In this document: in pieces, positions 1 through 64,000 of the stretch
Position numbering within the stretch: position 1 is the first letter of the stretch
How the letters are laid out: the number at the start of each line of letters is the position of its first letter
Assembly: GCA_030704615.1 (NCBI GenBank)
Contig: CM060731.1
Span: 13,888,001 to 13,952,000, forward strand
Direction: 5' to 3'
Origin: Takakia lepidozioides
Taxonomy: Eukaryota > Plantae > Bryophyta
DNA length: 64,000 bases
The notes under the pieces: model-generated
The model's database searches: none
Told to the model about the DNA's origin: nothing
What the model saw: the letters and a program-made list of their open reading frames with translations, nothing else
Position numbers and translations under genes: made by a program

Positions 1-675
1 TCCATGGCCGAAAAATTTCAGGTGAGTATCTTGTTTTACAGGGTCATTAACACTCGCTCAAGAGTATGCAGGTGGTTCCAGAAGTTTCCATTGAGGTCCC
101 GACCTCACAAAATGATACCCACCTACTCCGCAAGTATTCGTGTGCACAAATGGATCATGCTTCAGGAGATGGACACCTCACCCTCTGCTTTATGTATTCC
201 TCCACCTATCATTTAGTTTCCATGGTTTCAGCCAAACCTATGGAGAGTTGAAAATGGGTATGTAACAGCCCTCTGTTTGCAGTGGTCTTGGGGCCCTACC
301 TCATCTCTCCTACTGGGGGACATTCTCTTGCTGGTGGAATGATTGCTGTCAGGTGAACAGTATTTCACCTGTCCATCCAACCCAGGAACCCTTTGTTTCT
401 CAGGAAGATGCCTCAAGTGGACAAATTATCACAGCTCTACTGATGTCTGTCCAAGTCCCTATTGAATTCAAGATACTCAGAAAAGAACTTGGCTTGTTTA
501 TGAAGAAGATCAGTATAGGTCAGTCCCCTAGACCTGACTGGTGCTCATCATTGCTGACCCAGTGAGGGCTTCCAGTAATCCAAGGCTGTATAGATTTTGT
601 GGTTAGAATCTATAATGGAATATTTCTCCCTTCTTGCCCCCAATAAAAAGCAGAGAGAATGTTGCTTGTGAGCAC

Positions 676-3600
676 CTGTGCCATACGTGGGGACTTCCGA
701 CTCATGGCATGCGCTTCCTCCAACTCCTCTGACATGCCCTTTAACCTGTCACCCATGTGAGCCATCTGTTGATCTCCAGCACTAACACTATTGTTCTCTA
801 AAAGCTGTTTGACGTGTATACACATCAAAGTAATAGCCTGGGTCACATTTGAGAGGTTAGAAAAGAATCTGGGTTAGAAACTGGGTGGTTTGCTACTGGG
901 CCATTGCTGTGGCTGTGAAACCCTCCAGCAAAAAATGCATGAAATTAATGAACGAATCAATAGAGATTACTGGTCCAAGATATTTACTTATCTTGGGTGA
1001 TGGAGGTCACCTGGCAACCAATGCATCGTTCTCCATGTCCAATGAACTGTTGTTTCTAGTCCAATGAAGCCCTTCAGCAACCCCCTTACTGTCCACTCCT
1101 CCTGTGAATAGCCAATGGGTTTCAGTGGAAAGAACTGCATTACTTATTGCAATCTCTCATGGCCTTCAAGACGGGAAGTAATGACGAATGTGATGCCCTT
1201 GAGGATGACTTCTCAAACATGAGAATATTGAGCAACTAAACTCAACAGTACAGACAGTATACATCCTGCGCATTAACCACGCGACAATTTCTTCGAAATA
1301 CAATTGCAAGTATTGTTGTGCAATTGCCATTGAATGTCTGCTTGGATTGACCCTTATCAGAGATTGAATGAAAACAAAGTGTCTTTTTCACAGCTCCATC
1401 TTGTTAGTAAGTTTAGTGGAAATACACTGTAAGTTGTATCGTGCAGGCTACCTCTTCACCAGGTCCTTTCACACTACCCAGAGATGTTCATCGGTTCCTC
1501 AGAGTGTTTGCATGACAACTCATAATCTTCTATGATGGAGTATTGGAAAGGGTTTTGAGAATAGTGCAGTAACAATGATCTAAGTAAAGTTAGAGACGAA
1601 CTTGCGGGGCGATGTTGGCTATCGGGACAGTGCCTGCCGTGCTGCAGATGCTGGAGTTCTTGCTGGTGCTGCACAGAGAGCAGTGCTGTCCTTTCCATAG
1701 CCCCAGCACACTGCTGCTGTAGCATTTCCCGGCTCATCTCTGATTTCTCTAGCTGCTTGCGTAGTGCCACCACCTCATCAGCTTTTAGGACAGCACGTGA
1801 GGCAAGACTTCGGGTGTCAATTGGAAGGTCATTGTAGTCTTCTATCCTTAATTTAAGTTGATCTCTTCGTAGTTGACCTGAGGTAATCTGAGATGTGTGT
1901 TGCTTAGGGAGATCAGCTTTGCTGGCTGCAATAATGTCAGTTGTAAGGGAGCCAGCAGTGGCGGTGCTCGAGCTACGACCTGCATCACCACAGGATTTCC
2001 TTATGAGCAATGATCAAGTGACGCAGACGACAGGAAATCTTTCAGCACTGTGTGTGGCTATTTTGATTTACATGACTGAGGATCCACAATGGATCGAAGG
2101 ATGAATTAACTGAACAAGAGACATGCAATAGATATTTGTCCACTCCCTAGAGCTCTTTCCTACTGACTGTTTTTCACACATTATCCCATGGCTGTCCCAG
2201 TCCCTGTTGTCCCAAAGACAGTTCAGCCATGTCCATAGGTGTGACATGATGCATCTGTTATGAGATAGAGGGCTAGAGTTAAATGTACTGGAATCAACCT
2301 CATGCTAGATAGGAGGGAGTATATTGCATAAGGCTACAACAAGTACCTTTCTCTCTGGACCTATAGTGTTCGCAATATATTTCTTTTCCTTGTTCTTTTT
2401 CCTTTTCTCTCCCCTGGACATCCTAAACCCTTTCTTCTTCCCATAGACGCAGACACAAAATGTCATTGCCTGAAGTCCAGAGAAGGAGATTGGTTGTGTA
2501 CCTTTTCCCCCAGATTCCAATGCTCTGATGTTATGTTGCAGTGTTTTGATAGTCTTATCTTTCTGTGCTATTACGTCTTCTTGGAGGGCTATGCGGTCTT
2601 TTGCACTCAACTCTTTTACCTGCATGAGTCATTGTGTGAGAGAGCATATAAAAACCAGGGCAACAAATAGAGATCATTCAAATAATAGGAAATTAGGTGT
2701 AGGCAGTCGTTCAGGCATTCATGCACGCTTTCCAATGAGTAAAAGTATGCATCATGCTCAAAACAGTATGGAATTTGATAGGAGAGGAGGCACTATGCAT
2801 CATTTGTTTATACGTGCTTCCTTGCACCCATTAGGTTTTTCTCCCCCCACCTCTGGCACACAAAAGTAAGAAAATCAGGCAAAAGTAACAGCCATTCAAT
2901 AGTCTTTGTTGTTCATGGAAAAAGGGAAAGAGGAGACTTTACTGGTCGCTGAGTATTTGATTTTTGGAGGTGTCCAGATCTCTCCGGAATCAACTTGGTT
3001 TTGACATTTTCATTTCTGATCTCCTCCAGCTTGTCTGTGAGCTCTTTCACTTTCTTGGCATAGTATATGCGTACATTTGCAACCTGCTCAAAGTGCTTGG
3101 CCTTTAGATAAATTGCAATTCCATGGAAATTCTGATGGAACTAACAGAGCAAAGATTACTGCTGACTTTGAAAAAGACAGGTCAGAAGGGCGCCATGGCT
3201 GCCAAAAGGGCACAGTAGTGCAAGGTTGTCAGGGGTAGGAAAAAGAGGAAAATTGGGAGCTGTGAAAGGGGTTCCATGTAACATTGAGAACATAGTTTGA
3301 GCCACTTGTTCTGACTGATGAGGACAGACTTGGATAGAGTGCAATCCTGCACAGGAACATTGTGCTCGTGAGTCTGGAAGTGCAGCACAGAGCTTACACA
3401 TTGGTGTAGCCTAAAGGGAGTAGGTGCCAGTGAGGGCTGTAGGCACCAGAGTGCTATCACTGGATTAAGGAGCAAAGATGGAAACCTGTAGCACTCAGAA
3501 CATGTACCTGTTTTTCCAGGTCTTTCACATGGTTGGCGGCTGCCTGCTCACTCTCACATAAGGGGAGCTTGGCCTGAAGCTGTTGCTTCAAGTTCCGGAT

Positions 3601-6600
3601 TTGTGCTATCGACTCATGCTTCATCTTGTCATGCTCTAGTTTCATGTGATGGAGAATTCTGTTGGTTTCATCTTCTTTAAGGACTGCTTGACGTTGCAAA
3701 GCTACCAACTCCGCCTGAAGCCGTCGAACCTTATCACTCTCCTCTATTCCTGATTTTGATGCCTGTAGAATGTAAAAATGGATGGCAATGGGGATTTGGG
3801 TGACAATGACTGGGTGAAAGACAACTCTGCGCTCCATAAGGTCTTAGGCAACATGAGACAAATTATGATTGAAGTGAGCAGCCCCAGGTGGTGTTAAATG
3901 CTCTAAGGCACAAGATGTCCATCAATACACTGGATGGTAGTGAACAGATTTTTGGGTCAAACAGACAGCATTGAGGAATTTCTCTAGGATGGTGTTATGA
4001 ACACAAGAGAGATATAACCAAGTAGGAAGATCTGATAGACTATCTACTGACTCATGTAATCAGTAAAGGAGTCCTATTCACAGGAGTTCTCATGGAGTTT
4101 GAGCAAGCAAGAAGGTTTTATTAGTACCTGAGCGAGTGCTGGCAAACTGTTGGGTTCTTTTTTTGCAACCTTGAGAGCTGCTTCCAGCCTCTTCACCTGC
4201 ATAGTCCCTCGTCACACCACAGTTGGAAATATGAAACTGCTGAGTATACGTAATGAAGGTGACCCACAAGAAACATTGATTAATTTTGACTTGAGATGGG
4301 GTTTTCAGAACTTGTGATGGGGCCATACGACCATTTTGCTCGGGAGCTTAGTGTAGCCATTTTGGTTTGAGAAGACTTGCTTAGAAGAAGACTGCAAGAC
4401 ATGGAAGAATCCATAGAATTTGAGCACTTTGATCTCGCAGTTGTCAATGTGCTCGAAGAACCTTGCTCTTCAGAGTGGCCAACAGAGCTAGCATGTTGAC
4501 TTGAAATATGTGAATGCAAATGTCACTATCAGAAGAACAATCTACATATGTAATCTGTGTGATCTGTCTGCTCATATTGGTTTTGCTCAAGTATGAAGCT
4601 GGTGAATGTAAGTTGTGAAGTTACTAATATACGTTTCCTGAGGCTGAGTGACATGTAGTTTGTGAAGGGAGAGTACGTTATTAATGAATTTTTTTGACAT
4701 CAAATCCGATTGTTGAAGAAGTGTGGTATTTCTTGGACTGTAAATGTTGGATAGGTATCCCCTGCTTTGTCAAGCCAAATTCTACAGAGAAAGACGAATA
4801 AGACCTGTTTTTGAAGTGTTTCAATTCGCTTCGCAGCTCTACCATTATGCAAGCTGTCTTGCTGCTCTTGAAATGGGGTGTGCAAACCATTCTCTCTCCC
4901 GGTTTTCTCTCCCTCAAGATTGGCCAGCCTGCTCATCAGCTCTGATATTTCAGCTGCCTGCATCAATGCCCCTTTCGTGAAACCCTGACCAACCAGAGAC
5001 CGTGGCACACCAAAGGACAACATTACTGTGAGATTTGCATCTGGCCAGCACTCAGGAAAACATCCTTGACCTAGTTCGTAAGCAAACACAATGGCTTGCG
5101 AACATATTTGTAATCATCAGTGATGAGAAGCATGTCTCTCCTTTCCCTGTCCTGCCTTTACACTTGTCAGCTTGCAGCAGGTGGATTCCTTATTTCAAAC
5201 ATGTATGGTGCAGCCCCATACCTGCTCTTCAATCGTGGAGTGCAGTGACCTAAAAATTTCCTGGTGCTCCAGCAGTGTCTGCACTTTCCCCTCCCTTGAT
5301 GCAGCTGTGCGTGTGTGACTTTGTCTCTCCTCTTCCAGTCTCTCTCTCAAGACTGTCCCTTCGGATTCCAGGTCTGCTACTCTCTTAGAATCTCCCTCAG
5401 CAACCCTCTTCTCCAACTCCACATATGCCTGCCTCATCTGAATAAAGCACCCATACCAAATCCAACTGAATTAGCAAGACCTCTTTGGTTTTTACCTGAC
5501 AATCAAATGACCGTGAACTTAGGCTTTCAGATGTTTTCATTATGAGGACAAATAAGTCTGTTCACCGACAAGAAAGAAACGTATACCAGGATTGGACACT
5601 TTGGAACAAACATGACAGTATTTAACAGCCCAGGGCTTGCCTGGGGGCTTTACCGCTAATGAAATAAAAGCCTGGCTGGTGTGGCGACATATATTGGCTG
5701 GTCAGCTAAAAGATGTCAGATCTAGTATTCAACAAACCTTATCAAGGTCAGCCCTCAATTTAGCTTCACGAGCTAGTGTGTCCTGCAAATTCTCCTTCAT
5801 CGGAAGTGAACCGGGTTCATACCCCACACTTTGGCGTCCACCAGTCATTTGCAAGTTTGCTAGCTGGGAGGCAAGCATTGCGTTCTTTTCAGCCATAATG
5901 TGTGCCCTCTCCCTGGCCTCTGTCTGTACCTCCTTTAGTTTCCCAACAGCTTTCTCATTCTCATGCTGCACTCCAGAGGGAAATCTGTCAAGCGTCTCGA
6001 TTTTATTATATTGAGTATGTTCTACATAGCTGGAGAGCTATACTTTTACTTATTTTTTCTTAGAAATATGTTGCTCCCTGGCTACCTGGACAAAATTTGC
6101 AACATCTGGCTTAGAATTTTGCTCAAAACTGACACGAGATTGGGCGTGATAAAATTTCTCTCTCTTTCTTTGGCATTCTTTGGCAGCTTACCTGCACAAG
6201 GCTTTGACCCTTAGACAATCCCTTGAACAGTAGTTGACTTTGGGCTGTTTTTTGGCTCTGGTTTTGTTTCCTCTCTCTTGTTTTTCCCATTTTGTCCCAT
6301 AAGCTCTTTGAGCTTTCCGCGGACGTCATACAGTACCATTTCATTCATTTCCTTTCTCCTTGCTTATAATCTTTCTTAAGAGGTTACAAGCCCTTCCACC
6401 CAAGGGGCTCGTGGCAAGAGCCCTCGCAACATCTATTAGGCTCAAAACAGCAGGTTTCAAGCACTCCTGGTATGCTCAAGTGTGCAGTTTTTTTGAGCGC
6501 AATGGACTCTCTATTGCTTCTCTATTGCCACAAAATCCAGAAGGGGTGGAATTCACATCCAAATAGGATCGCAACAGACTCATCAGAAGAGAACTTATGG

Positions 6601-9600
6601 AACTACATGTCAGGAGTGTTGGAGGTGTCAAGGCTATAGCCCTTGCACGACACTCGGAGAACAGAACGGGACGGGTAGCTCAGTGGTAGAGCACCCCACC
6701 GGAATGGGGGAGGTCCTAGGTTCAATCCCTAGCCCGACCATACGCTAGTGGTTTTCCAACTTGGTATCAGAGCCAAGGTTGGGGCGGTGGTCAGAATGGG
6801 TGGGCATTAGCATAAGGGCTATGCCTTGAGGGGGAGTGTTGGAGTGTCAAGGTCATAGCCTTGCACGGCACTTTGAGAATAGAACGGGACGGGTAGCTCA
6901 GTGGTAGAGCACCCCACCGGAATGGGGGAGGTCCTAGGTTCAATCCCTAGCCCGACCACACGCCAGTGGTTTTCCAACAAGGAGAACTTGGAAGCTACCC
7001 AATCTCCCAACAAAACTTCATTTCTATCGAGAGACACTCTTGGTTCTCCGTGTTGATAAAATCTTGCGGCCGAATTACCTTTCGGCGCCTTTATCTCCTT
7101 CCTCCTGAGGGTCCGGGTGCTCCCACAATCTACAGTTAGAGACTGGCAGATGGAAAACCTGCAACGGGAGGACCGCCTATGCCCAGCTTGCACTGGGCAC
7201 AACCAGGAAATTGAAACTGAAGAACACTTCTTTTATTGCCCTCTGTATTATAAGATCCGTGGGAGATTCCACTGTCTATTCCGTGGCACTCAATCTCTCA
7301 CTGGAGTCTTCCACTATGAGGATCAGAAATGCTTGGCAGCTTACCTGCACAAGGCCTTGACCCTTAGGCAATCCCTTGAGCAGTAGCTGCTTTTGGGCTG
7401 CTTTTTGGCTTTGGTTTTGTCTCCTCTCTCTTGTTTTTCCATCCCATAAGCTCTTTGAGCTTTCCACGGACGATATAAAGTACATCTGATAAAATTTCAT
7501 TTCATTTCTCCCTCCTGTGGATACACTCTCTCTGGGGCTTGGTTTGGTGTTCTTGGAAGTGGGTTTTCTTCTACAGTGTTATATCAACTTGGTTGAATTG
7601 TAGCTTCATTGCTCTACATTGCAAGGGAATCAGATTATCGTTTGCAAGGGCACAGAATCTACCTCAATAATGATTTGACTACTCTGCAATCCACAGGAGT
7701 AAATTGAGGTCAGGGCACAGAGGAAATGGCAAATGGGCTGTCTTTGGAGACGGTGGCAGGGTCATTATCCGGGAGGACTGCCCTTCTCCAAGGGTTCCCT
7801 AGGAACTGGGGCCTCCACGATCACATCTGTCAATGGGCTCAATGGTCGATGTAACCAATTATAGCCAACCCAGAAATTGGGTGTTCCCTGTAGCAACAGG
7901 TCATAGTTGCTCACCTAATATGTGGGTACTTGGAGGCTTGTGAGTCATTGGGGAAGGTTCGGGCAACCATGCTGTGCCCCATTATGGCTGTTACAAGGTG
8001 TCAACCTCGAGTGGACCATGGTTTGTGGCCAGAATCTGTAACCTCTCAAAGCATCAGTTTCGGCACCTTCCATTTTCTGTGTTTTACGAACCAGGAGGCA
8101 GTATGTTAGGGATACCTGGAAAATTAGGAGAGCAATTGAAAGTTGATTGGACCCAAGACTAGGCAGAACATCCAGCTACCTGATAACCTCGTATAAGGGC
8201 CTCTTGTTCCAGGATTTCTTGTCGCAATATCCGAACTTCCTGGGCGGTCAGCTGCACTTTCTCTCCCCCCATTTTGAGTTTATGCCAAGGTTGTTCAGCC
8301 TCCAGTTCCTACAAATGGTAAGCACATCGATATTGGCACTTAATGCAACAGCGGCTGTGAATCTGGCTTGCCTTCGCAAAGCAATTGTCAATTGCAAGTC
8401 TTAGGTCACTCAATCGCTGCATAGAAAAAAATTTCTTCCCCGGCCTGTCTGCTGTACACTTCAGCACGTTCATCTAGATCTCAAGTATTAATTAGGTGCT
8501 TAGGTTCTCTTGAGGACTGGGAAGCAGGTAGAGACAGAATGTAATGTTAACCAGATGCAATATCGGACTACTCTACAATGTTGGTAGAAACAGATGTGAC
8601 CCGTGACACATTTGATAAGAGAGAGAATATAGCATCCATGAGATGAGATGTCAGATCCGGGCTAGAATATATCCTTCCCTATACATTCCGAGTTTCGTCT
8701 GGAAGTTCAATATATTCATATAATATCACTCATGGATTAGGAATGGAGAGAGATCTAGATGACCCACCCCATTACCACAGGACTTCCTGAATCTCCATTA
8801 TATCACACCTTCAACTTTGATATATGGATTTTGTCAAAGAACAGGATGCCGATTGGATAGGTTTTGGTGTACCAAAGTTATAGGGCTCTCGCACTGGCGA
8901 CCGCTGGGCAGTCGCCGCTGCGGAGCCCCAGAAATGCTTTGAGGGGTCTCAATTAATGAACCTCGCCCCGCCAGCAAGGATGCCAAGTGTGCAGTCTCTG
9001 TTGACTGCCATATGGCATGGCAGTCAGTAACAATTTGGGCCTTCAAATCAACATAAGAATTGGCAATTGCATGAAGGGGACAGCTTTGTAACATTCATGA
9101 TGTTATTTGTTATTACAGATGTCTCACCCTCTTTCCACAGCGCGACTCTGAAGTGATGCTTTCCCAGCTAAAATGTAGGTCTGCAGTTCTCTTTTCCCCT
9201 CTCATCCCCACTGTCCCATATTTTTGAAACTTTCATAGGTCCCTCGGACTTCCTGTGGGCAAGAATAGTTTGTTTTGATGCTTCTCAGTCTTCACAAGTG
9301 GAAGCTACAAGTGATGGGATGATGCAAAGGGTCAGCTGAATTCGATAGCAAGAAAACACTGGCTAGCTGAGATTAGAGGCAAACCTGGAGACGAATGGAC
9401 AACGCGTACTTCTCTTTATGGAGCTCTCGAAACTTGGCGTCCCAATGTTCCTGTTTCTGCCGCCCACTGCTTTCAGCTTCACGTCGCTGATCAGCCAACC
9501 GCTGGGCTACCAGTTGTCGCTGCCTCCTCTCATCGGTTACTTGCGCCTTGAGTTCCTCCACCTGTCCCCTCATTACCCACTTTTTGGCATTGTCAATGCT

Positions 9601-12125
9601 CACATGCGCCACTGTAAGGTAATTGTGTGAGCCTGAATCACATTACCTTTAATACAGCTTCCTTTCATCACTAGTGTTGCGGTCAGACCATCTGCTAGTC
9701 CACTAATTGAGCTATTGGACGAAGAATGACAAGTCATGCAACACGCCTCATTAATTAGGTTTCATTAGCAAGCAGCACTCCAATGAAAATTAATGATGTC
9801 TTATGGATAGAGCCCACCCCCAAAAGGGGCAGTACCCCAAGGTAAAGTGGCTCTTAGTTACAATGGCTGGCCTAGCTGGAGTCTTCTCTTTTTCTCTCAT
9901 GTCCTATGGAGGGGTGAATTTTAGTAATAGTTCACAAGGGTCTCATGATTTTGCAAAAAGAGACAGCCAGTGAGAATTGAAGCTCAAGGTGGTCTTTGTG
10001 AAGGGCATATAGTATAGATGTTGTAGCTAGGCCATGCATACTATCATTAGACTCAAAGCGCACATTACTTTGTAGACGCAGAAGGTAGCCCAACCACAGC
10101 TTGCTTAGTAAAAGATGACTGCTAAGCTCCAGAATATGTTGGAGACATGGAGTGGTCACACTACTACCATAACTGCCTCCAGTATGTGCTACAAAGCTTG
10201 GCGGTAAGTGATGCGCACCTTCTTTTGCAGATCGGAGACCTTAAGTGCTGTTGGCTCTTTGAGTACAGCCAATGGTAAAGATGACGGTGTTACACCATCA
10301 ATGGGTTGTCTGAGGGGAGCTCCAGTCACCTGCCATGAGTAGGCGCAGAATTTGGGGACAAGAATCAATTCACAACAGGCATGAGGATCCCATAAAGTAC
10401 AACAAAACAGTTTGAGGAGTTGCGAATGAATCTGCCGAAGAGGAGGCACTGTGGTCATATTTTTGTAAATAACTAGATTGCAATAAGTGAAGGAGGCCAT
10501 TTGTACACGCTTCATGACTGATGAGTGAGGGCGATGAAGAGATGAGATGAGAAGAGAAGAGTTGAGAGGAGAGGAATATTCCTTGCTATTTAATTCTGCT
10601 TTTTGTCATTTTGCAAAAGTATGGAGAGTACTTTCTGGATGAGCTCCAAGAACTGGTTGTCGAACTGACTTGTTGACTCAGCATCTGCAGTCTCTCGAAT
10701 GGGCTTCTCTGATCCTTCCTCCACCATGCTTGATGTTTGCACATGAGCTTGTGTGTCTGAAATCTCAAATTGGTGATGCAGTGCATCAAGTCATCACTTA
10801 TGCTCAAGATACTCAAACAGTCTATTCTGTGCAAGTGACCATTATTGGCCTACAATTTTGCAGCTACAACCAGTCGACATCGATGGAAAAGGTAGTGTGA
10901 TCAAAGAAGCAGCAGAGCAAACAGAAGTTCAAACTTTGTAGACTTCCCGGTCAATGATGTCATGGATCTGGTCAGAGCACTTGCTCACACAGGTGCAATA
11001 CACATCCAAGAGAATCTTACCCAAGTTACGATTTTTCCAGTGGCAGGGAGAGAAAAAGGGCCCAGGTTGGGAAACGTACTCTTGTCAGCAGCATCCTTAG
11101 TTCTTTGCAGGGAATCTGAAATGCTTTGACTGGAGATGCTGGTCACACTCCCTCGTACATTTTCAAAAGCATCAGCACCAGATGGCAGTAGTTCCTCATT
11201 ACCATGAACATGCAATCTCAATGGGGAGCTCTGCAGCGGACTTGATGAATGCAAGTTTGCAGCCCTTGCAATGAACTTCTTGGCTGCTTGACATTTTCTC
11301 AATGTTTCTTTCTTCTTCTTCTCCACAATCACTGCAGATCCCTGCTTTGGAACTGCCTCCTTCCCAGTTTTTATTATTAGCATTTTCTCAGTCTCTTGCA
11401 AAATTATCTCCTTGCACTCTTGTTTTGAATCCTCATGTTTACAAGGTCTTGGATCCGTTTCACATGCTAGCTCATAGCCATCCAAATAAAAGCTGCAGCC
11501 TGCTGGCATCATGGTTTTCTCTACCTCACCTGCCTCGGCTGGGACTCTGAAATTTACTCTCGCTTTCTCTGCATCTAAACTCAACTTACTCTCCTCCTTC
11601 CATTTGCTTCTTGATAACTTCTCCTCCCCTTGAATGTCACCATCCTCTTTTGTTTCCTGAGCAGCTATGCAATGGCTTGATACAGACTCTTTGCACTTGG
11701 CCCAATCTGCCTCTCTACAGTTGGATTCAAAACTTCGAGTAATTTGTAAGGCACCTCGTTCCTCCAGGAGCATTGGTTCTTCCTTGGAAGGCGGTGAACG
11801 CAGTTTACCCATTTCCTCCACATTCCCTTTTGGACATGCTGAACCAGCCTGGACCTCCACATCTCCATTGCTGAAGTTGCTTAAATGTGTGACAGGAGGC
11901 ACATTATCAACTTGCCTTCCACCTGTCTGCAGTTCTACAGGAAAAGAAAAGATGGGTGCAGTTGAATCTTTCGACACCTCCCTGACTATAGCAGGCAGTC
12001 TTTCTCCCTGTTGAATGGAGGTCTCGTCCATGGAGCTCTCACTGTCCTCAGAACCATCGAGCTCATCATCCAAATCCTGAGGATAGACCTCTGCCTGTGT
12101 CTGCTTCAAATGGCGCTTTCGGCTC
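676..12125 (-). CDS. CEP162: Multi-exon coiled-coil centrosomal/ciliary protein, CEP162-like (5' start unresolved, 3' end probably beyond position 1)
   Basis: Exons with GT-AG borders read on the minus strand: ~12125-11021, ~10327-10219, 9611-9385, 8308-8180, 5965-5738, 5437-5222, 4957-4805, 4196-4128, 3762-3508, 3083-2943, 2619-2502, 1979-~1640, 765-676 (additional small exons likely). Spliced peptides EILEQEALIRGYQ|HENEK and VKRLEAALKVAKKEPNSLPALAQ|A resemble CEP162 motifs recalled as EQETLLQGYQQENE and VKELE...PNSLPAL. Orthology is from recall, not a search. Confidence 0.65.
6172..6350 (+). mobile_element. RTEX-like LINE 3' fragment
   Basis: Shares the family 3' end (ttggcagcttacctgcacaagg...cccataagctctttgagctttccgcggac...catttc) with many other copies in the window. 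Confidence 0.8.
6669..6740 (+). ncRNA. tRNA-like Pol III cassette in TRIM LTR1 (probably not a decoding tRNA)
   Basis: Cloverleaf: acceptor GGACGGG/CCCGACC (6 of 7 pairs), D arm GCTC-AGTGGTA-GAGC, anticodon arm CCCCA-CCGGAAT-GGGGG, variable AGGTC, T arm CTAGG-TTCAATC-CCTAG. A and B boxes intact; TTTT at 6752-6755. Confidence 0.85.
6887..6958 (+). ncRNA. tRNA-like Pol III cassette in TRIM LTR2
   Basis: Identical to 6669-6740. Confidence 0.85.
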
Positions 12126-15100
12126 CTGAAGGGATTTCATCAGGTTCAAAGCACATAGGGCAGCCCAACCTCTAAGTCTGGAATATCTGATGGTGTGTAA
12201 TAAAACGAAGTCTCTAGACTCCCTGTGCCAATTAAACCATTTGAACTCACAAAGTTTATAAATATACTGTGTAACTTGTTGGGAACTAGGATCCCGGAGC
12301 TCCTGGCACTCAGGCCACAGGCTTTGGCAAATATTACGTCTCAATTTTCTGAAATAGCACAAATTCTGCACAAATCTACAGGATCACAGTATCAGGTACT
12401 CACAAGTCAAGAGTTTCCAAAAACGTGGACTTTTGGGCCTCCTCGGCCTCTGAGTCAGTAGCTAAATCTGACCACTTATGAGAATTGTCCTCTCCTTCCA
12501 TCAACATTTTTCCTGGAGACATCCAAGGAAGGCGAAATCTCAAAACATAGACTGCATAATGCAAGTATGTCAAATCATGTGTACATCCATTATGAGAAAC
12601 CTCCTTAATCTATCATCGAACTATGACCCCAACACATCTGGTGCTGAGCTCGTGAGTAGAAAAGTATACTAGTTTTTGCAGGCTTGTATCGAACTAAGAT
12701 GTCTTCTGAACGTCTGGCATTGCTGGGCCAGTCATCATCCTGAGGTGAGGATTCCTTGGACGTGTATACTCCAAATTTATACGCGTGTCGATCTTGGCCC
12801 CTGCAGCTCCCAATGTGCACTGCCCTCATTAATTCACCATCTCAGACAGCTTTACATTAAAGAACTGATCGAAGAATCTCCACATGAATGTGGGGTAGGG
12901 ACCCCTCCCTTCTGGTTCTTTTCTATGACAGCCATTCCTTGACAGGTTTCCATTATGAGGATCAGAGACACACGCTCTCCACATTAGGGAATCAATTTGA
13001 ACTTCCCATGGACATTATAAAGTTCCATCTATCTTTATTCTGTATCTTTCTTGCCCGCTTTGACCTCCATAGGACAACCCACAGTGCAACCACAACGACA
13101 TGGCTAGCATCTGCAATAACGAAGACGGCAAGGTCGTGGTGCTGATATCAAATAAACTTTTGTGTGGAAATTTTGGGGTTAAATCTTGTCCCCTGGTGAA
13201 GTTAACCGCCACCAGTTGGTGAAATATCTTATATCTCCTTTCATGTACAGCTTGCAAAGATATTGCAGAGCATCTGCAAAAAATGGAGGTCAACCAGAAA
13301 TATATACAGCAAGTATAGCCATGAATCATAAACATCTGAGGGTGCTACTTGATTTGTGAGATATGAGCTCCAGGTACAGCATTAGATCCAATACCTGTGT
13401 GATTGCCTTTTCTTGAGTTTTGGTGTTCCTGAGGGCTCTGGAGATTGCAGTCTGTTAGCTCGTCTGTTAGGAGATCCAGTAGGACTGACAAGCTGCATTA
13501 CAATGGACATGCCAATCACCAACTATGGACATTTGCAACCAATCAAACTACGGCCTTTGTGGAACATTCTATTTCAACCTTCCTTCACAAGTGACTGTAA
13601 GAAGTGAAGTGTAGAACGAAAGTTAAGATGGATCAATTGTGTTCGATGTGGAGAAAATTACTGCAGGTATGCCATAAGAACGAACCCCTCGTAAGTTACT
13701 GTAAGCAAATGCACCATCAGTACTGGTGAGATGGAAGATCTCTGTCTGCAGTTTTGGCCATCTAGAACCCTTGCGGAAAGGTGTGGCATCCAATCCACAG
13801 TTAGTCTTAACTGCTACTAGTCCTAATTCAGAACAACACATGGGGTAACCATCCAGATGGCTCCCCTTTTAGCCTGTCAAGCTTCTGCGAGCTTCACAGG
13901 CTCAGTGATTAGAAATGGGCCAGCAAACCCTACAGATGATGGCAACTGCAATCGTCCAAGAATAAAAGGAAGTAGATCAATGCATTATGCTTTCCCCCAG
14001 CTCTGGCCAGTCAGGTACTTTACCTCAGACACATTTGTATTCCTCTCTCATCACCCTAGTCATATGTACTCCTCAGGCCACTGGATCGTGTCATCATTAC
14101 GACTGCACTCATCAGCTTTGCATGCTAATAACATTGTATATTTCAATCCAAGGAACGAGTGGTCTCACTCCACCTGCTGCTGGAGAATTTTGGCCATAGT
14201 TAATTATGTAGTTGGTGGTGGATTTGCACGGAGACCTCCAGGTTGGCTCCAGAAAATGTCTATCTCCGGGATCGCGTTCTCCTTTCTCTTTAATCGTTCT
14301 AACTCGTTCAATCTGACCACATGTTTAATGGCAATCGGGCGAACACAATCAGATGCTGCAGGAATCTGCCATAGATTTTGTACGTATAGATTCGAATTGA
14401 CGGATGCCTTCAGAACACGCAGCTCTCAAATGCATGGCTTTTGTCCCTCTTCCCCTCAGATCTGTCGGCGAGATACATCGATAGTTCAGCCAGTAGATCA
14501 TCATCTTTTGAAGTCATCAATGATTTGACTGGTTCTCTCTCCCTACTTCCCTACACAAAGAGCTTTGTTCTGACCTCTGTAGATTGAAATGGAAAAGTCA
14601 GCGCTCTCTATCATTCCTGTCACCCGTAATTAAATATCGATTTTTGGTGAGAAAAGAGAGCTTAAAACTATCTTCGTATTGGTGCACAAATCTTCCCTTG
14701 TATGGACTGCAACGATCCCTCCAATAAATTGAAGCTCGGGAAAGATGAGAACTGTGAGTGCCGTTAATCTCTCCCTTCGCCCCAAAAGAAAAATGGAATC
14801 ACGTCACTTCCACGGACATCAAGTATGCAGCAATGCAATTCATGTTTCTTAATCTTCTTTCAACAACAGCCAAGAAATGCGAGACCAATCAAGAGGGACT
14901 CCGCAAAATGAACCACCTCATGAGGAGCCTGCAGCGAACAACTAGTTCATGCAAGGACCCAACTGTGCAGCAACTCAGTCGCCAGTCTCCGTAACATGAA
15001 ATAAGCCATGCGATCACAGTAAGACAAGAATAGTTATGGACCACCTACATAGAACAGAATCAGTTCATGCAGGTAACAGTCTCCTCGGCATGAAATTATG

Positions 15101-17718
15101 CCATCACAACAGAAGAAATGAAGTTAGAGCAATGCACCACCACCTCATGAAGCACCTACAGCGAAACAATTCATAGAAACCATCAGGAGTGTAGCCACTC
15201 TCAGTCTCCATTGCAAGTGGACTCGCGGGTTGCTCAAGTTCTTGACGATGAGCTCCCGCCAGAATCGTGTGGCATCGCGCCAAGATTCCGGCATTTCTTC
15301 TGGGGTCGCGATCATTCGCTCCGACCATTGGCATCTCACTCGAACGCCCAAACGAGGACACAGTTGGGTTCTCCATTTTTCCTCGCGCGTACAAAACCCC
15401 ATGATGATAAGTAGCTCTCGGCAGAGCACAGAAGGTTTGCTTACAGCTTTGTGGCAGCCACAGTGATTCCACAGTGCAGGTTAGTTGGGTTTACGCAAAA
15501 TATGGATATCGTTTGACCACATCCCTGTCCCAGTCCTCTGAGCAAACGCTGATGATTCGACCCTGACAACATCAACCTGCTTGTTCCGAACAACACTATT
15601 GCAACAACTAAGAAGCTACAGGGAGGGGACAGAAGTTGTGGTCAAACGATATTCCATAAGAAAGTAGTGTAGTGGGTATTCGTGTATGGAGGAAGAAAAA
15701 GCTTGAACAGTGACGATTATGGAGGGTGTTCGATATTGAGCGCTCGCAGTCTGTACCACAAGCAGATTCTGCGCCCATATTCTCTCAGTTCCAATCAAAC
15801 TGGCGGCGCTGGGTGTGACGCTTCGCAAGGCTAGATCCCAGACGAGGACGTGGCTTATAAGAGCTCAAACCGAAAAGACTCTGCTTTAGGGTCAGTGGGG
15901 TAGCTAAGTGGGTTGCAAAATCCATGGACAGACGAAGCGGGCCCTTTTTTCAACCTCCACATCTCTTTCGCTAACTCCTGCACTTGTCAAGATCAGTGGC
16001 GAATTGTGAGGTGGTGGGAGAATGTCAGAATGCAGGAACAGGCGGCGCAGTTGCTTGGTTTATCATTTTCCCGGTAGATCAGGAGGTGGCCCCCACTTGG
16101 CAGAGTGGAACCTTGCATTCATGAGAACGTGATACATGACTGGACTGTCAGAAGAGAAGCTTAAAGGCTGTGGACCTTTGCATTGAAAGCCAGCTACAGT
16201 AAATAGACACTCATACAGTATATAACCCTGCATAGCTTTATAAAAAGACTGAAGTGGGGTGACTGTACAAATGGGTGTAACTATCCCCAAGAGGAAACAA
16301 CCAAAGCTCGAAGAGCTAGATATATTAACACAAAGAAAGAAATCAAACTATTCTAGTATCACCTACAGCCTGAAGAAGGTCAGACAACAACAGGAAAGCA
16401 GAGAGTGCGGGGGAAGCCAGATGAAGCCGCCCAGCAACCTCTGCCCGGCGTAAAATAGATTGAGGTTGAGCCTTTTGCAAAGCAACATAAACTCGGTGTC
16501 TAAAGAAAGCTACAAGAACATAGGTGTATGGGCTTCCAAGGCTTTTGTTTTCTGCTGCACGAACTCATGATGCAAAACAACCAAAGATCTCGACTGCCAA
16601 AGGAAGGAATGTGTTTGTGGAATGACATTGCGTGATAGTCATGCTCCTTTCCATGTGCAGCTGAAGCGGCAACTCCATGTGATGAGGCTGGTCGGTCTCT
16701 CTGACATCAACTATCAACATCAGGTTTCTCTACTTTTAGCTAACCGCTTTGGAGTGCACGACACCGATGGATGATTATCCTGACAAACGATTTGTCGTCG
16801 CAAATAAATTTCTGTAGTTCATTACATTTGATTCGCATAGTGCAGTTTTGTACCGGGTGAAAGTGATCACATACATAGTCCGTCCGGGTCTGTGCTCTCC
16901 AGGGCCGCCACTTCGTCTTCGTCGTTACGAGGTAAATTCTAAGTATACGATGTCTTCCATGAATTAGTTGTTCATGAACCACCACTACAACTACAACTGA
17001 AGCGAATATCGCAGAGAGTGATAGTGTCAGGTGGGCCATGGTCTGACGCACATGCTTCGCACGTGTCTATTTAAATCGTTGGTGAAGTTTAGTTTTTGGT
17101 GGTCCGAAGGGGAGGGAGAGTGCAGAGAGCCTGAAGTTCAGCTCCGTCTCGTTAGTTTGCAGCTGGATTGGGTTCTGAGCTGCGATTAGATTACTTGAGC
17201 AAGTGTGTCCTGGAGTTACTGAAGACTAGACCTGGAGTGTGCGATTTTTCTTTGGGTTAGATGGAAAGGTCGTAGTTTGCCAGGGAGCGCTGTGTTTCCG
17301 GGCCTCCCACAGGTATTAAATTTCCTGCTCTGTTGCTGCTTTATCCCGTGGGCGCTTGGGCCTCGTGGATCTATAGTTTCCCTTCTCTGTGTATGCAACA
17401 AAGGAGGTGGTTTGATTTCTTGGTTGGTTTCTGCCCGTTCTGCTGTGTTGTCCCTTGGGCCCTTTGGGCTTCCCTGGACATTCAAGTTGGTTCGTAATCT
17501 CTTTTTGCATTGACCAGTCGACGCACATTGTATTGAAACGGAAACTCGGAGCTTGACTGATGTTGGATTGACACAGGAAGTCCGTAATCGTTGTTGGTCG
17601 TTGTTGCGCTGGTAGCAGTTACGTATTCAAACCCACAGAAGCTCTCACATCGAGGATGCTTGTAGGGTGATCCCTCTTCAAGCTTAATGATTGCATTACT
17701 CACTGTCAAGCTGGAGAA

Positions 17719-20700
17719 ATGGAGCTGGAACAAAAAATCGCGCGAGGACCCTCCATGTGCATTCAAGTGGTTGCGACCCTTTTGCTGGTTATAGTCTCAT
17801 GCTGCGGTGCAGCACAGGGCACCAATGTACCGCCAGCACTTTCACCATTGCTAGGAATAGCAGTACCACCTGGACTTGATGCAATTCCGCCAACACTCGA
17901 GAATTCTCTGCCCGATGATGCCTACAACCATCTCAACATTCTGACAAATAATATCACCAATGTTCTGAAGAGACAACTCAGCTTTTGCATCACTAATGGG
18001 TATAACTTATGCTCTGTCCTTCTTCTTAATCCTGATGCTAGGCTTGCAACCAGGATGGGTCAATATCTTACCAGTATCGTTCAGTTTATTTTCTCTCTGG
18101 CATGCCAGGGAGTGTCTCCCTGCATGTCTGAGTTATATTTTGCATGATTTGATAAGAGAGGCATTCCGCAGAAAATTGAGTGTAAATGTGGTGATTTCAT
18201 GGTTGAGCATTATGACACTACAACCATTCAATCCTAGAGTTCCAGCATCTTGGAGTCCTACAGTACTTCCCAATGGGTGGGTGTCTTCAAGCGTTACTTT
18301 CTATTGAAAGTGGTTTCACCTTTTGACAGTTTAATTCCACACTGACCATATCTCGTGTGTTTGAGGCCCTTCAAGACTTACATTTTCAGGACCTCAGACA
18401 ATGGAAACTCACCCTGATAAATCCATGTGTCTCCAGAGGGTACTTGACCAATGTCTGTTCTTAACCGCTGTAAACTTACTATTGCAGACAACTGCTGAAC
18501 GCCGAACCCGTTTGACCTCATAGAAGGCTGGGTTCTTGGCTTTCGGAGGGAGATGAAGTGCTTCCTTGATTTTTCTGTGTAGTAAATGATGAATGAGGCA
18601 GAGGACAGCCTACACCCTTCCCAGTGACAGCATAGTGTCCCTAGGATCATACAACCTGGCGTTCACAAGGACATGAATTGATGCCTAAATTCTCACATAC
18701 AGATGAGAATAATCCTGTATTGGGGTTGGGTTGGGGTGAGGGTTGGAGTACTGGGGGAGTGGATGGTGGTTGGGAGGCTGGATTTGCGGCTTTCCATCCT
18801 CACACGCAGAAGACACAGTCCTTAATCCATTGCCAGGTAGGTCGTATAGCCAGTAGCACATGTAGAGCCCTTCCTCTGGCTTCCATTGGTGACCTTGAAG
18901 GCATTTTCTATTGGCGGGTGCAGGGAAAGGGAGAGAGATGAAGTATTCGGCTTTCAGAAGAATTCAACTTTTTTATTAGATTGCCTCAATATCACTGGTA
19001 CAGCCTCTCCACCCCTTTGTCATCATTTATTCACGGCTACTTTACATGCTTTGAAAACCATGTTGTTTCCTGTAATGGTGAACCAGCAATATGCACTCTT
19101 CTAAAACCTGTTGCGTGAGACATTCAGGTGGGACTCTTTCAGATCGCATTTGTGGACCTGGTGAGGCTAGACTCTACTTCAAAAATCTTGCAACTGTTGA
19201 CACCCCTCCCCCCAACATGAACTGTAACTCAAGTGTTTGGCCACAAGCATGCGAGGCAGGCTGGGCTGCAAGCACAACGGATTCCTTGGATTTTCACAGT
19301 AATCTGGTCCCCAACAGAATCAAGGACCCGCAACCATGTTGTGCAGGGTTTTTTTGCCCACGGGGTCTCTCCTGCATGATTCGTAAGTTCACCTTCAAGG
19401 GTCCAAAGATGTCTTCAAGGAGTGATGATTGTACTCTTGAACCTCTCACATCAGTTTTACCTGTTGCTAAAACGTATACGATGATAAAGCTCTTAAGGAA
19501 GATCCATAGATGTTTTCCGTACAAGTGATGGTCATACTCTATATCATCGCACAATTTTTTCGTTTTGCTAGAAAGTAAACTGACAAAAACGCAGTGTTGT
19601 GTCCTGTTTTGCAAAAGCTTGTCCACTTGGCTCCTACTGCCCTGTTGCTGCATTGAACCACACTACTGGTCTCTGTGATCCGTAAGTCTTCACCCACAGC
19701 TGAAATTACTGTTAAGGGCTGCAAGGTCTTTCTGCTCTGTCATGGTCTCCTTTGGACAGAGTTTTCTTTCTTTTTCTTCTTCTGTCCATGTCCCTGCCGC
19801 TGGTTTCAATACGGTGTAGAATAAGCATACCAAATTCTGTCAGTGAGTAGGCAGTAGGCAATAGCAATAGCAATAGTGTGCAATAGCAAATGGCGTAATG
19901 GCTTGGATTGATCATGTGTGTGCATGCATTGCGAGGTTCCTGAATTTTGAAATCAGACTGTGTTCAAGCACGCCTGGTGGGTGCTGCAGATATGGCTACC
20001 AAGTGACACAGGGGGAGACTAACTTCTCATGTGGGGGAGCCGATAGGTGGTCTGATGTCAACTCCGCATTTTCCATCTTCTGCCCAGCAGGCCAATACTG
20101 CCCTACAACTGTAGTCGCAAATAATTGTGGTAGCAGGTATAGCCCTCCATACAATGCTTTCTGTGAGACCTAATCTGCCCTCTTAGTACACAATGCAGCT
20201 GTTAGTATCCTTGATTCTCACCCACAAAAGCAACTGTTGGAGTTTACTGTGTTCCCCAGGTAAACCCCCAACCTACCATGTTTGGTAGCAGGATGCCTGA
20301 ATAATTGAGAGTGCAACACCAGTGAAAATCTAGGAACATCAGGCTTCCAAAAGTGGATGGTAAAGCAGCCCCAGAGGTAAGCAACTCAATATTAGGCAGG
20401 GTGTTCCAAGTAAGCAGCCGAAAAGTCATGGCTTCAACAGATTGTTGTTATAAAGTGTATCGTGATTTTTGTGACCTGAAGGCATGGCTTACAAACATCT
20501 AGAAAATGCTTTTTGTCTAAAGTCTTGTGACTCACATGTCTGCATGTTCTGGAGTAGCCTGTTCCTTTTGTTGTAGCCACAAGTCTATGGCAAGCACTAT
20601 GCACAGGGTACACCTGTTCTCTACACCTGTTTTCCCTTTTGTCCCATAAGCTTGGAGCTTTCCTCGGACATAATAAAGTACCATTGCATTTCATTTCATT

Positions 20701-23700
20701 TCTACTAAGTTTTGATTGTGGGTGTTTTGCAGACACTTCTGCCGACTAGGCTCTACTGCTCCAGAGAGTGAGTCCTCCCAGGCCTCAATTGCAATGGTTG
20801 TTCATAGGTTAGCAACAGTCATCTGAGACAGTGCAGTATGTGATACATAAATGGTGAAGGATAAGAATGAAATGTGATGAAAGAAACACATGTGGGAGTG
20901 GGTGCAGAATGTTCACACCTTACATCTTGTCGAGGAGAAAACCTACAAAGTCAAAACCTTCAAGGTGTTGGGGCACTGAGCCTAGTACGTGTTAAGCCCC
21001 TATCCCTCCCATTTCTCTTTGTTCCCCTTACCCCTCTCTCCACTCCGTATTCTAGGTGTAGATAGTCTTTTCCCTCTTTCCCACTGACATTATAAGGTTT
21101 TCTTGTTTTTTCCTTCCTCCTATCCCATAAGATCTTTGATCTTCCCACTGGAGTACCATTTCTTTTCATTTCCCGTAAGCTCTTTGAGCTTTCCGTGGAC
21201 ATTATAAAAGTATCATTTCATTTCATTTCACTTCTTTGGACTGGGCCCTGAATATCCTGCTTTTTTTTGGAAGCCGGCCACTCTAACAACAAAACTCCAT
21301 TTCTACAGATAGACATTCTTAGTTCTCCGTGATGACAGAATTGTGCGGCCTAATTACTTGTCTGCACCTTTATCTCCCTCTCTTCGAGGGCATTGGGGCG
21401 ATTCAGGGTGGGCTCCCACAATTTACAGATAGATTGTACTCATAAGACGTTGTTTGCCGTAGCCTTGTGGCAATTTACAGATAGAGACTGTGTAGGTGGG
21501 AAAGCCCAACATGCACCGGGCGCAACCAGGAAATCGAAACTGAAGAAAACTTCTTTTATTGCCCTCTCTACTATGAGATCGGTGGGAAATTCAACTGTCT
21601 ATTCCGTGGAACCCAATCTTTCACAGAAGTCTTCCAGAACACTTCTTTTATTGCCCTCTACCATGAGATCGGTGGGAAATTCAACTGTCTATTCCATGGA
21701 ACCCAATCTCTCACAGAAGTCTTCCATTATGAGGATCAGAAATGCTTGGCAGCATATCTGCATGAGGCCTTGACCCTTAGGCACTCCCTGGAACAGTAGT
21801 TACTTTTGGGCTGCTTTTGGCTCTCTCTTTAGGTGGTTGTCTTACTCATTCTTGTTTTTCCTTTTGTCCCATAAGCTCTTTGAGCTTTCTGCGGTCGTTA
21901 TAAAGTACCATTTCATTTCTTCTCCCATAAGATTGTTAAGCCCTCCTATGGCCTCAGGATGCCACTATCTCTGAAGTCAAGGACATTAAGGCGAAATGGA
22001 CAGGACAGACACATTGGGCTCCCTTTGCTATCACATTGATCTTCCGAAGGTCCTCGTTGATCAGCCTGTTGTAGACCTGCTTTGTGAGATGGAACCTGGC
22101 GCTAGATCAAACGAGGGAAATTCTTCCCTGCAGAGTTTGTCTCTAGAGAACATGGCTAACTCTGAAGCACAAACTTGTTTGTGAGGCAGTGTTGGCTAAT
22201 TTCCGGGATGCCTCAATTGCTCTCACCCGGCAGCAGTTTGAGCCTTCCAAGGAGATGATCATCCATCGTAAGGCGTAACCAATCACTGCCAGGAGGCTGA
22301 TGATCCTGAACACTCTTGCGGGGCTCTCTGAAGCCGTGCCAGAAAAGAGGTCTACAAGCGCTTGTTATTCTTCCTTGATGGACTCTCCGACCCTTGCCCT
22401 TGATCACACCCATATGTTGCTCTCGGACCGACAATTGATTGAGAAAACCAAAAAAAGAGAAATATTTCCATTTCGTTACGAGGGTCAGAAATGCTTGCAG
22501 CATTCTACACAACGTCGAGAAGAAAGCCCATTTTGATGCTTGCCTTCCTATGGACATGGCTTCAGAAATCCTAATGCCTGTGGATAATGTAAAGTTGCTT
22601 TCTTTTTGCTGGTAGCTGAGGGTCCAGTTGCTTTTGGGCTGCATTTTGGCTTTGGTTTTGTCTCCTCTCTCTTTTTTTTCCCATTTTGTCCCATAACCTC
22701 TTTGAGCAACATGATCAGCATAGAGAAGTGTTGGTGCGTTGGTCCACCATCCAAAGGCACCCCTACTCTGTGATTCTTTGAGATGTATCCCTCTGAAGAA
22801 GCGTCTACGCAGATCCCAAAAAGGGTAGGTGAGAGAGGCAGCCCTGTTTTACGCCATTGTTGCTATGAACTTCTGCCGAGAATTGGTCTGCAACCTTGAC
22901 CATGCAAATGACAGTCTCATGCATGGTTATATTATGACATATATTATGTCTGATGGCATATATTATGTCTGAGGGGACTTCCATCCTGTGGAGCCTTTGA
23001 AGAAGAGGGGCTTGGGGAACTGAATCACAAGCCTTTCGAAAGTCCACAAAGTAAACATGAACCATATTTTTATCATAGCTTGCTCGTTCCACCATAGTCT
23101 GAAGAGTGAAATGTGGTCAAGAGTGGACCGGTTGTGACGGAAGCCCGCTTGCCCAATCGTGCCGGTGGAAGGATTCAGCCCAATCATCTAGTTCCATGGC
23201 TACTACTGCCCCAAACAGTTTAGCCAGTAATGAAGAAACCATGATCATGCAGTAGTTGGTTGGTGCAAGCCTGTCACCACTCTTGAGCTGCAGGTCAATT
23301 TCAGCAAAACTAAGATCATGGTTTTCAATGGCCATGCGGATCGCAGATTCCACTACAATCAGCAGGACATTGAGGTTGTCAAATCCTACACGTACCTGGG
23401 TCTGGAAATCCACTCACCCAAATTCCAGATTGCATCAACTGGTATGGACAGATTGACGAAGGGTAGGGCTGCCTCCATTCGCCTCCAGGCCAAATGTAAA
23501 CAGATACGCCTGCGCCATCCGCCAACCAAAAAGTGGCTCTTTGATACCGTTGTCACCCCAGCTGCCACTTATGGCTGTGAGTTCTGGGCACCTGGTGTCC
23601 CAGTTTCCTGGTGGGAGAAAAATTTGGAACCACCGCAGTCATCTTTCCTCCAAACAATGCTTGGTGCTCGAGGCACAACTCCATCACACATTCTATGTGC

Positions 23701-26700
23701 GGAGTTTGCATGCGTGCCACTTTAAACTGAAGCTAGCTTTGGGCTTACAATCTTTCTTAAGAGGTTGCAAGCCCTGACCCCAACAGGGCTCACTGCAAGG
23801 GCCCTCAGAACATCTATCAGGCTCCATACTGCAGGCTTCAAGCCCTCCTGGTATGCTAGGGTGTGCAGTTTTTTTGAGCGCAATGGCTTTCTGTTACTTC
23901 CCTATTGCCATAAAATGCAGAAGGGGTGGAAATCATGTCCTCATCAGAAGAGAACTTATCGAACTTCATGTCAGGCGAACATGGAAGCCGGCCACTCTAA
24001 CAACGAAACTCCATTTCCACCAAGAGACATTCTTAGTTCTCCGTGATTATAGAATCTTCGGCCTATTTACTTATCTGCCCCTTTATCTCCCTCTTTTCTG
24101 AGGGCATTGGGGCAAGCCAGGTGGGCTCCCAAAAATTGCGGATAGAGACTGGTAGATGGGAAACCTTGCAGCGTGAAGACCGCCTATGCCCAGCATGCAC
24201 TGGGTTGTATCGAAACTGAAGAACACTTCTTCTACTGCCCTTTTACTATGAGATCCGCGGGAGATTTCACTGTCTGTTCCGGGACACCCAATCTCTCACT
24301 GAAGTCTTCCATTATGAGGATCAGAAATGCTTGGCAGCTTTTCTGCACAAGGCTTTGACCCTTAGGCAATCCCTTGAGCAGTAGTTGCTTTTGGGCTGCT
24401 TCTGCCTCCACTCCACTCTTTAACTTCTATTCTTTCTTGTTTCTTGCTTCCTTTTGTCCCATAAGCTCTTTGAGCTTTCTGCGGACATTATGAAGTTCCA
24501 TTCCATTTTATTTCATTTCCTATTTTGCTTTTTCAGAAAAATCCTCCTCCCTTCTCTCCATAAGCATGTAATTCATGGGTAATGAGCTTTTCAGGCATTC
24601 TCCAAGGCTAGAAGTAACTTTGCTTACAAAAGCATGTGACAGTAAGCCTCCTGCTGTGGTGTTGGATCATATTCATGCACCTCTCATGCCCCCTCCTCTC
24701 CCCTCCTCCCCTTTTTCACTCTGCTTGGGTGCCTTAACCATGGCAAACTCCAAGAAATATATCTCAATCATCTCACACAATGGCTTGGGGTTCATCATAA
24801 CCCAGGTGCGCAACATGGTGGATGCAGGCAACTCTCACAATTCTACTTCTAGTCATATACACGTGCTCGGATTGGTTGATGGATATAAAGAAACGGCGCA
24901 GATCAACTGCGCGAGAATTGGCGGCAAGACAAGCCCATGAGCAGGTTTCTGGTCTTCAGCGCTGGCGTGCAGCCAAACGGCAAGCAACAATGATAACCCG
25001 AAAACTTGGTCGCAGCCTGTCCCGCAGGAGGAGCCGGCCACGCAGCCAGGAGTTGCAGGTCAGACTTAGTTGTTTTGCAGAAACTAGACAGAGGGAAAAT
25101 GGACATATGTTATGTCAAAGTAGTATGCGTTGTGCTCAAACGACCTCTCGCAACTTGAACGAGTAAATGACTGCTTTTCTCTTGGAATTTTGGGGAATCA
25201 TGCTAAGGGAGACACCTGAACTGTGGGCATCTTCAAGTTCAGGATTTCTAGGAATTTTCACGAAGGTTCTGTGTGCTTGGAGCAGTCTGAGTATTACTTA
25301 TGTCTAATGTGCTCCTAAGGTACCAGGGAAGATGAATTTCACACTAGCAAGTCATTGCTGGATGTGTCAATCTTTCATTTGGAAAGCACGAGGGCAGATA
25401 GACATTAAAATCTCTATGGATTTTTGCAGAATCACTCTCCTAGTATCACTCCTCGAGCCAACCCTGGCTCTTCACGATTCAATGACACAGGGGTGACACC
25501 TTCTAGTACAACAACACGCTCTGGACTAATTACCGAGACTATTGATGAGCATGCTCCTGCCAATCCGCCTCACCTCGCCCCCGTCCCACTAGTTCCTTGG
25601 TCAGGAGAGCTACATTCGGCACTGAACCCAGATGCTTCAGATCTCTATCAACCAATGCCAGTCCCTCCCGGAGTGAGCGTCACTTTGGATAGCCCTAAAG
25701 GCTATCAGCGCCCACCTCACATAGTAACCCCTCCTAGGGACTCTGATAGCCAGAATTTTGCTTATGCATATGGCCAAATCGAGAAGGAGAGGGTCTTTGG
25801 GCTGAACAGCCAGTCACCCACTTTGAAAGACTTGGAGTTCTTGGAGCCCTATGGGGGGATGGTGGTACGGAAGATGCGACCCCCCATTGAGTTAAGCTTT
25901 GTTGACCTCTCCCTCATCCTCAAGGGAAATGGGAAGAAAATTCTGTGCAATGTGACTGGAAAGTTAACACCAGGGCGCATCACTGCAGTAATGGGCCCTT
26001 CCGGAGCTGGAAAGACCACATTTTTGAATGCACTAGCAGGCAAGGCTACACACAGTTACACCACTGGGCAGGTGTTTATCAATGGGAAGCCTGGGTTGAT
26101 TCACTCGTACAAGCGCATCATTGGATTTGTGCCTCAAGATGATGTTGTCCATGGCAGTTTGACCGTAGAGGAAAACCTTTGGTTCAGCGCCAGTTACAGG
26201 TTACCTGCTCTCTCACACCCATAAGCTCTTTGGGCTTTTCATGGACATCATGAAGTTCCTTTCCTGCTTTGTCTCTCATACATGTAAGCAAGTAGGTTGT
26301 TGGACTCCAAGTGTCATCTCTTCAGTAATTAGTCAATTGTGCTGGATAGTGGTGGTAGAATATCCACCATGGGCTAGAGTGTGCCCATAGCTCCTCTCCG
26401 TGTACAACAGAGATTGCATTTAATAATTTGCATGCAGGTATGCCCAGCTTGCGCATTACTGCTGGGTGGTGGGGGCCTGCCTTTCATGTGCCAATGACAC
26501 ATCTGCCAACAGCTGAACCCCAGTATCAAAATTACTTCACAACCATCCAAATAACTAAGATAATTTGTGAACTACTATTGCAAGATGTAAACAGTCTGAA
26601 GTATACTCAAGTTTGCAACACACTTTTAAGAAGCTTCACTGATGCAAGTTTTGATCCCAAATAGGGTTGTTTAGGTCAGCTCCCTGAAAAGTCCACCTAT

Positions 26701-29700
26701 GTGTTTCAGGCTCCCAGTCGACATGCCAAAATATGAAAGGGTGCTGGTGGTAGAGCGAATAATTGGAGCTTTAGGACTGGGACCTGTCCGGGACTCTACT
26801 GTGGGAACGGTTCAGAACAGGGGAATCTCAGGAGGACAACGCAAGAGAGTGAATGTGGGGTTGGAGATGGTGATGGAACCCTCTCTTTTGATTCTTGATG
26901 AACCCACTTCGGGACTCGACAGTACTTCGTCTCGATTGGTGCTCCAAGCCTTACGTCGCGAGGCTATGGAGGGTGTGAATGTCGGTGTGGTTCTCCATCA
27001 ACCCAGGTGAATGCTCTTCATTTCATATGCACAATGTTTGAACGCAATGATAGGGGCTACTTCAGGAAACTCACCCACAGTCAATACTTTGCCTTGTCTG
27101 TGCAGTTATGGACTTTTTCAAATGTTCGATGACGTAATGTTTCTGGCTAAAGGAGGGCATACAGTTTACCTTGGACCAGTGAATGAAGTGGAGTCTTACT
27201 TCTCAGGGCTGGGCTTGGTGGTACCAGAGCGGATCAATCCCCCTGATCACTACATGGATGCACTGGAGGGAATCGTGCACCCAGCAAATTCTCCCGACTT
27301 TGACCCCAGCAGTCTAGCAGTCCTCTGGATGATGCACAAGGGATATAGGATTCCCATAGATCTGATTACCACCGCTGCAGAGATACATGCTTCAGTTGGG
27401 AAGGAGAGAAAGAGCCTCATGACAGAGTCATCAAAACTGGCCACAAGCTTTGCACAAGAAGTGTGGGAGGATTTCAATGTTTTCTTGGTCGTGAGATGGG
27501 ATTTGCTCAAGAGCATGTTCACAATGGTGGACGACATGTCAGGCCGTTGTACACCTGGATTTTGGCCTCAATTTCAGATCATTCTCCGCAGGTCAGAATC
27601 GTCAGACAGAAGTTTTATTGCAAATTTCAATGTGCCTTCCATATGTGCGCTTAGCATGAGAGTCCAGGATGCCCCATCCAGAGATATCGAGTCTATGAAG
27701 GGAGGTTTGAGGCCAGCAGCTCAAAACTGGACCTTCAACTCTGCTGTCAACACAAGGAATGAGAGCAGCTGGTCTTACGATGGTCGCTGGGTAGTGTTCA
27801 TCGAGTGTTGTAGATGTAACCTAGTGCTTATCATAGCACCTTCACTCCTGTTTACCTCCCTTGTGTATTTGATTTTGTTTCCCCATGGGATATTAACCTT
27901 CCCTGAAGACAATACCCAAAGCCCTGTAATGGAAGAAAGGTTGGCATCCCATGCCACTATGCCCTGGAGGGCGTGTCAAAGCCTCATTAGAAGGAGTGGT
28001 TGGTTAATTGCTAAAATGTGGAGTAATCTGACACATTTAAGTCTGTTTGCTTTGCGGAAATCGGCAAGTCCAGGATTCAGTACTTGGGAACTGATCCTAA
28101 AGCCTTGGCCCTGTTGGCGTCAAATGGCTGGACAGCTCACACCCAGTAGATTGATGCTTATGTGAAGGGCTTTCTGGAAGAAATCTGGGAAGTCCGAATC
28201 AATTGTTTATACCAAGGTAAGTCCCACTACTGGAGTGAGCCCCTGTCTGTTCCCTCTTGTTTCACCCAAACTGGGCGGGAGGTCTATGGCCACAAGGCTA
28301 CGGCAAACATCGTCTCACGAGTACATTCTTAAGGACTGGGCCACAAGGCTACAGCAAACAACATCTTATGAGTACATTCTTAAGGATTGGTGGGCTTGCT
28401 GCATACCAGAGTGGCAAAGCAGCGGTTCCGGGATGCCAGACTTCAGGTCCAAGACTACATTATCTTGCTGATGGCAGGAGCGTGCTTAGGCTTTCTTTCA
28501 AATATGAAAGACATCAACCTAGGCTCCCAGGGGTACAGCTTCACCCTGATTGCGATAGGTACACCTCTTCCCGTTCTCCCTCAATTTCCTGGCTCTCTTC
28601 CTTCCATGTTATAAAGTTGCTTTCTTTGATGAGGTGTGATGTCTTAGGAAATCTCTTGATCAATAGTTGTTTTTGGGCTGCTTGTTGTTTTCTCTATTTT
28701 TTTCTTTTCCTGAAAGCATGCCTTCATTCTCTGTCAAGACCTGCATGAGGACTCAAAATCTGTTTTTTGATGCCTGATAGTAAGATTCAATATGGTATAA
28801 TTTTAGCTTCCATTTATTGGTTTCAAAAATTAAGACTTCAGAAAAGGCCGGAGATATAAGCTGTTTGAGATAACCTTTTGAGAGCCATTTGAGATCCAGG
28901 CCGCCACCCTGGCCTGAATGTAAGTTTGGTCTTGTAGGCTCACGTTGGAGATATGGAACAAACATATAAGCTATTTTGCGAAATCACTTAACACACTGTT
29001 CTATATCAGGTGATTCTCAGTTTAGTTTAAAAGTCACCATCTTGTATCCTTCCCCCTTGGCATCTTTCCAGGTATTTGTGTCATTTGCTTTACCAGCTAC
29101 TGCTTGCTAGAGCTGTCACCTCAGCCGTGCTCTTGTTTCTCAGATGGGGTTCTCGGATGGGGAAGGACCGAAAATATGTTGAAATGAAGCATATCACTTA
29201 CGCCATTATCATTGATTGCAAATGATTGATCTAAGTAGGTTGTTCTGTCTACAGCACTGTTAACCATGATAGCTGCCCTGAGGAGCTTCTCAATAGACAA
29301 GCTGCAATACTGGCGGGAGAGTGCCTCAGGAATCAATCGTATTGCATTCTTTATCGCCAAGGATGTCGTGGACATGTTTAATGTGGTCGTAAAACCTCTT
29401 TTCTATCTTTCCATGTTCTACTTCTTCAGTAATCCCCGCTCCTCATTCTTGGCCAACTATACTGTCACACTCGTGTTGGTCTATTGTGTGACTGGGATAG
29501 CATATGTTGCTGCAATCCTTCTGGAGCCAGCACCTGCCCAACTGGTCAGTTCTCTCTTCTGCAGATGTTATAACATCATAAGCTCTGTGAGATTTCTGCT
29601 TGTTTTTCTCTATTGCATCTTGCAAGCTAGCCAATCCCTTACAGAGGTTCCACTACGAGGATCAGGAATTCTTGACAGCACATCTCCATGAGACGCTACA

Positions 29701-31012
29701 TCTTAGGCAACCCCTTGATAGTTGTTGCTTTGGGCTGCTTGCTGTTTGCCCCACTCTTTTTTCCTGCTTTCTCTTGTCCATAAGCTGTTTCAGCTTTCCA
29801 CAGACTTTATAAAGTGTCATTTCATTTCTTTTTGCTGCACTGGAATCCAATCAAGAGTCAAGTTTGAATGTAGCTTGGGTTGCTGGCAACTAGTCAGAGA
29901 TTTGCCTTCGATAAAAACCACACTTAACATCTTTCCCTCTTTGGACCTCCACCATAAGTCTATGGCAATGACTACTTTCTCTCCAGCCCCTATCTCCCTC
30001 CCTACAGAGAACAATTTTGAGATGTGTAGGAAAACATCATTTCTCAGGTGCTACTGAATACTGAGTCAAGCTAAACTCAGGTATATCTGTGAGATGGTGC
30101 AGTGGGCAGTGTTTCTACCTATAATAGCGACACTTATTGCAAGTTCCAGACGAAGTGGTTTGTTGCAGCTATTGACTTATCTAAGCTATGCACGCTACGC
30201 ACTTGAGGCCTACGTCATCGCTAATGCAGAAAGGTGAGATCATTTGTTCATATTATTTAGGTTGTTGGGGAACTTTTTCTCTTGGGGAAGTATGTCATCA
30301 GTAAATTGAAACAAATATAAAGATTTTGATTGTGTGATATGTGTATGTTGTTGCTAACCTTGTGAGGCTTTGCCACTTCACTTGTGCCAAGGATTGCAGC
30401 CAATGAGTCTGAGATAAAATAATAATCTCCTGCCATACTGCCATACCAGCTCTCTTCCATAGCCGTTCCCATCATTTTGCTAGATGATCTCACGAACGAG
30501 TTGCATGTGGAGATATTTGAGGACAGAAGAAAAGAATGAAATGATACTATATAACATCCACAGAAAGCTCGAAGAGCTTATGCGACGAGAAAGCATGAAA
30601 CAAGAAAAAGAGGGGCCTCCTGAAGTAGCCCACAAAACAAGTGTTGTTCAAGGATTTTCTAAGAGTCAACTCCTCATGCAGAGAGAATGAACATTGTAGA
30701 ACGTCCACAGAATGCTCAGAGAGGTTTATGGGACAAAAAAAGTTGGTCCCCCAACATCCAGCCATCAGCAGAAGGGTAGAAATTCAGAGATTAACCTGTT
30801 TGGGAGCAAAAATATTCAATATTCTGAAGTGCATTTGTGGGAGCAGGTACACAGGGGTGTGGATTATCACACGTTGCGGCCTTCTCCAGACCCAGGGCTA
30901 TCGCCTCCATGATTGGGGACTTTGCCTACTGATTCTATTCCTTTATGGTGTTATTGCACGATTGCTGGCATTACTCTGTCTGTTCATCAGTAACAGAAGC
31001 CGACAAAAGTAG
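17719..31012 (+). CDS. ABCG half-transporter with N-terminal hydrophobic leader and Cys-rich domain (ABCG24/ABCG28/NAP12 type), copy 1, ~1150 aa
   Basis: 15 exons: 17719-17999, 18924-18997, 19128-19382, 19618-19681, 19990-20136, 20733-20767, 20908-20984, 24828-25058, 25430-26199, 26710-27006, 27106-27591, 28410-28558, 29255-29544, 30103-30233, 30847-31012; sum 3453 nt, divisible by 3. Walker A GPSGAGKT, signature ISGGQRKR, Walker [13 protein letters not shown]-loop [12 protein letters not shown] motif. Confidence 0.93.
21080..21925 (+). mobile_element. Cluster of RTEX-like LINE 3' fragments in ABCG copy 1 intron 7
   Basis: Several successive family tails, then a longer fragment ([12 protein letters not shown]) with an internal ~80-bp tandem duplication at ~21550-21720. 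Confidence 0.8.
22704..24520 (+). mobile_element. RTEX-like LINE with 5' inversion (degenerate RT)
   Basis: 22704-23287 encodes the RT N-half on the minus strand ([28 protein letters not shown]). 23285-24520 encodes the RT C-half on the plus strand ([22 protein letters not shown]), then the zinc knuckle and 3' tail. Confidence 0.88.
28145..28390 (+). mobile_element. 3' fragment of a second LINE family
   Basis: Matches 40335-40530 and 41995-42175. The terminal motif ggccacaaggctacggcaaaca...gagtaca is tandemly duplicated here. Confidence 0.7.
29630..29830 (+). mobile_element. RTEX-like LINE 3' fragment
   Basis: Family 3' end with variant hairpin aagctg-ttt-cagctt. Confidence 0.75.
30525..30740 (-). 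mobile_element. RTEX-like LINE 3' fragments, antisense
   Basis: Reverse complement of the family tail (aatgaaatg...gaaagctcgaagagcttatg). Confidence 0.7.
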
Positions 31013-34000
31013 AAGTGAGGGGCTCAAAAAACTTGATCTTCACATTGTTCATAGGGTTTGAGTAGCCACAGTCTAGGTGGTCCTGGGTGCAAATATGGAA
31101 TCAACAATAAGTCATGAACCTTAATGGGTCTTGTTTAGTAGCTATGTTGGACCTGTTTGGGGCACTGCTTCCTGTCCGGAGGTGACCTCTTACTAACGGA
31201 CATGTTCAGTGTATCCCAGGCCTTTTGTTCCTGATTCTTACCCTGAGCATGGCCTTCTAACTTACTCAAAATGGCACTGATCACCTTCTTTAAAGTAACT
31301 GACGTGTATCGCTCAGATCAAGTGACACTTGATACTGTGTCTGAGTAATTTTCGAATTGTTTTGAGGCAGGGTTGCAGGTCAACTTCGTGACAAAATACA
31401 GCCCGGTATTTGACCGTGTCACCCAACCAGCTGTACAAAAAGGGCTCTTCCAAACAGAGGAGACAGGTGGTCTGTTGCAAGAGAGTAATGCTTTGGGGGG
31501 ACACCCCCCTCCATGAAAGTTGCAAGTGACCATTCCAAAGGGTGGTGTTGTAGGAAATGATAGGAATTTGACTCATTTTTCCATCTATATAAATGTCAGT
31601 GACTCTTATTACAATAAAAAGTCAGGGATGAGTTCATTTGTGGGTGCTTACGATGGCATTCACCATGACCTGGAAAGATCCTATGATCCAAAGTTAGGTG
31701 AGATTCCCACTTTTTCAGTACTACCTGTGGAAAAGATATCATCCACCTTCAATCCAAGAGGAGACTGCAAGCCCTACCAAGATACACACAAGTTATGTGC
31801 TCAGTGAGTGTTCCTCATGTCTAATGACTACACTTATCCGTCTGGCGTTAGACTCAGGGATTCTGCTTAGTCCTCCTGGAGTGTACTGTATGGAGCCAGA
31901 AACAACCTGATGACAGGCTGGGGTGACTGTTGATGAAGGGCTGGCATTTACATTTTGCTGAATCCACGTATGAGAAAGGTGGGCTGGTTGTGGACCTAAG
32001 GAGAAATTGTGAGCCCAGCAGGTGTTGCAGCCACACAGTGACCTTCACGAGGTACAATTTTGCATCCCACAGGTGTGGCTACTCCCAAAGAAGGGTTTTG
32101 TGATGGAGACTGTCCTTTTGACCTACTATGCAGGCAGTCAGTCCCACAAATGATCTTCCTGTTAAAGATAAACATTTCTCAAGGCTAGGATTGTCAAGTG
32201 TTGCAACCCACATAAGGATCTTGGAAATGAAGTGAGGTAAAATAGTGATATTAGCAGACTGACCTTTGCACGCAGCTCAAATCACTTCATCGGGCATAAT
32301 CTGCATCACAGCCCCCACGAATCCTGCCAGCACTCCATGGAACCCTGATGTGGGTGAGTAGTGAATAATTACTAGAACTACAAACTTCTAGTGCTGTAGT
32401 AATCGTAATTTTATGACTCAAAGAAGACTCCACTCAGATATCTGCAAAATCAATACCCAGGTTCCATTGAGCCCTAAACCTGATTGGTCGCACATTCACT
32501 GAACATCAACAGAATCGAGAAGAAACACAGACAACCTCAGCATGTTAGACTCGTGAATATGACAACTGAAATCCTCTCAAGTTGCATGTTCTGCTGATCT
32601 TTGACAGAGAATGGCAGTGTAAGGCTCAGGGAGACTGCGTTGGGACAAGTGAGGTCGCATTTCAAATATTGTTTCCAACTGAAAAACGCCAAAAGAGAAG
32701 CTGTTTGTAGGCTTGTTTACTTTAACTACCCATGAACACCTTCCAGTTCCTTGGAGGTGGAACGCGCCACTGCATCAAAACTCCATTCCCCACACGCACG
32801 AAAGGGTGAAGTGCAACTGCACATTGCTCTGTGGGCAACCAATGGATCCACCAAATTTCAGATTCTCCTGACAGAAAACAGTAACATGTACTCGGATACC
32901 TACAAATCTTGGAGATACATGAAAAACCCACACTAACGCGGCAAACAACCTACAATACTCCAAAGGGACTTCTCATTGGTATGATACCGGATCGAAGGTA
33001 TGATTGAACTTGGAAACATGGTGTCCAGCGTGTGTTGATTAAGCAGGAAAAACGGCTTCCAGATTCTCGTCAGATTTTTCAAGTGGGACCATCCTCTTCG
33101 GAGGGCGATCCTGAGGCAGCTGACAAAACTAAAGAGGAGCTCTATAACCTTGTTTTACCTTGTCAGTTTGCAAAATATGCTATGTAGGTTCAGTACCATA
33201 CTCCTAGAAGTCCACCATATCACTTCCATGTCATTAAGCAGGCAACTCCGTACACGGATCCACACCTCAATAGTGACCATGCAGTTGCTCATCGACGAAG
33301 AGACATATGCGAAGAGGCACGGTGGGCCACGGCAGTTAGCATGAAATGAGGGGGAGGGCCTCAGCCGAGTAATACTTCATTGTGACAGCCATCGTAACAA
33401 GGCTGTCTGTACGCTGAGCGGGGAGATATTCTGTCCGCGCACAAATGGTCGTTCACAGTATGATGCGAAAAGATGTGAAGAGACATATGTAGACGGTGGT
33501 AATTGAAACTTCTCCTCATGCGTGTCTAAATACCCATGGGTATACATGGACTTCACGTGATCTGTGCATGGAAACAGTTCGTTGCAACAAGGTTGTACGA
33601 ATATGTCGACAACCAGCCAGATGGGTTGATGAGCTACATAAATTGATGTCTTACCCTCCAGTACACTGTACCCTGAGAAGAAAATGATAGCAGACATCTA
33701 CAATGTCGTGAGCACAATCCAATCTGGGACAAGCAGTGTTTGGACCATACCTGTGTTTCCTTTCTCCCTTTCGCGACTGTATTCAAATTGTCGTCTTTCT
33801 GGACATGCCTTATTCCCTACAAAAGATTGCTTGAGTAAGGATGAGGACTGAACAATGAAATCAGGCGGGAAAGAATGTGCCCATCACTCTTTCTTACATG
33901 TAGATAGTTCAGATCATAAAGCAAGCGATCGGTGAGGCAGTGCGTTGGTACAAGTATCACTTACTCCCTTCCCACGCATTTTAGGCGCATCTTTCAAACC

Positions 34001-35453
34001 ACAGTACATAGTAAGACTTGCTCGGTGAATCGTCTCACATGTGACGTTGTGCTCTCTCCATCGTAGGCATGTGTAGCTCTCTTGTGGTGAGGCCGTAGAG
34101 CCTGTTTAAGAGATCTTCAATCGTTGTGTACGTGATTTAGCGAGAAGTCACAGTTACTCAACAATGCAAGTGCTGAGAGTTAGAACTATTCCCAACACTG
34201 ACCTTTCTTTTCAGATGATAGACCGTGACGTACATACGTAGAACTTGGCTTCATTAGCAGGCTCGACGGCAGCTAATGGCGAGCAGCTCATGCAATTGAC
34301 ACCATGCCACCACTGAGTATACGTAAACAGCAAATTCCATGTGAGAAATCTCCTTCCCTGAGCTCGTTGTGCAACTGGATGACATTTCTTCTTCTCATGA
34401 ACTGCTTGCCTGCTACTAGATTCGGGGCTCTTTAGAGATTCCCCCACATTGGTCGAAGAAGATCCCAAGTGCCTTTGCATCCCACCTGCAGGAGCCACTC
34501 CATCTTGGGGGAAATAGTTCTGTGATCCCTTACTCATGTTTTGTCATCGTGCTGAAGATCTGTTCAATGGTTATGTTTTGTTATAAGGTCCAAGTTAGTG
34601 CTCCCAGTCTCTACACACACCGGCAGACACTGAGCACATCTCAGTTCTTTTCAAGATGGACTGGAAACAACGCTTCGCAAGCTGGGAGAGGAGGTAGACC
34701 GAGAGCTTAAAAGACTAATCTTCTTGGGTGGTCACTGGTGCAGGTTGCCCAGGAAGAAGGATGCCCACTTTTTTTAACATGAAATTTATCTATCAACCTG
34801 AAGCATGAAGCTGGGTACCACCTGAGAGAAAAACACGCAGCTAACTGATCAGAAAGGATGACCTGTTCTATCACCTTCATTTCTTGCTGCTTATATAAAA
34901 TTGGCTTCAGAACACAGAGGGTCATTCGGGTGCTTCTCTGAGCTTAGCATATGTGGACGAGCTCCCTGGCAGCTTACCCTTGACACAGGTATGCCATCCA
35001 TAAGAGTGCATTGCTTCCGCCATACATGCTCATTTCATTCAAGCTTCGTGTTGGAGTTGAGCTGGAAATTCAAACTCTCTATTGAAGACATGATGATCAT
35101 GACGACGAGAGTACTGTTGAGAGTATTGAAAGATTCTGGCTGGACATTTGCCCAGTAGGTAGCGAATGGTCTATTATCTGTTGGTATTATGATGATGCCC
35201 AAACGCACAGAAGTACTAGGCCGTGCATTTGCTGTGTTTATTGACTGTGCCCCGTGTCTTCCAGGCTCCTAGGCCTCCCGTGCAACGTAATAAAAGTTTG
35301 TTGGTTGTCTTCTCTCCCTCTCCTTGACGGAACTCTGGTTGTGTTGAAACAGAAAGTCTGGAGCTGAGTATCCAGGACCCTCACTTCCAGGTTGCTAGCG
35401 GGACGATGCCTCTTCAAATTTAATTATTGCATCATTCACCAGCAGACTGGGGG

Positions 35454-38400
35454 ATGATGGAGCTCGACAAAATATTTGTTGAGTATGCGCGAGGACTGGT
35501 TATCTGCGTTCATGTACTCGTGATCCTTCTGTTGGGTCTAGTCTCACGTGGCGGTGCAGCACAGAACCAGAGTTTATCGCCACCACCTTCAATACCAGTC
35601 AAAGCCATGTTGTATAATGCTCCGCCGCTACCCATGTCGTATGCTGCCCCGCCAGTACCCGATGCGTCCGCTGTAGCATACGAGAATCTCAATAATTTGT
35701 CAACGCAGATCACCAATACTTTGGATCAACGATTCAGCTTTTGCATCACTTCTGGGTAACCTATGCTCTGCCATTCTTGCTCATCCGACAATAGCCAGGA
35801 TGAGAGTTATATCTTGCCAAGCATAACAGGGCTTGTTGCATCTCCTCTGGGGTGTAGGTCCTAGATCACCGTCACAAGAAATGAAGTGTATAGAGCTCCA
35901 TGTCATGCAGCATTCCTTTCTGCTGAAATGGGTTCACCTATTGACAGTTCCCCCAAAACCCAACATAGAGCAGTAGTCAGTTGATTGAGGTCCTTCAAGA
36001 CTTGTATTTCCATAAGCTTAGACCCTGGAAGATTTCCTTCATAAGCATTCCTCCTCCGTCAGTACTTGACTAATGTCAAAGTTCACCCCTTCCGAGAACT
36101 GTAGAGAGCTGAAACCATCCTAAACTATGGAGGACCCGTGTCTTGGCTTGAGAATAGTGAAGACATGACTGCCATTTGCTTGTAGCAGAAATGCTGAACA
36201 AGGCAAGGGGACATACACTCTTCTGAAAACTGGCCCTCGACAGCAGTCCCCAAGATGTTACCCTCCTTGTAAGCCGTTCAGCCATGGAATGAGACTGAAA
36301 TCTTCACCGCGCACGGATAGCAACAATTCCCGCTTCAAGTAGGATGAAGTGCTGAATTCATGGGTTCCCATCAATCCTTAGTTCATTGCAAGAAGTAGGT
36401 CCTATGGCTGAATTGATCATTCCACACAGGTCAGAGCATCCCTCTGGCTTTGACAAGCAAGCTTGAATATGTGGTCATATCTCCTTTTGGTGGGCGTAGG
36501 GAAAGAGAGAGGCACGAAGTATTTGGCTATCAGCAGAACTCAACCTTTATGGCAAATTGCGTGAGTTTGACAGGTACAGCCTCCCATCCCTTTGTCACTA
36601 TTCTATTGTGTCTATGCTTCAAAAGCCGTGTTGTTTCCACAGTACTGAACCACAGTGACCGATATGCACTCTGCCATAAACCTTTGCAATGTGAAACTTT
36701 CAGGTGGCGACTTTTCAGATCGTCTTTGCGGGGCGAGTGAGATTACACTCTATTTCGGAAATCTTGGAACTTTGGCCTCCCCTCCCCCGAACATTAACTG
36801 TAACTCAAGTCATTGGTCACAAGCATGCGAGTCAGGTTGGGCTGCTGCAGCAATGCCACCAGTGGATTTAGGACGTTATTTTGTCCCTGCCAGAAACAAT
36901 ATCCCGGAACCATGCTGTGCAGGGTTTTTTTGCCCGCGGGGTCTCACCTGCATGCTTCGTAAGTAGATCTTTGAGGGTTCAAAGTGCTTTTTAGATTGAT
37001 GATTGTTGAGCATACAATAGTCAGCATTTTCCTCTTTGACCGTGAAGGTTACTCACAATAAAGCACTGTTCTGCCATGTCTAAGCTTGTCCGCTCGGTGC
37101 CTACTGCCCTGTCGCTACATTGAACGAAACAGCTGGGACCTGTGCTCCGTGAGTCCTCAGCCTATAACTCTTGTTAATTTCAGGGCTGGAAGGTGTTTGT
37201 GTGTGTCTTTCTCTAATAGGTCTGAGGACACATATCATCTTTCTTTCTTAAAATGCGTGGCAGCCTACCTACACGAGGCCTTCACCCTTAGACAATCGCT
37301 AGAACATTAATTGTGGTTTCTGGATTTGTTCCTCTCTCATGTTTTCTTCCATTTTGTCCCATAAGCTCTACGAGCTTTCCGTGGACGTTATAAAGCACCA
37401 TTTCATTTCATTTCATTTCATTTTACTCTCTCCATAAGGGATATGGCTATCTCTCATCTTACCATGGGGTACCTGTCAATTTGAGTTTAGAGTTCACTTT
37501 AGAGTTTACTAGGCTCTTACATTGATATATGTCCTTTCTCCCTCCCCTGGTCTCTTTGAGATTTCCGCGGAGGTACCATTCCATTCCATTCCATTCCCTC
37601 CCCCTGGTTTTTATCCTTCGCTTCCAGGATTATGGATCTGTTGAGTTTGGAGCAGATAATAGCCAACGGAGTACTGACAGGGATCACTCCATGTATGTGT
37701 TAGTTCTTATATTCTCAAGTCGTTGATGTGATCTGCTAGGCCAAGATTGTGTGTTGATGTACGCATGGTGTGGATGCTGCAGATATGGCTATGAGGTGAG
37801 ACCGGGCAACAGTAATGCCTCATGTGGGGGAGCCGACAAGTGGTCTGATGTTAGCTCTACTGTTTCCATGTTCTGCCCAGCTGGCCAATACTGCCCAACT
37901 TCTATAGAAGCATATGATTGCGGCACCAGGTAAGTGCCTCTTTTTCAATGCTTTCAATGAAGACCCGGTCTCCTTCTTATGCTAAATATGTTACCAATGT
38001 ATCGTTGGCTCCAATTTGAAAGGCCAATGTTGGTGGAGACATCCCAGCTGCAAGGTTCTAAATAGGCAAAGTAGTGGCCTCAATCCTGTAGTAGAGAGAA
38101 CATCGAAAGAACAAATGTGCTTCACCCTCAATCTCCAGCCTGTCTTGTTTAGTGTACGCAGGACAAAGGTGTTTGGCACACAACAACATATCCCATTTGC
38201 AAGTCTCTATCCTCATGCCGTGAGCCCACCCTGAATTGTCCCTTGCCTGTAAAATGAGGGGGAGAGAGAGATGGAAAACAAACAATCACAAAAGATAAAA
38301 AAGTGTCTCTATAGAACTGCAACTTGCTGGTGAGGTGTATCGTTGTGACGTAGAGTTCCTTCAGCTATTGCCTAATGAGTTCGTTCCTGTTGTGCTTGGA

Positions 38401-41400
38401 AAAGCCTTTGGGAGGGTCCTAGGTTTTCAGTTACTAGGGATGTTGCAGAGAGACCGTGCCACGATGGGCCGGAATCCTCACATCCACTAAAAGAGGCAAG
38501 GTGGTATTTTTCAGACCCGAACACAGCTGCCCCTGCCTCCCTTGATCTTCAACCAAACATGTATTGGCTGGACCAGAGTCATGAGTGGTTCCGTGACATT
38601 GAAGAATTGGACATCAAGTCGGTCACACTGAACAGAATGTCTAGCAAAAAGCAGAAAAAGCCTTCATTTCAAAGAGTAACACATTCATACGCATTGAAGA
38701 AATGGCACATGGCTTGGAGTAAAGAAAAAAGGATCTATTTGAGGAGATGGAAAAATTGAATGTTCTCCTAAGATTTTGTCTCAACAACGAGACAAGCAAT
38801 GTGTTTGGGAAGGTAACACACTGGCCCCGGATGTCGATCAGAGGTCTAGGACGTGCACCTCCTAGGCACACGCCATGGGGAAGGCTCGAACTCAAAGACG
38901 AGCGTGCCCACAACACCAGATACTTAGAATCTGTTCACAAGTATCACAAATGGGCCTTCAACCCTTTAAATCTTAACAAACCATCCATATCAGTTGAAGC
39001 CTTGGTGGAGAGAAGTGGGCACCAAGTTTTCAAGGGGATATTCTGGAGGAGAAGGATGTGCCAGACTTTTCTATAGGCAACGACTTCCTTAGGAATTTGT
39101 GGAGCCCCGTGCCGACCCTCAACCAGGTAGCACCTTTGTTGTTTGTCGATGAGCAGGTTTCCCATGTGGACACCCTTGAGTTGAAGAAGGTCATAATGGA
39201 AGGAGACAGCAAGGGGGGACCCGGATATGACAGATGACATAAAATTCTCAAGGCCTATGCACATCCATCCTTGTTGAAGTGGCTTCTAAGAACCTTGGAG
39301 TTCCAAAATTCTGAAGGCAGAAGTTTTCCTTCCCCATGTTTTGTGTCTCCCACTTCGAACCATCGTTTTTGAGTGGGTAAGTCTTTTTGGAAGACTAAGC
39401 CCGGAGTTCGACTTAACTTTTGGACGCCCACTCTCACTAATGTGTTGGGCTGGTCCTAATCAAGCTCAACAGACCTTCAGGGAGGGCCATTTCCAAGGGA
39501 GCGGTCCCTCCTGCGGGTAAGCAAGGCCCTGCTTGGATGCGAGTAACTCATCTCTTTTCCCACCATTCTTTACTGCCTATTCTTTGCTTCTGAAACTCAG
39601 CTGGATGCATCACGGGTTGATGCGACTTGGTGAATTCAGGATTGTCCTCAATGAGCCGGTGTTTCCGCTGAGCTTTCCGTAAGTGCCACCCCGCCAAATT
39701 ACCGGAAAGTGGAGACACAGGCATCTGCAACAAGCTCAAGAGCTTTTGGGACAAAGAGAGTGGAATATACCAATTAATGAGAGGGTGAATAAGAGTTGTA
39801 GAGAACACGATATGTACCACACAAGAAGCTGAAATTCATGTTCCCTAATGGTAACGAAGAACGAAGCCACCCCATAGCGTTAGTACAACAACAGTCTGTT
39901 GATGCCTGAGCTTTTCAGGTGGCTGCTTAGAGAAGTGCGACTTTTGTGCGTTTGATGATTACATCTTGTAGCCTAATAAGGAGTCCCTTACCTCAGAGTG
40001 GTACATCTTCCTGTTCTGGGACCCCACTTGCTGAGGTATCCTGCTACCAGCAATGTATCTGGTCGGTCAACTTAAACTCAGGGCAGGAAGCCTACCTTTG
40101 AACAGCAAACAGAAGCAGAGAGGAAAGGGAGAGTGCAATTGCCCGTTGTGTGGGCAATCTGAAGACAGTATTCATTTGATACACTGTCCGGGGTTCTCTC
40201 ACCAAAGAGACGCTCTCTTCAAATCTATCAAGGGAATTGTGCCTGTACCCCTGTTTACCAACTTTGAAAGTCTCGAGGCTGAGCCAAAAGCCCAGGCCCT
40301 CCTGAGGCCTAGTTTTTGGGCAAATCACACACAGCAGATTGATGCTTGTGTGAAGGGATTTCTAGAGGATATCTGGAAAACCCGGATTAATTCTATATAT
40401 GAAGGTAAGTCTTACTACCAACGTCAGCCCCTGACAGAGGTAGGTTCTGTCCCTTTGTTCCCGCTCAAACTGGGCGCGGGGTCAATGGCCACAAGGCTAC
40501 GGCAAACAACGTCTTATGAGTACAATCTTATCCCGTAAGCTCTTTGAGCTTCTGCGGACGTTGTGAAGTACTATTTCATGTCATTTCTTCATTCTTTCTC
40601 AGTTTGTTGTGTGCTGTCTTCACCCTAGCACCATTAGTCATTGCAGCATGTTTCACTCCATTGGGGCCTATAGTGCTGGAATTGCCATCATACATTCTAT
40701 TGTGAGGTCCATGTTAGCCTTTACAGTCCATTTCCTATACCTGGATTATGGCTGGCTGTGAGTAAGTACCAATACAATTCTGGGCTTTCCAGAACTGGGT
40801 CCTTTGAGCAGCTCCGGAAAGGTCGACTATGCTCTCAAAGGAGTGTCTAGCCAAGTTTTCCAGGGAAGAGTAAGTGCATCTCTCTTCGTCTGTGTCCAAA
40901 TTGCCCAAGGATATACAGCCACAAGCCTATTGCAAGTTACTGTCCAACAAGTACACCTCTTTCTTCTCCTAAAAACAGTGTAGATTTGCTTGTGGGGGTG
41001 TTTTGCAGACACTTCTGCCGGCTAGGCTCCACAGCTCCAGAGAGTGAGTCCTCTTGGTGCTCTCCTGCAGTGGTGGTTTACAGTTCAGTAACAGCCATCT
41101 GAGGTAAAGTGCAGTATTGGTAGATGAGTGGACAAGGAGAAGAATGAAATGTGGTAACAGAGACAAATGTGGGGGAGTGGGTGCAGCACGTTCACACCTT
41201 ACATCTTGTGGAGGAGATCCAAATCTACAACGTGAAAACCTTCAAGCCGTTGGGGGTCTATTCCTAGTACGTTTGATGCTCCTGCGCACCCTCTCCCCCA
41301 CTTTTCCCTTTCTGTTGCTGTTCCCCTCATCCCGTTTTTGGCTCCATATATTAGGTGTAAATAGTACAGTCTAATCTCTACATGTCTTTCCTTCTTTCTT

Positions 41401-44400
41401 TATTGCTCTGAAGTCGGTTGTCACTTGCACTGTACCATAGGGGTGTGTGAGATTGGGAGCCAGAGGTCACTGTCTGTCTTGTGGAAGAATATGAAATGAA
41501 ATGAAATGAAATGGTACTTTATAACGTCCGCGGAAAGCTCAAAGGTCTTATGGGACAAAATGGAAAAAAACAAGAGAGAGGAGACAAAACCGGAGCCAAA
41601 AAGCAGCCCTAAAGCAACTACTGCTCAAGGGATTGCCTCTGTGATGATGGAATCTTACAGCCCAATTACCTGTCTGTGGCTCTAAGGGCATGGGGAAGGT
41701 TTAGGGTGGGCTCCCAGAGTCTGCGGATAGACTGGTAGATGGGACAACCTGCAGCATGATGACCGTCTATGCCCCCCTTGTGCTGGGGATGACAGGAGGG
41801 AAATTGATAATGAAGAATATTTCTTCTTTCACTGTCCTTTCTACTATTAGATCCAGGGAAGATACTCCGATTGCCAATCTGTCACAGAGGTTTTCAATTA
41901 CAAGGATCTGGAATGCTTGGCAGCATATCTGCACGAGGCATTGATTCTCAGGTGATCTTTTTATCAACAGTTGTTTTTAGGCTGCTGGCCCCACTGTATG
42001 AAGGGATTTCTAGAGGATATGTGGAAAACTCGGATTAATAGTCTGTTCCAAGGTAAGTCATACTACCAGCGGCAGCCCCCGACAAAGGTAGTTTCTGTCC
42101 CTTTGCGTTCCGCTCAAACTGAGTGCAGGGTCAATGGCCGCAAGGCTACGGCAAACATCTTATGAGTACATTCTCTTTCCTGTTTCATGCTCATGTCCCA
42201 TAAGCTCTTGGAGCTTTGCGTGGACGTTATAAAGCAGCATTTCATCATTTCTTTCTCTCTCAATGAGGAGTACATAGTTAGAGGCAAGATACTCAAAGAA
42301 ACTCTCATTCCCAAGAACAAAGCCATCTTCCATGAGTAGCCTTGAGACCTTTTCGGACCAGATGGCCTGGCAGCTTAACTCTATGAGGTCTAACTCTCGA
42401 GATTCATGGGAGATTACATTGTCTATTCTGAGACACACAATCTCTCACAGAGGTCTTCCATTACGAGGATCAGGAATGCTTAGTGGCATATCTGCATGAG
42501 GTATTGACTCTTAGACAATCCATTGACAATAATTGTTCCTGGGCTCCTTGTGGAGGGCCCCTCTGTCTTTGCTCTCTCTTGCTCCAGAAGCTCTTTGAGC
42601 TTCCACAAACGTATAATCCACTTCTCACTTGCTTGATATCTCTAAACAAAATCTTGTTCTTCCTCTTCCTCCCTCCTTTCTCACTCTACTAGCATTGAAT
42701 CCATGCATCGGTCAAAGGGAATTCCATGCGATCTGGAAGGCTAGAAGCAAACCCATGTCCATACAGATAGCCTCCTGCCATTGTTAGTGGATCCTATGCA
42801 TTGTTATGCTTGGTCCCCTCCCCTCCCCTTCTTTCCGACTCTGCTTGATTGCCTATTCAATGGTCAAAATACCACAGCAAGCGAAGTCTACTAAGTACAT
42901 TCTAGGCACTTTACCAGTGGCTGTGGGGTGTAAAGTGTGGAAAGATGGTGCATGCAGGTAGTGCTTGTAGTTTTGCTTCTGGTGATCTTCACATGCTCGG
43001 ATTGGTTGACGGATATAAAGAAAAGGCGCAAATCTACTACACGACAACTGGCTGCAAAAGAAGCATATGAGCGGGTTTCAATTGTCGCACAATGGCGAAA
43101 ATCTGCAAAGCGACGGGCAACAATGATAGGCAACAAACTCAGCCGTACCCTTACCCGCAAACAGACTACACGCAGCGTGCAAGAGTTGCAGGTAGGAGTG
43201 CAATCATCAGAATGAATAAAGAGACAGCTAGGAAAATGGACGCATTTTGTGGCAAATTAATACCAAATGTTCCAAAGAACATCTTTTAACAATGAATAAA
43301 TTACTGCATTTCTCTGGGAAGCTGGGGCAATCGTGCAGGGGTTAAAACCTCAGATAAAATGCATCTTCCAGTTGAAGAATTGATGATAGTTGTCACTACA
43401 AATGTTAAGGGTCTGTGCTTGGAGCACTCTGTTTACTTGGTGTCCTACATTATTCTTCACACTAGCCAGTCAATGATTCACGTGTCTTTGTCTTTTATGC
43501 AAAAAATGAGGAGATAGACTTTAAAGTCTGTTTGGTGGTCTGTTACAGATCCTCTCCCCCCCTGCTGCCAGTCCTGTATACACCGGAAGCACTTCACAGT
43601 TCAATGACACAGGGGTACCGCCTTCTGGTATAATTGGACGCTCTGGACTACTTAGTGAACCTATTGATGAGTATGCACCTGCCAATCCACCTCCACTCCC
43701 CCCAGTCCCACTAGTTGCCTGGTCAGGCGACCCAAATTCTGCACCAAACATAAATCCTTCAGATGTCCCTCCTAAAGCAAACATCCCTTTGGACAGTGCG
43801 AAAGACTCTAAGCGCCCACCTCCCAAAGTACTCTTTAAAAGGGACAGCCAGATTTTTGCTTATGCCTATGGCCAACTTGAGAAAGAGAGGGCCTTTGGAA
43901 TGAAAGGCCAGTCTCCCACTATGAAAGACATGGACTTCTTGGACCCCTTAGGGGGGATGGTGGTAGGGAATATGCGACCCCCAATTGAGTTAAGCTTTGT
44001 TGACCTCTCCCTCATACTAAAAGGAAGTGGGAAGAAAATCTTGTGCAATGTGACTGGAAAGTTGTCACCAGGGCGCATCACGGCAGTTATGGGCCCTTCC
44101 GGTGCTGGAAAGACCACATTTTTGAATGCCCTAGCAGGCAAGGCTACAAACAGTCACACCACCGGGCAGGTGTTTATCAATGGGAACCCTGAATCGATTC
44201 ACTCTTACAAGCGCATCATTGGATTTGTGCCTCAAGATGATGTTGTCCATGGCAATTTGACCGTAGAGGAAAACCTTTGGTTCAGTGCCAGCTACAGGTC
44301 ACCTGCTATCTCACACCCATAAGCTCTTTGGGCTCTCCATGGGGCATCATCCTTTCTTTCTTCGTATGACGCATGCAGGCAAGTAGGCTGTTTGGCTCCA

Positions 44401-47400
44401 AGTGCGATCTCTCCAGTAATTAGTGATTGTTTGCTGGACAGTAGTGGGTACACTATCACCATGGTCTCCAGGAGTAGACGTTGTCAGTACTGCAAAGGTC
44501 ACAAAGCTCTGGAAAGCAGGAAATGTCAAGGCATTTAGTCTGTCCCTGTAGGCCCCTTTGCCACTTCCTCCCCATATATATAAGGTTAACTTTGATAATC
44601 GTAGGTTACTAGCAACACAGAAAAGTTTGGAATGTTCTCTGCTTGTGGAACTCAATGTCAGCAAGCTTCACTGATTGAAGTTTATCAAGTACGTTTGTTT
44701 AGATGGGCTACCAAACAAGTCGCCCCAAATGTTTCAGGCTACCAGTGGACATGCCTAAGTATGAAAGGGTGCTGGTGGTGGAGCGAATTCTCGCAGCTTT
44801 GGGACTGGAATGTATCCGGGACTCTACTGTGGGAACAGTTGAGAACCGTGGAATCTCAGGAGGACAGCGCAAGAGAGTGAATGTGGGGTTGGAGATGGTG
44901 ATGGAACCCTCTCTTTTGATCCTGGATGAACCCACTTCAGGACTAGACAGTACTTCGTCACGCTTGGTGCTCCAAGCCTTACATCGGGAGACAATGGTGG
45001 GTGTTAATGTCGGTGTGGTGCTTCATCAACCTAGGTAAACGCCTGTGGCATGTCAAGCTTTTCTCCTTTGGGACTCCCACAGATGTACTAAATCTTGCCC
45101 ATAAGCTATTTGAGTTCCAATGGATGTTATAGAGGCTCGTTGAGCTTTACCCTGACATTATGAAGTTCCATTTCATTTCTCTTTGAGCTTTCCGTGGACA
45201 ATATAAAAAGTATCATTTCATTTCATTCTTTCTTTATGTCTCCCCTGGGCCTACTGTGCCTCTAACAAATTGTTCATACTCTTGTTCTGCTTCTTCTCTT
45301 CTTTTGTTTCTGCTCCCAAAGTTTTTCTCTATCTTTTTCTGCTTATGTTAAATCCTGTTTCTTTTGTTGTGGGTAGGAAAGCGAGGTTTTGCACACAAGG
45401 CTACTGAATGCAGTCTAAAGAAAGCATTCTATCGGTCTTCCTCCCCTTGTATGTCGCATCAGAAGGTCTTATTCGTAAATTCCTTGTATAATAGAAACTC
45501 TAGCAAGCTCATGTTCAGTCTATATCTTCACCTTGCATGTGCAGTTATGGACTTTTTCAAATGTTCGATGACGTAATGTTTCTGGCTAAAGGAGGGCGTA
45601 CAGTTTACTTGGGACCAGTGAGTGAAGTGGAGGCTTACTTCTCAGGGCTGGGCTTGGTGGTACCAGAGCGGATCAACCCCCCAGATCACTACATGGATGC
45701 ATTGGAAGGAATTGTTCAACCAGAAAACTCCCCCGACTTTGATGCCAGCACTCTACCTATCCTCTGGATGAGGCACAAGGGATATAACATTCCCACAGAT
45801 ACTGCTGCGGAGATACATGCACCAATTGGACGTGAGAGAAAGGGCCTCATAACAGAGTCATCAATGCTGGCTGCAAGCTTTGCACAAGAAGTGTGGGTGG
45901 AAACCAAAACTTTCTTGGTAGTGAGATGGGATGGGCTGAAATCCACGTTCAGAAAGGTGAACGATCTGTCCGGCCGTCAGACACCTGGTTTTTCTCAACA
46001 ATTCGAGATTATTATTCACAGGTCAGAGTCGTGGCCCATCCTTTGTACTGCATATGTATCTATCATTCAAGCAAAGCTGCATTAAACATCATGCTTTCTC
46101 ATATTTTGTAGATGCCTGCCCTGTAGACGACACTCAAACTCTGTAACTGAACTGTTGCAGCTGTTCGCAAGCACTATGGCAATTTTGGGATGGTTGCATA
46201 CAATGGTGGGTTAATAATCCACACAAAGCTTAGCATATCTCAGAACTCGAGAACTGACTCTTGAGGACTGGTGGGGGTTGCTGGATATCAGATTAGCACA
46301 GCAGCGGTTCCGGGATGCCAGAGTTCAGATCCAGGACTACCTTATCCTGCTCATAGCAGGGGCATGCTTGGGCTTTCTTTCAAACATGAGAGACACCAGC
46401 CTAGGATCCCAGGGCTATAGCTATACCATCATCGCCATAGGTTCACTTCTTCCTATTCTCCTTGCATTGTACTGGCTCTCTCCTATCCTCCCTTCCTTCC
46501 TTACTCACACCAAAGAATTTACTTCTACAAAGAACCTTCTTTATCCTTAGAGACAATCATGAAAATGGGATGGTACATCTGCGACAATTTGCACTACAGG
46601 CAAAGTGGAGACAGAGCATCGTTTCTTCTTCTTGGGCCCTGCATACTAGAAGATCCTGGGCAGATATGTTGTTTTAAATATTCTCCATCCCTGGCAAAGG
46701 CCTCACTATGAGGACCTACCTACATGAGAACAGCGCATTCATGCAACTCTAGAACTCTTTGAGTAGTTCTGTGGTCTCAGTCATTCAGCTGTCTAATTTC
46801 TCTATGGTTCTTTGTTGCCTGGTCCCTCCTGCTGACGTAGTAAATGTATAGCAGAAAGAACCTGGTTGAGGGCTTTGCGCCAGACAAGCAACAAGGGCAG
46901 GAGCCCAAGTGCTTTGGTGCAGAGCACGAGGGCAGGTGCTTTCTGCTGCCTTGAAGGCTGACTCTGATTTTTAGCCCTACATCTTGATTTTATCACACGG
47001 TTATAATCCCCTTCGATCGTGGGCACTGGGGATATAGGGTGGAATGAGCTATTCCACCCTCTGACACATGGTTGAACCAGATGTTTCACCCCCTGATCCA
47101 CTTGACATGGGATTCCGCCTTTGAAAAGTCCCCTCGAACTACACTAAGAAAATCAGAGGAGGTCTTTACGATTTTGTATTTGAACATAATTTGACTTTCC
47201 CCTTATGGTTTGTTGTTCTTCTACTTTGTGCCAACTTTGAGGTTCCTTCTTCATTGCTTACCCTATTAGTATGCCTTCATTATGTGTAAGAGCCAAATTG
47301 AGACTCTTCTATGTCTTTGGGTGGTATTCTCAAAAGCTCTCTCAATGCTGGCTGTGTAAGCCAGGGCTGTTTGTGAGAATTTTTGTAGTTTCTGAGGACT

Positions 47401-49234
47401 TTGGACCTCCCTGGCATGAATGTTCAGGATCAGAATGTGATATGGACTTCGTCATGTATGCCCATGTTTGGGAGATGATTGGAATGTATCAGCTATTGTA
47501 TAAAGTGGTCTATAGACGTCTATACGAGATGATAGTCAGTTTAGACTTGAATAGCTCACCATTTGGTATCTTCTCCCTTGGCTTTTTTTCCAAGTTTTTC
47601 TGTCGTTTGCTTTACTTTTTACTTTTTTCCAGAGCTTCACACCTTGAGAGTGCTCTTGTTGCTCAATGGGGAAAGAAAGCAGAAATAGGTGGAAGGAAGC
47701 ACGTCACTTCACATATCTTCTTTTATCTAGCTAAAATTGATTGATCGAAGTCCTTTCTACAGCTCTGCTACCAATGATAGCTGCCCTGAGGAGCTTCACA
47801 GCAGACAAGCTGCAATTCTGGCGGGAGAGTGCTTCAGGAATCAACCGTCTTGCATTCTTTATCGCTAAGGACATCATTGACATTTTTGACGTTCTTATCA
47901 AACCTCTATTTTATCTCTCCATGTTCTACTTCTTCAGTAATCCCCGCTCCTCATTCGGTGAACACTATGTCATCACACTTGTGCTGGTGTACTGCGTGAC
48001 TGGGATATCATATATTGCTGCCATCCTTCTGGAGCCGGCACCTGCCCAACTGGTCCGTTCTCCTTTTTCATCTCTCCCTCTTAGTAAACTTCTTTCCTTT
48101 CTTTCTTTGCTGTTGTCAAGAATGCTATTTGGGCTTCCTGTTGACGTTCTAAATCTATTTGTTTCTTTATTTCTCTCACTTGTCCGCTTGTCCAAGCTGG
48201 GGGTGGGATCTGGCAACAAGGCTGTGACAGGCACAGTGTCGTCAGTATGTTCTCTGTTTGTAGCACTAGTGGAATGTAGCCAATGAGAAATCAAATTTGA
48301 GTTCTGCATATAGCTGGAGAGGTTCATATGCAAACTAGAACAACACCTGCAAGAAAATCAATCCCTTTTCTATTGCATCCCAATAGACAATGGAGTCCAT
48401 GTCCAAACCATTGCAGCAAGAACTACTAGCAGTTTACCTGCATGAGGCATTCCACCTTTATGCCACACTTCAGAAGTTCTTTGAATTCTGTAATTCTTTC
48501 TTGTTCTACTTGGGTCCCTTGTGCCCTTTAGCGTCTTTTTATTTATTTCTTGCTCCGGTGTTTATGGCAATAAGCACAGTGTTTCCACTCCACTCCTCTT
48601 CCTCCCCACTGAAAGATTTGTAATATGCAGCCTTTATAGCCATTATGAAGTTTCTTTCCTTTTTGTTTTCTGAAATCCTTTCAAAGCAAATGTCATCGAT
48701 GTTTCTCACGTGCTACTGTATGGTGTGTCGAGCCAAACTTGTGTGTACCCATGAGATGATGCAGTGGGCAGTGTTTTTACCCATAATAGCCACGCTTCTT
48801 TCAACATCAAGGAAAAATGGTTTTTGGAAGTACTTTTCGGCTGTAAGCTATGCGCGCTATGCACTTGAGGCATATGTCATTGCTAATGCAGAAAGGTCGG
48901 ATCATATTTCCCTTGGTATTTAGTGTTTGTTTGTGAATATTTACTTTCAAGGATTGTATGCACTACATACATTGTGTGTATATGAGGCAAGGGCAATACA
49001 TAAATTTATCATTGCCTGTTTTATAGCAAAATTTGACATTTCGTCTACTGTTGCATTTGTGGGAGCAGGTACAAAGGGGTGTGGATTATCTCACGGTGCG
49101 GTCTTCTTTCGATCCAGGGCTATCGTCTACATGACTGGGGACGTTGCCTAGTCATCCTTCTCGTTTATGGTGTTGTTACACGAGTGCTGGCTTTACTCTG
49201 TCTATTTGTTAGTCACAGAAGCCGCCAACAGTAA
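35454..49234 (+). CDS. ABCG half-transporter (ABCG24/ABCG28/NAP12 type), tandem copy 2, ~1149 aa
   Basis: 15 exons: 35454-35755, 36500-36573, 36704-36958, 37085-37148, 37783-37929, 41009-41043, 41187-41266, 42958-43191, 43549-44297, 44738-45034, 45545-46021, 46292-46440, 47763-48052, 48765-48895, 49069-49234; sum 3450 nt. Same intron positions and phases as copy 1, and all ABC motifs intact. Confidence 0.93.
37250..37425 (+). mobile_element. RTEX-like LINE 3' fragment
   Basis: Family tail ending in (CATTT)n. Confidence 0.8.
38450..39080 (+). mobile_element. Probable degenerate L1-like LINE ORF2 C-terminal fragment
   Basis: Frameshifted Trp-rich peptide KKWHMAWS...KLNVLLRF resembling the post-RT region of L1 elements; weak. 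Confidence 0.35.
40050..40590 (+). mobile_element. 3' end of second LINE family (zinc knuckle) followed by an RTEX-like tail
   Basis: ORF 40053-40538 has [10 protein letters not shown]...[17 protein letters not shown]; 3' end shared with the 28145 and 41995 copies. Confidence 0.75.
41490..42620. mobile_element. Cluster of LINE 3' fragments (both families, both orientations) in ABCG copy 2 intron 7
   Basis: Antisense tail 41490-41640 starting with (GAAAT)n; sense fragments at 41640-41990, 41995-42245 and 42435-42620. Confidence 0.75.
45095..45230 (+). repeat. Three consecutive RTEX-like terminal tails
   Basis: Repeated gagctt(t)cc...gaca(t/a)tat...catttcatttc units. Confidence 0.7.
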
Positions 49235-50499
49235 AAGTGAGTAGCCAAAACCCCAGCAGTAATGTTCATGATGTAACATTCATGAGATTCCCAGCGCTCG
49301 AAGCAAGTCTGGTCCTGTGATAGAATTGTACAATCAACAAGCCATGAAGCTCAATGAGAGTCTTGGTTCATGGCTTATGTTGGAGGCTATGCTCATTATC
49401 TAACCCACCCATGGGGATTTGCCAAGGCAAAGTTAGCACTAGCACCTCCAGGCTGCTGAGTCTTAAAGGCTTAATTGGGAACAAAGGCTTGGGTCAAACT
49501 GTACGTATCGTTTGTAAGTTCACCTCCGGGCAGGGAGCAGTACCTCCAACAGGTCAACAAAGTATGAAGTACCTCTAAATAGCACTGGTCTTGCATATTT
49601 TGATCCTGGGGCATGTCCTTTGTCTTTCGTCTTTTGTCCTGGGGCATGCCCTTCTAAGTCATGCCTGGGTGCGACTTATTTTTAATTAACTTTAGACAAG
49701 CTGTTTTCAGTAGTAGACTCTCAGATTCAACCCATAAAAGAGAAACATTTCAGTTACGATGTTTCAGTTAACATCCTAGTTACAGATGAGAGATTATTTT
49801 GGGAGTAGACTCTCAGATTCGCAATGAGACAACGCTTTCCATTAACCATGGATGTTTCTCTCAGCGACTGTGAGGTCTACGCCTTTTCTCCAGTCACGGG
49901 AAGATGGTGAAGGCCATGTATCACCTGGATCAACTGCTTCCAACTTCAATTGTTTAGAAGCAGGGTTTCAGATCTTCAATTTCATAGCAAACACACAGCC
50001 CACTACCTGATCATCCCGCCCAACCATGTACAAAGGACACTGCCAGATCAAGGCTCAGAAGGATGTTCTATTGCAAGAAAATAATGTTAGTGGGGACGTA
50101 TCCATCAAATTGCGAGTGACAGTTCCAAACAGTGGTGTGGCAGGAAGACGGGAGTTTGACCATTTCGTAAAACGTAGTGGTTCTTATTGAGAACAGAAAG
50201 TGAGGGATGTGTTCTTACACCCATTCATGGGTGCCTTCACCATGACATTCAAAGATCCTATGAGCCTGGCCAAGTTACAGAAGACCACCACTGCTCAACT
50301 CTAGAAGTTTCAGAACACAGATGATACACCTCCTATGCAAGAGAAGACTGCAAGCTTTACCCAAATGGTGTCCTTGTTGAGTATTTCCTGTGTTGGCTTC
50401 AAGTGGGTCTGTGGAGGGACCATCAATTTCAGTCCAACCTGGTGGACTGGGTGACACTTGCTGTATGATTGTAATACATTTTGCAGGTGCCTTCTAAAC

Positions 50500-52000
50500 C
50501 CCTTACATTGTTGCCATGATTGTTTAAGGCTTTTTTTTCTTAAGCAACCAGCCTGACTAATCTCTAAATCGAGTGCTGTATGTGGATATATCAGGCATTC
50601 AATTATTTACCAGACAGTCTAAAATGTAATAAATTTTCCATTTCAAACCCCAAGTGTGGGACCAATTTATGCAAGGTAGAGATCATATTCAAATATTTGT
50701 TGTCCCAAATTTCCCTTGTGTGTGATTCACATGCAGGGGATGTGTACAATTACACTAAGCCTATCTCAATAAACTAACACAACTTCCAAAGGTAACAACT
50801 GGTGCTGCATGTTGAATTCAATCCCATGTACCCTGAATTGTTCTGCAACCTCCTCAAAACATGGACTATGTTCAAGCTTTCCATGTGCCATCGTGGTGTC
50901 TACCTGTTCTCCGTAGATGAGGAGGATTTCCTTAATGTATGCTGGGCAACCCACCAGTTATATTCTTGTTCTGAATTTGTGAATGGAAGACACACATTAG
51001 GCCACCCTAACTTAGATGAGAATAATAAGACATAAATACACACCTGATAGAATGCCCACTCTTGGACTGAGCAGTCCTAGCAGTTACTGGCTCAATAACA
51101 CTTTCCTCAAATGGATGGTTCAGGAAAGCTGAAGCACAGCTCAGCAGCAGCAGTCTAATCCACCTCCTTATCAAGATGACCAGTCACCCTGATCCCTTTC
51201 AAGCGCAGATTAGGTATCCCAGCACCGCCCACCTGAACATTCTTGACTGGCGTGAGGGCCATCTTACAGTATTTCTGCCCTGGATTATAGTCTTTGAACA
51301 TTTCAGCTCAGCATCCAATTTTTCACCCTCACGGAAGCTCGGCAAATGATACAGGCGGCTCAAACCCCTCTTGATAAATATACATTGAACTTGTATGTCA
51401 AATTCACTTCCAAGAGAATCCGTAACAAATACATTCCACCGTGGAAGAGGCCGTTGGAGAGTACCCACCATGAGAAAGTAGTCCTATCTGGTCAATGGGG
51501 CACTAATGAGCTCCAGCCATCAGCTTTCTCATTCTTCCTTTTCTAAAATTCACTGAAGCATCCTCAACTAAATTCATAGAAGCAAATCTCCAGTATTTTT
51601 ACAAGGATCTCTACAAACCAGTCTTTTGAACAGCACCCATCAGAAAATCACAATCAATCGAGTCAAATGCTTTAACAAAATCAAGCATCGGAAAGGCCAA
51701 AGCTTGGTTATCGCTTTCTGCAGAGAACAAAGCCTCATTCGCAAACAAGATATTGTCAAGAATCATTCGAAACCAGATTGCTCAGCAAGGATGATTATAG
51801 AAGGGGTTGAAGAGGTAGGGCCACACCATCCAACTCCTCCATTCCTTGCATCTTATAGTATCACTTATAGCTCTCATCCTCAATAACGCAAAATTGGAAG
51901 TGGTGTGGGCTAGTCGCATTATAGGTAGGTCCAGTTTCAAAGAGCCAATCCTGAAAGGGGCCAATATGATGTCAACTTCGGTCCCATACATGGCGCTCCA
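50500..52000 (-). mobile_element. Degenerate L1-like LINE fragment
   Basis: Minus-strand peptide RMILDNILFANEAL...LDFVKAFDSIDCDFL at ~51640-51775 is a typical non-LTR RT motif; many stops; boundaries approximate. Confidence 0.6.
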
Positions 52001-52456
52001 CAGGCACTCGATGCCGGAAGGTTTTAGCGGAAGGGCTGACTGTCAGGATGCCCTGATATTCACACTTGGGAGACGTGGTCAAAATACAAAGAGCGACATA
52101 GCAAAGGGCGTTACGCTCTAGAATAGTCTCACTTTTTCTTTTTTCTTTTTTCTTTTTTAAATTTTAGTCTTTTAAAAAGAATGGAAAGTCTTACTAGAAT
52201 AGCTAAAGTTTCTTTCAGGGTTTTTTTTACTAAAGTATAGCATTAGCTAATAGGTAGAGACTACTTAACGAGCTCCAAGGATGGACAAACTATCATTCTT
52301 TGTGGAATCCTCCATGGTTGGGAGGAGAGTTCCTTTGTAAGAACTAAGAACATACTTGTTAAATTCTGTACCTTCCCGTCTTTCAGTTATATAGTTCCAT
52401 TCCTTTACAACATTGGAAGCCAGTTTTGCCCTCTCCCACAAACGAGCTTGAAGTAC

Positions 52457-53309
52457 ATGGAGCCAATATGGTCCAACTACAAAGCGCTGCGTCAGGATAC
52501 ATTTCCGGAGCCAAATTCCAGTCCGCTGTGGGATCAAGATCCATCTTCGGAGTCGGACTTCAGTGCGCTGTGGGAGCAGGATCCATCTTTGGAGGCAGAC
52601 TCCTATGCGCAGTGGGACCAGGAACCAGCTCTAGATTGGCTTGAGACTGTAGACTCTCATGTCTTCAAGGCTGACCTGCCTGGTAAGTCATTAAACTCTC
52701 TATCTATGAATTCTGTGTTTTCCTTAAGATACTAGTATGTCGGGTCACTCAGAGGAGAAAGGTTGCCCTTTTCCTAGATGTCTAAACTATGCTATGGAAA
52801 CTCATACTTGTCTTGCGATTCTACATGTACATCGAAAGAAAAGATGTAAATTCATCTTCGCATTACTATTTTGGATCCTGCGAACAGTACTGAAGAGGTC
52901 GGGCTACTTGTACGCAGGTCTAAAGAAAGAGGAAGTGAAGGTAGTGGTGGAAGATGGACACACGCTTCAGATAAGTGGCGAACACAGGAACGAAGACGTG
53001 ATTAAGTACACTGATACATGGCACTGTGTGGAGCGCAACCAATGCAAGTCCCTGAGGCGCTTGCGCTTGCCTCACAATGCCAACGTAGACGAAGTGACTG
53101 CCGAGGTCGACAATGGCGTTGTTACTGTCACAATCCCTAAGACTCGGAGGCAGGAACAACAACAACATCAGGCTCAGACACGCTCTATCGACGTCAAATC
53201 CTCGGGGGTATCCTTGGGCAAATCCTCGGGCTGGAACTCCTACATATTATTTTCACTCTTCCTAATGTGTCTTAATGTGGTTCTTTTGATGAACCACTTC
53301 ATCATATGA
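52457..53309 (+). CDS. Small heat-shock / alpha-crystallin-domain protein (class I-like), 205 aa, 2 exons
   Basis: Exons 52457-52682 and 52918-53309 splice to [17 protein letters not shown]|[21 protein letters not shown]...DTWHCVER...RLPHNA...[11 protein letters not shown]; 618 nt open frame. Confidence 0.85.
52505..52630 (+). repeat. 3 x 42-bp coding tandem repeat in the sHSP N-terminus
   Basis: [14 protein letters not shown] / [14 protein letters not shown] / [14 protein letters not shown]. Confidence 0.85.
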
Positions 53310-55355
53310 TCTAACTTCTAAGAGCCATTATAAGGGTCTGGGTCGAGAAAAGGAGAGTAATGGAGCGGCCAATGGGTGTTGAAATGGCGGATATACGAGG
53401 CCATGTGTAGAGGAGAGCGTAGAACTAGGATATGACAGGCTGTGGCCCCTCCTTCTCTAAGAGGGTTATAGAGAAGTAGGATGAGGCGATGGGCTCTTTC
53501 TAGGAGGTTCCACCAGTGAGGGCTACCTTCTACAATGGCTTTTTGAGCCTCCACTTTACTGTAGGGGGCTCGGCAAGCAGCTTTAGGAACTTACCAAAAA
53601 TGATTGAACCAGGGGGATTTCCAGCTTCTTGTCAAGGACACCAACCACTTCAGACGAACTTGCCATTCGTCTTTAGCATACTAAGCTAGGTATCCAAGGA
53701 GTGAGAACATGACACTGTATCAATTATGTTTATAGAGATATGCTATGGACTTTGGACATGGTTTAAGATTGATTTTGTAGGTCCTTTTATCCATTTCCCC
53801 GTTATCACTATGGCTTCCTGTGTTGGAGACTTGTATCAAAACAAAGATATGAAAAGCTTGTAGTGAATTCATAGATTGAGAAAAATATATCCAACATATA
53901 TGAGTGTCCTGGAAACATGTCGAATGCACTCTGCGAGCCCTCTTTTCTTCAGTACCTTCATTTTCTTTTCATCTTTGCTGACAATAAAATCATCAGCTCC
54001 AGGAATCTCCCGAGCATCCTTCTCTTTGCAGGGGGAGGTGCTGAAGACACTCACCTTCAAACCAAACGCCTTGCCATGTGCCCCAGGCCACCCAACCCAA
54101 GAAGTGCTTGCCCTTCGTACGTAGTCTTTGCAAAGTGCTTCATGAATGGGGCTCAAACCGTTATGCCTGCACATAGCAGGGGTGCTGCTCCATCCATAGG
54201 CAAGTTCTCCGGGATCCGCAACACGAACCTGGCAAATCCGGCACGCGTGCATGATTGTCAAACTATGGAAGGGCTATCGTCCAGATCTAGGTAGTTTATG
54301 TTTGTCTAGGCTTACACCTTTGGAGAGTGATTTCCCTGCTATCTGCAGACGATTTCATGTGTCGATTACAACCCTGAGCATTATATCACTCACCACCTGA
54401 CATCCAAAGAAGAGGTCTGTTGGCGGCCAAAAGCATTTCTACAAGTTAGAAACATCAGACAGCCAGTAATTGCGTATCCAGAGACGTACTTCTGGTCAGC
54501 GACCATAATTCCAGAGTAACCACCGGGTTGAGGGAACCATCATCGTCAATGGCGTTGTAGGTCCACAGCACTTTATCGCAATACTGCTCCAGTCCCTGCT
54601 CGCACGACTAACAGTCCTGGCAGGATCGTACCATGCCGCCCACTCCAACAATCTGGCCCACCTCAAAGCCTTCCACCTTTGAGTCCACTTCAGTGACAAC
54701 TCCAACAATTTCATGCCTGTGACCATCCACTTACGTGCTGTCAGACTCAGATGGACCAGTTCTTTGGTTATACTTTAAATTGCATGGCTTTCTTCCCATG
54801 TAGGAAATCCAGACCTGTACATCAGCTTTGGTACACAGCCTGTAGAAGTCTTAGTTAGGTTTCATCACACTCAAAACATGGAGGAACAGCAAGTGTGCCA
54901 TGAGGAATGACACTCCGAGGGTCAGGATCACAAGGGCTAGCAAGCGCCCTTTCAGAACGTCAAATGTATATGCCATTCCTTCCTGCCCGGTATTATCACC
55001 AGGTAATGTACCCAAGAGATGTACTTGGCTAGGCATAAGAGGGTCAGTGTGGACCAGATTGCACCTCACCCTCGAACCATGGGGAATCTCGCCCACTCAT
55101 TTCGGCTTTGATGCAGATCAGAATGGCAAACTCCGCAGTAGAGGACCTTCAATGTCACATCTTCAAGACCTGTTGGCATCCGAATCACATTCGCGCACGG
55201 TAAACCTATTTAGCGTAAGGAAGCAGCCGCGGGTCAGATTCTGTTGAGGCTCACTTGAGGTGGTCAACATTAGTCTTAATTCCTGTATCCCAAGGTCTTT
55301 ACAAACTCTAGAGAAGTCTCCCGACACGAAATTTGTTCACAGCACTTGCTATTAA

Positions 55356-56579
55356 CCCTTAAGTTCCCAAGCCCTTTTTTGACTTTTTACCAATTTTGGG
55401 TACCCAGCTGCAGTAAATTGCCCCTAGAAACCTACCAAAAATCATCCAGAGATTCCAGCCTTATAGCAATGGGCCCAGCTCATTTATGCATGACATACCA
55501 AAAAATAAGCCAAATCCACCGTGGAAATTGTGGGATTATAGCGTTGGCCTAGACCTCAAATATCAGGTCCCAAAGAAAAAGTGAGAAAAAAATTGGTTTG
55601 ACCAAATCAAAACCTAGCTTTATCCAATTTTGCTTGCCCCAAGACCCACCATTTCCAAATCAATAGTGGAGTGGTTATGTGTATGAATTGGAGCTGCCGG
55701 CAAACAACAAGGTGCATCCAGTATTTCACGTCTCCCTTTTGAAACCTTACTTCAAAGATTAAGCGCGTCCGAATCGGCATCAAGTGTTGCGTCCGCCACC
55801 TGTGCTGTTGGATCATGAAAATGAACCTGAGTACGAGGTGGAGGCAGTACTTAAGTCGAGGAGGTTCAAGAACCGAGAAACGGAGTATCTCGTCAAATGG
55901 AAGGGCTATCATCATGTGGAGACATCTTGGGTGCGTGCCTCAGAAATGGAAACGCATCCGAGGCGGTTGCAGTTTTCGAAGGGCGACCTCAAAAGCGGAA
56001 GAAGCGTTGATGGGGACATCAACCTTGGAGCGTGGGGGAGGAAATGCATGCTTAGCCCGGTTTAGCTAGCTAAGGAATCCGATTGCAAAAACTTGTATTG
56101 TACAAACTGATTTTTTCACCTATGGTTGCTATGCATGCAATTACACGGGGGTTGAAATCTCAAAATTGACAAGAGAAAATGTGCCTCCAAATGAAGTACT
56201 TTTTTTCTACAATTTTTAAAAGCCAATGGTGGATGTGTGTATGTAATGCTCACACACCACAAAATGAAGCACTTTTTCCAAAATTGCTAATTTTCTGCCA
56301 AAAATGGCCTTTGGAGTGCAATCTGTTTAGGACTTGTTTACCTGCCACGTCAGCGGTCAACAAGCCCTTTTCAGGCCCCAAAACGTAAATGAGAGATCTA
56401 AGATATATTTTGTAGGTCGTAGTTTTTTTTTTTCTTTTTTCATTTTTTTTCATCATACTCGAGACAAATCCCTTGTCATTAAAGCTTCAGGAGTGGGCCC
56501 CATCAGATTAGATCTGCAAAAATTAGGTCGAACTGCAAATTCAAAGTGACCCGATTCAGGTCGCTTGGGAACTTAAGGG
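55356..56579. mobile_element. Non-autonomous piggyBac-like DNA transposon in CAD intron 1
   Basis: Perfect 17-bp TIRs CCCTTAAGTTCCCAAGC (55356-55372) / GCTTGGGAACTTAAGGG (56563-56579), flanked by TTAA at 55352-55355 and 56580-56583; no transposase. Confidence 0.82.
55649..56044 (+). mobile_element. Chromovirus (Gypsy) pol 3' fragment: integrase C-terminus, chromodomain and PPT
   Basis: [24 protein letters not shown], then EYEVEAVLKSRR...EYLVKWKGYHHVETSW, then purine tract GGGGGAGGAAA at 56034-56044. Confidence 0.88.
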
Positions 56580-57374
56580 TTAAAACACCTCCGTGTAGTG
56601 TTGATGACGTTCACCAATTCTAAGTCCATTTGAAACCGGATATTGAAAAAGGGCTTTAAACTCGAAAAGAGCCACGAGAAACCAATCTCAGGCTTCAAGA
56701 GCTCCTTGTAATTCCATACGACCAACACGATTTAGAGGAGAAGTATTTAAAATTTATGTGCATGCATGCAAATGAAATATTCTGCAGATAGTCATCCCAC
56801 CTGCGCGAGAATTCGAAGGGTGCTAGAGTTCCTGTAGCATCCTTTGCCCAGCCGGCTATTACCTGGCCTCAAACTTTCCCTAAATTCATTCTCTACACTG
56901 GCGTGCAGAATTGTTCTGCAAAACTCAGAAACTCAACTTTTAAACTCAAGTAAATGTTTCTACAGGTTCAAGAGAACAAATTTGACGTGAACAACTTCAC
57001 ATTCAATTCAACGTTCAACGGAATAAAGGCAAGAAATGTGGCTGAGCTGTGCAACCTCGGGGAATGAAGATCTAACAAAAACTATTATATTGTTTGACAG
57101 AAGGATTCGCAAAAACTCCTCTCTTTCCAATATCTCTCTCTATATCTATTTATTTAAGATCCGGAGAATACTGTGTTCAACCTTCTTTATGTGAGAGGGT
57201 GGATCATGTACCCAAGATCATGAATACAAGTCCTCTAATGTAATCTTGAATTTTGAATTAACATGCAGATGTTTAGCTTGCTACGCTGTTGATCTACCCG
57301 CAGAGCTAGGTGACTTTGCTACCCAATATAGGCTTAAACTCTACACATGCAACATTTGCGAAAAAGAAATGTTC

Positions 57375-57914
57375 TCAAATTCCGATCATCTCAACAGGGC
57401 ATCTGATGATCCTTCGAAAAAAACTCAAAACGGAGATGTTGACGATCAACGAATTCAATATTAAAACGACTTGAAACTGTGGAAGAACGTGGTCCAAGCT
57501 ATTGTGGATAGCGTTGCCAAGATCTTGAGACTGATCAGCTTGTAATTGGGTGATAGATGTACGAAGTTCTTGCATCTGGAGCTGAAGACTCTGCAATGTG
57601 ACGACCATTTCCGCAAATGTGCTTTCCATCTTAACTAACTAAGGAACAAACTTTAGTCTCGCCAAACTGTCAAGGACGAGAACATGACTGAACCCAAACA
57701 AAATATCAGACTAGAGATACAAGACTAGACAAGAAGTCAAGGTCGGCGTGGCCGAATGCATGATAGGTAAACATGAATCAAGATGATATTTATAACAGCG
57801 GACAAGAGTACAAGATACTGGAACTCGACTCGAATACTGGAATGTTGGAAACTGGACTGGGGTACCAGATACTGGAAGCTAGACTGAAGTACAATACTTC
57901 ACTTGAACAAGCGG
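57375..57914 (-). mobile_element. Possible 5' remnant of an LTR retrotransposon (LTR end plus gag-like start)
   Basis: Coiled-coil ORF start MESTFAEMVVTLQSLQLQMQELR (57629) preceded by a low-complexity region ending ...cctatca; no standard PBS recognised. Confidence 0.3.
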
Positions 57915-60900
57915 CTAGATGCGTAATGGCTCCACCCTCCAATGTGGAGTGTGTAACGAAGTATTTTACATGCTATATTGTAGAATGATGATATTTAACA
58001 ACATGGTTTGGTAGTTTGAAAGCTATATATATAGGTTTGTGATCTGTCCAATATGCCTCTGTAACTCCTGATATGCATTGTTGGTTAGGTGTATTTGTCC
58101 AAATATGGTCCAACTGTGAACCATATATTGTAGTTTTTTTCATGAATTGAAGTGTCATATTGAACATCCTCATGAATTGTAGCAATTGTTTTTACATAGT
58201 TGAATCATTTTGTAATATATTGATATTGAAATACCCTATAATAATGGTGGGACAGAAATGTGGTATTTTATGAAGAATTGTTTGTAGTTGAGATAAAAAT
58301 ATAGATATCGAAAGTGATGGAGGTTTGTAAATAGTAACTACATGAATAGCTCTTCTTGTATTTTTATTGAAAGTGGCCATTATATATTCAACACCAGAGA
58401 ATGAAAACACTTCATGAGATACTAAAGACATTGTTCTGTCATATAACATCATGGTGCTATGACTACCATGTACAGCGATATATGAATATTTTGTGGAATC
58501 CATAAACAGATTTATATTGGAATTAGGTTTGAAGTGCGTTTCACTAAAACATAAAATATGAGCCGTTTGCAAGTTGTGGTATGCAAAAACATCTTCTTTA
58601 TGTAATAACAATGATCTTGTATTCAAGTGTTGTATAATTACATGTGATTGTTTGTATATGTGCAAAGTTGGTACAAGTAACTGCCATCGTGCGCTTGTAT
58701 ATAGACGTTGCATCTCCTCGGCAACCCCATTGTCAACATGAAATTTTTTCAATTGCAAATTTGCTAAGAGGTATAAGTTTTCTTTGTTACGTATGCGTGA
58801 CAAAGCTGTATAACTTAAACCATGTTTATATACCCCTGTAGGATCGAATGCTAGATAGTCCAAAGTTAAGCCTTGAGAACGATGGATTGTTCGAGCGGCT
58901 GCTAATTGAATAGGAAATTGGATTCTAGTAATTGTATGTGAAGTATTTGATCTTATTTGAATCTCTTTAGAGATTGGTTGAATTGGAGTCCATAACTTAT
59001 CTATTGTTGAGTTATATAAGTGAATATTTTTTGCACGTGTAGCGACACTAGATTTTGGATTGTTAAATTGTATCCATATTAAAGGGGTTGAATTTGTTAA
59101 CACGGAAGTATGTTTAAATATATCGTCCGCCCCATTTACTAGACCATCATGAGTTGCATAATTTCCTGCACATAATTCAATTAACATCTTTTTTTTAACA
59201 TGAATTGTTGTATGTAAGCCGGCCGTGTTGGCTGCATTGTCCAAGAGCTTAAAAGTAGATGGACATGTATCATGGTGTTTGTCTATAGCTTCAAAAATAT
59301 ATACAGATCCTTTAGTTTGCTCGAATGCTTTGTGATTATGAATTAACATATTTTTGTTGGTATAATATAAATGTGAAAATGCTGGATTGTTTGGCGGAGG
59401 GCGATTGACGCATTACTTGAGTAAGTTCGTAACATTTAACACAGTCCTGCCAAAAACCGGGAACTAAAGCATCAGGACTTTCGAGTTTTTTCTTAAAAAC
59501 CCACGAATCTCTTACTGGCGGTGCCTAATAAAAATCTCCAGTAATAATAACATCAATATTACCAAAGAAAGTACCATGAATTTGTTTAATTGATCGTAGT
59601 TGTTGATCAATAAACGTAAGCATCATGTTACCCACAAGAGACACTTCATCTAACACCATAAGTTGTAGTTGATCAAATGATTTTACCAACGTGTCCAATC
59701 GTTTTGATCCGAGTGAAGGCAAATCTTTGCAATTAAGAGGTATGCTTAAACTAGAATAAATGGTTGTTCCATCAATATTGAAGGCTGCTTTGCTAGTGTA
59801 AGCCATAAGAATTGTTTCTTTTCTTAAGCGGGTCAGATTGTGGATGTTTATTATAAAATCTAAGCAGACCTTGAATAATAATAAGTAAAGTAAACGTTTT
59901 TCCAGTTCCTGCTCCCCTAGTCAGAAACAAATGCAAGGGTTTGTCAGGAAACATCTGTTTTCTGTGTATGCAATCATCAAAAATTGCACGTTGTTCTGGA
60001 TTAAGCTTTCGCAATTGTTCATAAAATTGTTTATTAGGAATAATGTTGTCAGGTGTTGTAGATATGTTTGCCTCCGGTATTGTTGTTGACAATCCAATTT
60101 CAGGACGCAAATGGAATTTTGTTGCTATGTCATATGTTTCAATCCCTGTGCAATCTGTCAAAGACTCAAAAACGTTTGGCAACATCAATGAACTTGTCCA
60201 TCCATATACTAAGATTGTTGGTTTTTGCTAATTCGTGTGTTTTTGTCTCTAATGTAATCCAATCTGAAAGAGTAGTGTTTTATGTTAGGAACTGTCACGT
60301 TTCATCAATATAGTTGGTTTGTGAACCAAATAAGCATCATGCCATGTTTCATGGTCGCCTTTTTGTGATTCTTCGCTTCCCACAAATGGATGAAAAAGTA
60401 AAAGTTGTTCCCGATAATAGTTCTCGGAATCGCGATGTTCGTTACAGTGCACATACCTAATAATATGGGATTTTTGCCGCGGTTTTATATTACTTCTATC
60501 TACATTATAATCTGCTACATATTCACCGAGAATCAAGTGAAGTAATGTAGTTGGTCGCTCAATATATTTGTCAATAGCATACGAACATTTAATATCGGTG
60601 GACTCGGGTGGAAGACCTCGCAAATCTTTATCGGATTTCAATACAAATGCACGTTCTTGCGGAGATGATGTATTTATGAAGTTGAAAGTTCTTGATGCAT
60701 GATATAGTGGTATGGATAACACAATGTATGCAGCCAATTGAGCCGACATCTGTTGTTCATTTAGGAAAACATTTCCCATTTTACGGATTCTGACATTTGC
60801 ATCAATTTGTTCTGAATTACATTTTTCTGTGATTGTGCGAAATTCATTAGTAATAGTTTTATCTATTTTAGTTAGATAAGATGTACAATAACTAGCTGCC

Positions 60901-61605
60901 GCATAAGGATCAAGAGTATACTGTACAACAGTATTAGCTTGCCACAGTGGACCCGCATGTATGCCGAATGCTTTTGTGCGAATGTCTTTACATGCTCTTT
61001 TTAAAAATAAAGTTGGTTTGTGTAATCTACTACGTATAGCAGCTATATATGTTTTTTCATCAATATGTAACAATGAAAGAAACTCATTAAATGTAATATC
61101 TTAACCCATATCCATTTTGTCCAACTCAGTAAATATTACAATTGATATTTGATTCAAATGCATCAATTGTTGTTTGTTTAATTGTTCTGTTAAAGGTTCC
61201 AAAATTGCGGTAGAATTCATTGGGGACAATGGATAATGAAAACGACATATAGCTTGATTCTTTTTCCTGCATGTTCATTTGTGTCGATGGGTTTGAGCTT
61301 CACGTAGAATGGGTGGAATAACATTACTATCGGATGTTATATATTTATCTACGAATTGTTCAATTATATCATTTTTATCAACCCCGTAAATTGGTGCATT
61401 AGCTATCCATAACATACCATGATCATCCTCACTGCCTCGGCTTTGAATTCCGTTACAAAGAAGAAATCACGGAGTTTTCAAAAAATGGTATGATCTTTCA
61501 TACGTAAATGTCTAAATGCACCCATTCGATGATCATAATATCGATCACATGTAACGAGATCCGATCTTACCAATTCAGCAACGTGTTTACTTTCCAAATT
61601 TTGAA
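57915..61605 (-). mobile_element. Degenerate Helitron/Helentron: Rep, PIF1-type helicase and AP-like endonuclease
   Basis: Rep motifs (EF.SRGSEDDHGMLW; YAAASYCTSYLTK), helicase motifs (GAGTGKT, LDEVS, GDFY, QFPIQLAAARTIHRSQGLTL, YTALSR), endonuclease motifs (LNTRSL, FSETH, IYKPP, IIGYFN, LDHIW, TDHKPI). Frameshifted, markedly AT-rich; 5' part cut by the Gypsy insertion. Confidence 0.92.
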
Positions 61606-61785
61606 TGTGTCGTGCGCATACATATCGCTACACAAACTACATCGCTGTCCAAAACCACACAACACATGTGCACACCACACATTAGTATACCACTAGTCCA
61701 GCCACTAGTCCAACCACTAGGCTACAACTAGTCAGTCACTAGGCTGCCACTATGCTGCCCACTATGGCAGTCACTAGTCCACACA
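61606..61785 (-). repeat. 3' LTR (180 bp) of the Gypsy element
   Basis: TGTGT...ACACA termini, preceded on the minus strand by PPT-like GGGGGTGA (61787-61794); internal ccactag repeats; Helitron coding sequence resumes at 61605. Confidence 0.75.
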
Positions 61786-64000
61786 ATCACCCCCATAGCT
61801 GGTGCTTAGGTCCCTCTAAGTCCAGGTAGCCACAAGATGTGATAGTGACCATAGCCTCACTAAGTCCTCCACCACTGTCCCTACTACACTCAAACTCGAT
61901 AGATCAAGAGACCGGGTGCAAGAGTTGCCCCATCGTTAGTCGCCGTCTTGCAACCTGTGAACTTGAGCCTGAGATCTCGTGTATTGACTCCTATGAGCTT
62001 GGCCTCCTATGTCTTGTTAGCTGCCTCTAGTCATGTCCACTGCCACTATCCCAAGCAGTGTGGACATAACCAATCTCCATCAGGAACCCTCTCAAGAGGT
62101 GGTGTCAAGCATCCCATATGCCAACCTCTTGAGCGTCGATCACACACCAGCATGGTGGCTGCCCCTTTTTCAGACCCACAGAGCATGCACCTCAAACCTG
62201 CAAGTACCACTGCCAAGTTTGGGTCAACTCTGCCATTGACATTGGGAAGGTGACATGATGCACAATTACGCACATGGTCCTTCCAAGTCATGCCATCCCG
62301 ACCCTCCAAGATCAGGACCCCTGAGGGCAACACCTCTCGAACCCTCAGAATAACACGCCCTGCAGTAACATCCAGGGTTGTATGAGCAGTCTGCTGCAAA
62401 TAAACATAGTCACCAGGGCTAAACCACCGAACCCCAGGACGATATCCTCCACCACGTATAATGGCATACCTCAACGTATCACGGTGTTGTGCAATGGCAA
62501 GGTTCTCAAAAGCCATGGGCATGACTTTCTTGAACAACTCTGCACGCTGACCACATGCACGTACCCACACATCCGGATCGTCAAGGTTAAGGACTTGAGC
62601 GGTGTCTCTACGAATGGCTGTAGGCAAATCCGGCTCTCGGCCAAAAAGAACGAAATATGGTGAGAAGGAGGCAAGTGATGCTTGTTTGCTGAATCTGTAG
62701 CCCATGGCTAACCAATGCACCTAAAGATCCCAATCTCCTAGATGTCCCTTCTGCAAGCTATACTTGCGCAAACCCCTCTTCACCGTCTGAACAACTCTCT
62801 CTGCCAAGCCATCGGCCTCAGGATGATCTCGAGAAGTGGTACGATGGTCTATCAAGGCTTTATCATACAAAGCCTGAAACTCGCCCAAGAACTCTCTCCC
62901 TTGGTCCGTGAGTACCTCAGCTGGAGCATCAAATCGGCTAAGCACACGATCTAAGAATGCATACGCAGCCCTCTCACTAGCCTTGTCAGGCAATGGAACC
63001 AACTCAATCCACTTGGAGAAGTGCTCCACCATCACCAACACATATCTGTGGTGGCGCATAGTCAGTGGCAACGGTCCTGCGAAGTCAAGACTCCACCTGT
63101 AGCCCAATCCCATGATTGGTAAAGGATGCAACTGTGGTGTAGGGGCGTTGAATGAAGCACGCACCCTGTCACACACCATGCACCTAGCCACGAACTATTG
63201 TACCTATGTATGCATACCACGCCACCAATACTGCCCTTGCAGTAAACTGTGAGTGCGTCGCACTCCAAAATGCCCCAACTCCTCATGGGCATGCCGTACT
63301 AACCGTGCACGCTGTGTAGGGTGAGGCACAATCCACCCGACCATCCTCCCATACTCGGAGCAGGTGTATCCCCTCCCACTTGAACCTCTTGGCTCGTTGC
63401 AGGATCCGATCCCTCTCCCTGGCAGTCATAGTGGCTGTCGTGTCTCCCGTGCGGAGGTAGTCCAACACAGCTGAATCCTCATGTATATCTCTGGCACACC
63501 AACCTGCCACTACCAGATCAATGGAGCCAACCCGCTCCAAATCCTGCGCCCCCAGCAACGAAATGTCTGCTGGCAAGGCCTGCTGATATCCACGAACTGC
63601 AGACACCGGCAACAACTCAGGGTACCGCTGCACCAACTGAGCAACATGGCGAAGTGAAACGCGTCGTGCAGTCTCATCCCTCTCCACATACATGTAACAC
63701 CGAACTCGTACACCTTCCTGTAACACAACAGCCAATCCGGTGCTGATCTCACCAAACAAGTCCAGAAGACAAATGTCTTCATCCGGATACTGCCACACAA
63801 TAGGTGTGGTGTCCAATGGAGAGAACTGAGGTGGTCCTGGTGCAATCCCCGCACTCTCCTCCTCTTCTAATGGTACAAAAGCCTTCACCCAGACTTGTTG
63901 CACCCGTCGATTAGCAACCCGCTGCAAATCCTTGTTCGTGCCCCACAATGGAGTCTGAGCAACCATGGCAGGCAACTCTGCCATACCATACATGTCATCA
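61606..64000 (-). mobile_element. Gypsy LTR retrotransposon (partial, internally deleted) with C5 DNA-methyltransferase fragment, integrase and PHD finger
   Basis: DNMT motifs I-IV at ~63774-63499; integrase HHCC (HEELGH...CMVC) and D-D-E (SLDFAG, TDQG, LAERVV) at ~63290-62750; PHD CMLC...CDRR...WHMGC...WLCPHC at ~62190-62050. Confidence 0.9.

Follow-up and report, generated by a model that had tools for sequence, protein, structure and literature searches.

The last 2.4 kb of the window (the whole 64,000-nucleotide stretch of Takakia lepidozioides DNA analysed here) is occupied, on the minus strand, by a decayed Ty3/Gypsy element, which represents a dead, internally deleted copy of a retrotransposon family with a DNMT3-type C5 methyltransferase (DNMT) domain and a PHD finger at the end of its integrase. 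Sequence comparisons support the assignment of this copy to a land-plant Ty3/Gypsy family that combines the two domains, as opposed to a one-off capture. The observation made in an earlier, sequence-only reading of this DNA was thus confirmed as a real DNMT3-plus-PHD Gypsy lineage under selection, present here as a dead copy.

The copy (Table 1) carries the four DNMT motifs that had been reported from the letters, all four in one minus-strand frame, as well as a Gypsy integrase ending in a PHD finger, for which the Pfam cut-offs were passed in the window frames (PF17921, 39.7 bits; PF00665, 51.3 bits; PF00628, 35.9 bits). Its defective state, also recognized in that reading, was evident from a deletion that cuts the DNMT, a frameshift, three in-frame stops, an altered motif I and the loss of one PHD zinc ligand. 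A second copy of the element was not found within the window.

Table 1. Parts of the element copy and its flank, in positions of the 64,000-nucleotide window
Feature	Position	Strand	Remarks
Gag, protease and left repeat of the element	beyond 64000		Element overruns the window end
Protease-DNMT linker	63775..64000	-	Alignment to Marchantia P0006 (aa 801-883) and Calypogeia P0004
DNMT3-type C5 methyltransferase domain, N-terminal third (motifs I, II, III, start of IV)	63499..63774	-	Cut just 5' of the catalytic Pro-Cys
DNMT motif I	63774-63736	-	
DNMT motif II	63696-63676	-	
DNMT motif III	63576-63562	-	
DNMT motif IV, start	63522-63499	-	
Deletion junction	63495..63499	-	Breaks in sister-copy contigs, runs of three DNA studies
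Pre-integrase linker	63334..63492	-	Matches P0037, P0038 and P0034 just upstream of the integrase; frameshift near 63333
Ty3/Gypsy integrase zinc finger and DDE core	62751..63320	-	PF17921, PF00665; stops at 63206 and 63197
Integrase C-terminal region	62208..62750	-	Stop at 62723; 62417-62397 presumably a GPY/F-like box
PHD finger, polyprotein end	62046..62207	-	PF00628; stop codon 62048-62046
3' box with a G-rich, polypurine-tract-like terminus immediately adjoining repeat B	61787..61830	-	Kept in ~30 related loci
Repeat B	61608..61786	-	End motif as in relatives (...GACA at 61608); short form, no A-B behind
Flank outside the element: decayed Helitron-like element (Rep-like, PIF1 helicase, endonuclease-like)	57973..61607	-	Insertion target of the Gypsy copy

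Motif IV is broken off past its Gly-Trp, where the pre-integrase linker takes over; the deletion, estimated at ~2.6 kb from the domain coordinates of relative L036, has removed the catalytic half of the DNMT, a conserved stop, reverse transcriptase (RT) and RNase H. In public DNA runs under the species label of the window, contigs of sister copies were shown to break from the window sequence at 63499 (52 contigs in run X1, 20 in X3 and 4 in X5, and again in X4 and X6) and to extend from there into the catalytic Pro-Cys codons of motif IV, while others break at 63495-63497 from the opposite side. As none of the pieces listed from these runs bridges the junction, the deletion looks private to the window copy. 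Sister copies are numerous, with 26,837 contigs of run X1 falling on the stretch, and summed read depth, which does not equal copy number, rises ~1000-fold at the element boundary near 61608. Run X12, which we guess to be RNA, yielded few contigs and X13 none; neither counts as evidence of expression.

The DNMT fragment of 97 aa scored 110.8 bits against a profile built from seven family members without the window copy, compared with at most 5.0 bits for 1000 shuffles of the fragment on the same profile. A search with the fragment returned 33 proteins at 47-72% identity, of which the named ones belong to Marchantia polymorpha, Calypogeia fissa and Sphagnum; the PF00145 cut-off was exceeded by 21 of the 30 relatives that were scanned. 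Against the three closest family domains that were compared, the fragment reached 73-81% identity over ~94 aa. The sequence-only reading had named the absence of a PF00145 match as evidence against its claim, and the fragment by itself indeed matched no Pfam family (E<=1; E<=0.1 in a repeat), which is explained by truncation of the domain.

To delineate the family, the integrase tail and PHD finger were used as the query, so that DNMT carriers were not favoured. This search yielded 110 proteins and 84 loci, i.e. 80 metagenome loci, the best of 515 confirmed, plus four others, with hosts including Marchantia, Calypogeia and Sphagnum. Among these 84 loci, 31 have 3 kb or more of sequence upstream of the matched region, and a DNMT was found in 27 of them (23 of 27 after merging four duplicate pairs), the remaining four being internal deletions or truncations; the segment is therefore shared by other members of the family. 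The complete layout is gag-protease-DNMT-RT-RNase H-integrase-PHD. Locus L025 is intact, with an ORF1 of 1359 aa, one stop and then 1047 aa, and both L025 and the intact relative P0144 display the order protease-RT-RNase H-integrase with zinc finger and DDE core, while a gene model of Sphagnum fallax aligns with L031 over the start of RT. Full-length copies with RT and RNase H downstream of the DNMT, as envisaged in the sequence-only reading, hence exist among the relatives, L025 being intact, whereas the window copy has lost both domains. The same reading had placed the DNMT within pol, which holds for a distant subclade and for P0144; in the closest relatives, in contrast, the DNMT ends an ORF1 (gag-protease-DNMT) before a conserved stop.

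A full scan for relatives of the DNMT returned 267 clusters (50% identity, E<=1e-30). Among the best 150 DNMT relatives, retroelement domains were present in all 69 proteins of at least 900 aa, and a PHD finger was also encoded by 42 of the 59 integrase-bearing proteins. Named wider relatives derive from Klebsormidium nitens (KFL_009030040), Coleochaete, Tetradesmus and Scenedesmus; in chlorophyte relatives the DNMT is located between RNase H and integrase. Because relatives reach the chlorophytes, the lineage is not land-plant specific. Certain PHD-bearing relatives (e.g. P0094 and P0097) possess a long RT-RNase H-integrase-PHD frame without a DNMT, so that the wider clade does not require this domain. 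Among the element matches, most of which are unnamed, names of ferns, lycophytes or seed plants did not occur, and two scans of viral contigs revealed no relatives. Four loci located in prokaryote genome bins were taken as eukaryotic contamination.

Members of the family exhibit DNMT motifs I to X in order, with the catalytic Cys, EN and RxR, whereas the window copy stops before the Cys. A PDB sequence search with the family DNMT ranked DNMT3A/B/C first, followed by bacterial enzymes and DRM2. The AlphaFold model of the L025 domain (pLDDT 95.7) was closest to DNMT3A/B in Foldseek (E 1e-19), and VIA reported a Z of 29.1 with DNMT3B (rmsd 2.6, 272 aligned), compared with 25.7 for M.MpeI, 23.2 for M.HhaI and 19.5 for DNMT1. 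By these PDB sequence and fold rankings, the domain is classed as DNMT3-type. An Atlas search returned generic C5 methylase clusters only. The dN/dS values of the DNMT were 0.07-0.11 among L025, L027 and L081, where RT gave 0.04; the window fragment, compared with four relatives, gave 0.14-0.18. All of these are rough values, as dS is near saturation; the substitution pattern is indicative of purifying selection on the DNMT between subfamilies. Among decayed sister copies dN/dS was 0.5-0.8, as expected after insertion. CpG obs/exp in the elements was 0.41-0.78 against a host background of 0.41, with no signature of depletion beyond that background.

The interpretation that we favour, with slightly better than even confidence, is that of a family of the KnitGypsy-Dnmt3 lineage in which the DNMT is likely to be made in bulk, is likely to methylate the element's own cDNA, and in which integration is likely to proceed from an end-joined circle. 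As regards the second of these steps, DNMT released by the protease might methylate the cDNA, which would then arrive pre-marked, a proposal to which we give a little less than even weight. Alternatively, the domain could serve another end, be it methylation of the target site or the integrated element, methylation of host DNA in trans, or a role as a non-catalytic DNA-binding module, e.g. for holding or gating the palindromic junction described below; we consider this doubtful, if still a serious contender. Such other roles would accommodate the replacement of Pro-Cys by Glu-Cys in 69 of 127 related DNMT domains (11 fit neither pattern), the occurrence of the DNMT at two different polyprotein positions, and deletion derivatives (L006/L007 and L014) which keep gag-protease-DNMT without RT. 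The Klebsormidium enzyme was furthermore inactive in yeast, a result that its authors call inconclusive (PMC5890265). However, of the 127 domains, 116 retain the catalytic Cys, 114 the EN and 120 the RxR residues, and the location of the DNMT in ORF1 before the stop would predict Gag-level amounts of the enzyme inside the cDNA-making particle.

The element starts with TGTCA and ends with GACA, and two complete, identical LTRs are not present at its ends, since the repeats are split (A...B or A...B-A-B). The '180-bp LTR' of the sequence-only reading turned out to be the B half of these split repeats. Of the near-clade loci, 30 have a match to B; the sequence proceeds as B-gc-A(-B) in 12 of them, stops after B in 16 and is partial in two. 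Two further subclades also possess the B-A junction, and sister copies of the window element extend through it at 61608, as seen from loose ends in run X3; the split layout is thus common to three distant subclades. Seven distinct two-ended insertions, comprising both long and short forms, are flanked by a 4-bp target duplication, which is exact in four cases, has one mismatch in two and two mismatches in one; L050 was left out of this count, as its outer right end was not located and its inner junction shows four mismatches. Split direct repeats of the type A...B-A-B, with a presumed circular intermediate, are otherwise characteristic of DIRS elements of the PAT/Ngaro/TOC1 type. Those elements, unlike the present family, employ a tyrosine recombinase and generate no target duplication, whereas no recombinase family was detected in L025 and the family is typified by a DDE integrase and a 4-bp duplication.

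A primer site is located directly after A and a G-rich tract directly before B. In five of six loci, the primer site is a perfect complement of 11-16 nt to a stretch located 26-34 nt past a TATA-like box, a match never equalled by ~1000 random 20-mers per locus; three of these loci are less independent, because the end of A was located by the pairing itself. Primer-site sequences differ among the three subclades, with a two-sided change between L025 and L081. This covariation at the sequence level makes self-priming of the Tf1/sushi type likely: transcription would quite probably start ~30 nt past the TATA box in A, and the first 11-16 nt of the transcript would pair behind A, priming reverse transcription without a tRNA. 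Given the positions of the G-rich tract and the primer site, reverse transcription should generate [B-A]-body-[B-A].

The ends of this product would, on balance, be joined, whereupon the integrase would cut the GACA-gc-TGTC palindrome inside one repeat and insert A-body-B-A-B, a proposal of which the 4-bp duplication is the observed part. Cutting of palindromic junctions has been reported for retroviral integrases (PMC2884000). Short A-body-B copies, such as that in the window, could arise by B x B recombination, from a one-LTR circle or through cutting at both junctions. Only the long form would possess a second A for strand transfer, which suggests that the long form is regenerated in each cycle. 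We consider it unlikely that the split repeats came about without a circular substrate, i.e. by internal cutting of linear or tandem cDNA or by recombination after insertion. That route is consistent with the predominance of the short form (16 of 30), which could be produced from linear cDNA cut at both junctions, and with the usual description of 2-LTR circles as dead ends (PMC2884000). It is less easily reconciled with the long copies L018 and L036, which display an A-B joint like that of two joined cDNA ends together with exact outer 4-bp duplications, with the second A that would be available in the long form only, or with the sharing of the layout by the three subclades.

In the clade of the window copy, ORF1 stops ~100 codons past DNMT motif X, with the RT sequence downstream in an unchanged frame. 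An in-frame stop at this place was identified in 16 of 26 loci that span the DNMT-RT junction (12 TAG-CAR, two TAA-CAA and two TAG-TAA), while the other ten lack the TAG-CAR signal; the distant subclade, P0144 and the Klebsormidium protein encode DNMT and RT in one frame without a stop. Consistent with this arrangement, ORF1 proteins from Marchantia, Calypogeia and JGI end 93-99 aa past motif X, four Marchantia models among them at 97 aa with all motifs intact. The sequence context makes it likely that the TAG-CAR stop is read through. Ribosomes would quite probably mostly halt after Gag-protease-DNMT and occasionally continue, such that DNMT accumulates in Gag-like amounts and RT-integrase-PHD remains scarce.

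Expression of RT-integrase-PHD by re-initiation, splicing or an internal promoter instead of readthrough appears improbable. The known readthrough context CARYYA (PMC3441728) is complete in three of the 12 TAG-CAR loci, most copies reading CAACCC, one base off, and the junction sequence of Tca2 did not by itself direct readthrough (PMC2194720). Sphagnum-type copies moreover carry an ATG two codons past the stop, which would allow re-initiation. Conversely, L025 and L081 lack such an early ATG, their first one being located 116 codons past the stop, inside RT; the frame is kept across the stop despite linker lengths of 529, 598, 643 and 652 nt; and TAG-CAR is retained across subfamilies whose synonymous sites are saturated.

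Phylogenetic comparison of DNMT and integrase was performed on 49 sequences, from which partial domains had been excluded altogether, along with nine sequences that were near-duplicates or spliced models. Of the DNMT splits with support of at least 0.9, 19 of 23 were also present in the tree of the integrase; conflicts were absent at support of at least 0.95, and label shuffles shared at most two splits. As such agreement is explained by kinship, it demonstrates long co-inheritance of the two domains, not function. Both the DNMT and the integrase of the window adjoin L019 and L031 (support 0.998 and 0.975). A one-off capture of a host DNMT3 gene fragment, or a chimera of two unrelated elements, as might be suspected from a short fragment without a Pfam match that abuts the integrase linker, is accordingly refuted and retains next to no probability, given sister copies that extend into the catalytic motif exactly at the break, the presence of the domain at 27 of the 31 informative loci (from the best 80 of 515 plus four) and the concordant neighbours in both trees.

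The PHD finger ends the frame in near relatives, and no Chromo match was obtained for L025, P0144, P0088 or P0039. The nearest solved PHD structures are those of CHD4, KDM5B, ATXR5, KDM5A, WSTF and PHF21A, most of which are readers of histone H3 unmethylated at K4. The window PHD lacks, two residues before a zinc-binding His, the cage tryptophan that is typical of H3K4me3-reading PHDs, and among 100 family PHDs this position was occupied by Gly in 90 and by Trp in one. The integrase-borne PHD might thus bind H3 tails unmethylated at K4 and steer insertion away from promoters, a tentative proposal that we hold at just under even. REM1 of Chlamydomonas is reportedly a PHD-bearing Gypsy element as well. 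PHD fingers are already known from many retrotransposons (PMC6673714, PMC8557442, PMC9940879), and for the Gypsy polyprotein of Gypsy-7a_cRei from Chlamydomonas the PHD has likewise been proposed to limit harmful insertions; by its description in the available text (PMC9940879), that element differs from the family in that neither a DNMT nor split repeats are reported.

The closest described system is KnitGypsy-Dnmt3 of Klebsormidium nitens, which was reported with DIRS-like repeats in a study whose authors suggested that elements carrying a DNMT methylate their cDNA (de Mendoza et al. 2018, PMC5890265). It shares with the family an unrearranged DNMT3-type domain in a Gypsy polyprotein, located between protease and RT, under purifying selection (Ka/Ks < 0.2; family, 0.07-0.18), and split direct repeats, which on the Klebsormidium side are known from the paper's description. 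P0141 (KFL_009030040), a partial model that was equated with a KnitGypsy copy by species and layout and not by the identifiers of that paper, displays the order protease-DNMT-RT-RNase H-integrase as in the family, and groups with it at moderate FastTree support (0.83-0.87) in midpoint-rooted trees without outside references. In contrast to KnitGypsy-Dnmt3, the family resides in land-plant hosts, and its near clade possesses the conserved stop between DNMT and RT where P0141 has one frame; the near clade is hence a variant of KnitGypsy-Dnmt3, which has one continuous Pol ORF. As far as the accessible portion of PMC5890265 goes, no repeat mechanism is given, the DNMT acquisition is called specific to the K. 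nitens lineage, in contrast to the chlorophyte relatives found here, and a PHD finger is mentioned neither in the text nor in the term-searched supplement files. KnitGypsy-Dnmt3 was later referred to as a streptophyte element, both in PMC12344493 and, under the name streptophyte Gypsy-DNMT3, in bioRxiv 10.64898/2026.05.21.726589; 'streptophytes' may cover land plants in either paper.

Other elements share parts of this organization. Chromoviruses of the Tf1/sushi and Tcn1 types, the latter present in mosses and club-mosses, resemble the family in predicted self-priming and in a reader domain at the integrase C-terminus (PMC6317226), whereas the family has a PHD finger in place of the chromodomain, a DNMT and split repeats; in its available part, that REXdb text mentions neither PHD nor Marchantia. 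The EpiLTRs are, like the family, LTR retrotransposons with a methyltransferase writer and a histone reader (bioRxiv 10.64898/2026.05.21.726589), but they combine an adenine methyltransferase, a DNMT4-related DNMT and a chromodomain, and are set apart from Gypsy-DNMT3 by their authors. The DNMT3 of SymbioDIRS-Dnmt3 is described as methylating CG in yeast (PMC5890265). No account of the family was located in the accessible parts of bioRxiv 10.1101/2021.11.30.470311 and PMC10952607, nor any mention of six Marchantia gene identifiers in the literature searched. Within the same literature, which left most subscription journals and Repbase outside, land-plant members, the DNMT/PHD pairing, the readthrough signal, self-priming and circle integration of the family were not found. 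While the DNMT capture has already been published, the land-plant range, the DNMT/RT stop, the self-priming and the integration route thus appear not to have been.

In its most far-reaching form, the proposal would be that of an old green-lineage Gypsy branch unlike any described DDE retrotransposon: self-primed, inserting by palindrome cut from a two-repeat circle, pre-methylating that circle with DNMT3 made at capsid level via readthrough, and choosing H3K4-unmethylated chromatin through its PHD, such that the animal DNMT3 logic of a writer plus an H3K4me0 reader would have been rebuilt. We regard this full combination as rather unlikely. If true, insertion by a DDE integrase from an end-joined circle would mean that, in at least one natural lineage, two-LTR circles are not the dead ends for which they are usually taken.

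Why a retrotransposon carries the class of enzyme that silences it has been a question since 2018, with work on it confined to algae in which manipulation is difficult. In the genetic model Marchantia polymorpha the question becomes testable, as several annotated gag-protease-DNMT models with intact motifs exist there (Mp4g09160, MpVg00370, MpVg00540, Mp5g06330 and Mp5g06860). Being catalogued as hypothetical genes of the host, they can bias estimates of how many DNA methyltransferases bryophytes possess. Owing to the split ends, conventional LTR-detection programs would probably overlook the family or misinterpret it.

Elsewhere in the window, a host ABCG gene was observed, with moss proteins as its closest matches, which points to a seed-free land plant as the host, probably a moss. 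Beyond the element, the Helitron-like flank matched PIF1 (PF05970, 47.1 bits) and weakly PF14529 (E 0.017), and the insertion site within it lies at what we take to be a Rep-like motif.

In the chlorophyte-type relatives of the Gypsy-DNMT3 retrotransposon (from Tetradesmus and Scenedesmus, represented by the related proteins P0088, P0063 and P0369, among others), the DNMT domain was found between RNase H and integrase, not before RT. The presence of the same domain at two polyprotein positions implies that it has moved within the polyprotein. Across the relatives, motif IV of the DNMT carries Glu-Cys instead of the usual Pro-Cys in 69 of 127 domains.

Deletion derivatives were also identified among the related loci (L006/L007 and L014), in which gag-protease-DNMT and the PHD end are kept, while RT and RNase H have been lost. 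One of these, L006, possesses both element ends and an exact target duplication. Furthermore, family members were located in genome bins of bacteria and archaea (L081-L084), and the RT protein of L081 is filed under a cyanobacterium in public databases; these members, including the L081 protein, most likely represent eukaryotic contamination.

Within the window, the retrotransposon insertion sits in a putatively Rep-like frame of a decayed Helitron-like element. The other features of the surrounding DNA are listed below. The chromodomain is probably the terminal part of another, chromovirus-type element, and the dispersed repeats look like solo-LTR remnants. Protein comparison of the ABCG transporter region placed moss proteins nearest (61-62%), followed by those of ferns and liverworts (50-55%).

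Features of the window outside the retrotransposon
Feature	Position	Strand	Details
Dispersed repeat family	6180-48500	both	about a dozen copies, partial
ABCG transporter region	about 25400-31000 and 43500-49250		present twice, copies diverged, spacing about 18 kb
Chromodomain	55763-56065	plus	PF00385, 43.7 bits (Pfam)
Decayed Helitron-like element	57973-61607	minus	Rep-like region, PIF1 helicase, endonuclease-like tail
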